DNA from: Sporopachydermia quercuum
Taxonomy: Eukaryota
Reading direction: 5' to 3'
Length of the DNA: 64,000 nt
NCBI GenBank assembly: GCA_001599295.1
Contig: BCGN01000004.1
Span: forward strand, 376,138 to 440,137
Position numbers and translations under genes: made by a program. Shown here piece after piece: positions 1 to 64,000 of this stretch. The notes below the pieces were generated by a model. It worked only from the letters and a program-made list of their open reading frames with translations, made no database searches and was not told the origin of the DNA. The first letter of the stretch is position 1, and each line of letters begins with the position of its first letter.

Positions 1-1
1 A

Positions 2-229
2 GACTATGAATTGTTTTTACAAGAATTGGAAGAGGATGCTGACCTTAGACAAGCTGTTAACTTGTATAAAAGTAAGGAACCTGTTGCTGTTGCCGAAGAT
101 GAAATGGATGAAGATGATGACGAAGAAGGACCTGTAATTGCTATCGATGAACTGCTAGATGAGTTAGATGATATGACTTTAGACGAACAAGCTCCCCATC
201 CAGGTGATATTGTTGATGGTGAGAATTGA
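2..229 (+). CDS. NMD3: 60S ribosomal export adaptor Nmd3, C-terminal fragment (gene runs in from the left edge)
   Basis: Frame from nt 2 reads DYELFLQELEEDADLRQAVNLYK...IDELLDELDDMTL, the typical Nmd3 C-terminus with its leucine-rich NES. Confidence 0.9.
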   Translation, partial: DYELFLQELEEDADLRQAVNLYKSKEPVAVAEDEMDEDDDEEGPVIAIDELLDELDDMTLDEQAPHPGDIVDGEN

Positions 230-565
230 TTTTTCTCGTGTATTTCTAGTTTATAACAAGCATTGTTCGTTTATGATTGAATTTCATGTTCAGTGATACT
301 TTTCTTTTAGGTGTATATTCGGAGCAGACATTATGGGAACATATATAATTCAGTTAATATATTTAAACACAAATATAGCTGAGAACTTGTTAGTTTTTCA
401 GAAGATTTAAATAATGCAGTGACTTTGTGATAATAAGCACCATGGATTGGTCAATCTACAACATGAATTTCTTACATAGTTGGAGCATTATATTATTCTT
501 TTAAAGAACTTTCTCTGGAGTCTTCTCGCTCTCCGTTTCGGATCTTCAGGTAAAGCTCATCTCTT

Positions 566-622
566 TCCGATCGGATCAGAAAGTCATTTCTAAGTTGAGA
601 CCTGATGCCTGATCCGATCGGA
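566..622. promoter_or_regulatory. 14-bp inverted repeat, each arm containing the palindrome TCCGATCGGA; candidate Zn2Cys6 binding sites upstream of PDH1
   Basis: TCCGATCGGATCAG at 566-579 and its exact reverse complement CTGATCCGATCGGA at 609-622. Confidence 0.45.
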
Positions 623-1556
623 GAAAATAGTGGAGTATTAGTTTCGGTAAATGTACGGAAGGTCTTCAATGGGGTTGACACACAAGAATGGGAGGAATAT
701 ACAATGAACCACTCACTATTCACTGAAAGATCGAGGAAATTATTTATAAATTCAAAAAGAAGACTGAATGATTTCACTTGGGAAATTTCACATATCCATT
801 CATCAATTTTATTCTCTTACTTCTATCAGTTCGAATTCATTACCAGTCTTCAATCCTTGATTTGACATTACATAAACTCCCTAGATCAGTTGTACGGATA
901 CAAGACGTAACCATCATTTCCTCATCATGCATGGCCTGGCCACCAACCAGAGATAGATATACTACATACCACTGGCTCTAAGGGCTTTTTCTAAATACAC
1001 TTAATTAATGGAAACTTTTATACAAATCTGCCATTTCAAAACCGTAATGAATTCTTATTTGTTATCGTTTCCATCATACATCACTTCAAGTCTCATCTTC
1101 CAGAGAAAGCCGACCCCGATCTCTTTCGTACAGAATCCCCTCTAGAAACAAAGTTCACCCAAAAACTCGGGGAAGCTTCAACGTTACTATGCAAAAGGCT
1201 ATTAACTGTAGCTAAAGGCAAATGAATAGCAAAGAGTGGATGAAAAAAAGGGAATGAAATAATAAACTAGTAAGCTAGTAAATCAATTGTAAAAAGGAGA
1301 AAGTATAAATATGATTGAATTGCTGATATTTGGATATGTCAAGAGTGGCATTCTTCATGAAAATGCTTCATGAATCCATATCTCAAAACATTTAGCTATC
1401 ATAGCAAGAGAGATAAAACCCAAGACAAGTAGTATTTACCATTACGGATGCAAACTAAATAATCCTGCTAAAAAGGTTATAAACTGAAGTAAATCCTGCT
1501 TGGTGTTTGAAGAAAATAAACTTAAGTGATATTATCAAGGAAAAGGTAGACAAATC

Positions 1557-3125
1557 ATGCTCTCATCATTAAATTTTGCTCTTCGAACTAGATTCAAAGG
1601 AGAATTTATCAGAACATCCAGTAGAGCTGTTGTTGCTAATCAAAGAAAGAATTTCAGTAATTCAGGTATAATGACCTCAGCTGCTATTATGAATGATAAT
1701 GTTCGTCCTGAACCTGATCGGGTTCTTAAGGACATTGCTGATTATATTCATAATTATAAAATTGACTCCGATCTAGCATTTGAGACAGCTAGATTGTGTT
1801 TCCTGGACACTTTAGGATGTGGATTAGAAGGTATGAAGCATAAACAATGCTCAGATTTACTTGGACCCATTGTGCCAGGAACCGTTGTGCCTAATGGTGC
1901 CAAGGTTCCAGGAACTCCATATCAATTGGATCCTGTTTTAGCTGCATTCAATAATACTGCAACTTTCAGATGGTTGGATTTCAATGATTGTTGGTTAGCT
2001 GCTGAATGGGGTCATCCTTCCGATAATTTGGGTGGTATTCTTGCTGTGGCTGATTGGTTATCAAGAACATATCCTGATAAGAAATTCAAGGTCAGAGATG
2101 TTTTGGAAGGAATGATTAAAGCTCACGAGATTCAAGGTGTATTGGCTTTAGAAAATTCATTCAACAAAGTTGGTCTTGATCACGTTGTCTTGGTCAAGGT
2201 TGCTTCCACGGCAGTTGTATCAAAAATGTTAGGTCTTTCTCGTGACCAAACCATTGATGCTTTGTCTCATGCTTTCGTTGATGGTCAATCATTAAGAACC
2301 TATAGGCATGCACCAAACACCATGTCACGTAAGTCATGGGCTGCTGCCGATGCCACATCCAGAGCTGTGAACATGGCTTTAATCGTTAAAAAAGGTCAAG
2401 GTGGTATGCCATCAATCTTGACTGCCAAAACCTGGGGTTTCTATGATGTTTTATTCAAAGGGCAACCATTCAAGTTCCAACGTGGATATGGCTCCTACGT
2501 CATGGAAAACGTTTTGTTTAAAATTTCTTTCCCTGCAGAATTTCATGCTCAAACTGCTGCGGAAGCTGCTATGACTTTGCATAATACTCTCAAAGAAAAG
2601 AACATTAGCACTGATGATATCAAGCATATTAGAATTAGAACTCAAGATGCTGCTATGAGAATTATTGACAAAAAGGGCCCTTTATATAATTACGCTGATA
2701 GAGATCATTGCATTCAGTATATGGTAGCAGTTCCTTTGCTATATGGAAGATTAACCGCGGAAGATTACAGCGACGAAATAGCAGCTGATCCCAGAATTGA
2801 TGCGTTGAGAGCTAAGATGGAATGTGTTGAAGACCCCAGATTTACTGCAGAGTATCATGAACCTAGTAAGAGATACATCGGAAATGCTATTCAAATAACC
2901 TTGAAGGATGGAACTGTTCTTGATGAAGTCGAAGTTAACTATCCAATTGGACATCGCAAGAGAAGAGAAGAAGGTACACCTGTTTTACTCGCTAAATTTG
3001 AAAGACATCTCAAGGGTAAATTCGGTGAAGGTGAAAAGGTCGAAAAAATTCTTGCTGCCTCTGGAAAGGAGGTTTTGGATATGAACATTGATGAGTATGT
3101 TGATTTGTATACTACACCTGCTTAA
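1557..3125 (+). CDS. PDH1: Mitochondrial 2-methylcitrate dehydratase (MmgE/PrpD family)
   Basis: 522 aa; motifs RWLDFNDCWLAAEWGHPSDNLGG, RTYRHAPNTMSRKSWAA, LFKISFPAEFHAQTA, ADRDHCIQYM; basic N-terminal presequence. Confidence 0.95.
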   Translation: MLSSLNFALRTRFKGEFIRTSSRAVVANQRKNFSNSGIMTSAAIMNDNVRPEPDRVLKDIADYIHNYKIDSDLAFETARLCFLDTLGCGLEGMKHKQCSDLLGPIVPGTVVPNGAKVPGTPYQLDPVLAAFNNTATFRWLDFNDCWLAAEWGHPSDNLGGILAVADWLSRTYPDKKFKVRDVLEGMIKAHEIQGVLALENSFNKVGLDHVVLVKVASTAVVSKMLGLSRDQTIDALSHAFVDGQSLRTYRHAPNTMSRKSWAAADATSRAVNMALIVKKGQGGMPSILTAKTWGFYDVLFKGQPFKFQRGYGSYVMENVLFKISFPAEFHAQTAAEAAMTLHNTLKEKNISTDDIKHIRIRTQDAAMRIIDKKGPLYNYADRDHCIQYMVAVPLLYGRLTAEDYSDEIAADPRIDALRAKMECVEDPRFTAEYHEPSKRYIGNAIQITLKDGTVLDEVEVNYPIGHRKRREEGTPVLLAKFERHLKGKFGEGEKVEKILAASGKEVLDMNIDEYVDLYTTPA

Positions 3126-3918
3126 GCAAAAGAATGATACAATGAGAAACTGAAAAAGTACGTAATAAGAAATAAAAGTCTGCTAAAAGGCTAATAAAAG
3201 TATGTTTCATGATAGTTGTATAGTGCTTAACTTGTAGGATGAGATGTAGCTAATTAGTCTTAACTGGCTGTATTTCTACAGTATTTTCCACATGCATTTC
3301 CGCCAATCTCCAGCTAGACCTGAACCAAATAGAAGATCCACTTAACTAAATTAATAGTATTTTGTATGAATTTCTGTCAATACAGAAAAACTAATAATAA
3401 AAAACGATAACGAATAAGATACTCCTTTCGCTCCTAAAGGATTACCCCAGTTTTTCTGCTTTCCGCAAGGAGATGTGATGTCTTATGGCTCACTTTCCCC
3501 CTAATATTGTCCGATATCAAGGACATCCATACTATTATTATAAGACAAAGAGACCCATGTTATCGGACAATTTTGAGTGTATGAAAAAGTACAAAAGTAA
3601 ACAAAAGGGTCACACAGATATGATTGCTGTTAATGAGCTGTACAACGTTTATAACTACTTGTGTTCTTCTTTATGTTTGCTTGCTAGTTCTGATATTACC
3701 AGAAGAGGAGCGACTGGATTGTTTTTGAATATAAAAGAATTGGTTTACTAGACTAACAGCCGACAGCAATTTGAGGGAGAATAAATCATCAAATTCATTG
3801 TTGTCTCTTGTTGTTCCTTTAATTGGATTGCTTGGAAGATGAAGTACCAAGTGACAGATAGATATTTACCGTGACTAAGAGATTATGAAGTACTTGATAC
3901 TCAACTTATTTACGTATC

Positions 3919-6165
3919 ATGGCATTTGGAGAAACGAGTTGTTCAAATGATGAAGATGACAAGGACGCAGATATTGATTCACCATCTGGAAAAGGCTTGG
4001 GTTCAACCAAACAGTTCAGGAAAAATACAGAGTCAACTAGACTGAATCGTAACTTCCTGGAGTTTAGAGAGGACAGGATCGTCAGAAATTCTGATATATT
4101 CGATAGATCTCCCACAAGGAAAAGCTCACCAAGACCAAGCTTCAATGTAAAAACCTCCAATTCTAACAAAACATCAGCAAGCAAACAGTATCGTCAACCT
4201 TGCGGGAAAAGTGATGCATGCATACCGTCAACTCCGAAATCAAAGAACTTTTTCTCTGATGCCTTAAAAGATATAGATGTATACTCGCTAACACCATCAC
4301 AGAGAGTGAAAAACCATGACAGCCAGTCACCTACAAGGTCCAAAACAAGACCAGGCATATGGGGGAAACCTCCGCCTGCTTTCAGGAGCCTCTTGGCCAG
4401 AGAGCCAACGACACCTTCTAAATCCAAAATAAGCCACTGTGGCTCGGTTAAATTTTCTCCTGACTCAGACTGTTCACCGGATCAGGTGAAAGATATCAGT
4501 CATCTACAAATACATGGTGATCCAAGGTCTAAATCCGGAGCAGTTCGATTATCACCATCGAAAGAACAAGGAAACATTTTTAGCGATAATACCAACTCCA
4601 TTGACCAAATGTTTAAGAAAGGATCTGTAATGGAACAGTATTCAATAGAAGGAAAAATTGGGAAAGGGGCTTTTGCAAATGTGTTCAAAGCTATCAATAA
4701 GATAACAGGAGAAGTGCTGGCTTTGAAGCAAATGAAAATAGATAAACAGAAACCAAATGAAACCCAGTCATTAATGATGGAGATCGATCTCTTGAAAATA
4801 TTAAACCATAGGAATATAGTGAAGTACCATGGTTTTGTTAAAAACTCTGGAAGTTTGAATATATTTCTTGAGTATTGTGAACTAGGATCTCTTCGATCAC
4901 TGTATAAAAGGAATGGTCCTTTTTCAGAAGCTAAAGCTATATATCACATCAACGAGGTACTTCAAGGACTTATCTATCTTCATGATCAAGGCGTCATTCA
5001 TAGAGATATCAAAGCTGCAAATATATTGCTAACTGTTGATTCTAATGGGAAAATGTGCACCAAGCTTGCTGACTTTGGAGTTGCTGTCAAGAATAATACA
5101 ATTGTCGGTACGATTCGAAAAGCAAAGAGCCAGAATATAAGCTTTCAGAGTGTTAACGAAGATATTGCAGGCACACCGAACTGGATGGCACCAGAGATTA
5201 TTCTTTTAGAAGGTGCTACTAGTGCTTGTGATATTTGGAGTTTAGGATGCACAGTTATTGAGCTTCTTACTGGTAAGCCACCATATAATCATCTCAATAG
5301 CATGTGTACATTACATTCTATTGTTACAGATGATCATCCACCATTCAGTATCGATGAAAAGGATCCTGAAGGGATTAAAACTCTTAGTTCAGAAGCTCGA
5401 GATTTTCTCTTAGAATGTTTCGTGAAAAATCCTTTTTTTCGTATAACAGCCAATAAGCTCATAGATCATCAATGGCTTAAATCACATCATAAGTCGTCTA
5501 GCTCAGTCTCAAATCCAATCACAGCTTCATCAAATATTGTTGCTTCCAAACTACAACCAAGGAGGGTCTTAAGTAATGGGAAATCTTTGGCCAATAAACA
5601 AATGATTACACCTAGAAACATATCAAGTGGTAGAATAGAAGATAAGTCAGTCGAAATAAAGTCAACTTCTCAAACCAATATACCGATAACCAATTCCCAG
5701 GATGCATTTGAACAACTTAACAACAATGACGATAATGATGACGATTTTTCTGATTTGATTGGTGACTTGAGTATCCGAGTCTTTCAAGAAAGATTAGGAA
5801 AAACTCGTAAAAGTTCTTTATCCGAAGTAGAAAACCTCAGCATTGTTGGTGCTTCAAATAAATTAATCACTGACCCTACAATGAAGCATAGTCATGTACA
5901 CGACAACATCATTAGTGAAGATGTAAATGTTAAAAAGATAAGAAACAGAGCGAACTCTAATAATCCTGAGGAGCATCGCCATAGAAAACAAAGCCCCACT
6001 AGTACTAAGAATTATAGCAACTGCATTCCTAGAACGAAACTTCTGTCAGACTCATCCACCACACCTACTACATCCGTAGCACTACAACCTGAAAGCTTAT
6101 TATTGAAATTCAGAGAACAAGATGATGAATGGATGGACATAGACTTTATAGATATCAACCATTAA
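3919..6165 (+). CDS. CDC15: Ser/Thr protein kinase of the Cdc15/Cdc7/SepH family
   Basis: Kinase domain with IGKGAFANVFKA, EIDLLKILNHRNIVKYHGF, HRDIKAANILL, DFG, GTPNWMAPE, DIWSLGCTVIELLTGKPPY, DDHPP. Domain position is atypical, so orthology is less certain than the family call. Confidence 0.75.
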   Translation: MAFGETSCSNDEDDKDADIDSPSGKGLGSTKQFRKNTESTRLNRNFLEFREDRIVRNSDIFDRSPTRKSSPRPSFNVKTSNSNKTSASKQYRQPCGKSDACIPSTPKSKNFFSDALKDIDVYSLTPSQRVKNHDSQSPTRSKTRPGIWGKPPPAFRSLLAREPTTPSKSKISHCGSVKFSPDSDCSPDQVKDISHLQIHGDPRSKSGAVRLSPSKEQGNIFSDNTNSIDQMFKKGSVMEQYSIEGKIGKGAFANVFKAINKITGEVLALKQMKIDKQKPNETQSLMMEIDLLKILNHRNIVKYHGFVKNSGSLNIFLEYCELGSLRSLYKRNGPFSEAKAIYHINEVLQGLIYLHDQGVIHRDIKAANILLTVDSNGKMCTKLADFGVAVKNNTIVGTIRKAKSQNISFQSVNEDIAGTPNWMAPEIILLEGATSACDIWSLGCTVIELLTGKPPYNHLNSMCTLHSIVTDDHPPFSIDEKDPEGIKTLSSEARDFLLECFVKNPFFRITANKLIDHQWLKSHHKSSSSVSNPITASSNIVASKLQPRRVLSNGKSLANKQMITPRNISSGRIEDKSVEIKSTSQTNIPITNSQDAFEQLNNNDDNDDDFSDLIGDLSIRVFQERLGKTRKSSLSEVENLSIVGASNKLITDPTMKHSHVHDNIISEDVNVKKIRNRANSNNPEEHRHRKQSPTSTKNYSNCIPRTKLLSDSSTTPTTSVALQPESLLLKFREQDDEWMDIDFIDINH

Positions 6166-6333
6166 ATGTAATGATTACTATCATCTGAGTATAACTAATG
6201 GTTACATAACATGCACATTTAATATCTACATTTGACTGGTACGCACTTCTATTTTTAAAATTCACCCAAGATTCGTTTATTGATATTTGATAATAAGTTA
6301 GTGATAAAAAAATTGAATATGATACATCAAAGA

Positions 6334-7896
6334 TTACTCTTCTGGCTCAGGTTTATTCCAAGAAAGATAAGACTCATCTCCCAACTTCCTAGGATGGATA
6401 ACATGCGTGACAAGGAAAACGCCAGCGAGAAGAAAACATAAACCTCCAACGACAATCCAGGAGATACCTAAAAACAAGCTATGACCACCAATAACAGATC
6501 TCGTAGTAATAACGAATGATTTCTTACCATGAAATTCAAGGACAGGAAAATGTAATCCCACACTTATTTCATAAATCCCTGGCTCTAGATTTTCATCACC
6601 ATTACGTAAATGTAACTTCGAAAACTTTGGAAATGCTGATGTGGTCATCCAGTTTTGGAGTTCTTCCCATGTTTCAAGATCAGGTAAATTTTCCTCTGTA
6701 TAGCCATTAGGAAAAGCTTTTACCCAGTTTGGAGGAGGAACAACTTCTGAGGCATTGTATTTTGTTTTCTTAAATCTATTTTTATTTGCACTCCATGCGA
6801 TACCTTCATTGACCATAGAATAATTGCCAGAGGCTGATCCATTGACAGCAACAAAAGGTGCACTAAACGTATCATTGAACAAAGAATTGGCAATCAGTCC
6901 GCAAGGATAATATGGTCTACCATCTGGAGCTTTTGATAAAGGTGAGCAATTTATTGGTGTAGCTTCAATTGTACTTATGGAAGCAGCTTTACCATTAAGT
7001 TGATCTTCGGAGTAAGATTTCACGTAACGACGATGATTTTGATGAAAATTCTGTAATTGGTAATAGAATAACGTAGGAGCTCCCAATGTTTGCGGAACCT
7101 CGAATTGAACAACACATACTTGTCGCTCGTCTGCGTATGATATAGAATTGTTTGTTGTTAATCTCCATTGAGGATAATGATAGTTAGCAGGTAAATCGTT
7201 GCTGAAGCTGTATGAGAAATACTCTCTAGGAATCTCACTAAAAGTTGAAGTTGCTAGTGCTTCACATTGTGTGTATTCTATTTCAATCTGTTGAACCCGG
7301 TCACCACCATAAAGCATACCGCCTCCTAAAGGAATAAAAATTACAGCAATAGTGAGAAAAATAGGAATGATTGTTTTATATGTGATAATAGGACTAGAAT
7401 TTTGTTAGAGGTAATCTTAGAATGAGGAGAATACAAGTGCTTGCTGAAGAGTTTGTTGATAACTTTTAACTTACTGGTAAGCCTTTAATCGTTGCTGTCT
7501 GAAAGCATTCTCTGCAGAGAAACGTTAGTATAACATACTGTACATTTGATCAGCAGTGCGCTAATTTATATTGAAAAAAAAGGCCCGCAAGGTAGTAAAA
7601 TGAAAGGAATTAGCAATGATAATGCAAAAATAAGAAAAAGGTACTCCTGGTGCCTTGGAGGTCATGTAATTGATCCTCCTCACGGAACCTTTCAAATACC
7701 AGTATACTTGCATCACAGTTTCGTTCTCTTTTTATTACCATCTATCATAGTAGCGCTACATCAAATGCCTTTCAAAAGAAAATAAAGACAATGACTCACC
7801 TGCTGGTTTTCTGTTCTTTACTTTAACTGGCACCTCGGAACTCTCGGTATCTGAACCAGAGTCAGAATCTTCTTGATTTCGCCTCCTCAAGCCCAT
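6334..7896 (-). CDS. LEM3: Cdc50/Lem3-family flippase beta subunit; exons 7896-7800, 7511-7475, 7393-6334 (397 aa)
   Basis: Spliced N-terminus MGLRRRNQEDSDSG...KNRKPAENAFRQQRLKAYHPIIT; introns GTGAGT..TACTAAC..CAG and GTAAGT..CTCTAAC..TAG; Lem3-type motifs NHRRYVKSYSEDQ, YYPCGLIANSLFNDTF, GLHFPVLEF. Confidence 0.9.
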
Positions 7897-8849
7897 TCTG
7901 CAAATTCATATATATCTATGTATATTTTTATGAAGCAATATAAATTCTAGTAAAATTTTGGCAAGCAAGCTTTCTTTTCTGCAGCCTTTCATAACTCCAA
8001 TCAATACTACATCTTAGACCATAGGCAAAAAGATCGAAGAATTATGTTAGAATCGTGCGTGATAAACAAAGGGGATACGATTCTGAGTGATCTTGCGTAT
8101 TACCACCCTCCATACGTCTATACCCGAGAGTGGGAGGAAAATACTGATTATATAATCAATAATGGTGATGAATATAATGGGAGGAGAGTGTGTAGATTGT
8201 TTTGCTATGAGTGCGTGTGGTGAGTAAGGAGTGATGTAATTGATATGATAATAGATCATGATACATATGCGTGTTCTTCTATTCTATATAAAATAATTTT
8301 ACTAGGAAAAGTCACCGGTTAAATTAACAATTTTCTAAAATATCTCAACAATTACAACGCTAATCTCCTCTATTTCACGCTGGGTGGTTCCTTCTAATTT
8401 CGGAAATAATAAGAGTCATTGTCTCCGTAAAAACACATAGTACCTCTGAAAAATTCTTCACAGAAGTGAAATTTTACAAAAGAGAAAAAAAACAATGCAC
8501 CACATCACCATATACATAAAACAATTATTCACCTTCGTCCTTTGTAATTATTTAGTGAAAGCTTATACAGTAGAGGATNATACAAAAAGCCGGGATATCA
8601 ACATATATTCGCTTCTCATTGATTTATACCAAGGGTTAGACCAAGTTGAAAGATTTGTTGAACCGTCGCGACTTCATCCGTGTACATACATATTAGCATC
8701 TCAAACATCACTCTTCGATTCGACTTGTCTTATAGTTTTGCCTGATCTACAGCAGCTATCAACAACAGGAGAATACTATTGACACTAATACTAGATAAAA
8801 AGTATCTCATTAACGTTTTAACCACATAAATACATACAATAGATATAAA

Positions 8850-10154
8850 ATGGCACCTTCACAACCAGAATCTGAAGCCGAAAAGAACATTGAAATCTGG
8901 AAGGTGAAAAAGCTCATCAAGAGCTTGGAAACCGCCAGAGGTAATGGTACCTCTATGATTTCTCTAATTATTCCTCCTAAGGGACAAATTTCCATTATCA
9001 ACAAGATGTTGACTGATGAATATGGCACAGCATCTAATATCAAATCACGAGTAAACAGATTATCTGTTTTATCAGCCATAACTTCTACTCAACAAAGACT
9101 AAAGCTTTATAATCGTGTTCCTCCTAATGGATTGGTTATCTACTGTGGTGATGTGATTACACCAGAAGGTAAAGAAAGAAAGCTCAATATTGATTTTGAA
9201 CCATTCAAACCCATCAATACATCTTTATATCTATGTGATAACAAGTTCCATACTGAAGCATTGTCCGAATTATTAGAATCAGATGCTAGGTTTGGTTTCA
9301 TTGTCATGGATGGTAATGGAGCATTATTTGGTACATTGTCAGGTAATACCAGAGAAGTCTTACATAAGTTCACTGTTGATTTGCCCAAAAAGCACGGTCG
9401 TGGTGGTCAGTCTGCGTTACGTTTCTCCCGTTTGAGAGATGAAAAACGTCATAATTACGTCCGTAAAGTAGCTGAAGTTGCCGTGCAAAATTTCATCACT
9501 GCTGATAAAGTGAATGTTGCTGGATTGATTCTAGCTGGTTCTGCTGATTTCAAGACCGAATTAAGTAGATCCGATATGTTTGATCCTCGTTTACAAGCTA
9601 AGATCATTAAAATCGTTGATGTCTCATATGGTGGTGAGAACGGTTTCAACCAAGCTATTGAATTATCAGCAGAAACATTAGCTGGTGTTAAATTTATTCA
9701 GGAAAAGAAGCTTATCACTCAATATTTCGATGAAATCTCTCAAGATACAGGTAAGTTCTGTTATGGTGTTGAGGATACCTTGAAAGCTCTTGAATTAGGT
9801 GCATGTGAAATTGTAATCGTTTTCGAGAACCTGGATATCGTAAGGTATACATTAAAAGATGCTGATGGAGAAGAAGTTATTGCTCATGCACCTAAATCTG
9901 CTGCAAATAAGGATCATTTGTTAGACAAGAAAACGGGACAAGAGATGGAGATTGTTTCTGAGCAACCATTGTTAGAATGGTTAGCGGACAAATATAAAGA
10001 TTTTGGAGCCAATTTAGAATTCGTTACTGATAGATCATCAGAAGGTGCTCAATTTGTTAAAGGTTTCGGTGGTATTGGAGCTTTACTACGGTATAAAGTT
10101 AACTTTGAACAATTGACTGAAGATAGTGATGATGAGTATTATGATGATGATTAA
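8850..10154 (+). CDS. SUP45: Eukaryotic peptide chain release factor eRF1
   Basis: 434 aa with GTS, TASNIKS, YLCDNKF and GGQ motifs intact. Confidence 0.98.
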
Positions 10155-10858
10155 ACTCAATGAATCGTCAGTTTTCTCTCTTTCTTGTTTTGTTTCTTCA
10201 TTCATTAATTCATAACGATGATGTTAATCCATGTCAGTGAGACTTGTGATGTAATGTTGTGTATTATTTTTTTTCGGTGGGTTATTCTCATGTTTTGTTT
10301 TCTTTCCTTTTGTTATTTTCACATTGCTATCTTGTTTCATAGTGGTTTCGTGCTACCATTCATATCCGTTGTCTGAGTATATCTCCAATAGTACAACCAA
10401 TTTTTATATTGCTATTAAGAAGATGTTACCTATTGTACCTCACATAATGTCATATAATTATTCTTACAGTAGTAGCCATTGCAATGTAATCAATTGTTCA
10501 ACTTTGTATAGGGAAAATGGTGATTAATTTAACATTAAACTATGATACATATACATATACAGATATTACAAGATTTTCTATTTGTTCTGAATTCAAATCA
10601 TTTTTTATTTTTGTCTTTGCTTTTCCTTCTTTTCCTTCTTTACCTTCTTTTATTTTCTTATTCCAGTTTCTTTTGCTCCGACTTTCACTCTTCTGTTCGT
10701 GTTTCTTCATAAATAACTGTTGATGGTAAAATAAAACCATACACGAGGCTGAATGACAAAAAGCTGTTGAATCCTTTTTTCCGCATCATCTTTGATATCC
10801 TAAAATATCAGCTTAATCCGTCAATTGCTCTTATTCGCCTAACACTTATATAATTTTT

Positions 10859-12303
10859 TCAGTTATAAGAATAAGTCTTGAACTGGGAAATTGACTCATC
10901 ATGCACTTGCGATTCTTCTAGAGGTGTAGCCAACTGTTGAGAGTAAGCTTGCTTTTCGAAAAGACCCTCATTCTCATTTATATGACTATGATTATGGCCC
11001 TGAGTATGACTGTGATTGTGAGCATCAACAGTTGATCCTGATATCATATTGTTATTAACAACATTAGCATCTCTGCTGATAGGAACTTTTCTTGTATATG
11101 ATTCCATTGTCATAGGTAAATAAGCATCAGGCTCATGTACATAAGTAGATGTGTTGATAGGAGTGGAGATGGGGATTTGATGATGGATTAGATGCTCAGA
11201 TCTTTGCTGGCCGTAAGAATCCTCTGAGGGGATTTGCTGTTGGGGTATATGATGATTAGGTGAAGATGTTCTTATTTGATACGTTTGAGAGTTGTATTGG
11301 ATTTGCTGTGATTGTTGAGAGTTTGATTGAGGTGGTTGATATGATTGATAAGGATTGGGTTGGAGTTGCGGGGAGATAGTTTGACTTGGGTTCTGCGTCT
11401 GATGCGTTTGGTATGTTTGCTGGTATAGATATGGGTTATTCTGTTGGCCCTGTGATTGAGCTAACTGAGCTTGTTGATGGAACTGTTGCTGATGCAAATG
11501 TAACTGGTGAGTCTGTGATTGAGATTGCATTGACTGTTGAAGACGCTGATTATGGTTCACATTAATATGAGGAGAAGAAAGCTGCGGTGTCTGTGATACA
11601 CTACGTTGTGATCTATGACCTTGCTGAGGTTGAAGATGCCCCTGAAAAGTTATCTCGTGCTGCTGTTGTGTCATTGGTTGTGGTGATTGATGCTGCTGCT
11701 GATTTTGATGCACTCCCAGCTCCGGTTGTGATTCATGCGTCAAGTGATTTCCCATAGCTATACTACTTTGTTCATGATTAGAATAAGCTTGTAATAACTG
11801 ATCATCCATATTGATAACCTGTTCAATTATACCATCATCTTCTCCACTACTAGCAGGATTGACAGTTGAGATATGCCACATGTTATAATTCTTCTCAGTG
11901 CTTTTAGTGTTCTTTGAACTATAAGAATCTCCTCGTTTCTCTAAACTTTCCTTTAATCTGGGCCGGCCGCGGAATCCGACTATTCGTTTCCCATTTTCTA
12001 CTTTAACTAGCTGCGATGAACCTTCGACATTCCTAGAATCATCGACATCAAATGATAATTTTAATCCATATCCTTGACATATTCTACCAGTAGAACGACA
12101 GTTATTACAAGCTGGTTTTGCTTCATCGCATTTCCTTCGTCTGAAAATGATTGTAAGTTAGTATTTGGCATTGGGAGTAATAACAGTAAACATTTTAGAT
12201 ATCCTATTGCATTAACCTACCTTGCTTTACAGGTCCAACAGCCTGTTCTCACTCGAGTTCTTTTTGGCTTGTCCGCAGGTTTTATAACTTTTTCATCAGT
12301 CAT
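10859..12303 (-). CDS. Zn2Cys6 transcription factor with Q/H-rich low-complexity C-terminus (TF-A); exons 12303-12221 and 12140-10859 (454 aa)
   Basis: Splicing intron 12220-12141 (GTAGGT..TACTAAC..CAG) gives RTRVRTGCWTCKARRRKCDEAKPACNNCRSTGRICQGYG, a complete six-Cys cluster in frame with the 340-aa Q-rich ORF. Confidence 0.9.
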
Positions 12304-15300
12304 TTTGTTGGTTCTTATTGCGGTATAAATTCTCCTGTCAAACCATTAAGCATTTATAAATGTGTATGAAACAAGACAATTGCTAAAAGTTCCTTTCAAG
12401 GTGATCAATAAACAGATCTAATTGATAGATGCCACTGTAATTTTTGCTGTTTCTATGTTTATACAGACTGTTCTTTGTTGGTCCTGAGGTATTGTATGAG
12501 CACGAAAATAGGTGCAAGTATCGGTATCAAAAGAATGAGTATGGCAATCTATCAGATCAGATGCAATTCTTTAAGCAATACAATACTGTTTGGAAATTGA
12601 TTAATTATTGGAAACTTAATACGTTTTTGATCTGATAAGTTCTAATTATTCCACAGAATAATATACAGAAGTTTCATGCCTTTTTTTTTTTGTTATAGCT
12701 AGCAAAATTGAATCTAAGCTATTATATCAACTGCCGTAGATTAAAAAATGAATCGCTAAAGAAACATTCAATTGATCGAGTTCTCACTGCTTCCAAGTTG
12801 ACCTACTCAATCAACTGCTTGGCTATCCATAAAACTAATAAACTAATATTCTTGAGTCTGTCTTCATATTCTAGCCGATTACTAATGATAAAAATCAATC
12901 AAATAACCAATGAATCAAAAAGAGAACTTAGCAATTAACCGAACAACCTAGTTGATTAACAATTGACCTAGTCGAGTCAAGTGATTTTTTTTCTATCAAG
13001 AAAAGCAATTGAAAAGAAAGAAGCAAGATCAAGTTATTAAGGAAGGTTCTTCACTCAAAAGCTTGCAATAAGTCAAACATAAGTTTTCCATTCAATCAAC
13101 AACAAAACCTGAATGAGATAAAAGTGATGTACTTAGTTACTTCTTTAACACACTTTTATTCTTTCCAGAAAAACATACGAAGTGAAATTCTAATTCCAGA
13201 AAGATGGACGGAAACGATATACTGTATCAATCATACATAATCTCTGATGGGTTTCTGAGAATCAATTTCTCGAAGGAGATTTATTGATAAATTAGAAAAT
13301 TGAGCTGTAGAAAGAGGGTTAGTAGGGATGACTTGATTAATGAAACAGGTGATGTTTGAAATAATCAAAACCTTGGACAATAGGTTTTAAAAAGGTTTAG
13401 TATTGAAACGGGAATTGAATGGCGTAGATGATAAAGAGAATCGTAAACTATTTGACCAGCAAGAGGAAAAATAAAAGGGTTGACGGATAAACGAACAATT
13501 TTGTTGCTTCGTAATAGCCAGAAGCTTAAGTACAGTGAATGAAATAAGGTTAAAGTGCAAAAGAGGAATTAAGTTTAAGGATTGGATTTAAACTTGCCTA
13601 GGACCAATTAAAGTTAGAGTACTCAAACGGTCAAACCGGCGATAGAATGAAGAGAGTGGAGTAAACAAGTGTACTAGATACTGAATGAATTTGAAGAGTA
13701 GGTACTGATAGATTGTCGAGAGGAAGTGCTAGGTAGACTGCAAAGAAATCAGGTGAAACTTGGGTGGAACTCAAGTAGAAATCAGGTGAAAATAAAATGT
13801 CAAGAGATCATAACAGTTAGGTAGAAACTTCTATTTATAGTTATTATGGTTGTGTTTAGGACTGTTTTGTTGTTAGGTAAGCAAAACTAAATATTTATGG
13901 TTCTGGAAATAAAGTCGGCTTCTTTATGTGTTTGTTTGAATTACTAGAACACCGAAAGATACTGTTGATCAGATAGTTTCGAACAACCTTTACCCTGCAT
14001 TTTCCAGTTTATAAAGGGATTATTAATACTTTAAAAATGATTAACATGGTCATTCAATTTATAACTGAGACGATTCCAGTGACAACATGGATAATGGAGA
14101 AGCCAATAATTATCAAACAATATAAGGTATCAAATATTCAGAGTAACTGTCACAATGGATACAAGTATAATACTACTAATTATGAGAATCATCTGAATCT
14201 TTTTCCCAATAAATATACCAAAATTTGCCTACTGAGGATTTTAGTAGTCTCCTTCATTATTATTGGAATCCCGTCCGTTGTTGCAATTTCACTTCGGTAA
14301 ATGTTATTGAAAGCTATTGCAGAGAGAACCCTGTCCTCAATCAACTAACTACACGAGAGTTGTACTGTTCTGGTTATTTCTTCTTCCTTTTGCTGCAAAT
14401 GTTATTATTACTTTAATGTTTTTGATTAGTCAAAAGTTTAATTCAAGCTTAGGGGTGGTATATGTATACTTAATGCATCTAGCGTTAAAAGTGAGAAACA
14501 AACTTCCTTTTTCTCTGCATAGTGAAAAAATATTAAAGAGAATTTGGCAAAACATGTCAAAACATGGTTAAATGTCTTCCCAAAAAGTGGAATAAATTCC
14601 TTAAACCTTTACTGATGAATTAATTCCTGTGGGGATTTGCAATAATTTATCTGGCTTAATAAATGAAAATTGAAGTGTTAGAAATTGAATGATGGACATT
14701 TCATTTCAGTGATAATAACGAGAACAAAGAGAGAAAACAGAGTAGCTAGTATAGTTCAATAGCTGAATTGGGAAACTCTGGCTGAGTTATTTTTTTCTCA
14801 AAGTAAACAATTAGGAACTGTTTTGGTTATGTGGTTAAATAATGGCAGGTTTATCCTACCCTATATTGAGAGTTCCCTAATTCTCTTTATCAACTGATCG
14901 TACTGTTGCTTTTGGAAAACTATTGAGTTGGAAACAAAAATAACGTTTAAAGTTATAAAGAAGGAGAAACATGTACCAAATAAGGAATCAGTTGAAATTG
15001 TAAATTGAGTGACAAAAATGGTTCTAGTAAAATTCAGCGAATAAATTTGATGTTTGAATAAGCTGAAATATTGCAATCTCATGCCTTGAGAGTTCTATTA
15101 TTTATTACACATCATTATACTTTAAATTATTCTTTATTTTGTATCCTTTTAACAAAAGGAAATAGATGCCTAGATAAGAAGGAGACACGAGGATTTTGTT
15201 CGCTAAACGAAACAACTGAAATTAAGCTCTGAATGTACTAGTACTACGAAGGTTTAAGTTGTGAGTGAAAATAGGAATAGTGTAGCCCATTGAGTATATG

Positions 15301-18300
15301 ATGTAATGATAGAATCAATAAGAATCAAAAGAAAAAATTTGGAGAGAAGTAATTGATTGGAAGTGATAGAAAATATAGCTACATTGAGTTGAGATGCCTT
15401 ATTTGGAAGGAATGGAATGTAGACTTCGAATGTATGTATCATATGTATACTCAGTCAACTTCTAACTGACAGATGTATCAAAGCCTGAGACATACGAGAT
15501 CAGTATGTGATCAACCAAGCCCAGTAAGATCGCATTAGAATTCTTTTGCGAAAAGAAAGAAAATGTGAAGAAGAATTTTGGTTTTAGCTTGTACTACTTT
15601 TTAGAAATGATGGGAGTGCTGTGGAGACTATGTAGAGTTTTGTGGGATTCCTCCTTAAAGTATTTATATTCGTAATTATAAATTGTTTGATACAGGTTTG
15701 ACTACATTTGGGGGCATCTTGCAAGTTTCTTTACTGTTCATAGTTGTTATGAAATCTTTTTACCAACTTGTGAATTTCATTGCGTTTCCTTTTGTTTGCA
15801 TTCTTAATTGAGTAATAACCGACGCTTATTCTCCTGCGTTAAGAAAATTCAGGTGAACCGCTTTAAAAAAGTAGAATGAATTTCATGATTCTAGCCCATC
15901 AGATAGTTTGACATTCAGTATAATGACTTTTTTTAAATTACAAATTTGTTTGGAGGCCATTAACAAAATGCAAGGAAATCCGATTAACGTTGAAGTTGTC
16001 AGTGAGACTTTTTTTATCATGTTTTAGAATGAATTTATTGTCCTTCTTGAAGCTACTAATGTCAAAAGAAAGATATGTTTGTTTCCACATTTCAAAATAT
16101 GTATACTGCTTATTAAAACGAATTGGACAATACTAGAGCCTCTTGGTTAAGTTACAGTGAACCATTTTCTAATATATTATTCATTTGTTTGTTGATTTAA
16201 TTTCTCATCAACTCTATGAAAACTCACTTACATTTAAGGTTTAATTTTAGATTGGAATGGAACCCTAAAAATAATGGCAAGTTCTGTTTACTTTCTTTCT
16301 GCTCATATTAGAGGGATCAACATGAAGAATTTCATAGACATTCGGTGTATGGTTCTACTTATATGATGTAGTTGCAAATCGAGAACTTGTTGTAAGTAAG
16401 GGTAGGTAAAGGTACCACCAATACTCAAATTATCATATCCTATATAAAACAAGGTGATTTGCCTATTACGAAACATAGGATTGAAACAAAACATGTACAA
16501 AAGAAAATCGAAAGAGTAAATTGCTTATTGAATTAAAAGTTATTTTAGATTAAAGATTCGGAAAGCCACTAGTTTGAATTCGATACGCTTCATTCATATC
16601 ATACTTACTTTTGATATGACAAAAAACTGTGCGGTTAGTTTTCTATTCTCGTGATTCATTGTCTTAGCGAAATGATAAGTAATTAAGACTCTCTTAGGGA
16701 CAAGTTCATTCTCCAAGACAAATGTCTACCTGCTTGAATTCTCAGAGATAGTCTTCTTCTGAAAACTGCTTTTCTAGGAAGGTTAGTGAGCACCAAACTA
16801 TACTGAAATAAACCTTAACTCAAACTTATCGTGAAGTACGTAAATTTTTCATCTGGGCAATTAGATCAGAACAAAATTTTATCAAACAGAATTGATATAT
16901 ACGCACATTAAAGGTTAGAATCTCATTATATTAGAAATCGTTTGAGAAAAATTAAATAAAGGTCTCTCTTATGAGAAGATAAAAAGAGACAGTATAAAGG
17001 CTTATTGAGGTTTTGTTTTGCTGAATCAATGAATCAATTTACTCTGTTGAGCTATATATAGCTTTCAAGCCGTCGTTCGAACAAAAGTCCGATGTTACAA
17101 ATAGGAAAGTCGATAAGATGGCCGGGTTTTGAGATTTCTTGATTGAAGCATACGGACATCAAAATATTCTGGGTCAATTTTATGGAGAAGAAAAATGGTT
17201 TCTCACTTCCGCTGTTTCAAGGTTTTGTTAGTTTTGCTTTTGATGTAGAGCTAAATAAGGTAAATGTAGTGAGATAGTCGAGTTTAATTTGAATCCTGAG
17301 AGTTGAGCAAAGATGAGAGGATATATATTTCTTGGTACCACTTTGTTGAAAAATCAGTTTGAAACACTGAAATAGATGTTCAAGGAATGTATGTACTTTT
17401 AATTGAGATCATGAAAATATAGAGAAGTATGGAAATTAATAAAAAGAGTAGGTGAAGTGCTATTAACTTTGATTTGGTACATTTGTGCTTGGTTCATTGA
17501 CGGATAGCAATCCGCTATTAACGCTTTGTTAGGTTATCAATCATGAGTACACGAGTTATAATGCTGTAACAATATCTGTATTAGAATCAGTGATTTGCTT
17601 CCCACCTTCAATAGACACCTTTTCCTTCAATTTTGTCAGCCTTAGAATGAACTAAATTGCATAGCCACCATATTGTTGTATAAAGTTCATTTCTCACACA
17701 ATAATTATAACAGGTATGAGGTAAAAATAGTTAACTACCTGATTATTGTATTGGAAGAAAAGTTGTAACTAGGATTGGATATCTCCTTAACTTTCGTTTA
17801 GAATCTATTTTCTCATTTTTTCTTCTTAGAGAACCAAAAGGTTTGACACTTCATACGTTAACTAGATACTTAGAGCAGTTTAATCTTTAATTTGATGCAA
17901 TATGTTATCAATTCTAACTTATTCTATATTTGTATTTACAAAATCTAATTTCAAAAGTTGACTCCAAAGAATTGATAACCTAACAGCAGCATGTTTTGCA
18001 TGTTAGGTTATCTGTGAAAACAAACACAAGAGTACCAATAATTACTAGTATCTCTATAACATGATTCTTCTTACCGAAAACCAAACAGCAAAGCAACTTC
18101 ATAGTTCTATTAGGAGACTCAGAGGAGCGGAAGTCAACATTTTGGAGCTTAAAGGTCTGACTAAACTAAACTAATCAACCCAATAACTATGGGGGTTAAA
18201 CACTGACCTTCAGTACATCAAGATTTACAATTTCAGCTAAGTTGGTTAGTTTGAAACTCAATTTTACAACTGACCTTTTGATCTTGCTCTTGAGTCATAA

Positions 18301-21008
18301 TACATAACGAATTTTAAACGTTATTTGTTTTAAACCATTTAACATGTTAATCTTATTTTAATCAAATAAAATTGAAACAAAGTTTGATTTTAATATGCAA
18401 CTGTGCATCGTAAGACTTGAAAGGAAAGAGAATTTTTAACGTTTGCTTCTATAATTTATATTCTACACGATTCATACTTGAGTTATACTATATTAAAAAC
18501 CAATTAGGCAAGTAATCTTGATCAATTGAGAGTTAGTTGATTTATAATGAATCGTGAAGCAAAACAATATGGTATACAATGAATGAAATAACAATTAATT
18601 TGACGTGTTCTATTTGAAATTGGTTTATTCAATATAGCTCTAATTGTGCTTCCTAGCCTTAAAATTGTAGTATTATGATTGGGCATAGAATCAGTAGAAA
18701 AGTATCATATACAATTCAATTGTATAATTCAATTGAAACTTAGAAATTAACCTTCAACTAATTATTCATTATATTTCAATTGATTTTGCTTTCCTTCTTT
18801 TATGATTCAAGACAGTTTATCCAACTAGAAGCTGACGGATTAAACACAATGGGTCTATAAACTACAACTGTTACTAATTATTGAAAGGTTTGCCTTCTTT
18901 TGGGCATTTCACAGGAGTGATTCCATGCAGAGAACACCTGAATGTTCATAAATTTGATGAGAAGACCAAACCAATATATCTGGTTCTGAAGAGTTAATCA
19001 TAACAAATGGTGGAATAATTTAGAGTACAATCAAACGCGCTCCGCTCCTTCTTGGTCTGCACTCTTAGAGAAGGAATAGCTAATGCACTAGGGTTCTTCT
19101 TACTTTTTCTGGTGAATAGGATATCTCTTATCTTTGTTAGGCTTCACGGTGATTAGTTTGGTTGATAATTCTTTGAAGAAATATGGTTCATTGGATATCT
19201 AGTCTGACTTCATTGTTTATGAGTAGAATTCAATTGAGTGTAATCATTTGTTTGATTCAAAAGGATCAAATATTTTGTTCTGCTTGTTCTTGTGATAAAT
19301 TAATCTCACTTGATAATAGTTAATGTTATAGTGAAGCACTTGTCAAATGATGGATCAGCTGTTCAACCTTTAAATTTAGTTTCCGTTTCTTCTCTCAAGA
19401 ACTGTATGTTCAAAAAAACACTGATAAAAAATTGAAACACAGAATTAAACAAATTCAATTCAGAAAGAATATCTGGTTTCTAGGAATCTGAGTGAATTGT
19501 TGAGATACCAACTTTTCAAGATAATCAGATAAAGCTCCAGAGCTATAGAAGTTGGAATTTAGGAACAAAAATATCTTTTCATAATTGAGTTAAACCCAAT
19601 TCGAGTCGCTTCATAATACACCCTAAATTTCAATGAACCATTTATATATTTCTGCAAAAAAGGAACCCCTAATGTTCTCCAGTAGGAATTGAATTGGCAT
19701 CATTTACGTTTGTTTACGAAAAATATCAATTTTTTGTTTCCATTTTTCATATCTGAGTGGAAGCTAGGAACCTCGACAAGTATCAGTTTCCAAGGCTTCT
19801 AAGTCCAAAAACATATCAGTTCTGTGGATCTTATTAATTGGTATATCTGTATGTCACTGTTGTTAGTTATCAGAAAGCTTTTACGGTAGAAGCAATCTTA
19901 TGGCTTCATAGAAATTCAAAGGTTCAATATCTTGATGTGTTTGATTCGCCATCTAAACGTACCTTATAGGAAGTTTGAAAATAGGTACGCTGTATTTAAG
20001 AAAGATGGGGTCCAGAGGCTGAATTGAGTATGAGAACTTTTAAGATTCTGATTTCATGTCGAAGGCTATGTGAATGTTTTTTTCTTCTTCCTTCCTTCGT
20101 TTTTGTCTGGTTCCCAGTCTCAAGGGGAACTAGTCTGAGTAATGAGTCCAGAGAGAAAACACTTGATTGGATGATTGGCATTCAAATGCTGGTAGGAAGT
20201 CGTTACATAATTACTTAATTTGACGCTTTGAAACTTTACGATCAGCTTGAAAGAATATGTACAGAGACGATCATTTTTATCTTTAATTTTGATAACTTTT
20301 CACCAATAATCAGAATTGACTAGATATACAACAAATAGTTTATTTTTGAAGCAAACCACAAATCAAGTCAATATTTTGCCTCTCTGGATGGCATTCATAA
20401 GTCGATTAGTTCTCAGTAATTAATTCGTCATGGAACAACTAAAACTTTACAGTTCAGGTCTCTGGTCGAGTAAAAAGGTACTAAAATATGGTTATGGTTT
20501 AAACAAGTATGTTTGAATAATCTCAACTGAACCTTAATGTTTCAAATCCAATTACCTAACCTTGTTATTACTAGAGCAATTCTTGCCATTGAATTAACTT
20601 TTTAAAAAATGGTGTTAACCTTAAATTTGATTTTAACTTCTTTTGGTGTTTCCCCGTAACCTTACTTATTCTATAATCAATCAGACAATAATTGTCTGAC
20701 GTTTTCTATTTTTCTCACCCAATTGAAATGTATCAACAAAACTACTTCATTGTCGGATCATTTATTCAAAAAAATTGTTAATTGAGTCCCTTCGTTTCAA
20801 ACAAACTCACCTTTAAGTGTTTAATCGCAGTTCCTGATTTGATCGCAATCTATTGTCTTAAATAGAGAAACAAAAACCAGTCAAGTATTCTATTTATCAT
20901 TTCCCGACGCTATGANCAATTAAGGCCTAGTAATTCTACGTGTATATTTTTTTTATAGTTATTTGAGTAGTACCTCTTCTCAAAGCTAGTAGTATATTCC
21001 AATAGATT

Positions 21009-21033
21009 GAAAGGAAAGGAAAGGAAAGGAAAG
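21009..21033. repeat. (GAAAG)5 microsatellite downstream of TF-B
   Basis: gaaaggaaaggaaaggaaaggaaag read directly. Confidence 0.85.
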
Positions 21034-21145
21034 AAAATCTACTGAAATTTTGAATAAATTTTACAATTTCCACACAACATCAATACCTGCTTCTGTTCTT
21101 ACTCCTATTCCTGTTATTTTTGTAGGACACCTAACAAAAATGCTT

Positions 21146-24100
21146 CTACAATGGCATAATCTCAATCCCTTGGCCAAACCATTGGTCACTTGCTAGAATA
21201 TCTTCTAATTCGACATCAGATACCCAAATTTCATCAACAACATCAATCATGCTTTTCATATTTCCAAATTTATATGCATTGAACGACTTCTCCATACGAA
21301 TCCTTAAGAACTGTCGGTCTGTGGGGTTTTTGGCCTCACAGCATAGTATAAATATTGGCCAAATCATCTGTACAACAACAGGAGATCTGATATTCATTTC
21401 TTGTATAACACAAGTGAATTCTCTAATTAATGGATTAATTGTTTGATGATACTCTTTTCTGTTCAATGGAAATGGTATACCTTTCTTCTCAAATTCGTTC
21501 TTAGAATCATTATTGCCAACTCTAGTAGATTTCCTAGATTCCTTCATGTTCTCGCTACTGTTGTTAGTAGCATCAACGTTGACAGTGCATTTTCCGCTTT
21601 CTAGTTGAGGAAAATATAAAAGAACTGTTTTCAAAAGCCAAACAATTGTTGCCAAAGACCAGCATTGAGCACATCGTAAATTATCATAGTACGTAGAAGA
21701 CTTATTGTTGATTCCTGCCTCACTTTCAGTTTCGTTTTCATTGTCCTTTTCTTCTTCCATCCCTTCATTGAAAGGAACAAAATCCCTATAGGAAACCAGA
21801 GTAGTTTTCATTTTGGTAAACTTTTCAATGGCATCAGCAGCAGTGATTTTATTGTATCTCAACTCATTTCTGAAAAACGATAACTGGTTGATTGTTTGAA
21901 ATATCTCACCAGGACATCCGTTGACTGAAAACGTTGATATATTGAATATCTGATTTACTGATGACTTTGATCCTAGAAATTTACCATTACAGTGAGGTGA
22001 TCTACAATCTGGTGATATGACCGATATTATAGTGTCAAACCATGTGATGTGGCAAATAATCACAGATGAATGATCGATTTTAATGATCGAGTTGTATATC
22101 GATTCATTGCTCAACATTAATCCAACTGTTTTCAGGAATGGCCTTGTAAATGATGATTTTCCTGATTGAATAATGCAATAGATCATGTATATGTACACCA
22201 GCAGAACAATTCGGAAACTCCTATTATGACCTGGCTCGATATTAATGGTAGAAGCATTTATACTGCCATTAACTTGTTGAGAGTTTCCATCCTGGCTATT
22301 CAAACCATAATTTTTGTTTTTGCTCAATTCTTTATCACTGATATCAATATCATCATGGCTTTGCTGTGAATTACTCAAAAAGTGGTTTATATTAATAGAT
22401 GTCAATGATTTATGAAAATAGTTCTCTTCAATTGGTACCCAGTTGTGAAAGCAAGCAATTCGAATGATGGAACGTAATTTAGTAGATAAATTACTCAAAC
22501 TATCAGCATAAATGAGTTCCTTAATACTAATTGTCTTATCCTTATTACGACCTTTCCTATTAGTGGCTGGGTTTGAATTATTAACTGTTGCTAATATTCT
22601 AGAAAAAATATCATTTTGGTCGTCGTGTTCAATCAAGCCGTTAATATCGCTATTGCTACTCTTATTATCTATCGTTAACAATTCATTGATAAGAGCAATA
22701 ATTATATGATCAAATTGAATAATAGCTTGGGTGTATAATACAGAGGTATTGTCAATCCAATATAAATGAGAATAAGATAATGCTAAAAATGAAACTCTTG
22801 CTGTATCATAATTCAACTGTTTTATAGTCAAATGAGGGAAAGGAGTTCTTTCTAGATTGTCAATTATTGGCAGTAAATAATTGAAAAAGTGTGATAGAAC
22901 CTCATTTTCTTCGTCGTAAGATATTTTCTGATCAACAAAAGTTTTATAGTCAATATTTACTTCACAAATGGTTTGTAGAGACAAAATTATATCTTCAACT
23001 GGTTCCAATAGTTCAGAGGTAGTATCGTCGTTAGTAGAGATAAGATTCCTTTCCTCTGTTGTGATGGAACTTTGAGACGATGTTGTATGTTGGTTGTATG
23101 TATTTTCGATGTCATTTTTGATAGAATTTGTGAAGTAATCGCTATCAGATAAATGATTAATGATATTAAATTTTCCTGTAGTATTAGATTTTGTTTCGTT
23201 AAGATTGGTGATAGAATCGTTACTGACAGCAATGCTACTGCTTTCAGATGGAATTTTAGAAGCATGCACTTGCCCGATATAGTCATTATTGAGACTCTTC
23301 GTTGGCTCACTTTTAGAACCTATAAATTCAGGACTATTGTTAAGGTGNGGATTTAAATGAATAAAAGGTGTTTTCGTAGAAGGTAATGTCATTTCTAATG
23401 ACATAGTAGTGACGTCACTTGAATCCATCGAAGAATCAGTTGTTGTAAGGCCATCTGAATTCAAAATGCTGGCTAGATGGTGATGGAGATGATGATGACG
23501 CTGATGATGAACATTTTCAGTTGCCTTCGTCTGATGCTTCTGAGCAATAATATCATTGTTACTATTTTCTTTACAAGGTTTTCTTTTCTTGAAATTACTG
23601 TCAGTAACTACAACTTCATTCTTTTTTCCATTATTCTTCAGCTTCTGTTCGAACGCTTTTTGATCTGATATTTTGAACAGAAGATCTTTGTTTTTTCTAC
23701 TATGTTTATCTAGTGACAAATCATTTGTTATTGCTGTAGCTGGTGTTGTGCCATTTATGAACGCTTCATTTACAGAAGTACCGGTATTGTTCCCGTTCTC
23801 ATTGATATTGCCAGTGTTATTCCGGTTAGGTGTAGATACTTCGTCTCTTTTGGCAAGACTCTCTTTCAGCCTTGGACGACCTCTAAACCCTATGATCTGT
23901 CTTCCTTTCGAATTAATCATAATATGATTGCTAGAGATATTTCTTGAGTCATCGACATCAAATGATAATTTTATACCATAACCTTTACATTCTCTTCCCG
24001 TGCTTTTACAATTATTACATATTGGTTTGGTCTCATCGCATTTTCTCCGTCTGAAAAAATGGTTAGTCAATTGCTATATCCAAATAGGGAAGAGCTTCAT

Positions 24101-24175
24101 TTGAAAACATTCAACAATTACTCACCTTGCTTTACAAGTCCAACAACCAGTTCTAACTCTTGTCAGTTTGGTCAT
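21146..24175 (-). CDS. Zn2Cys6 transcription factor with long C-terminal fungal-specific regulatory region (TF-B); exons 24175-24126 and 24050-21146 (984 aa)
   Basis: Intron 24125-24051 (GTGAGT..GACTAAC..CAG) joins MTKLTRVRTGCWTCKAR to RRKCDETKPICNNCKSTGRECKGYG; C-terminal WFDTII, NGCPGEIF and WPIFIL motifs resemble the Fungal_trans_2 domain. Confidence 0.9.
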
Positions 24176-25043
24176 TATTTTGAATTAACTCTCCTATCAC
24201 TGCTTAATTCCCAAATTCAAGTGATCTGTCTAATGATATTTTGATGAATCATGGAAGATCCACTACGTGTATGATTTGACCTGTTCGCTATCAAGTTCTT
24301 AATGATGACAGCTGGTCAGTAGAAACAAATAAATCTTAGTTATTAATTATATCTACCCGTTCTTCAAAATAGGTATTTATCAATACATTATTTTTTAATT
24401 TTTTTCTGTTATTCGTCAAGCAAATAAGGACATCAATTGGCAGTCAATGGATGAATACCAAGAAATGCACAAAAGCTCATCACTTAATTCATCGACTTTC
24501 TGTGAGATAAGTGCTGAAAAAGGTAACTGAGATACTCTAATTGTAGCGCTTATCAATCAAATGCTGAACTTAAATTTTGCAATGCTTTCTGGCTTTAGTA
24601 TAGTAAGTATTGTCTTGGAAATGCCATAGCCTTGTCAGGGTAAAGTGGATAAAAACATTAATGCTTATATAATCAGAAATACATTGGAAATATTGTATCA
24701 TTTCCGTAATTCCCATTTTCACCGAAGTATGGCTTCAGCCCACGTGCTGATATTTACGATGAAGCTTGAACTTGTTGCTTAGAGTAACATAAACAAAACC
24801 CTTTTCCTTGGAAACTAAATTCGATTAGATAATCATATAAGCATTACTTATTTGACAACACAGCAAAGTTCGATTTGAAATTTTTTTCGCCCAAAAAGAA
24901 CCAACATCCAGTTAAAAAAAAAATCTTCTCCCTTTTCCTTCTTTCTCTGCTGACTTTACAATTGGGAAAGAATATATAAATTATTATTAAAATTGAGATT
25001 TTTTCTTTCTCTTGACAGTTATAATATCTTCACTTACATCATA

Positions 25044-26200
25044 ATGAGTTTCACTGATTTCTCTTCTGTCGAAGGTAAGTTTGTAATGTTGATATTGATA
25101 CCGATATGTTTGTCGTTACTTAAAATGATTATATCGTTTAGTTCTGATGGACATTTTATGTCCACTTTCAAACATGAATACTAACATTTCAAAGCTATTT
25201 CTAAGTTAAACGACTTCTTGGCTGACAAGAGCTACATCGAAGGGTAAGTTGAATGAAGTAACTCGTAAAGAATGTTGGGTTGTAACTTATCAATCATAAA
25301 TGCGGCACCTATGGTGCCACAAAGTTATACGATTGATTGATTTATTGTCAATCTCCAGCCATCATTATAATCATATTAAGCCACTTAGTCTTTGGAAATG
25401 GGTAGAATTGAAAATAATTATTGAATGATGATTGAATTCTTTGGTCCATGTTAATGATCAACCATGAATTGAAAAAAGAAGTATTTTGTTCACTTTATCC
25501 TGACTTTTAATTAATTAACAATTAATTTGCGATCTCAATTGTTTATTACAATTGCGGATCAGCAAACTCCCAGACCATTGGTTTAAGCATGTGATATTTT
25601 TTGGATATTGATTTGATAGTCAATTCTAACAATAAGTTTAGTTCTTCTGCCACTCAAGCAGACGTTGAAGCTTACAAGGCCTTCCAAGCTAAGTTCCCCG
25701 ACTTCTCAAGATGGTTTAACCATATTGCTTCATTCAGCGCTGAATTCGAATCATTACCTGCTGCTTCTGCTAAGGCTACTACTCCTGCTGCTACTGAAGA
25801 AGAAGATGATGACGATGATGTTGATCTTTTCGGATCTGACGACGAAGAAGTCGATGAAGAGGCTGAAAAGTTAAAGCAACAAAGGCTCGCCGAATACGCT
25901 GCCAAGAAGGCTGCTAAGGGACCTAAGCCTGCTGCTAAATCTATCGTCACCTTGGAAGTTAAGCCTTGGGATGACGAGACTGATTTAGATGCTTTGTTGG
26001 CCAATGTCAAGAGTATCGAAAAGGACGGTTTGACTTGGGGTGCTCACCAATGGATCCCTGTTGGTTTCGGTATCAAGAAGTTACAAATCAACTTGGTTGT
26101 TGAAGACGAAAAGATCTCTCTTTCCGATTTACAAGAAGAAATTGAAGAATTTGAAGACTATGTCCAATCCACTGACATTGCTGCTATGCAAAAGTTGTAA
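25044..26200 (+). CDS. EFB1: Translation elongation factor 1-beta; exons 25044-25074, 25195-25243, 25642-26200 (212 aa)
   Basis: Spliced [35 protein letters not shown]...RWFNHIAS...DLFGSDDE...[16 protein letters not shown]...[10 protein letters not shown]; both introns begin GTAAGT. Confidence 0.95.
25421..25505 (+). ncRNA. SNR18: Box C/D snoRNA snR18/U18 in EFB1 intron 2
   Basis: C box ATGATGA 25425-25431, guide TTCTTTGGTCCATGTT, D' ATGA 25454-25457, D box CTGA 25500-25503. snR18 is known to be hosted in the EFB1 intron in S. cerevisiae. Confidence 0.85.
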
Positions 26201-26785
26201 GCAAACAACTCTTACTCTTACTTCATCCTTCTTATGACCATCCCTTATTATATAGTCTTTTATACGATTTGTATTGTTCCAAATCAATGACTTCAGTTTA
26301 ATATGTGATAACGTGAAATTATATCCTATATTTGTAGTATATACTGATATCAGCTTCTCACATGTATTATTATTTTTAAGCAGTCTCTCGCCCCGCCCCT
26401 GTTATGTTTCTGCCATCGGCTCTCGCTGTAACTCAAACTTCGCAAATCATCTGCAAATAAATGGTACATATTACGGAAATGATAAATGGACAAAATTTAA
26501 ACTCAGGTGTAAGTGGGCAAGTCTCAAACCGATAAATATGCCATTCCTCTAACAAAGCACAATCCACAGCATTTTCAACTATTGTATCGCGTCCTTCGCT
26601 AATGATTTTTTTTTTTGATCTTTGATAAAAGATTGTTTTAATCCTCTTCCAGAAACACTTTGTAGTACCGTATTGAATGGAAAGGCCAAGCGTGTATTGA
26701 ATGCTTGTCCATAGGTTTGTTTTATAACTAGTTACTAATCACTTGTTCCTAGACACTCAGTCTACAGTCATAGACAATTTCTGTC

Positions 26786-27889
26786 ATGTCGGCAGTAGGA
26801 TCAATTGTGGTGCCTCAAGCGTTATCTACAGGTTTAACGACACGGATAAGGAAGAATGACACAGCTTTGTTGATAAACACCGCGCCTGTGAGATCAACGA
26901 AGCGATCGACTGCTCAGGTTAGTTATGCGGAGATTGATGAGGATTTTGAAGACGATGACGAAGATGATGATGATTACAACGATGATGGTTCATCTACAGC
27001 TCCTAGTTCCAGTGCTATAGCTGAAAGAGCGAAGCGACTTTTAGCTCAGAGTGAAAATAGAGCTAGTGGTAGAAAATTAGCTCTGAAGACACCACATGTT
27101 CATCCGGAAGAAAGACAACTTCAGAGAATCGCTAATGAAAAGAAACCAAGTGTTCTAGTACCAATAAGACTCAACTATGAAGCTGACAATGTGTATCGGG
27201 TGAATGATTTCTTTCTGTGGGATTTGAATGAAGAATTTCTCACACCCGAACAATTTGCCAAAATAATGGTTCAGGATTTGGAATTATCAACTACATCAAT
27301 CAATCAAATAGCTTCGTCGATTAGAACACAGCTTGAAGAACATCAGTTTTTATCCACAGTACAACTACCAAAAGATGGCTCGATCAATGTGCTAATACAG
27401 TTGAGTGTCAGCCTGGATAAGCAGTTATATGAAGATAAATTTGAATGGGACTTGAACGGGATAATAACGCCTGAAGAGTTTGCATTAACAGTGGTCAAAG
27501 ATATGGGTTTACTACTAGAGTTTTGGCCAGCGATTGCTCATGCATTACATGAACAAATAACCCATTTAAAGAAAGAGTTCTTGGAAGGACATTTATTAGG
27601 TACAACTGTTGAGAATATGGCGTTCGGTGCATATGAAGTTGGCTGGAGATTTGATGAGGAAGGTTTGGGTGAGAAATGGAGTCCAATTGTGGAGACTCTA
27701 TCACAATGGGAAATTGAAAAGAGAGAAATTGAACGAGAGCGAAATCTAAGAAGACTGAAACGTGAAAGTATGCGTATGGGAGGCGATGTTATGGACTCTA
27801 ATTTGATATCTGGTGTCAGAAGAAGAAGCCGAAGGACTTTTGATGATTCAATGTCAAGGTCTGGTAGTCCTGGGTTTCACCGCTGGTAG
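26786..27889 (+). CDS. SFH1: RSC chromatin-remodelling subunit (Snf5/Sfh1 family)
   Basis: LVPIRL, DFFLWDLNE, TPEQFA, YEDKFEWDL, PAIAHALHE, WEIEKREIERERNLRRLKRE. Possible 5'-UTR intron 26509-26752 (GTAAGT..TACTAAT..TAG). Confidence 0.9.
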   Translation: MSAVGSIVVPQALSTGLTTRIRKNDTALLINTAPVRSTKRSTAQVSYAEIDEDFEDDDEDDDDYNDDGSSTAPSSSAIAERAKRLLAQSENRASGRKLALKTPHVHPEERQLQRIANEKKPSVLVPIRLNYEADNVYRVNDFFLWDLNEEFLTPEQFAKIMVQDLELSTTSINQIASSIRTQLEEHQFLSTVQLPKDGSINVLIQLSVSLDKQLYEDKFEWDLNGIITPEEFALTVVKDMGLLLEFWPAIAHALHEQITHLKKEFLEGHLLGTTVENMAFGAYEVGWRFDEEGLGEKWSPIVETLSQWEIEKREIERERNLRRLKRESMRMGGDVMDSNLISGVRRRSRRTFDDSMSRSGSPGFHRW

Positions 27890-29031
27890 ATCATAATAGA
27901 AGTGCATGTCCAAACATCATTAGATATTCTTGATGTATATTACTACTTGGTTCCAATAGATAATGTATCAACCAATTTATGAGTAAGCATTCATTCGGAT
28001 AAATGAGCATCATGGAATTTGCTTATACAATTATAATTCTGTGAATTGAAGGTTAAGGCCGTTCATCTGTTGGTGCTATTTATATCCAGTTGGGTAAACA
28101 CTATGACTATCACTTGTTGATATTGTTTGAATCTTCGAAAGCTAGGTTGGAGTAAACAAACATGGTAAGTTGCCTAATAGTGACTTATTTGTCAGCTATA
28201 TGAAAATCCCAGGCCATATATATAACGGTTAGGACCAAATTCTTCAAGGCAACGAAACGAAGTTTTTCAAGATCAAAAGGCACTAAATGATATGAAATAT
28301 CCGCTTTGTCTTTTGTCCTCTACTGGAAATCATTCTGGATATTCTTCATCACCAAACTGAAAGTATTTTGGCAGAATAATTCAATTGAAAGCAAAATTCC
28401 AATCAATGGTAATAGTTTGGTAAAACCAGATGGAAATATGAACAATATATTCGTATGAACCAATGTACACAGAACTTATAGCAATTTACATGGATGATAA
28501 CCTTATTTCATCAGCTCCTTGAATTTAAGATTTTTGTCGGCTTGTATTATATATTCCTATACTGAAAGGATGCTTCGAAGAGTTTTGAAAAGCTCATTAA
28601 AGGTTAATAATTTATCTACGTTAAAATTGGTTGCTTGTAAGACAATGTAGATTCCTTATCTTTCGATCTATTTCCTTCCATTCATCATGGTGATTCCTTG
28701 TATTTTGATATGAATCCTTCAATAAACTAGCTTAAATAAATACACTCTATAAAACAGCATGAGGCAACAACTAGAAAAACAAATAATGATATTTTTGCTT
28801 TCTTTTTTTGGTTGAAATCAAAGCTCTTAACATACTTGCTACAGCGTGATAAGAATATTCAACGATCATCATATGATCAGGATAATTCGGATGATCCCAT
28901 GTATCCTTTAACAGCACGTATATTTGTTTATTTATGATAATGTTAGCTCCTTATTAAAATGTTAATCAAAATATCAAATTAAATAGCAGACACAGTTTTT
29001 ATCTTCTAGTTTATTCACATCACATGATCAT

Positions 29032-31065
29032 TTAGATGGCTAGAATAGGCTTATCGAAGTTCATTTCACCACAAACATCAACAACAACATCAGTTTGAGG
29101 AATCAAAATGCCCTCAAAAAAGTGTTCAACTTCTTCAACTCCCTTTTCATTAACTTCAGTAACTAATGAAACATAACCGTCTGGTCGAATGACAGCAAGG
29201 ACAGCTTTATTAATGTCGAGACCAAAATGCTTATAAACGTCAGACGGCCCATTCAAATACGATTCATCATTACCAGCATAAACTTTCCAATAGTCGGTTC
29301 TATTCTCAGAATCAACAGGTCTATAACTATAAGGAATGTCATCATACCATTCAATATCAACCCTCTTGGATCCATGGATTAATATATTTTCAACTACACT
29401 ATCGTAGCGGGCACCCTTTGGAGTAAATTTCTTATAAAAACTCTTTTCACCACTCAAGTATTCATCCAACCAGTAAAGTGATTCTCTCAAGGACTTATTG
29501 TTAGTGTAGTCACCAGCAAAATTAATAACTCTCCATCGCCCATCTGATGGCATTCTATCAGCTAATAATAAAGCTCTTGCATCAGATTGAGTAATAACTA
29601 AACAATCATTCTTGAACCTTCTTCCAACAGGTAAATTAGTGGCGAAACTGGTATTATAGATATCTTCTTCATCATAACGCGGATTCTTTTCTAATTTAGG
29701 CTTGACTTCAAGAATTGACTGCTGATAATCAACAGTACAACCTGAAGCAAATTCGCTACCTTTTCTATAAGTATATCGGAACTCTTTCAAATCAATACCA
29801 TCTTTACTGCCAGGGCTTGCAGCCTTACCAGAAAATAATCTTGACAGCTTATGATCAAATGTAATCAAATCCCTTGCTACTTTCAATCTTTCACTTTCAT
29901 ATGTTTCCAATAAGTCAGGCTTTGCTAATCCTTTGCAAACATAAGCAAGTTTCCAACCTAGGTTATAAGTGTCCATCATGGAAATATTCATACCTTGACC
30001 AGCTTTTGGTGAATGGGTATGGCAAGCGTCACCAGAAATGAATACTCTGTTTGCCTTTTGAAAGCTTGGAGAGACTCTTTGGCCTATTTGATAACCAGTG
30101 TACCAATCCAAATCAGTGATATCAAAAGTATATGGATGGAAAATTTCCTTTGCGGTGTTAACAATTAGTTTTGGTGTGATTTTACTTCTGTCAACACGTG
30201 CAGTGCCAGGAATTGTAGGCAAATCCTTTAATTGAATGTAAACCCTAACAATACCCTTTTCCCTGGGAATAATCATAACTGAACCGTTGTCTGAATGAAT
30301 AGCACAACGATGTCTGATATCGGGAAAATTAGTAATTGGAACAGCATCGATAACACCCCAGATAAAATCAGTAGATTCTCCTTCAATTTGAATGCCTAAT
30401 TGTTTTCTGACCCAAGAATGAGCACCGTCAGCTCCTAAAACATACTTGCAATGAATGATTTCCTTTTCGTCAGTTCCAACTATTGCATCATCCTCGTTTT
30501 CGGATATGAACTGTCTGAATAAACCATTATTACCTTCACCAGTATTACCTTGAGGGTTTGCTTCTTCCTCAGTCAATTTCTTGATGGTAACACTTACGGG
30601 ATATGCTGATTGATCGTCTAGTTTTGTCTCATCGAGATTCAAGTCGATTGGCAAGTAAGGTCTTTCAACTTCCTGTTCATTATTAGACCAAAGAGCAATA
30701 GCATCTTGAATCCATTTTTCAATATGTCCTTGATGGATAACAACCTGCTGATATCTCGACATACCAGGAATAGAATCTGATTGTCTCCAAGTTCTTTCAA
30801 TTCCGCCTTTGGGACTAGGATCCCAAAAAACCATTTCAGTTGTATGGTTTGCTTCTGTCCAAGGTTTATGACCAAATCCAAACGAATCAAACACTTCTAA
30901 AGTACGAGCTTGGAGACCGTCTGCTTGACCTGAAAAAATCTTACCTGATCTCTTGTCGATAATTCTAAACGGAATACCACAGCGTGCTAGCCAATTAGCA
31001 CACATAAGACCTGAAGGTCCTGCACCAATTATGAGGACATCTGTTTTTGATTCTTTAACTGCCAT
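29032..31065 (-). CDS. FAD-dependent phenol 2-monooxygenase (phenol hydroxylase family)
   Basis: 677 aa; DVLIIGAGPSGL, GQADGLQARTLE, GADGAHSWVR, GDACHTHSPKAGQGMN and C-terminal RPDGYV thioredoxin-like domain. Confidence 0.92.
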   Translation of the reverse strand: MAVKESKTDVLIIGAGPSGLMCANWLARCGIPFRIIDKRSGKIFSGQADGLQARTLEVFDSFGFGHKPWTEANHTTEMVFWDPSPKGGIERTWRQSDSIPGMSRYQQVVIHQGHIEKWIQDAIALWSNNEQEVERPYLPIDLNLDETKLDDQSAYPVSVTIKKLTEEEANPQGNTGEGNNGLFRQFISENEDDAIVGTDEKEIIHCKYVLGADGAHSWVRKQLGIQIEGESTDFIWGVIDAVPITNFPDIRHRCAIHSDNGSVMIIPREKGIVRVYIQLKDLPTIPGTARVDRSKITPKLIVNTAKEIFHPYTFDITDLDWYTGYQIGQRVSPSFQKANRVFISGDACHTHSPKAGQGMNISMMDTYNLGWKLAYVCKGLAKPDLLETYESERLKVARDLITFDHKLSRLFSGKAASPGSKDGIDLKEFRYTYRKGSEFASGCTVDYQQSILEVKPKLEKNPRYDEEDIYNTSFATNLPVGRRFKNDCLVITQSDARALLLADRMPSDGRWRVINFAGDYTNNKSLRESLYWLDEYLSGEKSFYKKFTPKGARYDSVVENILIHGSKRVDIEWYDDIPYSYRPVDSENRTDYWKVYAGNDESYLNGPSDVYKHFGLDINKAVLAVIRPDGYVSLVTEVNEKGVEEVEHFFEGILIPQTDVVVDVCGEMNFDKPILAI

Positions 31066-31329
31066 ATCTGTAACTTACTTTAATGTTCTACCTATGATTT
31101 AACGATTCCTTCAATCACAATTTGATCGTAACTGCAGCATCGTAGTATGTTCAAATATCTAATGAACAGAATCGTTAGATAAAGCTGAGTGGTAAAACAC
31201 AGAATCTGCTGATTAAGTAGGTGATTGTATATCGGAAGAAGTTAACAAAAGAAAAATCATGCTATTACTATCATTTTCTTTTGTTTATCAATTAAAAGGC
31301 CATTGTACTATGAAANTATGGAAAGCCTT

Positions 31330-31351
31330 TGCCCGAGTAGATACTCGGGCA
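31330..31351. promoter_or_regulatory. Palindromic element TGCCCGAGTA-GA-TACTCGGGCA upstream of the phenol hydroxylase
   Basis: Perfect 10-bp arms with a 2-nt spacer, 265 bp upstream of the ATG; CCG-N10-CGG geometry. Confidence 0.55.
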
Positions 31352-33337
31352 TGTATTTGANACTCCCACAGTAGGAGAGCATTGAACGTTTATCCCGATT
31401 AAGGTTAAGGTTCAAGAAAGGGAATATCTGCGGGAAACTTAGTTACCTGTTAAGGTAAGTGAAATATTCCAAATAACCAACTAATTATGTGAGGCGTGCG
31501 TGTCTTTCACAAAAGACGATTACTATCTAAAGTGGGTACGTGGTGAAGACAGAACTTTCCGGGGAATCTGCTGATCTAAATTTGACAGGTTAACAACTGA
31601 TGATCATCAGATATGTCAAAGGTTTTAGTTCCTTGAAAAATTAACACAATCTGTTGTCCGAGATAGTGGATCATGCCAAAAAATACCTCTTGTCCGTTAT
31701 TGTTCGTATTTGGCTGAACGGTTTCCGCGAAAGTTCTTTTAAAAGTGAAACATAGGTTGCTGTAACAATGGCTGTTTGAATAATAATGTTTAGGACGTTT
31801 AATCAGCTGTTAGTAACAGGCTTCTTTCAGTTATCAATATTTCCTAGAGTTTGTTCCATTTTAAAGTAAATTCGAGACAAAGTTTGCCTACCTTCAAGTG
31901 CTAGATGTACTAATCATTAAAGTTTAGCTTCTCCACAAAGTTTATTTCTAAAGCAATCTGAGTTGATGATTACTTCAAAGTAACTAATTGAGCAAATTGC
32001 GTTAAAGACCGACTATGAGATGTACATTTCATAGAAAGGAGCTACAAATAAAGTAACTTCATTAAGGATGTTCTGGATTCTTTGTAGGGGTGCAAATCAT
32101 TTTTGATATTTATTTGTGCTTGGCCTGAAAATAAGGTAGAGAAAACAGCGTCAGCGTTATGATTGTCAAGAAAGATGTCTCAAAACCAAAGAAAAATGTA
32201 TATCCTACCTAGTATAGAATGTTCAAGGATGAGATATATAATCCCAAAGAACATAATGTGCTGATAGATATACTTTCCTGAGTGAAAAGATGTAGCAAAA
32301 ACTCAAAGACAACATCGGGAATAGGAATGTATTTGAACACTAAATGGGTAGACTAATTGTTCTATATATGATGTGCATCTCTCTGAAGCAGCGAGCCTGT
32401 CATCTTCTACTTCTACTGTTCCAAAGAAGAGAAGAGAAGACATCTATTTAGACATCAAAGATTCTGCTTCTCCAATTTAAATGTCCGTGAAATAAATGTA
32501 CGAAATGGTTGTCAGAAGTTCATAAGGACTTACAGCAAAATACAAGATAGTTAGTTACCAGCGTTCTGTTACCTGGTATCCAGCTGGCTTTGTATGATGG
32601 CAATAATTTTCCCGGCTTGAAAATAGAAACCCATCCAGTTACAAATTACTGGCGTTTCCAATTTTCTTGTATCATAGTTTATAGGGTATAGAAGCTCCTC
32701 AGTATGTTGATTCGACACTACAAGTATCTTGGATTGAACAATTGAACGGTTACAAATTGGAGATAACGGATTTTACTCGGAAAGCCCAATACGTCCTAAA
32801 GTGATTTATGCAGTTCAGCATTGCTTGCATAGTCATACATGATTTATTACTAGTTAAGGACTAGTTTTTCAAAGTAAAATTTCAGTTTACCCATTTTTCA
32901 GTAAACATCCCTACCCCATTCCGGCCATAATCAGCTTTAATAATAAATCTAATACTATGTGACACATCTGGATAATCTAAATATTAAGACTTTGCCAAGT
33001 ATGATACCAACGGCGGCAAGATAGTAATGATTACCTTATGGTTCTTATGAATCAAATTGAAGNGGGAGTTCTCAAGCTAGTTAGTTGATCCGTAATTGCC
33101 ATTGGCAAGATAGTGTACTAGGAACGATATCAGATTATTTGTATCCCGTGGTAGAGGTATAAAAGAAGCCTATTCCTTTATCGCTATTCTATTCATAGAT
33201 ATTCAGTAATACATAGGTACTATTGAATATTTGTGGAATCGGAAGTACAATTCTATTTCTATTGAGTATAAATAGTTAAACATTCAAAAAAACACCATTA
33301 GTAAATCTTTAAAGTATTTACCATTAAAACACCTACA

Positions 33338-34369
33338 ATGTCTGTTCTTGTCTCTGGTGCCACAGGTTATATCGCTCAACATATTGTTGATCAACTACTG
33401 GAAAAGAATTACACTGTAATTGGCACAGCTAGATCTAAGAGCAAAGGTGAATCTTTAAAACAACAGTTCCTCGAGAAATATCCCAATTCCACTCTTCAAT
33501 ATGAAATAGTTGAAGATATTGGCATAGAAAATGCATTTGACGATGTTATTCGAGCCCATCCTGAACTAAAATACATTATTCATACTGCATCTCCTATCGT
33601 ATTTGAAGCTACAGGGGACGAGGCAGACAAAGCTTTGCTGGCTCCTGCTTTGAATGGAACAAAAGGAGTTCTATCGTCAGTAAAGAAGTATGCGCCGCAA
33701 GTTGAAAAATTCGTTCTTACGGCCTCAATTGGGTCCATGCTTCATTGGGATGAGGCCGGCAATCCAAACTTTGTTCATACAGAAGAAACATGGGCAGGCT
33801 ATGATTGGAAAATAGCTAGGGAGGATACTTCTACTGCCTATGGTGCATCAAAAGAATATGCTGAAAAGGCTGCTTGGGAGTTCGTTGAAGACGAAAAGCC
33901 CAACTTCACACTAACTGTTATTAACCCATTCCTGGTATTAGGTCCTCATGTGTTTCAAGAGACTGCAAAAGCTGCAACAAATTTTTCAACCACCTGGGTT
34001 ACCAAACTTTTGAAATCAGAACCCACTGATACCAGCAAATTTGCTGCAGGTATAGGCACTTTTGTTGACGTTCGTGATGTCGCTAAGATTCATGTCTTAG
34101 CATTAGAAAGAGACATCTCTGGACGTAGATTACTGTTATCGGAAGATGAAACATCTGATCAAAAAGTCCTCAATGTTATTAATGAAAACTTTCCCTCATT
34201 AAGGGGTAAAATAGCTGTTGGCCAACCAAACTCACTGAACGATGAGGAATTTCTGAGTCAGAGATTATATATTGATAATAGCAGGACTAAGGAGCTTTTG
34301 AATTTGGAGTTCATACCATATGAAAAGACAATTATTGATCTTGTAAAACAAACTATAGACGCTGAATAA
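33338..34369 (+). CDS. NADPH-dependent methylglyoxal/aldehyde reductase, Gre2/Ari1-like extended SDR
   Basis: VLVSGATGYIAQHIV, IHTASP, YGASK catalytic YxxxK, FVDVRDVA. Confidence 0.9.
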   Translation: MSVLVSGATGYIAQHIVDQLLEKNYTVIGTARSKSKGESLKQQFLEKYPNSTLQYEIVEDIGIENAFDDVIRAHPELKYIIHTASPIVFEATGDEADKALLAPALNGTKGVLSSVKKYAPQVEKFVLTASIGSMLHWDEAGNPNFVHTEETWAGYDWKIAREDTSTAYGASKEYAEKAAWEFVEDEKPNFTLTVINPFLVLGPHVFQETAKAATNFSTTWVTKLLKSEPTDTSKFAAGIGTFVDVRDVAKIHVLALERDISGRRLLLSEDETSDQKVLNVINENFPSLRGKIAVGQPNSLNDEEFLSQRLYIDNSRTKELLNLEFIPYEKTIIDLVKQTIDAE

Positions 34370-35200
34370 TTAACAGTACTTGTTTGGTTTAGCTTTATCA
34401 ATATAATAATGGTTTTATAATATAGTACCTTTATAATAATTATATAAATAAAAAAAATAGAGTTTACTTTTATTGAAGCTAGTTCGTAAAATACGACAAC
34501 ACAATGAAGGAAGTGATTTGTATTCCGTAGTTGGCAGGCTGAAGATGCTTTCACGATCTTTCCTAATCTAGTAGTTATTCAGTTTATTAACCTTTAGCGC
34601 ATTGTGTTACATCTTCAGCAAAAATAACTGTTTGCACATCGAGGAAACTCTTTCTCTGATTTTCCTCTCAAATAATTGAAATCATATTACAGATTAATTG
34701 TTTCTCAGACGTTTTCAGTCAACTTGATACAAAATGAATGCGTAACCTATGCAAAATATATGCAGGCTTTAGCGCTTTACTTAAAGTTATAAAGAAACAG
34801 AGCTAAATGTCCACTAAATATCTAGTGATTAGAATGTTATTACCCTTTTCAAATTTTATGGCGCTAATCTGTGCATTACTGAACCGAAGATAGCCTATTT
34901 TTACTTATCAATAAACCTTATCTCATCACTGACAATGAATTCTAAATCCACCTATACTATTATAATTCAATTTCTATGATTTAAATCTATAAGGATGAAT
35001 GTAATCAGTAAGCTGGAGTTGTATCAAAGAATAAAAGTTATATAAATACCAAAAGGTTCTTGTTTTTTAACCTTTTGATTTTTTGGAGGCTCTCTAAAAG
35101 TGTTACATTCCAATAATCAATTGTAGTATTTATCGCCTATTTGACAAGACCATATTATAATTAATCTTCCACAACTTTGAATTTTGAGCGTCTTCTCAAA

Positions 35201-36253
35201 ATGCCTTTAGCTCCTCCTTCTCCTCCAGTCATTTCCAAGACTATTGGAAAAGGTAAATTTGAAATCTCAGAAGATGAGAAATATGCCTATGTTCCTAAGA
35301 CTAGCTCAACAAAGCCAGCAATGAAAGTAACAGCTGAAGACTTGACAGTTACAGCTCCTGTTACAACTGAAAAGGTTGAGGCAATGATCAAGAAATACGG
35401 TGGTTGTGTTATCAAGAACTATTTACCAGTTGAAGATTGCAACCAAATTTTGGAAGATGTATCTCCTACTTTGAATCAAGATAGAGCGTGGGATGGTGAT
35501 TTCTTCCCACCAGAAACTAGAAGATGTACGGCATCCTGCTCTAAGTCAATTACCTGTGCAGAGAAGTTTCTAGCCCATCCTTTAAATGTTGCTTTATCAC
35601 ATAAGTTTTTGGGCAAGGAATCTTGTAACTGGCACGGAGAGAAGATTGTTCGTGGTTATTCTCCTCCTCAATACAACTCGTGTATTACCTTCAGAATTGG
35701 ACCTGGTGCTAAGAACCAAGTTCTTCACAGAGATGATGATCTCCACCATACTTATCACACTAACGTTGATGAGTATGAATTTGGTCGTGATACTGCTTTA
35801 GGATCAGTTCTTTGTTTAGAAAAGGCAACTAAAGAAAATGGCGCTACTAGATTCATTCCTGGTTCACATTTATGGGATCATTTTCGTCAACCAAAGGAAG
35901 AAGAATGCGTCTACGCTGAATTGAATCCTGGTGACTGCTTCTTCATGTTGGCCTCTTGTTTCCATGCTGGTAGTGCCAACCAGACCACTGACGAATACAG
36001 AACTGTTGCAATATTATTTATGACTCAAGGAACCTTGAGACAAGAAGAGAACATATTTGCCTCAACTGATATGGAGTACTTCAAGAAGTTATCGCCACTG
36101 CCATTGAAGCTTATGGGATGGACAACTTCAGATCCTTTCTGCGGATGGGTTGGTCTTAAGGATCCTTTGAAGATGGTTGCACCTAATGAGGTTGATGATC
36201 ATGCAGTTGATGATTTGTATGCTGGTTCATACATTCCTGTGTTGCAAGAATAA
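35201..36253 (+). CDS. Phytanoyl-CoA dioxygenase (PhyH)-family Fe(II)/2-oxoglutarate dioxygenase
   Basis: First ATG at 35201; IGPGAKNQVLHRDD (HxD), NGATRFIPGSHLW, FHAGSAN, LRQEEN. Confidence 0.88.
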   Translation: MPLAPPSPPVISKTIGKGKFEISEDEKYAYVPKTSSTKPAMKVTAEDLTVTAPVTTEKVEAMIKKYGGCVIKNYLPVEDCNQILEDVSPTLNQDRAWDGDFFPPETRRCTASCSKSITCAEKFLAHPLNVALSHKFLGKESCNWHGEKIVRGYSPPQYNSCITFRIGPGAKNQVLHRDDDLHHTYHTNVDEYEFGRDTALGSVLCLEKATKENGATRFIPGSHLWDHFRQPKEEECVYAELNPGDCFFMLASCFHAGSANQTTDEYRTVAILFMTQGTLRQEENIFASTDMEYFKKLSPLPLKLMGWTTSDPFCGWVGLKDPLKMVAPNEVDDHAVDDLYAGSYIPVLQE

Positions 36254-36447
36254 TTGAGTTGATTATTTGATTAGCTAAATTTATAATAATAGTGATAGTA
36301 GTGGTTTCATAATATGATGGTGATACATAAATTTATTGTACATCTAATGCAATATTCTCTATACAGCATTGCTACTTTCCATATGTAAATTCGTAAGTTA
36401 AGTTGGTACATTTCGATAATTTACTTAATCTGGAAACTGTTTTCAGA

Positions 36448-39400
36448 TCACTTAGATACTTGAGATTTCATGGACATCAAAGTGTCAGCTCTAGTTAATT
36501 CTGGTAACTCAATTGATGTTCTGGTCAAACCAAAATTCTCTGGTAAAACACCAGCTTCGGTTAAAGATCTTCTAGTTACTTCTAAGGACCTTCTTATTGC
36601 TGATTGAGGGTGAATTTCATGATCTTCATCATATCGTAATATTGGTGATAACACTTTATTTTGATCAGCATTATCTCCTTCATAGGCATCAACGGAAAAT
36701 TCAGATCCATTGTTATCTCCAAACCGTTCACCAAATCTAAACTGTGGTGATGTAATTGGAACGACATCTTCAGCATAGTGCACGCTTCTTCTATTTCTAT
36801 TCAAACTCATTCTATTCATACTCTTTCTGAACTTATTCTCTTGTGATGAAACAAATTCTTCACGTTTTGTCATTTCATCTTCATATCTCATTTCTTGTTG
36901 GAGTTGTAATCCAATCTTTTTCATATTTGGGTCGGTAGGATCATAATACTCCGGATAATGAGCAAACTTCTTTGCTGCCACTTGTTCACGAATGATATCA
37001 ATATCCTTTGGCCTATAAATCTTCTGTACAACATCATAAACAAGTCTAGGCAATAGACATCCCATTATCCCAACAAAATTAACCGCCCAAAATCCAGGAG
37101 TGCCAAAAATTTGAACTCCCGCTTGATAAATTTCCTGAGCATGAACTCCTGCTGACCACATCAATGTCCATAAATATAATGCAAGAATTGATATAGCAAA
37201 TATTAATAATGAAAGCCAATCCCACCGATATTGATGTAATAATACATATACATTAACTGCACATACAGCAATACAAGTAACAAAAATTCCAACATAGTAT
37301 CTTTGATCTAATGGTAACCCTGTTGAAGTAACAAATGGCGAGTAAGTGTACAGCACAAATGGGAAAAAGAAACAAATAACTGATTGATACAAGCCATCAA
37401 GCATATACAACCAAAACTTTTTTTGAGTCCATTCTGATCGGAGAATACCGGTTCGATAAAGTTCAGGAACCATTAAGGACACCACAGCAGAAACGTCTTG
37501 ATCAAAGACACCCATTAGAATAACAGGTAAAGATGTGAAGGCTAGATTGTAGAACATGAGATACGTATATTCAAATAGATATGATCCATCGAAGTTGTTG
37601 TAAATTCCATACCAGTATAAAGCCATTGTGTAAACCTCGTTCTTCAAAAAGAAGCAAGGAATTAGTTCGGCCAAACGTTTGTAAGACCATCTACCATGAA
37701 CTAGGACTAATCGGGTTAAGAATCTGAATTGAGCAATAGCATAGTCAGAAGACATGGCTGCTTGTCTTCCTTCTTCACCAGCGATTCCAACTCCAACATC
37801 AGCAGATTGAATCATAGCAACATCATTTGAACCATCACCAATAGCTAAGGTCATTACATCTAAAGTTTCTTTCACTAGTTTAACAACAGATGCCTTTTGA
37901 GCAGGGGAAACTCTACAGCAAAGGACAGAACGACAGAATTTACAAAGCAGTAAAAATTTTTCTGCAATTTCTGTTGTAGATAATGCAAGTTTTAATGCAT
38001 CACCATCAATCACTACAGCAAAATTACCTGATGGTGGTGAATGATCCTTTTTGATCTCTTCAATATGATGATAATAATCGCCAGAGATTTTGAAGTAATC
38101 AGATAAATACCCAGAAATCAATCCATCTATCGCATCAACTGGGTTTTTATCATTTTCATCCTCATTGAGTCTTATAACAAGTAGTTCCATACCATTTTCA
38201 AGCAGGTTACACGAAAACCCAATGTTGACTGCTGTTTCAACTTTATCCCCCGTAAGGACCCATAGTTTGATACCAGCTTCAGCCAATAAAGCAATTGAAT
38301 CAGGTACACCGTCCTGCAATCTATCCTCAATTGCAGTGCCACCTAATAGTGTCAAATTTCTTTCAATTGAATCGGCAACAGCTTCCATTTTCTCTTCTCT
38401 GTCTTTGATTGCTGCTGCTGCTTCTTGATGTCTTCTATCCCATTCTTCATATTCTTTCAACGAGATTTCTCTTTCGGCAATACATAGAGTACGAAGACCC
38501 TCACTTGCAAATTGTTCTAATTGCAAAGCTGTTTTTTCTAAAAGTTCATTGTCTGAATTATCGCTTAATCTACTATAAATCACGCTATCAGCGCCCTTAC
38601 ATATAAGCAAGATTTTTGGATTATTAGTATCCTTTCCGGGAATTTTGATAATAACACTCATTCTCTTTCTTGTGGAATTAAATTCAAGAGTATTGAGGAC
38701 TTGAATCTCTTGTTTCTCACCTTGACTATCAATCACAAGTCCCCTCTTTGTTCTTTCAATGAAAGAGAAGCCAACATCACGAGCTGTAGAAACTAAGGCC
38801 GCCTCGTCTGGAGATTGAGCTTTGAACTCAATTCTCGTTGGGTCCTTTCTGCTATACTCAGTTAACACAGAATGACAAATAGCTAAACAAAGCATGAAAT
38901 GATAGTTAGCATCTTTTTGGGCACCTCCCCCTTTGCCTAATAAATCATAAACATAATCTGAAGATACAAATGTTAGTTCTTCATCTCTTAGTTGAGGATT
39001 ATCATTAATTTTTCGAAGTTCTCGTATCATCTGCGCTTTATCTTCAGCAATCTGTTCTTTCATCATTTCAGCTTCAGCATGAACATCTATTCCTTGACGT
39101 TTCCTCAGTCCTGCAAATGCTTCTGTATATGCTTTCCCATACGTCTTACTGTTGATAGTACATTTCTTGAACTCCATTACATTCTGAGTTAACGTTCCTG
39201 TTTTATCAGAAAATATATACTCAATTTGACCTAAATCGTCTGAAATATTCCACGTTTTAGGCGTGCAAGGATAATCCAGCTTTTCAGAGTACATCATAAC
39301 ATCAGAATAGATGAAGTAGGCTTGTAAGGTTTTGATAATTTCTATAGAAATGTACAATGAAATGGGCACTAAACTTTGGTATAGAATAATACCAATGAAA

Positions 39401-41598
39401 AAAGATACAATACCAGTAGTAGCAGCTCCACCAGTTTCATAATCAAAGAATGATGGTGAGGTATCAGGTTTGTTATACCAGATACCCGAAATCAGACCAG
39501 ATGTGAAACATAAGACGAACAATAAGACAAAATTCATGATAACCGAAAAATTGAGCTCACGAGCAATACGACTTCTCTTTGTAGGTGTTATTCCAGCATT
39601 GAGCATAATCTTAGTATCACTACCAGTGAAAATAACAACAGCAATAACCCATTTAGTATTACGTAGTGAGCATCCACGTAAAAGAACATTGTTAATATTG
39701 ATGGCTTCTTGCCGTTGCTCATATTCATCATCATTGGCAAAAGAATCTAATGTCGATAGCGTACTTGCATTGCTTCTATCCGTCGAGATACCTTTTACTC
39801 TTTCATACCACTTAATAACACCTTGATATGTGTATAGATTAGGATGCGGCAGTTCACTTTCAATCCAGAATTTGGTTCGTTCACAGTCATAAGAATGGCG
39901 AATGTTTTCACCGCATTTCAATGCTTGACGTACTTTCAAATTGGTTTCACCATCAAGATTCTTCGTCTCGACATAACAAGCCCCATCAGCATCTGATGTT
40001 GAGAGAATTGCTACATCAGCTGGTATTTCGTCATTATTGTTAATTCGTAGTATGTCACCTACTTTAACATTCTTCCAATAATCTTTTTGGAACTTCGATA
40101 TGCCGATAGCAGGTATTGTTTGATCAACAATAGATCCAATGACTTTTTGACCAGCTGACGAATCAGCAAATGGGTTTTCACTGACTGGCTCATCGTTGTT
40201 GGCATCATATATGCTATATTGTCCCGATGGTCTTGGTGATGATATAGTCGACAGATCTGTCATTTGGACATCTCGATTTCGCTCCTTATTTTCTTTCCAT
40301 TTTCTTCGTTCTTCTTTATTAAATGTTCTCTTGAAAAATCTTCCACTAGCAATTGTGCCTCTAGTACAAGCTTTCTTGAAACGACGCCATAAGGATATAT
40401 CATCATCTTGAATATTGGGATTCTCAATGCCCATTAGTTTATGCGTTAAAGTGTTGTTGACTTCGATGTCAAGTATAGTACGTCTATAATCTTCAATTGC
40501 ATCTTTGAATGCAGTGATGCACACAATAACAATTAATGGTACTGCCGCCATACCAGGACTATCTACACCAAAGATTTGAAAAGCTCCAAGAATAACAACA
40601 AACAGGAAATATACATTTGCCACGTTTTTGAATTGGAATGCCAAATTCTTTGGAATAAATGATAATGGAGTGTACTTAGTTGTTCTAATTTTATTTCGTG
40701 GGTATTGCTGTAAGGGTTTACTATTCTCATCAATCATGTTAGAAGGCAATGGAAAATTGTAAAAAATAGAACGAGAGTTGTCGATCGACATTTCTTCTTC
40801 TGAATCGGAATCAGATCCTGATCCTCTGTTGATTCCCGGGGTAGGTGGTACTGCGGTTCCTGATCCATGACGCTTATTCCATACCGAAAACGATCTTTTC
40901 ACAGACACAGGTTTACCTGATTTATTCCGTTTCGTACCCCATCTATGGATCTTCATAATTGTTTTATTACGTTTCACGTCTCCTCCGCGCGAGTTACCCT
41001 CAGGATAACTATCTTTAGCCGGATGACTAACTGCACTGCCGAAATCTGTGACATCTGACTCTCGATCAGCAAACTTAGCATGCAGTTCGCTATCATCTTC
41101 AGCTGGGAAATGATCAAATTTCCGCTGCCGAATATGTGGTGTAGGTTGTATTGAGCCTGCGTCAGAATCTGAGTCTGGAACGGAAAGTCCAGCTGATTGA
41201 GTGATTCCTGTCGATCGGTCGTCAAATCTGTATTCTTCCATTTGAAATGAATCAGGTCTTGGTTTGAACGATAATCTGCGTTCTGGTGTTACTCTTGAGT
41301 CTCTTCCTGTTCTTGTTCCAGAATCTGTACCATCATAATTAGGAAGTCTGTTTGCTCGCGTATTTGTGTAAGTTGTTGATTCTAGATCATCTATAGAACT
41401 GTTTTCAAAATAAGTATTAAGTACTGAACTCATTGACTGTGTATTACTTCTATCACTTATTGGAACCTTAACGGAACTTCTAGTAGGGTTATTGCGGCTA
41501 TTGTTGTCAGCGTCATTATTATTATTACTTCTCACTGGTTCATTGAAGTTGAACGTATCTCGAGGATTTCTAAATGGCGACTCAGGTAGTTGTGACAT
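36448..41598 (-). CDS. DNF1: P4-type ATPase phospholipid flippase (Dnf1/Dnf2 type)
   Basis: 1716 aa; RNKIRTTKYTPLSF, NLDGETNLK, IFSDKTGTLT phosphorylation motif, KLWVLTGDK, AIGDGSNDV. Confidence 0.93.
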   Translation of the reverse strand: MSQLPESPFRNPRDTFNFNEPVRSNNNNDADNNSRNNPTRSSVKVPISDRSNTQSMSSVLNTYFENSSIDDLESTTYTNTRANRLPNYDGTDSGTRTGRDSRVTPERRLSFKPRPDSFQMEEYRFDDRSTGITQSAGLSVPDSDSDAGSIQPTPHIRQRKFDHFPAEDDSELHAKFADRESDVTDFGSAVSHPAKDSYPEGNSRGGDVKRNKTIMKIHRWGTKRNKSGKPVSVKRSFSVWNKRHGSGTAVPPTPGINRGSGSDSDSEEEMSIDNSRSIFYNFPLPSNMIDENSKPLQQYPRNKIRTTKYTPLSFIPKNLAFQFKNVANVYFLFVVILGAFQIFGVDSPGMAAVPLIVIVCITAFKDAIEDYRRTILDIEVNNTLTHKLMGIENPNIQDDDISLWRRFKKACTRGTIASGRFFKRTFNKEERRKWKENKERNRDVQMTDLSTISSPRPSGQYSIYDANNDEPVSENPFADSSAGQKVIGSIVDQTIPAIGISKFQKDYWKNVKVGDILRINNNDEIPADVAILSTSDADGACYVETKNLDGETNLKVRQALKCGENIRHSYDCERTKFWIESELPHPNLYTYQGVIKWYERVKGISTDRSNASTLSTLDSFANDDEYEQRQEAININNVLLRGCSLRNTKWVIAVVIFTGSDTKIMLNAGITPTKRSRIARELNFSVIMNFVLLFVLCFTSGLISGIWYNKPDTSPSFFDYETGGAATTGIVSFFIGIILYQSLVPISLYISIEIIKTLQAYFIYSDVMMYSEKLDYPCTPKTWNISDDLGQIEYIFSDKTGTLTQNVMEFKKCTINSKTYGKAYTEAFAGLRKRQGIDVHAEAEMMKEQIAEDKAQMIRELRKINDNPQLRDEELTFVSSDYVYDLLGKGGGAQKDANYHFMLCLAICHSVLTEYSRKDPTRIEFKAQSPDEAALVSTARDVGFSFIERTKRGLVIDSQGEKQEIQVLNTLEFNSTRKRMSVIIKIPGKDTNNPKILLICKGADSVIYSRLSDNSDNELLEKTALQLEQFASEGLRTLCIAEREISLKEYEEWDRRHQEAAAAIKDREEKMEAVADSIERNLTLLGGTAIEDRLQDGVPDSIALLAEAGIKLWVLTGDKVETAVNIGFSCNLLENGMELLVIRLNEDENDKNPVDAIDGLISGYLSDYFKISGDYYHHIEEIKKDHSPPSGNFAVVIDGDALKLALSTTEIAEKFLLLCKFCRSVLCCRVSPAQKASVVKLVKETLDVMTLAIGDGSNDVAMIQSADVGVGIAGEEGRQAAMSSDYAIAQFRFLTRLVLVHGRWSYKRLAELIPCFFLKNEVYTMALYWYGIYNNFDGSYLFEYTYLMFYNLAFTSLPVILMGVFDQDVSAVVSLMVPELYRTGILRSEWTQKKFWLYMLDGLYQSVICFFFPFVLYTYSPFVTSTGLPLDQRYYVGIFVTCIAVCAVNVYVLLHQYRWDWLSLLIFAISILALYLWTLMWSAGVHAQEIYQAGVQIFGTPGFWAVNFVGIMGCLLPRLVYDVVQKIYRPKDIDIIREQVAAKKFAHYPEYYDPTDPNMKKIGLQLQQEMRYEDEMTKREEFVSSQENKFRKSMNRMSLNRNRRSVHYAEDVVPITSPQFRFGERFGDNNGSEFSVDAYEGDNADQNKVLSPILRYDEDHEIHPQSAIRRSLEVTRRSLTEAGVLPENFGLTRTSIELPELTRADTLMSMKSQVSK

Positions 41599-44259
41599 TT
41601 TGAGGTGTAGATGATATGGTTCTATATGTTTCTAATGCAATTTCTCATGACACTCTACACGAGATTATCTACTGATCTATGATGAGATAAGATGTGTGAA
41701 GCGAAAAACTATGTCTGTTGAATAACAATAGCTTCTATAGATACACCATTTCCTATCCAGATAATTTTAAAGTATCTAGCTGATGATCAATCTTCCAGTT
41801 AAATTTTTGGCTATTACGCGTTTCTTTCTTTTTACAGGAGATACCTCTCGATACCCTCCGTCGTTGTACTACTTTTTCTTCCTCTGTTGATTCGCAAATG
41901 ATGTACAAACAACTGTTTCTAATGATGAATTTTCAGCGTGTATATTATAACTTTTTGTACGAAGAGAAAGATTGATAATATATTGGTTCTTCTGATTATG
42001 ATAATAATGCTAACCAGCAAGAATTGTATTGAAATTAAAATGAACGAATGACCAAGTCGTATACCTGTCGAACGACAAACAGCAAAAGGAAAACTGAAAA
42101 CTGATCTCTGACAAATACCTACACAGGCACAAGAATTTGATTTCCTAACTATCACTTCGTTTGTTTTGCTGATTTACGATAAACTGAATGCTCGCATACT
42201 CGAATTTTTCGAAATGAGACACTAATAAGTTTTCAAAAAAGAAAAAACTCCTTTCCAGACTTGATAATCTTCTATTTTTATTTCTTTTTATTTTTTTCTG
42301 TTTCTGTACTTTTTGCGGACCCCTCGGAGTTTTTCGTTTTTGACACGAAGTTTAATTTTGTGTACGAAAATCCAACAGAAGTACAGAACCATAAACGAAG
42401 TTTCTTGTTCTTCGCGAAAAGCATGCCTTATAATGGGACGCGATACATGCAAAAAATGGAGTAAAAACTAATAGAGTGAGTTAATATCTACACATTCCGA
42501 AGATTGTAAATACAGGCTACCAACAGCTATCTAAAGTAGGACTATGAGTTCATCGTTTATCTTTAGAATTGCTTTCCTAAATCATCATTTAGTTATCCAT
42601 TCAATTGATTGAGCCATCTGTTTAACTTACTAAGATTTCATGGACAGTCAAGCAGGCAGATTGAGAAACAGAGTTTACAGGTAGTTTAAGACGCGAAAAT
42701 TAATCTGAAAGTCTTAGCTAACGGTCTTCCTAATTGAGAAGACTATGAAGGTGTTCTCGGTGGTCAGTAGTCAGACCAGAGAGAAATAGAAATAAGAGAA
42801 TAGTTGGAAGAGTAGTTTAATAGGAGGTACCATTATACATGAACAGAAAGTAATGAGAAGTATGTCAAATATTGATAAAACGTATTGAAAAGATAGATGG
42901 ATGTGTCTGAAAAGAATTGGCTTGCCTTGAGAAGCTCATGTTATCGAAGATTAAAAAAGAGAGCCTTGGTAGAAGTCAACTTTATAACTAGCTAATTGAA
43001 AAAAAGGTTGTCGGTTAACCTAGGCATCAAATTATTTATTTTTATTAATCTGATAACTATTGAAAGTTACCGAGAGTCTTCATTTCCTCTTGATAACTGG
43101 TTAAACAGCGTATGTTCAACAAACAGACCTGATTTTTGGATGAAATTTGAGCCTCAAAGTCAAATCTAAATCCTTAAAGCTATTCTCAAGGCCCAAGGTT
43201 GAATACCTGTACCTGGAACTTATCTGGTTCCGTGTGGTTCATTAAAGATTCAGGACCCAGAAAACATCATATTGCAATATAATACATTTTTCTAAACTTT
43301 TTTATAGTATTTATGTTCATTGATTTATTTTATTTCGAATGCACTCAATTGATTTCTGATTAATACTTGCATTAGTCTCAGTGACGCATCAAATTTTCCA
43401 ATACGTAATGAAACATATCTGTATGAAGTTTGCTTACAATGAACTTCATGCGCAGTTAAAAAGTCCATTCTAGAGTGGTTCTCAAGCAGACACCAATACT
43501 CAAATATTACTATGAATAACTAACTGTATCAATAATATCAACAAGTAAGGTCTTTCAAATAGTTAGTTACCATCATAATTGACTGTCTGATATACGCTTG
43601 ACTACAAATTTCTAAGTGGCCTGAATTTCTTGTACACCAGATACCATCGGTAGTCGGGAATTATCTGACATGCACATGACTAGGTATTAAGAGTGGTCAT
43701 AATAAATTTACTGTATTAAAATGAAATAGTTTCGATAAGAAAACGCGATGTCAATCTAATTACACTGTCCATTAAAACTCAGGACGTGTAATCTTGAATT
43801 ACACATATATTCTTTGATAGTCATTATAAGCATTCTTTTCTTTCATATAGAGCAATGATAGAAAAGGGTTTGTCTGACACGAAGTTCTGATTCATGTTCG
43901 AAGTCTCACCCGATATCTCGCATTGCCTTGCATATGAGAAGAAAAGCCAAACTTACATCGATCGTCCTAAATGGTTCCCTTTCAAATGNAGGTTACTACC
44001 TGTCTCTGAATTATCGTAGAGATCTGTTTTACAAAGAAAAAATTATATTACTTAAGAAACAAAATAGGATTGATTACATTCAGACGATAGTATCTTTAAT
44101 AAATTGATCCGACGAACAAATCACGCACAATAAGATGAAAATCAGACTTCGTCACATTCAAAAGTAAGTTACCCAACCATAAATGAGTGTTACCAGAAAC
44201 GATAGTAAAACATACAGGGAGAATCATATTATAAGCAAGCTAAGTTAATGAACGCTGCT

Positions 44260-45960
44260 TTAAATAAGGTAATCTCTGAACAAACTCTTCACAGCAAGCT
44301 TGGCGTTTCTTGAGATAACATCACCATGACATGGAATAATAGTGTCAAAATCCCATTGGTATAAACTCTCGATTCCTGGTGCGGTTAGACTCTTTTCCGA
44401 AATCAGTCTATTATTCAAGAAACGTGCAATCTTACTCCAAGGATTCCAGTTTTTAACTACTAAAGATAATCCTCTTATTGGATTGACACCGGTACCGGAA
44501 TATTGTTCTGTCGGTGGCATATTGAACAATAAATCAGCTTCCAAAATGGTTTTGCTAGGCTTATGGTAAAGTACCAATTCTTTGTTTTGATGATATGGGA
44601 AGTAAATAAATTCAAACAGATTGGTAAGTTCTTCGGGCAAACCGATTTCATCGGCAATTTGGGCATTGGGTGATGACTGTGCAGGTGTGGAAGAGTCTTC
44701 AGTCTGCGCAGCTTCCTCTTCTTCTTCAGGAGTTGTTTCAGAAGTTGTTTCTGCTTCTGCTTCTGCTTCAGTTTCCGCGGGAGTTGATTCCGTTTTTTCT
44801 TCAGCGGGTTCACCAGTTTCGGTCTCGGCAGGCGTTTCCTCCGTTGTGCCTTCATTGGGCTCTGTTGTTGATTCAGGAACTTCCGCTTCTTCTTCCTGCT
44901 CCTCTTCTACTACTTCATCTAATTCTTCCTCTGTTTCTTCTTCTGTAGCTTCAACAGTGCTAGGTCTACCAATCACTTGGTTTCCTTGCCTTAATGTAAA
45001 GGCATAACTAAGAGCTAATCGCTTCTTCTTTAGTTCTTCTGGTCCAATTACAGCAGCTTCAGGGAAAACTTCTTGCCAAGAACTAATTCCTAAATAATGT
45101 TCAGCGTCACCTGCAACTAAATAGCTAACCTCAACATAATCAATAATTTTAGGAGTTGGATCTTCCTCGGCAGCTGGAACTTCAGGTTCGCTTTCCTCTT
45201 CAGCTTCTTCAGCTTCTTCAGCTTCCTCTGCAGGTTCTGCGGGTTCTTCTACAGATTCTTCTGCCCCTTTCTGGTTAGATGATGCGCTAGCTTCTCCAGT
45301 TTCTTCCTTAGTTTCTACTTCAGCAGCTTCTCCAGTTTGGGTTTCACTTGGTTCCTTTGCAGTTTCAGCCTCTGGTTCGCTCTCTACTTCTAACTCATTT
45401 ATAGCTTCAGCAATTTCATCAATTGGTGTTTTGTCAGCTTCATCACCTTCTACTCCCTCCTCTGCCTCTTGTGCCTCTTCATTTTCTCCTGAATCTAAGA
45501 CAAGAGTCCCTTTTTGATCTTCATAAACTTTCCATAATGCCTGTTCCATCTCTGGTCCATATGGACATACACAGTATGCCAAAACCTTCACTTTTCCTTC
45601 GTCTGTTTCACCAATATTTATTAGAGTAGTTCTAGCACCAATGTTCAACTTTCCCACTCGTTTGAAAGGTGCTGAGTGTGTCACAATACCCGCCTTAACG
45701 GTTCGTGTAACACCTCCTAATGGATAGTTATAGCCCATGCTGGTCAATCTTGCCGTGTGTCCTAAACAGAAGCGTTAGCCAATTGAAAATTATATTTTAA
45801 CACGAGTAATCCACAAAAATCTAATAAGAGATTTAAGGATAATGAACCTGATTTTCTTACCAGTCTTACTGTTGATCAGTTGCTTGCCAACACTATTATA
45901 AGATAACAAGAAACCTTTCAGTTGTTTTAATGACCAAGCCACATTAGAGAGACCCATCAT
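44260..45960 (-). CDS. DUF4336-like (metallo-beta-lactamase-like fold) protein with two acidic insertions; exons 45960-45861 and 45761-44260 (533 aa)
   Basis: Intron GTAAGA..GGCTAAC..TAG joins an in-frame upstream exon; conserved blocks SAPFKRVG, AGDAEHYL, NKELVLYHKPSKTILEADLLFN, WDFDTIIPCHGDVI. Confidence 0.7.
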
Positions 45961-46712
45961 ATCATCACATTAACTTCCGTACAGAAAGGATGCATTCAAC
46001 TTGCATGAAAAGTGCATATGAAAATGGACTCTAAGACGTTCGTGGTAAAGTTAACTATTTAATATAATTATTGGTTCACAAGTGTAGAATAAAAAGAAAA
46101 AACTGATTAAATAATCTAAAGAATTACCATGGATTTGAAAGCTGTTGAATTACATCCTGCTCCATTGTTTCAATGGTACATGAGAATTAGTGAATGAGGG
46201 GGGATTCATGTTGATGCACTTTCCCTCTTATCGCAAGAGAATTAATCATTTTGTACGAATATCATGTTGTTATTGTACTTAGAAGTTCTGACAATGCCTC
46301 ACTTTATAAACAGGTGACGGTGTAAAGAAGGGTAACTAAGTTAGATTTGGAAACATGACGCTTCCATGCAGGAATTATGCAGAAGTTTACATTCTATCAC
46401 ACGAGGATGGCCTATGATCGATCAAAAAAAAATGGATTTGCTAGAGAAGTAGTGATTGGTAATTTTCACTGAGATTGCCATAGAATGTATATTGATAGCG
46501 AATAATATATATATTCAAGATGATCAAAAGAATGAGTTTGTGTGGTGAGAAAGAATATATGTAAGTTCGATGGGTCACATAAATCTAATTAGATAATATG
46601 CATCAGAATCTGTATCATAATTCTTGGTGGACTATTACACCATAAGAGTAATATATTAATTATATTAATCATAAGATGAAGAAAAACAAATATAGCATAT
46701 ATAGTCGACAGT

Positions 46713-47606
46713 CTAGCTATTATTGGGGACAGCGTACTTCTCTGTCCACTCACGAGCTGTAGCAATAGCTTTAGGCTCATCACTCTTCCATTCCTCTGCT
46801 ACATCATTTGCCAAAGGATCGTCCTATAAATTAGTGGCACATTAGTTTTCACATTCCTCTAAAAGTTGTACAATTCATACCAAAATTAACTGATTCGATA
46901 CATACTGGGTTGGGTGCGCCCAATAAGGCTTGGATTGATAGTAGAATTGTTCGGATTTGCAACGCTGGCGACCAATTTGCTAGTGTTTTGTTAGAGAGAA
47001 GCCCATTAGAGACGCGTTCTTGCTTAGGCTGTAATCGTTTTCGCGTTTTTATAAAAGCACGTACATTTTAAAACATCTAAACAGATTCTACCTAGTCTGT
47101 CGATATTAGGATGGTATATTCTTGTAAGGAATCTGACTTTAGGAGCGGCCACTATCACTTTGTTAGTAATCCTCTTAGCATCATGGCGAATCCCCATGTC
47201 GCTTGTGTCATATTTCACTTACTAGGATAATCGTCTGGTAAAAATAGCTCTAGTTTAAATTCACCTTCTATATATCTTTGTGTTAGTTCATCATTGAATA
47301 CAATCTTTTGATACTATCAGATCTACTTACTCTCGTAAGGAGACGAATCTGGACCTTTCATAGTAACATCAAAAAATCGTAAGTTGTCTTCGTGTGGTGT
47401 TGCAATAATACCAGGAACTGGATCACTGATCAACTTCTCAGATTCCTAGAACTCAGGTAGGTTAGCATGTGCGCATAAGCTGTATAGTTGCTAGATCTCT
47501 CTCTCATTCAGAGATTGTCGTTAAATCTCTGCTGTAATACAAGAAATGTTCCATTAAACCTTTCACAGTAACATACCTTAATGATCCTTCTAGATAAACC
47601 AGACAT
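46713..47606 (-). CDS. UBC13: E2 ubiquitin-conjugating enzyme Ubc13; exons 47606-47577, 47445-47331, 47267-47223, 47151-47065, 46979-46906, 46823-46713 (153 aa)
   Basis: Five GT-AG introns with CTAAC/CTAAT branch sites give [23 protein letters not shown]...[51 protein letters not shown]...AREWTEKYA. Confidence 0.95.
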
Positions 47607-48170
47607 TTCAAAAGATATGGGTAGTGCTGACTTGATTTGCTGATGATTGTTTTCCTCAAGGTAGTAAGTATTACACTAACCACATCAAACAGTATAAGAA
47701 ATATCAACGGTTACCAATGCCGACTTATACCCGGTGCTTATCGACCAAATTACTTCTGATAGAAATTTCGATGTTCAAAACAAAAACTAAACTCAAATTC
47801 TGCTAACGTTCTTCAAAGTGAAGATGTTCCTAATCATTAATGACTGTATACATAACTTGGATGTTCCGAATTATTGTCATCTTAGAATTTATAGAAGATC
47901 ACTTTCCTGAGTACTATCTCAAACTCAAACAAGAGAATATTCTGATTATGTCATCCTTTATTTAAAATAAGAACAGTGGAATCTATAATGTATGATAATT
48001 TCCGATGTTCTTAACATCCCAAAATCATTAATTTTCAATATCACACATCTTCTTCCCATATATTTGATCTCCCAACAAGTAAAAAAATAGTAACGATTAT
48101 ATATGAATTTTTAAAGATTACTAAGCGGAGCATTTTATAGAAGATAAATCCCTTCACAGGTTAAAAAATA

Positions 48171-48641
48171 ATGTCACGACGAAGAACAGGAAGAATAATA
48201 GCAATTTTAATTGGCGCTGGAATTGGTGCCTATGTAGGTGTTAAATATCTGTCAGACTATGATTTGGTATGTTCCTATTATTATGTTCAATAAGAAGGAA
48301 GACCTTCTAGTTTTATTTCCTACATTACATCTTATCATTTCTTTTAGCTATTGGAACAACTGATTTTTTACTAACTATTTGTGAAGATTCAAAAGGTAGA
48401 GCTCCCTCCTGAGTATAACGAAGATGGCTCAATCAAGCACAGAAAAGTAAGAGTGAGGTTTGAAACACCTCGTCCCCTGGTTTTGAAACCAGAAGTGAAA
48501 GAGCGACAAGATAGACTTTTGAAGGAAAGGCAAAAAGAACTAGAGAAGGAAGCCCAGAAACAAGGACTACTTCAAGCTCTGGCAGATAAGAAGATAGCAG
48601 AAGAACTTGAAAAATCAGATGACGGTAAAACATTGTGGTAA
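48171..48641 (+). CDS. Small uncharacterised single-pass membrane protein; exons 48171-48266 and 48387-48641 (116 aa)
   Basis: GTATGT donor at 48267, TACTAAC at 48369-48375, AAG acceptor; product MSRRRTGRIIAILIGAGIGAYVGVKYLSDYDLIQKVELPPEY... Confidence 0.7.
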
Positions 48642-48800
48642 AGTGTGGTTATTTGTAGATGGATCAAATTATGAGAAGTCTCCTTTTCTCTATTATTTCT
48701 AGTTTTTATGGTTTTTATCATTCTTCTTGTAAATAAATTGTGCTGGTGGAGTGTGTTCGGCACTCAGGCAATGAACTATGTAATACTCAATCAATAACCT

Positions 48801-49110
48801 CCATTAGAGGTTATTGATAAACAATTAAATAATGTAAAAAGACGATGAAGGCGCTGCCAAGGAAATTACGAAAAAGATACTTATGTTTGATCGTAAATTG
48901 TATGACGATAATACTGGTTATGATTTTTCTGACGTTACGGAAGGAGATGATGAATTCCTAATTGCCATTATCACCAAATGGGCATCCGAAGAGTCAAAGT
49001 TAGATGAAACGATTGCTACTGTTGTTGAAAAGTGTTTTGACAAAACTATATGTGCATTTAGCAGTAAAATTTCCAACTACGGGTCAGTCAAATTAAACAG
49101 AATAAGTTGA
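48801..49110 (+). pseudogene. Possible degenerate MLLE/PABC-like fragment, convergent with PAB1
   Basis: Frame from 48841 reads DDEGAAKEITKKILMFD...DDEFLIAIITKWASEESKLDETIATVVE, alignable by eye with the Pab1 C-terminus; in-frame TAA at 48835-48837 just upstream. Confidence 0.35.
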
Positions 49111-49639
49111 ATTTATTGTTATTTTTGGAATTTTCTAGTTTTTTTGTCATTTTTTATACAATTAATCGTCATTAATATGCCAAAGTAATAATGAAAATTA
49201 ATCATAATAGTCATTTGTTAGTTGGCAAAGAAGCTTATTTCTTCAACGAATCAACAAAACTTCAAGAATCCTAATTATAACAATAACACCCACTTCTGAT
49301 TCCTCCATCAAACAGTCACTACCTACCCAGAATTGTTGAATCAAGTGACTTAAAGCTGAATTACTCTCAGGACATGAAAAAAGAAAGAAAATCTGTCCTG
49401 TAGTAAAAGCCATTACTGAATATGCTAATTTGCTAACAAATAGTGGTTTATCCTAATGAACACATTGGAGATATTTAATACTAGCGAGACAGTAAATTAA
49501 TAGAAATCCAAAGTAATAAAAAAGACAATTGCCAATCAAGAATAAAGAAAAATAGGATAATAAATGAAATTGACTATACTGACAAAGAGAAAAAGATAAT
49601 GTTGCAATTCAAAGCGGAAAAAAAAGAAAAACAAGAAGT

Positions 49640-51601
49640 TTACTCTTCCTTAGTGGGTTCAGCATTACCTTCTTCGTGATTCTTCTTGAACTCTTGGTAA
49701 GCAGTCAAGGCTTCATCAAGTCTTTCTTTGAATAAATGATCTTGTTCAATCATAGCAATGATTTCTTCGTTGTCCATTTCCAGAAGAATACCAGTCAATT
49801 TACCAGCAATTTCTTCGTCTGAGATTTTTTCAGAGCTTTGGACCTTACCGTAAAGTACTTCACCTAAGATTCTCTTGTGTTGATCTTCAGGAGCGTTGGC
49901 AAGGACTTCTCTAACGGGAATTTGGGTTCTGGGCTTCACGTTGCTTGGACCATTTCTGAAGTGACCATTGTTGCCAGGATATCTTTGTTGAGGACCTCTC
50001 TGAGGTTGACCTGGTACCATTCCGTTGCCGAAATCATTGTACACAGGAGCAACACCATATACAGGTAAAGGTTGACCGTTAGGTCCAACTGGAGGTTGAT
50101 TACCCCATTGTCCTCTTGGAACACCCATTCTAGGACCTGGGACACCACCTTGCATCATTACTTGACCAGGGGCACCGGCGAAAGGTCTTCCACCAGGACC
50201 GGCACCAGGAATGAAACCTGGTTGTTGAGCACCGTAGAACATAGGAGGAATAAATTGGCCTGGCATACCAGCAGCAGCAGCGGCTTGTTGTATTCTCATT
50301 TGATTTCTGGCTTGGACTTGTTGTTCTAATTGAGATCGTCTAGCTTCCTTCTTTTGAGCAATAGCAACATAGATAGGCTTGCCAGCAATCATTCTTTGGT
50401 TCATTTCAGCGACAGCCTTAGTAGCTTCTTCCACGGCGGAGTAGCATACAAAACCGAAACCCTTGCTCTTTCCGTTTTCGTCAGTCATAACCTTGGCCGA
50501 GGTGATGGTACCAAAAGGAGAAAATTCTTCTCTCAATTTTTCATCATCAATGCTATCATCCAAATTCTTGACGAACAGATTAACACCTTGGTACTTAGAA
50601 AGCTTTTCTAAACGAGCAGCTTCGTATTGCTTCTTTAATTCTTCAACTCTTTCGAATTTCTTTTGAGCTCTTCCAACGTATAAGTTCTTGCCTTTCAATT
50701 CATAGTTATTCATCTTTTCGATACAAGCGAGAGCTTCTTCATGTGTTTCAAAGTTAACAAAACCGAAACCTCTGCTCTTTCCATCTTCATCCTTGGACAA
50801 GGAAATAGAAGTGACGTTTCCAAATGGCTTGAAAAGTTCTTCAAATTCAGCATCAGTGACTTCAGGGTCAACATTCTTGACGTAGATGTTGGTGAAGTTA
50901 GCCTTCATTTCTTCAAATTTGGATTGTCTGTCTTTCTTGGCAATGTGAGGTCCAACAAAAACTTCTCTTCCATTCAATAACATACCATTGACATTTTCAA
51001 TAGCAGCTTGAGCAGATTCGGCTTCTTCGTAGTGAACGAAACCAAATCCCTTGGGAATACCGAACTCGTCAGTAGCAACCTTGCAGGACAAAATACGACC
51101 GAAAGCAGAGAAAGTGTCATGTAGAGCCTTGTTATCAATAGAAGGATCTAAGTTCTTGATGAAAATGTTTCCAGCTCCATTTCTTCTCAGAGAAGGATCT
51201 CTTTGAGACCACATGATTCTGCAAGGTCTGCCCTTGATAGGAGTGAAATTTAATTCATCCAAAGCTTTTTCGCCGTCGTTTTGTTCGTGAAAGTTGACAT
51301 AAGCGTAACCGAGAGATCTCTTAGTGACAGCATCACGGCAAACTCTGATAGAAGAAACTTGACCAATCTGAGAGAAGATTTCGTACAAAACTGATTCGTT
51401 CACGGAAGGATCAAGCTCACCAACATACAAAGAAGCGGAAACTTCAGGGTTAGATGTTTCAGCGGTCTTTTCGGTTTCTTCTTCGGTGGTGGTTGCAGTA
51501 GTAGTCTTTTCACTGCTGGCTTCAGCTGGAGCAGCAGTGTCGTTAATAGAGAGCTTATCTAAAGCTTCTTGAGCAGCAACAGTAGCAGCGTCGGTAGACA
51601 T
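49640..51601 (-). CDS. PAB1: Polyadenylate-binding protein
   Basis: Four RRMs ([42 protein letters not shown]), P/Q/G linker and C-terminal MLLE domain (KLTGILLE). Confidence 0.98.
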
Positions 51602-53935
51602 TGTGGTTTAATTGAATAAGTTTAATGAGTAAAATTCCTAGAATTAACCGGCTGTTGAATTGATGATGCTGTGAAACTTTCGTTTATAGGTTGGAGCTTT
51701 TGTGTGAATGGCGTATAAACAACTGAACAGAATAACAAAGTGTGATAACTTTTCAATGATCAGCTACAGTAGTATCCAATTGATGTATACTCAATCTAAA
51801 AATCTAAATTGATAAAAAGCTGAGATATCTAAAGGTTATTTATAACAATTTGGATGATCTCTGGTTAGTTGAATGGCTGTTTATGAAAACAGTGTTCTGT
51901 TAGGCGTTTACGTGGGTTTTTTCTGTTTCTTGATAAATCCAGGGAACCTGAATATATACTTTATAATCCTTGAGGGAAATTTGACTGTTTGAGTCCTGAA
52001 ATTAGCTTCTCTTTCCTGATAGCAGATGGAACAAAAAATAAGTTTCAAGATCAAGTCAAAATATATCCTGAATTATTCTTTGCGGTTGATGTCTGCTTGC
52101 GAAGAAGAATAGTAGAATTTTTCCTGTCTTCGGAACCAAGTCTGTTGCTCCTCCCACAAAAAAGAATTGTGGTTGAAATTTCAAAAAATTTTCATTGAGG
52201 CGGTTTTTGGGTTCTTCTTTTGTGGACAAAAAGTTTGTTTGTGACTGATACACACGCGGTGGTATTGTGTTTAAGGGACAGTGCTTTGGGTAATGTTTGA
52301 TATGGAGAACAAGCCAGTTAGAGCTTCTGGTGATAACTCTATTGACAATAATCTCCCACAATTATGAGTCTTTTATGCTTTATTACAATTTAACTTTGCT
52401 TGTATCGAAACGTTGAAATGTAGGAATAGAAGCAGAACATGCGAGAGAAGCCAAGGGCTTCAAAAACTCAACACTCCGGGACATCAACAATTCGGACAGA
52501 TAGTGCAATACAAGAACTATTCATCATTGAGTATAATTAAAACTTATTACCATAATCACTAAAATGTTTGGGTGTTTCAAAATGTGTCAAATTAAAGTTG
52601 ATGCGAGGAATGCGTATTTCGCATAATTTGACATTCCATCGCAGTAGTTGGCAGCAAACCTTGATCAGGGTCTTCTAATCGATGCCCAGGTGAATTCATG
52701 TGATTATGTTATGGAATTGATCTCCAATTCTTTTTTCCTACTGCTGAAACTAAACCACCAAAGATAACATTAAAACTAATAATAATTGCGTGGTTTCTGA
52801 ATACTGCATGAGTGTTACTAAGTACAGAATGATGTATTCCCGAAGTTGCAGTAGTAATAATTTCTTATATTGTATGAACATTCTTGTTGGTATGTATTTA
52901 TTATATGATATCTGTTTGTTATGTATGGTAGGTTTGGTGGATATGGTGATGCCAAGATAACACAGGCTAAGTGATAAGACTATAAACGCAGGAATGTAAA
53001 TTGCTCCTCTAATTAGTGCAATAATGTATAATATGAACTGTTATAATCTTTCAAACCAGTACTTATCTGCTTTTCTTCTTTCTAATTGCTTGTTCTGTTG
53101 TGTAGAGTAAACATTAATTATGCTTGCTCTATTCACTCTTCACCTTATTCTTTCCTTCGTGGAGTCCGACGTTCCCCTATTCTCGGTGCCCCTAATTTAA
53201 TACATAAGCAACACTTAGGCATTGATAGTCCTGTGATATATGCTTAACTATATGATAAGATCTTGCTTTACAACACTTCTTAAATTTATGTCCCAATTAA
53301 ATCCCATCAATTTAATAAAGATCTCCTTTATAGAATAATATAACCTCACTAGGTTCAATCATTGAAACCTCCGTCATCCTCCGCCTTTACCTCCCTTCCT
53401 CTTTGGAATCGTACACTTTTCAATTTTTTTACAGCTTATTATTCCTATTTTATACTACTTACTTTCGATCTTCTTTTCATCAATTATCAATCAAAACTGT
53501 TGTCTTATATTCCCTTAACAACCACTACGAACATCGACTCCCCCACAGTTCTTGTTTTTGCTTATCTGAGAGGAGACATCAGCCCTCTATCTACAATCAA
53601 GCAACTTCTGGATATTTACTTTGTGTTTCTGAAGATCTCAGATCATCATCAAACTATGGATTATCCTCAAATCTGATTTCTTATCATATATTTTAACTAC
53701 TATCAAGATATTTGCCCGAGTTTGAGAGACAGTGCTTCTCTTTTTTTTTGTTTAATTGAATAGTATCAATTCCATTGGCTTTATTGACTTCTCTAGAAGA
53801 ACGTTTGCAATTTTCTTTAACTACTATCATCAAAGTCCCGGATTGAATATTGATTGTCCCTTGCAAACTTGAAAGAGAAATAACATATGGATTGTTGTTA
53901 GAAAGAATTTGAAACACCTAAAATAATATTAAATA

Positions 53936-54898
53936 ATGCAAAACAGTATAGATCATGATTCCGTGAGGTCACGAATCACAACGGAGTTAGGATCACTGAA
54001 TGAGGCTCTTCGATCACAGAGAGTTTTAATGAACTTACAGCATCAAGAATTGCTACGGAAACTACAGGAACAGAACCAAGAGTATCAAAATGCGATTACA
54101 ACTTTGAGAAGAGAAAATTCATCATTACGGGAAGATATGAGAGCTATGGTCACACTGATGGAAAGTATGTCACGGAAATTGGAAGCTGAGTTGGATTTGA
54201 AAGCAGAGAATCATCTACGGCAAGCCAAAGAGCTATTTGATCTTCGTGATAGTAATGTAGACTCGACATTACGCTCTACGCATCAAGCTGTTGCACCTAA
54301 TAATGCTCCAGGCCATAACAATGCTGCCTTAACGGCATTATCATATCAAGACCCATCAACAGGCTTACGACATGACAGTAGAAGCATGGATGGATTGACA
54401 ACAGGAAACAATGGAAATACTGTCGCAGCGGCAGGCCCCCAATCCGGCTCTTCCGGGGTTCAACAAAGAAGAGGACAATCTGGAACAAACGACTTGGATG
54501 ATGACGACGATGTATCAATGGACACAACAAATGGTGGAGGCCCAGTCTCTCAACTGACCAATTTCCAATTTTCACCAGTTAATTCTGTAATGGATGTAGT
54601 AGAAGAGTGGTATCACGGAATTGATGGTATGATGTCAGTACAAGCTCTGGATGCTCAGTTTGGTTCAAAATGGCGTGGAAATGCAAGATCTAAAATTAGC
54701 AAAATGTATTACCGAAGGAAAAGTTTGATCAAAGCAATTGAAAAAGGGGTGAACGAGTTGGGACTAACGCGGGAAGAAGCAATTCACGAGTTAGAATCAG
54801 CAAGAGTACGTGAAGATGGTGTTTTGCATACAATATATTGGTTATACACTAATATACCAGCTAGGTTGAAACCAGCAAGAAGACCTATAGATGAATAA
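53936..54898 (+). CDS. GCR1_C-domain transcriptional activator (Msn1/Hot1-like)
   Basis: N-terminal coiled coil; C-terminal SVMDVVEEWYHG..SVQALDAQFGSKWR..YYRRKSLIKAIE signature. Confidence 0.8.
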   Translation: MQNSIDHDSVRSRITTELGSLNEALRSQRVLMNLQHQELLRKLQEQNQEYQNAITTLRRENSSLREDMRAMVTLMESMSRKLEAELDLKAENHLRQAKELFDLRDSNVDSTLRSTHQAVAPNNAPGHNNAALTALSYQDPSTGLRHDSRSMDGLTTGNNGNTVAAAGPQSGSSGVQQRRGQSGTNDLDDDDDVSMDTTNGGGPVSQLTNFQFSPVNSVMDVVEEWYHGIDGMMSVQALDAQFGSKWRGNARSKISKMYYRRKSLIKAIEKGVNELGLTREEAIHELESARVREDGVLHTIYWLYTNIPARLKPARRPIDE

Positions 54899-55140
54899 GT
54901 AAATAAACAATGAAATAACTGGAACCATGCAATAACGGTGAAGTACCCTGGGTTAATGATTTATGGAATGACAGACGTTGATTCAAACATAGATGGACAA
55001 TTATTAAAACTGAAATGTTATCAACTAAATGAAGGAGTTCAAATGTACTTTTATATATTGGATATGTATTATTATAGCAATTAATATGTTATAAAAATAA
55101 TATTGTATGTAGTTGAGAGTAACTGGTACTAATATTAGAA

Positions 55141-56092
55141 TTAAGCAGTTCTCTTTCTTCTTCCAACGTGGGCTTGGAAACCAGTCTTGATCGAAGAAAC
55201 AGATCTGGTACTTCCACATGTCTTACATCTCAAAAAGTACAATCTGTTTTCTTTGGTCATTTCAGTGTTGATTGACTTACAAGTCTTGCAAGTGACATAT
55301 TCCACAATGTATCTTCTTAAAACATTCTCAATTTGTTTCTGTTGGAATCGGCCCTTGATGATCAGTCTCTTTTGACCATCAATAGAACCAGAGGTACCCA
55401 ATTCTGCAAATAAGTATTGAATAACATGCTCTGGGGATCTTTGCATTCTTTCGGCAATTTCTTGGACATTAGCAAACACACTCTTCTTGTTACCATCTCT
55501 TGCCACTTGTGGAGGAGGAATTTTATACTTGAGGGTGGTTCTATCACCAGCAAACTCGGGGTTGTTTTCGCGCAGAATTTGGAAAAATCTGGTTAATAGT
55601 TGTTCGTATGTAAGATCAGGTTCACCGCTTTCTTCGACTATAGTGCTTTCTTGTCCCTCATCTTCTAGAACACCAGCTTTCTCCAACTCCTTCTTGAATT
55701 CATCTCCATGAGCCTTCTTCTTCTTCTTCTTTTTCTTTAGACTTAGTTCCCCTTCAGCATCATCCTCTTCATCTGCAGGTGCGCTTGATTCTTTGCTGGA
55801 CTTCTTCTTCTTCTTCTTCAAACTTAGTTCAGGTAAGACATCTGTTATTTCGTCAACTTCATCTTTAGTCTCATCGTCTTCAACCAACACCTTCTTTGAC
55901 TTCTTCTTCTTCTTTAGAGTTGAAAGATCAATCTACAAGCTATGTTAGTCACCTCAAATCAAAATGTTCAATGATATTTTTGCTTTCTTCCTGCTTCTTT
56001 CTCCCATTGTTCGCGTTTGATCATACGGTACTTACGTCTTCAGTTTCCTGAGTTTCAATCTTGGGCTCTGTGGCCTCAACTTCAGCAGACAT
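55141..56092 (-). CDS. SUI3: Translation initiation factor eIF2 beta; exons 56092-56036 and 55932-55141 (282 aa)
   Basis: Three poly-Lys boxes, [15 protein letters not shown]2-C2 finger CKTCKS..CKTCGS; intron GTAAGT..GACTAAC..TAG. Confidence 0.95.
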
Positions 56093-56196
56093 TTCCAATG
56101 ATTGATATCTCAAAATACCTAATTGATTATTGTTAAACTGATAAACAATGTTTTGATNAGGTTCTGCTTCGCCTATATTTGTTTCTCATTTCTAAT

Positions 56197-56205
56197 ATGA
56201 GTCAT
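56197..56205. promoter_or_regulatory. Gcn4/AP-1 consensus ATGAGTCAT in the SUI3-PIN3 divergent promoter
   Basis: Perfect 9-bp match about 105 bp upstream of the SUI3 ATG. Confidence 0.4.
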
Positions 56206-56671
56206 GAGATGTATTTTGCGCCTAGTGTTTTTTTCACTATGATGCAAATTTTGATGACTGAATCTGAAAATATCCTTGTAAAATGAGGTGTGATGTTGGT
56301 GACAGGGTAATTCCTCATTCTTATTCTGTGTTTTACCACGTCACGTAACTATCGGCATTGAAGGGCCGATGTTCAAAGTGGAACGAGACGTGATGTTAAC
56401 TGGGATCTTCTGATTTGCCCCTCTGCTACATAGCCCCTGTTGCCATTCTTACATAAGATTTACTTGTGCTTTATATTTCAGAATAATGCTTATCTACGGA
56501 AAATATAAAAGTGGATGTTAATCTATCCTTCTTATCTAATTGAGATATTCATGAACAGGATTAACTCACAGGTTATGTTTACCTGTCTATAGATCAGAGT
56601 TGTTTCTGTATGGAGAAATTCTATAAAGATCAAACACAAGAACGAAAACAATAGATACTCAAACAATCAAA

Positions 56672-57412
56672 ATGGATCAAAACGTGCCATTAATCAACAG
56701 ATCATTAACTACCATTCACAATGAGTTAGACTTTTTAGTTGAATCGGGTGTTATCAGCAGTAAAAGCAGAGAACTTGTTAATGAGCAAATTCCTAAGAAA
56801 TACACACCGATTTCAAAAGGTAAAGTGAACGAATCTACAAGACCCCAGATCACAGTTGCTTCAACAGGGGAAGAAGTAGTCAAAGCAATGTACGATTACA
56901 ATGCCCAAGACCCGTCAGATCTGACACTAAGGAGAGGGGATGAAGTTGTTATACTGGAGAAAGTGAATGCTGATTGGTGGAGAGGTCGGTCAAGGTCAAC
57001 TAATTCCGTTGGTATCTTTCCAAGTAATTATGTTGAGCCGATAAGTGGTAATAATGAGAAGTCATCTTACAAAGATGAAAAGGAGAGTTTGCCAGTCTTA
57101 GCTCAAACAAATCCTCCATATGCACCACCCAACTACAACAACGATGTGTATCAACCACCGGCAAACGCTCCGTACTATCCTCCTCCAAATAACTACTCTC
57201 AACCCCAATTTCCACCACCTTCTACGGATTACTATCCTCAGCCCCAACAACCTGCTCAATTACAAGTACCCCAGCAACCAGTACAACAACAGCACACTGG
57301 TTCGTCTCAGGTTGGTCATGCTGCTGCAAAGATTGGCAAAAAGTTTGGAGATGCCGCTATCTTTGGTGCTGGTGCTACTATTGGTAGTAACATTGTCAAC
57401 TCCATTTTCTAA
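56672..57412 (+). CDS. PIN3: SH3-domain protein Pin3/Lsb1
   Basis: INRSLTTIHNELDFL N-terminus, SH3 (AMYDY..DWWRG..GIFPSNYV), P/Q-rich linker, C-terminal GDAAIFGAGATIGSNIVNSIF. Confidence 0.9.
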   Translation: MDQNVPLINRSLTTIHNELDFLVESGVISSKSRELVNEQIPKKYTPISKGKVNESTRPQITVASTGEEVVKAMYDYNAQDPSDLTLRRGDEVVILEKVNADWWRGRSRSTNSVGIFPSNYVEPISGNNEKSSYKDEKESLPVLAQTNPPYAPPNYNNDVYQPPANAPYYPPPNNYSQPQFPPPSTDYYPQPQQPAQLQVPQQPVQQQHTGSSQVGHAAAKIGKKFGDAAIFGAGATIGSNIVNSIF

Positions 57413-58533
57413 TCATTTGACGCATGTATAAGATCAAATTGTATGTATAAATAAAACAACTTGCTACATAGAAAAGTTGTGTATAGAAGTTCAATATTTA
57501 AGTATCTCAATATTGGAACAGGTTTTACTATCTTGCAACTGTTTTGGTTATACTCATTTCTTGTAGAATTGCATTTCAGTTCCAAACAGTCAGGATTCGC
57601 TTTTGGGTTTGTCGGCATAGAACCTCAAGTATTATAGAGGATCCAGTTTTTATTATTGAATCTTCAAAGAAAATCAACTTTAACTTTAATAATAAGAAGA
57701 TTTAATTATTCAAGCTTAAATCTTCATTTATTTCTTGATTTGGCAATATGATTGATTTCTCACGTTTTCATGATCAATTATACCGTTGTCATATACAGCT
57801 TGCTAAACCGATTATACCGCGGAACTAAATATCTAGAAAAATTGAAATGGGCTTTTATTTAGGTACTAATTAATTTCTGTTCTGTATTTCTAAATTATTA
57901 TTCAATTTGTTAGTAAGGGCCACTTCTACTCTCAAATCTCATGCCATCATAATTGTCACTTTCCTGTGTCACTATATGTAATATATGCATTATCCTACAT
58001 TAACTTGCATGATACGAAGAAGCTTTCACCGGAATTTCTTCTCATTGCTGAGAAGGGCAAGTGCTTGATGATCAGAGGGTGGAATAAAAGTGTTCTGTAA
58101 TAGTTGTTTGAAGAAATTGTCGAAAAATTAATCGAACACTTTAAATTGGTATCCTGTTCCTTTTACCTACGATATTTTGCTATTTTATTTTTGACTTTGA
58201 ATCATTAGAGATCTACTTAGATCTGCACTCGTTTCTCTCGCAGGAAGGGAAGACTGCCAACTAGGCGAAAAAGAAGAAAGCATTTTGATCCGGATAATAC
58301 CCCTACAATTAGGTATTATTTTACTTGAAAGGAGGCTAACTTTGGTGCTATATCGTTGACAACGGCTCTATTTTGTTTTAGTTGATAGTCATACTCTCAA
58401 GAGTAGTACTAGGGAGAGTAGCAAATTACCTTGCATCATACAAAACTTGATCATATATGAATCTTATTGCAATCAAACTAAGCAAATGAATTCATTATAC
58501 TTTTGGTATAACCTCACCTATTTCTGATCAAAT

Positions 58534-60379
58534 ATGCAATCTGATAATACGGCTTTTGAGCCAACAACTTTCAATTCTTGCACGCATATAACGCAGTTGT
58601 TGGCGTCTTCATCTCGTGATAATGCTCTTAACGCTTATGGTTATGGTGTACAAGTTGCTCTATTGAATTCGCATTTGAACAATCATGGTCATCGATATTA
58701 CACATTGAAAGGCAAACTGAACTCAGGCTCTGAAGGGCCACGGAAAAGAAATTACATAGAAAGTGGTAAGTTAAATGCTCTTAGGTCTAAAGCACTAAGA
58801 TGTCGTGGTTGCAAACAATACTCTGAGAATTCTTTCATGTGTCTTCAATGTCCTCATGTAGGTTGCTGGGATTCGAGACATGCTGTGAGTCATTTCAAAG
58901 CTACAAATCATTGTTTTGGTATTGATTCAAAACACGGAATACTCTATTGCTTCAAATGTGACGATTATATTGGCGATCCGCGTCTGGAAGCTATCCGTAT
59001 ATCAAAGATGAACAAAGGTTGCAAATGTCAGTATAAATATGGAATTCTTTCATCAGCAAACGTGATCCCAGTACTGTCAACTGAGAATAACCAAGAAAAT
59101 ATTAAAGAATCTAAGCTCATAACTGCAAACTCCAAAATGCCTTCATTCAAAGCAAGCACTGGCCTTAGAGGGTTTTACAATATGGGTTCTACATGTTTCA
59201 TGTCAGTTATTTTACAATCTTTCATTCATAATCCTTTCATACGTAATTATTATCTTTCTGGTAATTATGAAACTTGTGAGACTGATAGTTGTTTAAGCTG
59301 TTGTCTTGAAGAAATTTTCATTGAATTCTTCGCATCAAATTCAACAGTCGCTTATGGTCCTACTTCTCTACTAGTTGGTGCCTGGAAGACTAAAAGGTTT
59401 CTTGCTGGTTACTCTGAGCAAGATGCCCATGAATTTTGGCAGCTGTTATTAAATGAATTACACTTGAAGTCAGGTGAACACGACGTTGAGAAATTACCAA
59501 GCATAAAAAGTGAAGATCCCCTTATTCAATCAGCAGACTTCAGTTGCTCTTGTATTGTTCATAGTACCTTTAGAGGTGGACTACTATCAACAATTAGTTG
59601 TAATAACTGTAAATCTGTCAACAGAAAAGTGGATCCAGTGTTAGATATTAATTTAGAGATTAGTCAATTATTATCTAATGGTAACGGTAACGGTAATGGT
59701 AAAGCTAATTCTGGTTCCCCAGCAGCGGTAACTCTTGAACGATGTCTAGAAAGGTTCACATCAGAGGAGAAACTAGAGAATTCATATACTTGCGACGAAT
59801 GTTTTAGTGAAGGGAACTGCGTGAAACAACTTTCTATTTGGAAGCTTCCTAATGTGTTAACTATTCAATTGAAGGTAAGAATATTTTTGTGGTTAAGTTT
59901 TAACAAACTTTTCGATACCGTGAAATACAGTATGATACTAGTGACCAATTTTCTAACCAATTTAATAGCGGTTCCGGCATTTCGGCACAAACTCCACTAA
60001 GATTGAAGATTTAGTTCAGTTTCCTTTATTCATTGATATGGGAAAGTATACAAGTAGACAAGAATCTGATACTCATGATACTAATACCAAGTACATTTAT
60101 GAGTTATTTGGTGTTGTATGTCATCAAGGAAGTGTTAATACTGGTCACTATACTTGTTTCATGAAGACTAATATGTCACATGTATGTAACATTTGAAAAA
60201 TGTGTTCGGTTAGCTTCTTTACAAATAAGAAAAATTGCTAGAAAATACGATACTAACATTTTCAGTGGTTTCAATTTGATGATGCTCAAGTTACTGCAAC
60301 AACAGCAGAAAGAGTTCTGAAATCTAGAGCTTATCTTTTGTTTTATATTGTTCGAGATATTTCCATTACTAAACCTTAG
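58534..60379 (+). CDS. UBP8: SAGA deubiquitinase Ubp8; exons 58534-59874, 59969-60181, 60266-60379 (555 aa)
   Basis: ZnF-UBP (CLQCPHVGC, CFKCDDY), Cys box NMGSTCFMS, QDAHEF; His box HQGSVNTGHY and WFQFDD restored after removing two introns. Confidence 0.92.
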
Positions 60380-60587
60380 GTTTTACTTAGCAATATATCT
60401 CATAAATAACGTGAGACATTAACACATACATTATATTAACATCAACTTACATAATTTCCAATTGCATTATAACCAATATTGAAAATATATTCATCTAACT
60501 CTCATATTGAATAATGATAATTAGGAAATGTTTCTTCCACTGTACTATTTATGTACCTTACTTGATTTCATTTGCTTGGCATTCAAA

Positions 60588-61373
60588 TCAATCAAAATCA
60601 CTGTCATAATCAGCATCGTTACTTGATTTATTAGTAAATCCATCGCGTAATCTTGAATTTCTATTGATGTACAATTTACCACCATACCCATCCGGACCAT
60701 TTTCATCATATTCACCATCGGAGTCACGTGCTTTGTTTCGTTCCAATCGTTTATCACCATCTTTAACTGCTCCAATAGAGACTAAAACATCTTCAACATC
60801 GGTTACATTGGTTTTCAAACCTCCTAACAAAGTCAGAGTAACATATTGTTTAACCACGTCCTTATTATGATATATCAGTATAGTAGGAACATTTTTATCA
60901 GGATAGTTTTCAATAGCTCTAGTAGCAATAATCTTAACAAATTTGATCTCCGGATATTTTGGTGCTATCACGCCGAGAAGCTCATTTAATAGCTTACTTT
61001 GAGTATTTGAATTCTGATATAAATGAGCAAATACGAAACTGTCGTCACTGGCATCAGTGATCTCTTTCTTATAATCAGGTTTCGATATCTCATAAACTGA
61101 TCCGAACTTTGCCTTAGAGTATAGATCTTTTATTTCAGCCATTCGCTTTTGTTTGTAAAAATCAAGAAAGTCTTCATCTTCTTCATCTTCAAGAGCTTCT
61201 AATTCATCTAAATCCTTATTCTCTAATCTATTCTCATAAGACTTCCCCAAAGCCTCTTGAATTGCCTCTTCTATTTGTGTTGATGGTGATGGAGGTCGGT
61301 CTGGTATGATACCATGTGATCTTAAAATATCGTTCCATTCTGTATCCTCGTCAGGATTTACTTGGACATTCAT
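60588..61373 (-). CDS. PLP2: Phosducin-like protein 2 (CCT co-chaperone)
   Basis: EDTEWNDILRSHGIIP, KFGSVYEISKPDY, AIENYPDKNVPTIL. Confidence 0.92.
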   Translation of the reverse strand: MNVQVNPDEDTEWNDILRSHGIIPDRPPSPSTQIEEAIQEALGKSYENRLENKDLDELEALEDEEDEDFLDFYKQKRMAEIKDLYSKAKFGSVYEISKPDYKKEITDASDDSFVFAHLYQNSNTQSKLLNELLGVIAPKYPEIKFVKIIATRAIENYPDKNVPTILIYHNKDVVKQYVTLTLLGGLKTNVTDVEDVLVSIGAVKDGDKRLERNKARDSDGEYDENGPDGYGGKLYINRNSRLRDGFTNKSSNDADYDSDFD

Positions 61374-61905
61374 GTTGACAAATATGTACCTTTAAATATT
61401 ACAATGCTGGTTCTATGAAATTCAATAAAAGCAATTATATTGTACATTGAAAGATACTGGATAAATAGTTCGTTGTCCTTCAAATCATCAAAAGTCTGGA
61501 GGTTCCTCCGTCCAGACTATGGGCAAAGAGACACTCCTTTCCTTTTTCTTTACAAGTTTATGTGCAAGCACGGGAGGAGAGGTTATGTAAATTGAGTTTG
61601 GATTTAAGGTTTGAGAATGCATTATAGTGCAAGGGGCTTACAAACGTTATTAGTTTTCTTACTAAACAATCTATCAATTGAGAGTATACTAAATATTGAG
61701 ATATGGAAATTCCTAATGTTTTCTAGAACCAGATGAATCGCAAAATGGTTAATAAGATATTTCTGGTTTTCATTGAGTTTCTTTTTGTACAAGTGAGATA
61801 TTTGTGTTGTCATTATAACAGAATACAAACTCATTAACTATCATCTTCTTCCTTGCTTTCTTACTTTCAGATTAGATACTGTTTAAAGGGTTAAAGCATG
61901 CTTCA

Positions 61906-63941
61906 TTATTTGAAGAGCTCTGGGAAAATCTTTTTCTTCAAAGTCTTTTTGTTGACTTTACCCATCTGATTTCTAGGTATAGTATCAACTATCCTGACAA
62001 CCTTTGGAATCTTATATCCTGAAAGAATTTCATCTAATTGACCTTTCAGCCATTCGACAGTAATATCTTCAGGATTGGCCTATTTAGCAGGACTTTGTTA
62101 GTATAATTATTCCAATAGAACGTGTTTGTTATGATCAAGTTTACTCACCTTTTCCGAGACCTTGATTACAGCCGAGACCTGCTCACCCCATTCTTTCGAG
62201 GGTAAACCGACTACTACACATTCGGAAATTTCGGGCCTAAAGGTCTGTTAGTAACGATTCAACAGAATATATCATAGTGCACTCTAACTAGCTGATTATT
62301 AACTTACAAAGAAAGTATCTCCTTCTCTATTTCTAGTGCTGAGATTTTCTCTCCTCCTGACTTGATTATATCCATACTACTACGGCCAAGAATGACAAAT
62401 GTACCTTCATTATCTACCCGAACGATGTCCCCAGTTTCAAACCAACGTACTCCTTGAGAATCATAATCAAATGATTCTTCTGTTGCTTTTGGATTATTGA
62501 AGTACTTGGCAAAAACGGTTGATCCAGATATTTGCAGTTCACCCAGTACCTTATTGTCTACAAGGTTATCATAATAAGAATCAAAGTTATCTGACTGATA
62601 TAACACCTCGCGAGGATTTTTGACCCCATCTTCATCACTTTGAACTACTCGAGCAACGACTCCAGGGACTGGAAATCCTACTGAGCCATTTTTTCTTTTC
62701 TCTGCCACTAAAGGTTGAGACAAGGTAATACCAGTTTCCGTCATACCGTATCTTTCAAGTAACGGAGCGTTACCACCGGAAATTTTATCCCAGTTATCTC
62801 TTAGTGGAGCAGGTAATGCAGCCGAACCACACATTACCAGCTTGAGGTTCTCTTTTAGTCCTGTTGTGATGGCAGTCTGTACTTCTGAAGAAGACTCCTT
62901 CTCATACTTCTCAATCAATTTTGTATAAATAGTGGGCACAGCTGTATATGCATTTATTGGCTTTAAATCAAAAGCGCACATTTCAGGCTTGAGCTTAACT
63001 CCTTTAGGTGAGGATAAAATTTGCAACGCCTTAGAAGCCTCAAAAGGGAATAAAAAGTTGACAGAACCACCGCGCGTCAATGGAACAGTCATGGCATTCA
63101 AAATTCCATGGATATGATGTAATGGAAGATTATGTAGAAAGTTTGTTTCAGGATTGATTTTCCATGCCTGCGCTAAACCGTCGGCTTGAGCAAGGAATGT
63201 TGTTAACGGCGTTAGTACACCTTTGGGATTTCCACTGGTACCAGATGTATAAAGCATAAGACCGGAAGTAGCTGATGTAGGAATCGTTGCTGAGGTACTA
63301 TCTGAAAAACTAGGGATGCTTTTGTTGAAAACTTTCTCATAAACAATGAACTCAAATCCTTGGTTATCATCGACTAATTTATTGACAATTTTCTTCAAGT
63401 GCTCTTCAAATCGTGCTGTTGTAATTAGGATTTTTGCTTTGCTATGGTTTAATACATACGCAATTTCTCTGTCTGTATGTTTAGTACATAAGGGAACTGC
63501 CAATGTATGAGGAAGACTTAGGCAACCATAAAAAGATGTAGCAAACTCAAAGGAGTTTTCACCCATGATCGCAATTGGAATATAGTTTTGTTCTTTGGTA
63601 GTATCTTGTGATTCAGATGATGCATAAATTGGTCTTAAAGCTTCATTCCACTGTTTACTTTCATTACTGATATACTTATTTACTCTAATTGAGTTATCAA
63701 GCAGTTTTGTATAAGAAAAACAATTACCACTGTTGACATGAGAAATTGCAATCTTCCTATCATCTTTGATTGAATGGTCAATGAATGATGCTAAAATTGG
63801 GTTCTGGCGAAACTTATCTAAGGATTTGAATGATCTAGTCATTCTTGTATGAGAAAATAGTCTGTAAGAATAATGGAATGGAATCAATGCTTTTCTGGCC
63901 GTTATTTGAGTGGAATTTAATGATTTTACTACTAAATACAT
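61906..63941 (-). CDS. Mitochondrial acyl-CoA synthetase, ACSF3/malonyl-CoA synthetase-like; exons 63941-62308, 62236-62149, 62079-61906 (631 aa)
   Basis: YTSGTSGNPKGV, LPLHHIHG, ERYGMTE, WFETGD, IIKSGGEKISALEIE; after two TACTAAC introns the C-terminus has IPRNQMGKVNKK. Confidence 0.85.
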
Positions 63942-64000
63942 GATTGGTTTATTCCTGTATGTTTGTTTTCAATGGTTGGTACCTTTGTCGACTTGGTACA

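Follow-up and report, generated by a model that had tools for sequence, protein, structure and literature searches.

TF-A and TF-B, two zinc-cluster genes in the window (the whole 64,000-nucleotide stretch of Sporopachydermia quercuum DNA that was analysed), are paralogs with one type of DNA-binding head and entirely different C-terminal parts. Five points can be regarded as established: the two genes are paralogs, their domains differ, the head is conserved, the duplication is old, and the reading frame of the TF-A tail has been maintained. Our leading reading, which we hold at about even confidence, is that TF-A is a same-strand, lineage-specific duplicate of a TF-B-type gene in which the head was kept, a glutamine-rich tail would serve as the effector, and the targets would overlap in part with those of TF-B. 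The pair represents an ordinary route of regulator evolution, by duplication and divergence, and not a new kind of system.

The two genes and their common head

Both genes lie on the same strand, 11.9 kb apart. Their features are listed by position in the window.

10859-12303, minus strand: TF-A, whole gene, 454 aa
12221..12303, minus strand: TF-A exon 1, 83 nt, running from Met1 into codon 28, of which it holds the first two bases, with Cys1 and Cys2 of the zinc cluster
12141..12220, minus strand: TF-A intron, 80 nt, phase 2, GTAGGT...TACTAAC...CAG
10859-12140, minus strand: TF-A exon 2
11930..12140, minus strand: head part of TF-A exon 2, residues 28-98, with Cys3 to Cys6, LSFDVDDSRN, a predicted beta-hairpin and the GFRGRPRLKESL motif
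10859..11929, minus strand: TF-A tail, residues 99-454 and the TGA stop, without homologue or Pfam domain, the sense frame alone being open
11780..11827, minus strand: TF-A residues 133-148, an acidic, hydrophobic segment, helical in a low-confidence model, candidate activation motif
11264..11743, minus strand: TF-A residues 161-320, core rich in Q, S, H, P, T, N and Y
12304..21145, no strand: interval of 8,842 bp separating the start codon of TF-A from the stop codon of TF-B
21146-24175, minus strand: TF-B, whole gene, 984 aa
24126..24175, minus strand: TF-B exon 1, 50 nt
24051..24125, minus strand: TF-B intron, 75 nt, phase 2, GTGAGT...GACTAAC...CAG
21146-24050, minus strand: TF-B exon 2
23846..24050, minus strand: head part of TF-B exon 2, residues 17-85
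22934..23845, minus strand: TF-B linker rich in N, S and T, residues ~86-389
21146..22933, minus strand: TF-B C-terminal family domain with lineage-specific inserts, and the stop codon
21221-21934, minus strand: Pfam match to Fungal_trans_2 in TF-B
12039..12063 = 23949..23973, strand not assigned: identical 25-bp stretch, coding for KLSFDVDD

A single N at position 23348 gives one X in the TF-B protein. The sequence-only reading had quoted two peptides common to these minus-strand genes, and both are indeed present in the two proteins. TF-A and TF-B have in common a Zn2Cys6 head of about 95 residues. Once spliced, their cysteines are both spaced C-X2-C-X6-C-X6-C-X2-C-X6-C, which fits the PF00172 spacing (C-X2-C-X6-C-X5-12-C-X2-C-X6-8-C), and PF00172 is annotated (precomputed) in orthologues of this head. 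Because Cys1 and Cys2 are encoded in exon 1, the exon-2 fragments stay just below the Pfam Zn_clus cut-off (19.5 bits for TF-A and 19.0 bits for TF-B against 21, at profile positions 10-32/35 of 39). Comparison of the exon-2 proteins by BLASTP gave 52 identities over 81 positions (64%, E 1e-31) and, outside the head, no segment better than E 4.6; the likeness thus stops at about residue 100 in TF-A and 90 in TF-B. As judged from this alignment, the likeness of the heads is far beyond chance, and the earlier view of true paralogs with unrelated C-terminal parts is borne out.

After the cluster, the motifs LSFDVDDSRN and GFRGRPR are found in both proteins. All 37 head columns conserved in at least 80% of the 31 orthologue rows are kept in TF-A as well as in TF-B (37/37 each), as are those conserved at 90% (28/28 each). 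The 24 head positions that differ between TF-A and TF-B all fall in columns that vary among orthologues too, and between the zinc cluster and GFRGRPR the spacer differs by a single residue. In both proteins, Cys2 and Cys3 are separated by an identical stretch, which we take from Gal4 structures to be in contact with DNA. From sequence, it is plausible that TF-A and TF-B recognise similar DNA. In yeast paralogs, according to PMC9000951, a common DNA-binding domain does not predict common targets.

About 30 residues past the cluster, TF-A and TF-B have the same R-G-R-P core, with basic residues on either side; it is the core of the GFRGRPRLKESL motif of the TF-A head, which is AT-hook-like. A G-(R/K)-P core is retained in nearly all aligned orthologue rows. 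AT-hooks consist of an R-G-R-P core with flanking basic residues and bind the minor groove of AT-rich DNA. The Pfam AT_hook profile gave no match at E <= 1 to the 34-aa peptide holding R-G-R-P. A literature search returned no paper pairing an AT-hook with Zn2Cys6, and the fungal zinc-cluster papers naming an AT-hook were, among the matches listed, off-topic by title. A family without a named member, with an AT-hook-like motif beside its cluster, may merit characterisation.

The TF-B family and the duplication

The long C-terminal part of TF-B had been described as Fungal_trans_2-like. Pfam confirms this assignment (PF11951, 59.6 bits for a cut-off of 21, E 3.3e-16), and TF-B reaches an Atlas score of 0.96 against PF11951 clusters, whereas the Pfam scan of TF-A returned no domain match, Fungal_trans_2 included. 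A profile of 24 orthologues aligns with TF-B over the full length (491 bits, profile positions 1-650) and with TF-A over the head alone (158 bits). Beyond about profile position 105, the posterior probabilities of the TF-A alignment are low throughout, and profile positions 235-650 have no match in TF-A with all filters off. The C-terminal domain of the family, about 400 aa long and ending G-I-D-F/Y-L-P-L/V, is present in TF-B and absent from TF-A. By these profile matches, budding yeasts have a small, conserved, unnamed Zn2Cys6 family of which TF-B is the local full-length member and TF-A a head-only derivative, not a full member.

The family extends from the Lipomyces group to Pichia-like yeasts. 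Among the relatives, no named or characterised protein was found, all source names being 'hypothetical' or generic. Relatives without PF11951 were considered as head-only counterparts of TF-A, and none resembles it: P0007 is a fragment on a 1.5-kb contig, P0040 is a truncated model, P0019-22 and P0025 are five Ogataea models read as frame-shifted, and P0042 and P0043 are two unrelated clusters. The C-terminal part of TF-B is helical throughout in a confident model, 290 of the 732 modelled residues reaching pLDDT >= 90. Foldseek gave 0 matches for this model in the PDB at E <= 0.001, and a profile search of PDB sequences returned zinc clusters alone (11 matches at E <= 1, the best being RSC3 at 5.5e-7), so that TF-B is not tied to any solved ligand-binding domain. 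The suggested regulation of TF-B by a ligand found no support here; what stands is its Pfam membership.

A tree of the heads, built from 83 columns and 31 rows, places TF-A and TF-B as sisters with a support of 97/98 (bootstrap not fully converged); their branch lengths are 0.78 and 0, respectively. On this tree, TF-A is the more derived copy, and the duplication is lineage-specific and asymmetric. Over 94 head codons, pS is 0.77 (saturated) and pN is 0.24; by these values, the TF-A head is under purifying selection. Given that synonymous sites are saturated while the Q-rich frame, prone to stops, has remained open, TF-A is an old gene that has been maintained rather than a relic.

As the sequence-only reading had noticed, both introns are in phase 2 at the same position; they interrupt the Arg codon that follows C-K-A. 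Among the 31 rows, the orthologue models are read through at this codon in P0018 and P0033, and truncated or garbled in P0006, P0030, P0036 and P0041. Hence, an intron at this position dates back to the ancestor of the family, and sharing it is not special to the TF-A/TF-B pair. As far as the protein models indicate, orthologues would also carry an intron inside the cluster, after C-K-A-(R).

The 25-bp identity is exact, as had been claimed, and no other shared word of at least 14 nt was found. Runs reaching 25 nt arose in 0.013 of 20,000 simulations in which codons were redrawn from the window's own usage, and the excess over chance is marginal. The same codon is used at 29 of 62 identical residues, for 26.5 expected. 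Recombination between the copies, once considered, gains no support, the longest repeat between them extending over 122 nt, with 78% identity and an exact core of 25 nt. With nine orthologues, TF-A and TF-B as queries against the window, tblastn placed the C-terminal domain at 21.1-22.9 kb alone; at E < 1, no frame showed a relic of it around TF-A or within 12.3-21.1 kb. Two weak matches at 45617-45697 (E 0.02 and 0.5) were taken as chance.

All head change that followed the duplication lies on the TF-A branch, which could mean relaxed constraint or altered specificity. It is unlikely that the two proteins have moved into separate circuits, TF-A controlling another gene set through a shifted motif preference or through promoter choice directed by its tail. 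The one-sided branch lengths, the 24 head differences and the one-residue change of the spacer would favour such a separation. In addition, PMC9000951 reports that the motif variant often differs between zinc-cluster paralogs of yeast and that paralog divergence in yeast lies mostly outside the DNA-binding domain. However, no change affects the Cys2-Cys3 stretch or any of the columns that at least 80% of orthologues conserve, and the differences between TF-A and TF-B sit where orthologues vary as well.

The TF-A tail and the region upstream

The TF-A tail, about 345 aa long, is rich in Q, S, H, N and P. Residues 111-454 contain 19.8% Q, 12.2% S and 8.4% H, in agreement with its earlier description as Q/H-rich and of low complexity. 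Its Q-rich core has Q at 55 of 170 residues, and residues 228-317 form a stretch of 90 aa without D, E, K or R. Q/N-rich prion-like domains are defined by at least 30 Q+N in 80 consecutive residues. TF-A is prion-like in this compositional sense, with 93 such 80-aa windows against 0 in TF-B, the best windows holding 36 and 18 Q+N, respectively. The tail is almost without charge, and it is probably disordered. AlphaFold2 without alignment placed 399 of 426 TF-A residues below pLDDT 50; the low values extend over the head fragment, so this single-sequence model is poor evidence for disorder. The idea that TF-A forms condensates is unsupported.

Over 343 tail codons, the sense frame contains 0 stops, versus 13-47 in the five other frames. 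Codon use for H, N and S resembles that of the window's 15 other genes. The 68 Gln codons (57% CAA, 43% CAG) occur in runs of three at most. An origin of the tail by microsatellite expansion was rejected, given these short runs and the one weak 9-nt array alone reported by Tandem Repeats Finder. Each Gln codon is one C-to-T change away from a stop, and the frame is open in an old duplicate, which suggests selection.

Among 1.84 billion representative proteins, TF-A had 20 matches at E <= 0.001, whose best stretches all begin at query residue 1-3 and leave the tail unmatched. A word-index search with TF-A gave 24 matches spanning 12-24% of the query, and the best score of the tail in an Atlas search, 0.81, is at chance level. 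The absence of TF-A orthologues is weak evidence, since the databases are without the proteome of a close relative. In an exact look-up, 0 of 5 window proteins were found, and the best match of the very conserved 2-methylcitrate dehydratase was 81% identical.

Upstream of TF-A, the 8,842-bp interval (GC 30-35%) holds no stop-to-stop ORF longer than 107 aa, and the next longest gene-free gap within the window measures 3.9 kb. Thirty-six stop-to-stop ORFs of at least 50 aa overlap the interval. Hidden genes were sought by scanning 26 of them against Pfam (those overlapping genes and a few of 50-51 aa being omitted) and were rejected, as the best E was no better than 0.04 and none reached the cut-off. 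The interval contains 0 tRNAs and 0 Rfam matches and, besides the two gene-head repeats, no repeat longer than 29 nt. A search for enriched k-mers there yielded weak candidates only, such as ACCTAAC (7 vs 2). CGG/CCG pairs with a spacing of 0-15 occur 96 times in the window and 5 times in the three intergenic regions flanking TF-A and TF-B; no spacing recurs. Neither upstream region is enriched in these sites, which leaves the formerly imagined switch circuit without support.

In our leading reading, a same-strand duplication of a TF-B-type gene in the present lineage would have produced TF-A, which retained exon 1, the intron of the family's ancestor and the complete head, and carries the Q-rich tail instead of the C-terminal domain. 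The TF-A head would still bind the type of DNA site of the family. TF-A would act through its tail, an acidic helix then a glutamine-rich region, most likely as an activator. An acidic helix with a Q-rich region is of the kind usually linked with activation. The output of TF-A would be freed from whatever the Fungal_trans_2 domain senses or binds. Judging from the 8.8 kb of non-coding DNA upstream, TF-A is now probably controlled through its own transcription. Its targets are expected to coincide with those of TF-B in part and not in full. Should TF-A act in this way, the pair would be a clean natural experiment, with one head placed on a folded Fungal_trans_2 domain versus a disordered Q-rich tail. 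It would separate the contributions of the head and of the rest of the protein to the target choice and output of a zinc-cluster factor. Otherwise, it is a case of plain transcription factor duplication and divergence.

TF-A is unlikely to be a competitor or dominant-negative factor that holds TF-B sites through the shared head and blocks or buffers TF-B, which is the competitor and switch idea of the sequence-only reading. Such a role would suit a protein that wholly lacks the C-terminal domain, has a head fully conserved at family-invariant positions and is encoded next to TF-B on the same strand. Yet a pure blocker needs the head alone, and here a stop-prone frame of 345 aa stayed open while synonymous sites became saturated. 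The acidic helix and Q-rich region of the tail also speak for the activator of our leading reading. Moreover, competition for DNA is described as rare and weak in S. cerevisiae paralog pairs (PMC9000951).

It is highly improbable that TF-A survives without function from a partial duplication, its head and frame being leftovers or kept alike by occasional gene conversion: a tail without matching orthologue or domain and a 25-bp run somewhat above codon-usage expectation, possibly a small conversion tract, would fit a remnant, but saturated synonymous sites and same-codon use at chance argue against ongoing conversion, and the low pN, the full set of conserved columns, the stop-free tail with its 68 Gln codons one transition from a stop, and the intact splice signals and A at position -3 before the ATG argue for a maintained gene.

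Comparison with known regulators

PRO1 and A. nidulans RosA and NosA combine, like TF-B, a zinc cluster with Fungal_trans_2/DUF3468 (PF11951). The spacing C-2-C-6-C-6-C-2-C-6-C is found in nearly all DUF3468 proteins of one fungus, as stated in PMC6471507, and the TF-A and TF-B heads share it. The likeness of TF-B to PRO1 or other named factors is one of domain class. The same source describes the paralogs RosA, a repressor, and NosA, an inducer, as having opposite outputs (PMC6471507). Both retain the C-terminal domain, unlike TF-A.

According to PMC9000951 and PMC5412356, retained zinc-cluster pairs of S. cerevisiae, such as Upc2/Ecm22, diverge asymmetrically, the less conserved copy gaining new behaviour. 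Those pairs stem from whole-genome duplication, are unlinked and have the same domain architecture. In contrast, TF-A and TF-B are close neighbours, and in one of them a low-complexity tail has taken the place of the whole C-terminal domain.

In C. albicans, the white-opaque and biofilm regulators have prion-like domains and unusually large upstream intergenic regions, as described in PMC7793994. TF-A may be compared with them for its Q/N-rich uncharged region and its 8.8-kb ORF-free upstream region; this is a resemblance between non-homologous proteins, in which the traits of TF-A are those of its sequence alone. Unlike C. albicans, the yeast of the window reads CTG as Leu and stands outside the clade reading CTG as Ser. 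A bolder reading would make TF-A a prion-like tail grafted on the head of a conventional regulator under signal control, the 8.8-kb interval an enhancer-like region that drives the gene, GFRGRPR an AT-hook arm and the pair a bistable or memory circuit acting on common sites; we consider it quite improbable. In that same reading, TF-A would be of master-regulator type, likened to the cell-fate circuits of C. albicans but arising from a tandem duplicate, and its AT-hook arm next to a zinc cluster would be a previously undescribed combination.

Two regulator genes with a common head

The minus-strand Zn2Cys6 regulator genes TF-A (10859-12303) and TF-B (21146-24175) were modelled by reading their 5' ends, then spliced by script.

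12303-12221, minus strand: TF-A exon 1
between 12221 and 12140, minus strand: TF-A intron, 80 nt, phase 2 (GTAGGT, TACTAAC, CAG)
12140-10859, minus strand: TF-A exon 2; protein of 454 aa
24175-24126, minus strand: TF-B exon 1
between 24126 and 24050, minus strand: TF-B intron, 75 nt, phase 2 (GTGAGT, GACTAAC, CAG)
24050-21146, minus strand: TF-B exon 2; protein of 984 aa, with one X from the N at 23348

Both introns carry yeast-type splice signals and, as the sequence-only reading had it, share one phase-2 position: they split the same Arg codon after C-K-A, within the zinc cluster. In both genes, Cys1 and Cys2 are joined to the other four cysteines only through splicing. The claim of two minus-strand genes with one head, the ~95-residue shared N-terminal part, followed by divergence, agrees with the comparison of the exon-2 proteins: 52 of 81 residues are identical (E 1e-31), and no further similarity is better than E 4.6. 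The repeat finder picked up the heads as two matches, of 122 nt (78% identity) and 45 nt (82%). Outside the exons, introns and 5' flanks align at the splice signals only. All points of the sequence-only observation hold.

The reported 25-bp identity, coding K-L-S-F-D-V-D-D, is exact, and it is the sole word of at least 14 nt common to both genes. When both protein sequences were fixed and codons redrawn from window usage, simulated runs reached 25 nt in a fraction of 0.013 of 20,000 trials (median 13 nt). The identity is mildly unusual; it could reflect chance, a very old micro-conversion or nucleotide-level constraint. The run is too short and too isolated for recombination between the copies to be seriously expected.

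In the orthologue alignment (31 rows), two gene models (P0018, P0033) carry a read-through insert directly behind C-K-A-R and four (P0006, P0030, P0036, P0041) are shortened or garbled there. Such breaks appear to be the signature of an unrecognised intron. As this group includes Lipomyces relatives, the intron is probably older than the spread of the family, and sharing it seems to say nothing special about the TF-A/TF-B pair.

The TF-B family and the origin of TF-A

The proposed Fungal_trans_2-like region of TF-B is recognised by Pfam (59.6 bits, E 3.3e-16). Relatives were gathered by word-index searches, which matched 15 proteins with TF-B and 24 with TF-A as query, and by an exhaustive HMMER search of 1.84 billion representatives with TF-A (20 proteins at E <= 0.001). 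TF-B belongs to a small family, with named sources in Wickerhamomyces, Cyberlindnera, Pachysolen, Ogataea, Candida boidinii, Ambrosiozyma, Brettanomyces, Lipomyces and Dipodascopsis; all named members are annotated as hypothetical or generic. Full-length members (550-1100 aa) begin with the head, in which the zinc cluster and LSFDVDDSRN are followed, after a short and variable K-G-containing spacer, by GFRGRPR(L)KESL. Then come a variable linker, Q-rich in many members, the conserved C-terminal domain and the ending G-I-D-F/Y-L-P-L/V. Public gene models of the family are often wrong; the Ogataea angusta models P0019-P0022 and P0025 switch part-way to R/A/G-rich sequence that looks like frame-shifted translation.

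TF-B matches the whole of a 24-member profile (491 bits) and has large lineage-specific inserts. AlphaFold2, given a 30-row alignment, modelled residues 253-984 as an all-helical domain interrupted by low-confidence inserts (pLDDT >= 90 for 290 of 732 residues). Foldseek returned no match to this model among solved structures at E <= 0.001, and a profile search of PDB sequences found zinc clusters only, leaving the C-terminal domain without a solved counterpart. Since neither search ties the domain to a structure, the suggestion that TF-B is ligand-regulated stays a guess from family membership alone.

TF-A matches the same profile in the head only (158 bits); even unfiltered, the search aligned nothing to profile positions 235-650. 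Using nine orthologues, tblastn located the C-terminal domain within TF-B only, and no relic was detected in any frame at TF-A, within the 700 bp downstream of it or within the 8.8 kb upstream. In a tree of the head alone (31 rows, 83 columns, bootstrap not fully converged), TF-A and TF-B are sisters with support 97/98, and their branch lengths are 0.78 and 0, respectively, in this short alignment. By this placement and these branches, TF-A is the derived product of a lineage-specific duplication. Where the heads differ (24 positions), TF-B has one of the commoner family residues at ~10 and TF-A at 2-3, by our reading. For the 94 aligned head codons, pS has reached saturation at 0.77 while pN is 0.24, and identical residues use the same codon at 29 of 62 positions against 26.5 expected from codon usage. 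Hence, the duplication is old.

Of the 37 columns that at least 80% of the 31 orthologue rows conserve, TF-A keeps 37, and TF-B likewise; among them are the six cysteines, the Cys2-Cys3 stretch and both downstream motifs. The head is under purifying selection in both genes. Next to the cluster, its R-G-R-P core resembles the AT-hook consensus, with no Pfam match; our literature search, partly judged by title, found no paper linking the AT-hook with Zn2Cys6 or a fungal zinc cluster.

The TF-A tail

The remainder of TF-A is indeed Q/H-rich: residues 111-454 comprise 19.8% Q, 12.2% S, 8.4% H, 7.8% N and 6.7% P. In its core (residues 161-320), Q makes up 55 of 170 residues, and no charged residue occurs between 228 and 317. 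The best 80-aa window holds 36 Q+N, versus 18 in TF-B. Repeat expansion is ruled out, as Q runs do not exceed 3 and CAA and CAG are mixed (57:43); Tandem Repeats Finder reported one weak 9-nt array only. Over 343 codons, the sense frame contains no stop and the other five frames 13-47; H, N and S codon use is that of other window genes. Each of the 68 Gln codons is one transition from a stop, and that such a frame has stayed open since a duplication of this age points to selection acting on the protein.

The tail has no match: all 20 proteins from the exhaustive search align from query residue 1-3, and few run past residue 100, at low identity; an Atlas search of the tail scored at chance level. 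Every absence from other species given here is limited by database content: exact look-up found none of five window proteins in a 15-billion-protein collection, and the highly conserved 2-methylcitrate dehydratase has a top match of 81% identity (top named matches 77-79%, in Magnusiomyces, Geotrichum and Sugiyamaella), so that no close relative's proteome is covered.

AlphaFold2 without alignment gave pLDDT < 50 for 399 of 426 TF-A residues. This fits a disordered tail but is weak evidence, because the head fragment was modelled just as poorly. The model contains a beta-hairpin just ahead of the R-G-R-P motif; residues 133-148 are drawn as a helix that is both acidic and hydrophobic, and further helices, rich in Q, appear at ~224-251. 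Family linkers are often Q-rich, with an acidic, hydrophobic motif. The simplest idea, which no alignment supports, is that the C-terminal domain was lost and the old linker grew.

Zinc-cluster proteins without a fungal-specific domain are common. According to one study (PMC6471507), one fungus has 70 C6 proteins lacking the 'fungal specific TF' domain, DUF3468/PF11951 being present in only 23, and the PF11951 paralogs RosA and NosA have opposed functions. Less usual are a head-only protein traceable to a neighbouring full-length parent and a replacement tail that is long, maintained and prion-like.

Regulation and genomic surroundings

Between the TF-A start codon and the TF-B stop codon lie 8,842 bp (12304-21145), more than twice the next-largest gene-free gap of the window (3.9 kb). 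The largest stop-to-stop ORF there is 107 aa or less, and no Pfam, tRNA or Rfam match and no large repeat was found. GC is 30-35%, the lowest in the window, and plus-strand GC skew is mostly positive at 13-17.5 kb. The interval could serve TF-A as a very long regulatory region, or it could be a regional centromere or a locus for non-coding RNA. According to a review (PMC7793994), C. albicans cell-fate regulators combine a prion-like domain with an unusually large upstream region; TF-A would resemble them in both respects, by analogy only.

Paralogy, domain content, conservation of the head, age and an open tail frame are established. Beyond these, TF-A may still bind the family's kind of DNA site. 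Its output would pass through the tail, most likely as activation, independently of the Fungal_trans_2 domain's action, and control would lie largely at its own transcription. The sequence-only reading went further, to a switch of two factors on the same site. CGG-pair sites and recurrent words are not enriched upstream of TF-A or TF-B. A survey of S. cerevisiae paralog pairs (PMC9000951) counts against such a switch: divergence is mostly outside the DNA-binding domain, zinc-cluster pairs often have a shifted motif variant, and competition is rare and weak. A memory circuit built from the tandem duplicates, with TF-A as a prion-like master regulator, seems improbable.

Zinc-cluster regulators often adjoin catabolic genes under their control, so that three genes ~5 kb from TF-B are candidate targets.

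29032-31065, minus strand: phenol-hydroxylase-type FAD monooxygenase
33338-34369: NAD-dependent epimerase/dehydratase-family gene
35201-36253: PhyH-type dioxygenase

Other features of the window are as follows.

6334-7317: Cdc50/Lem3-family gene
36448-41598: Dnf1/Dnf2-type P4-ATPase flippase (1826 bits to S. cerevisiae Dnf1)
44260-45738, minus strand: 492-aa ORF, no Pfam match

The Cdc50/Lem3 and flippase genes, 29 kb apart, encode the two subunits of one lipid-flippase complex. The 492-aa ORF lies in the most CGG/CCG-rich kilobase (19 per kb vs a mean of 7.4); weak plus-strand tblastn matches from family orthologues within it, at 45617-45697 (E 0.02, 0.5), are probably chance.

The window is a budding-yeast chromosome segment of ~35% GC, with recognisable genes for eRF1, a Dnf1-type flippase, Cdc50, Pab1-like and Snf5-like proteins and phenol hydroxylase. 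CTG encodes Leu: in the part of the alignment to S. cerevisiae Dnf1 considered here, seven CTG codons of the flippase gene face Leu (4), Ile (1), Gly (1) and a poorly aligned stretch (1), and Ser or Ala at none. For a budding yeast, genes are sparse: the 64 kb contain 18 ORFs of 150 aa or more, and only 9 others reach 70 aa; ORFs of that length are nearly absent from gaps of 2-4 kb at 24.2-26.8, 31.1-33.3, 41.6-44.3, 45.7-49.6 and 51.6-53.9 kb. Eight isolated single N bases (8579, 20916, 23348, 31316, 31361, 33063, 43989, 56158) look like ambiguous or masked sites rather than assembly gaps.
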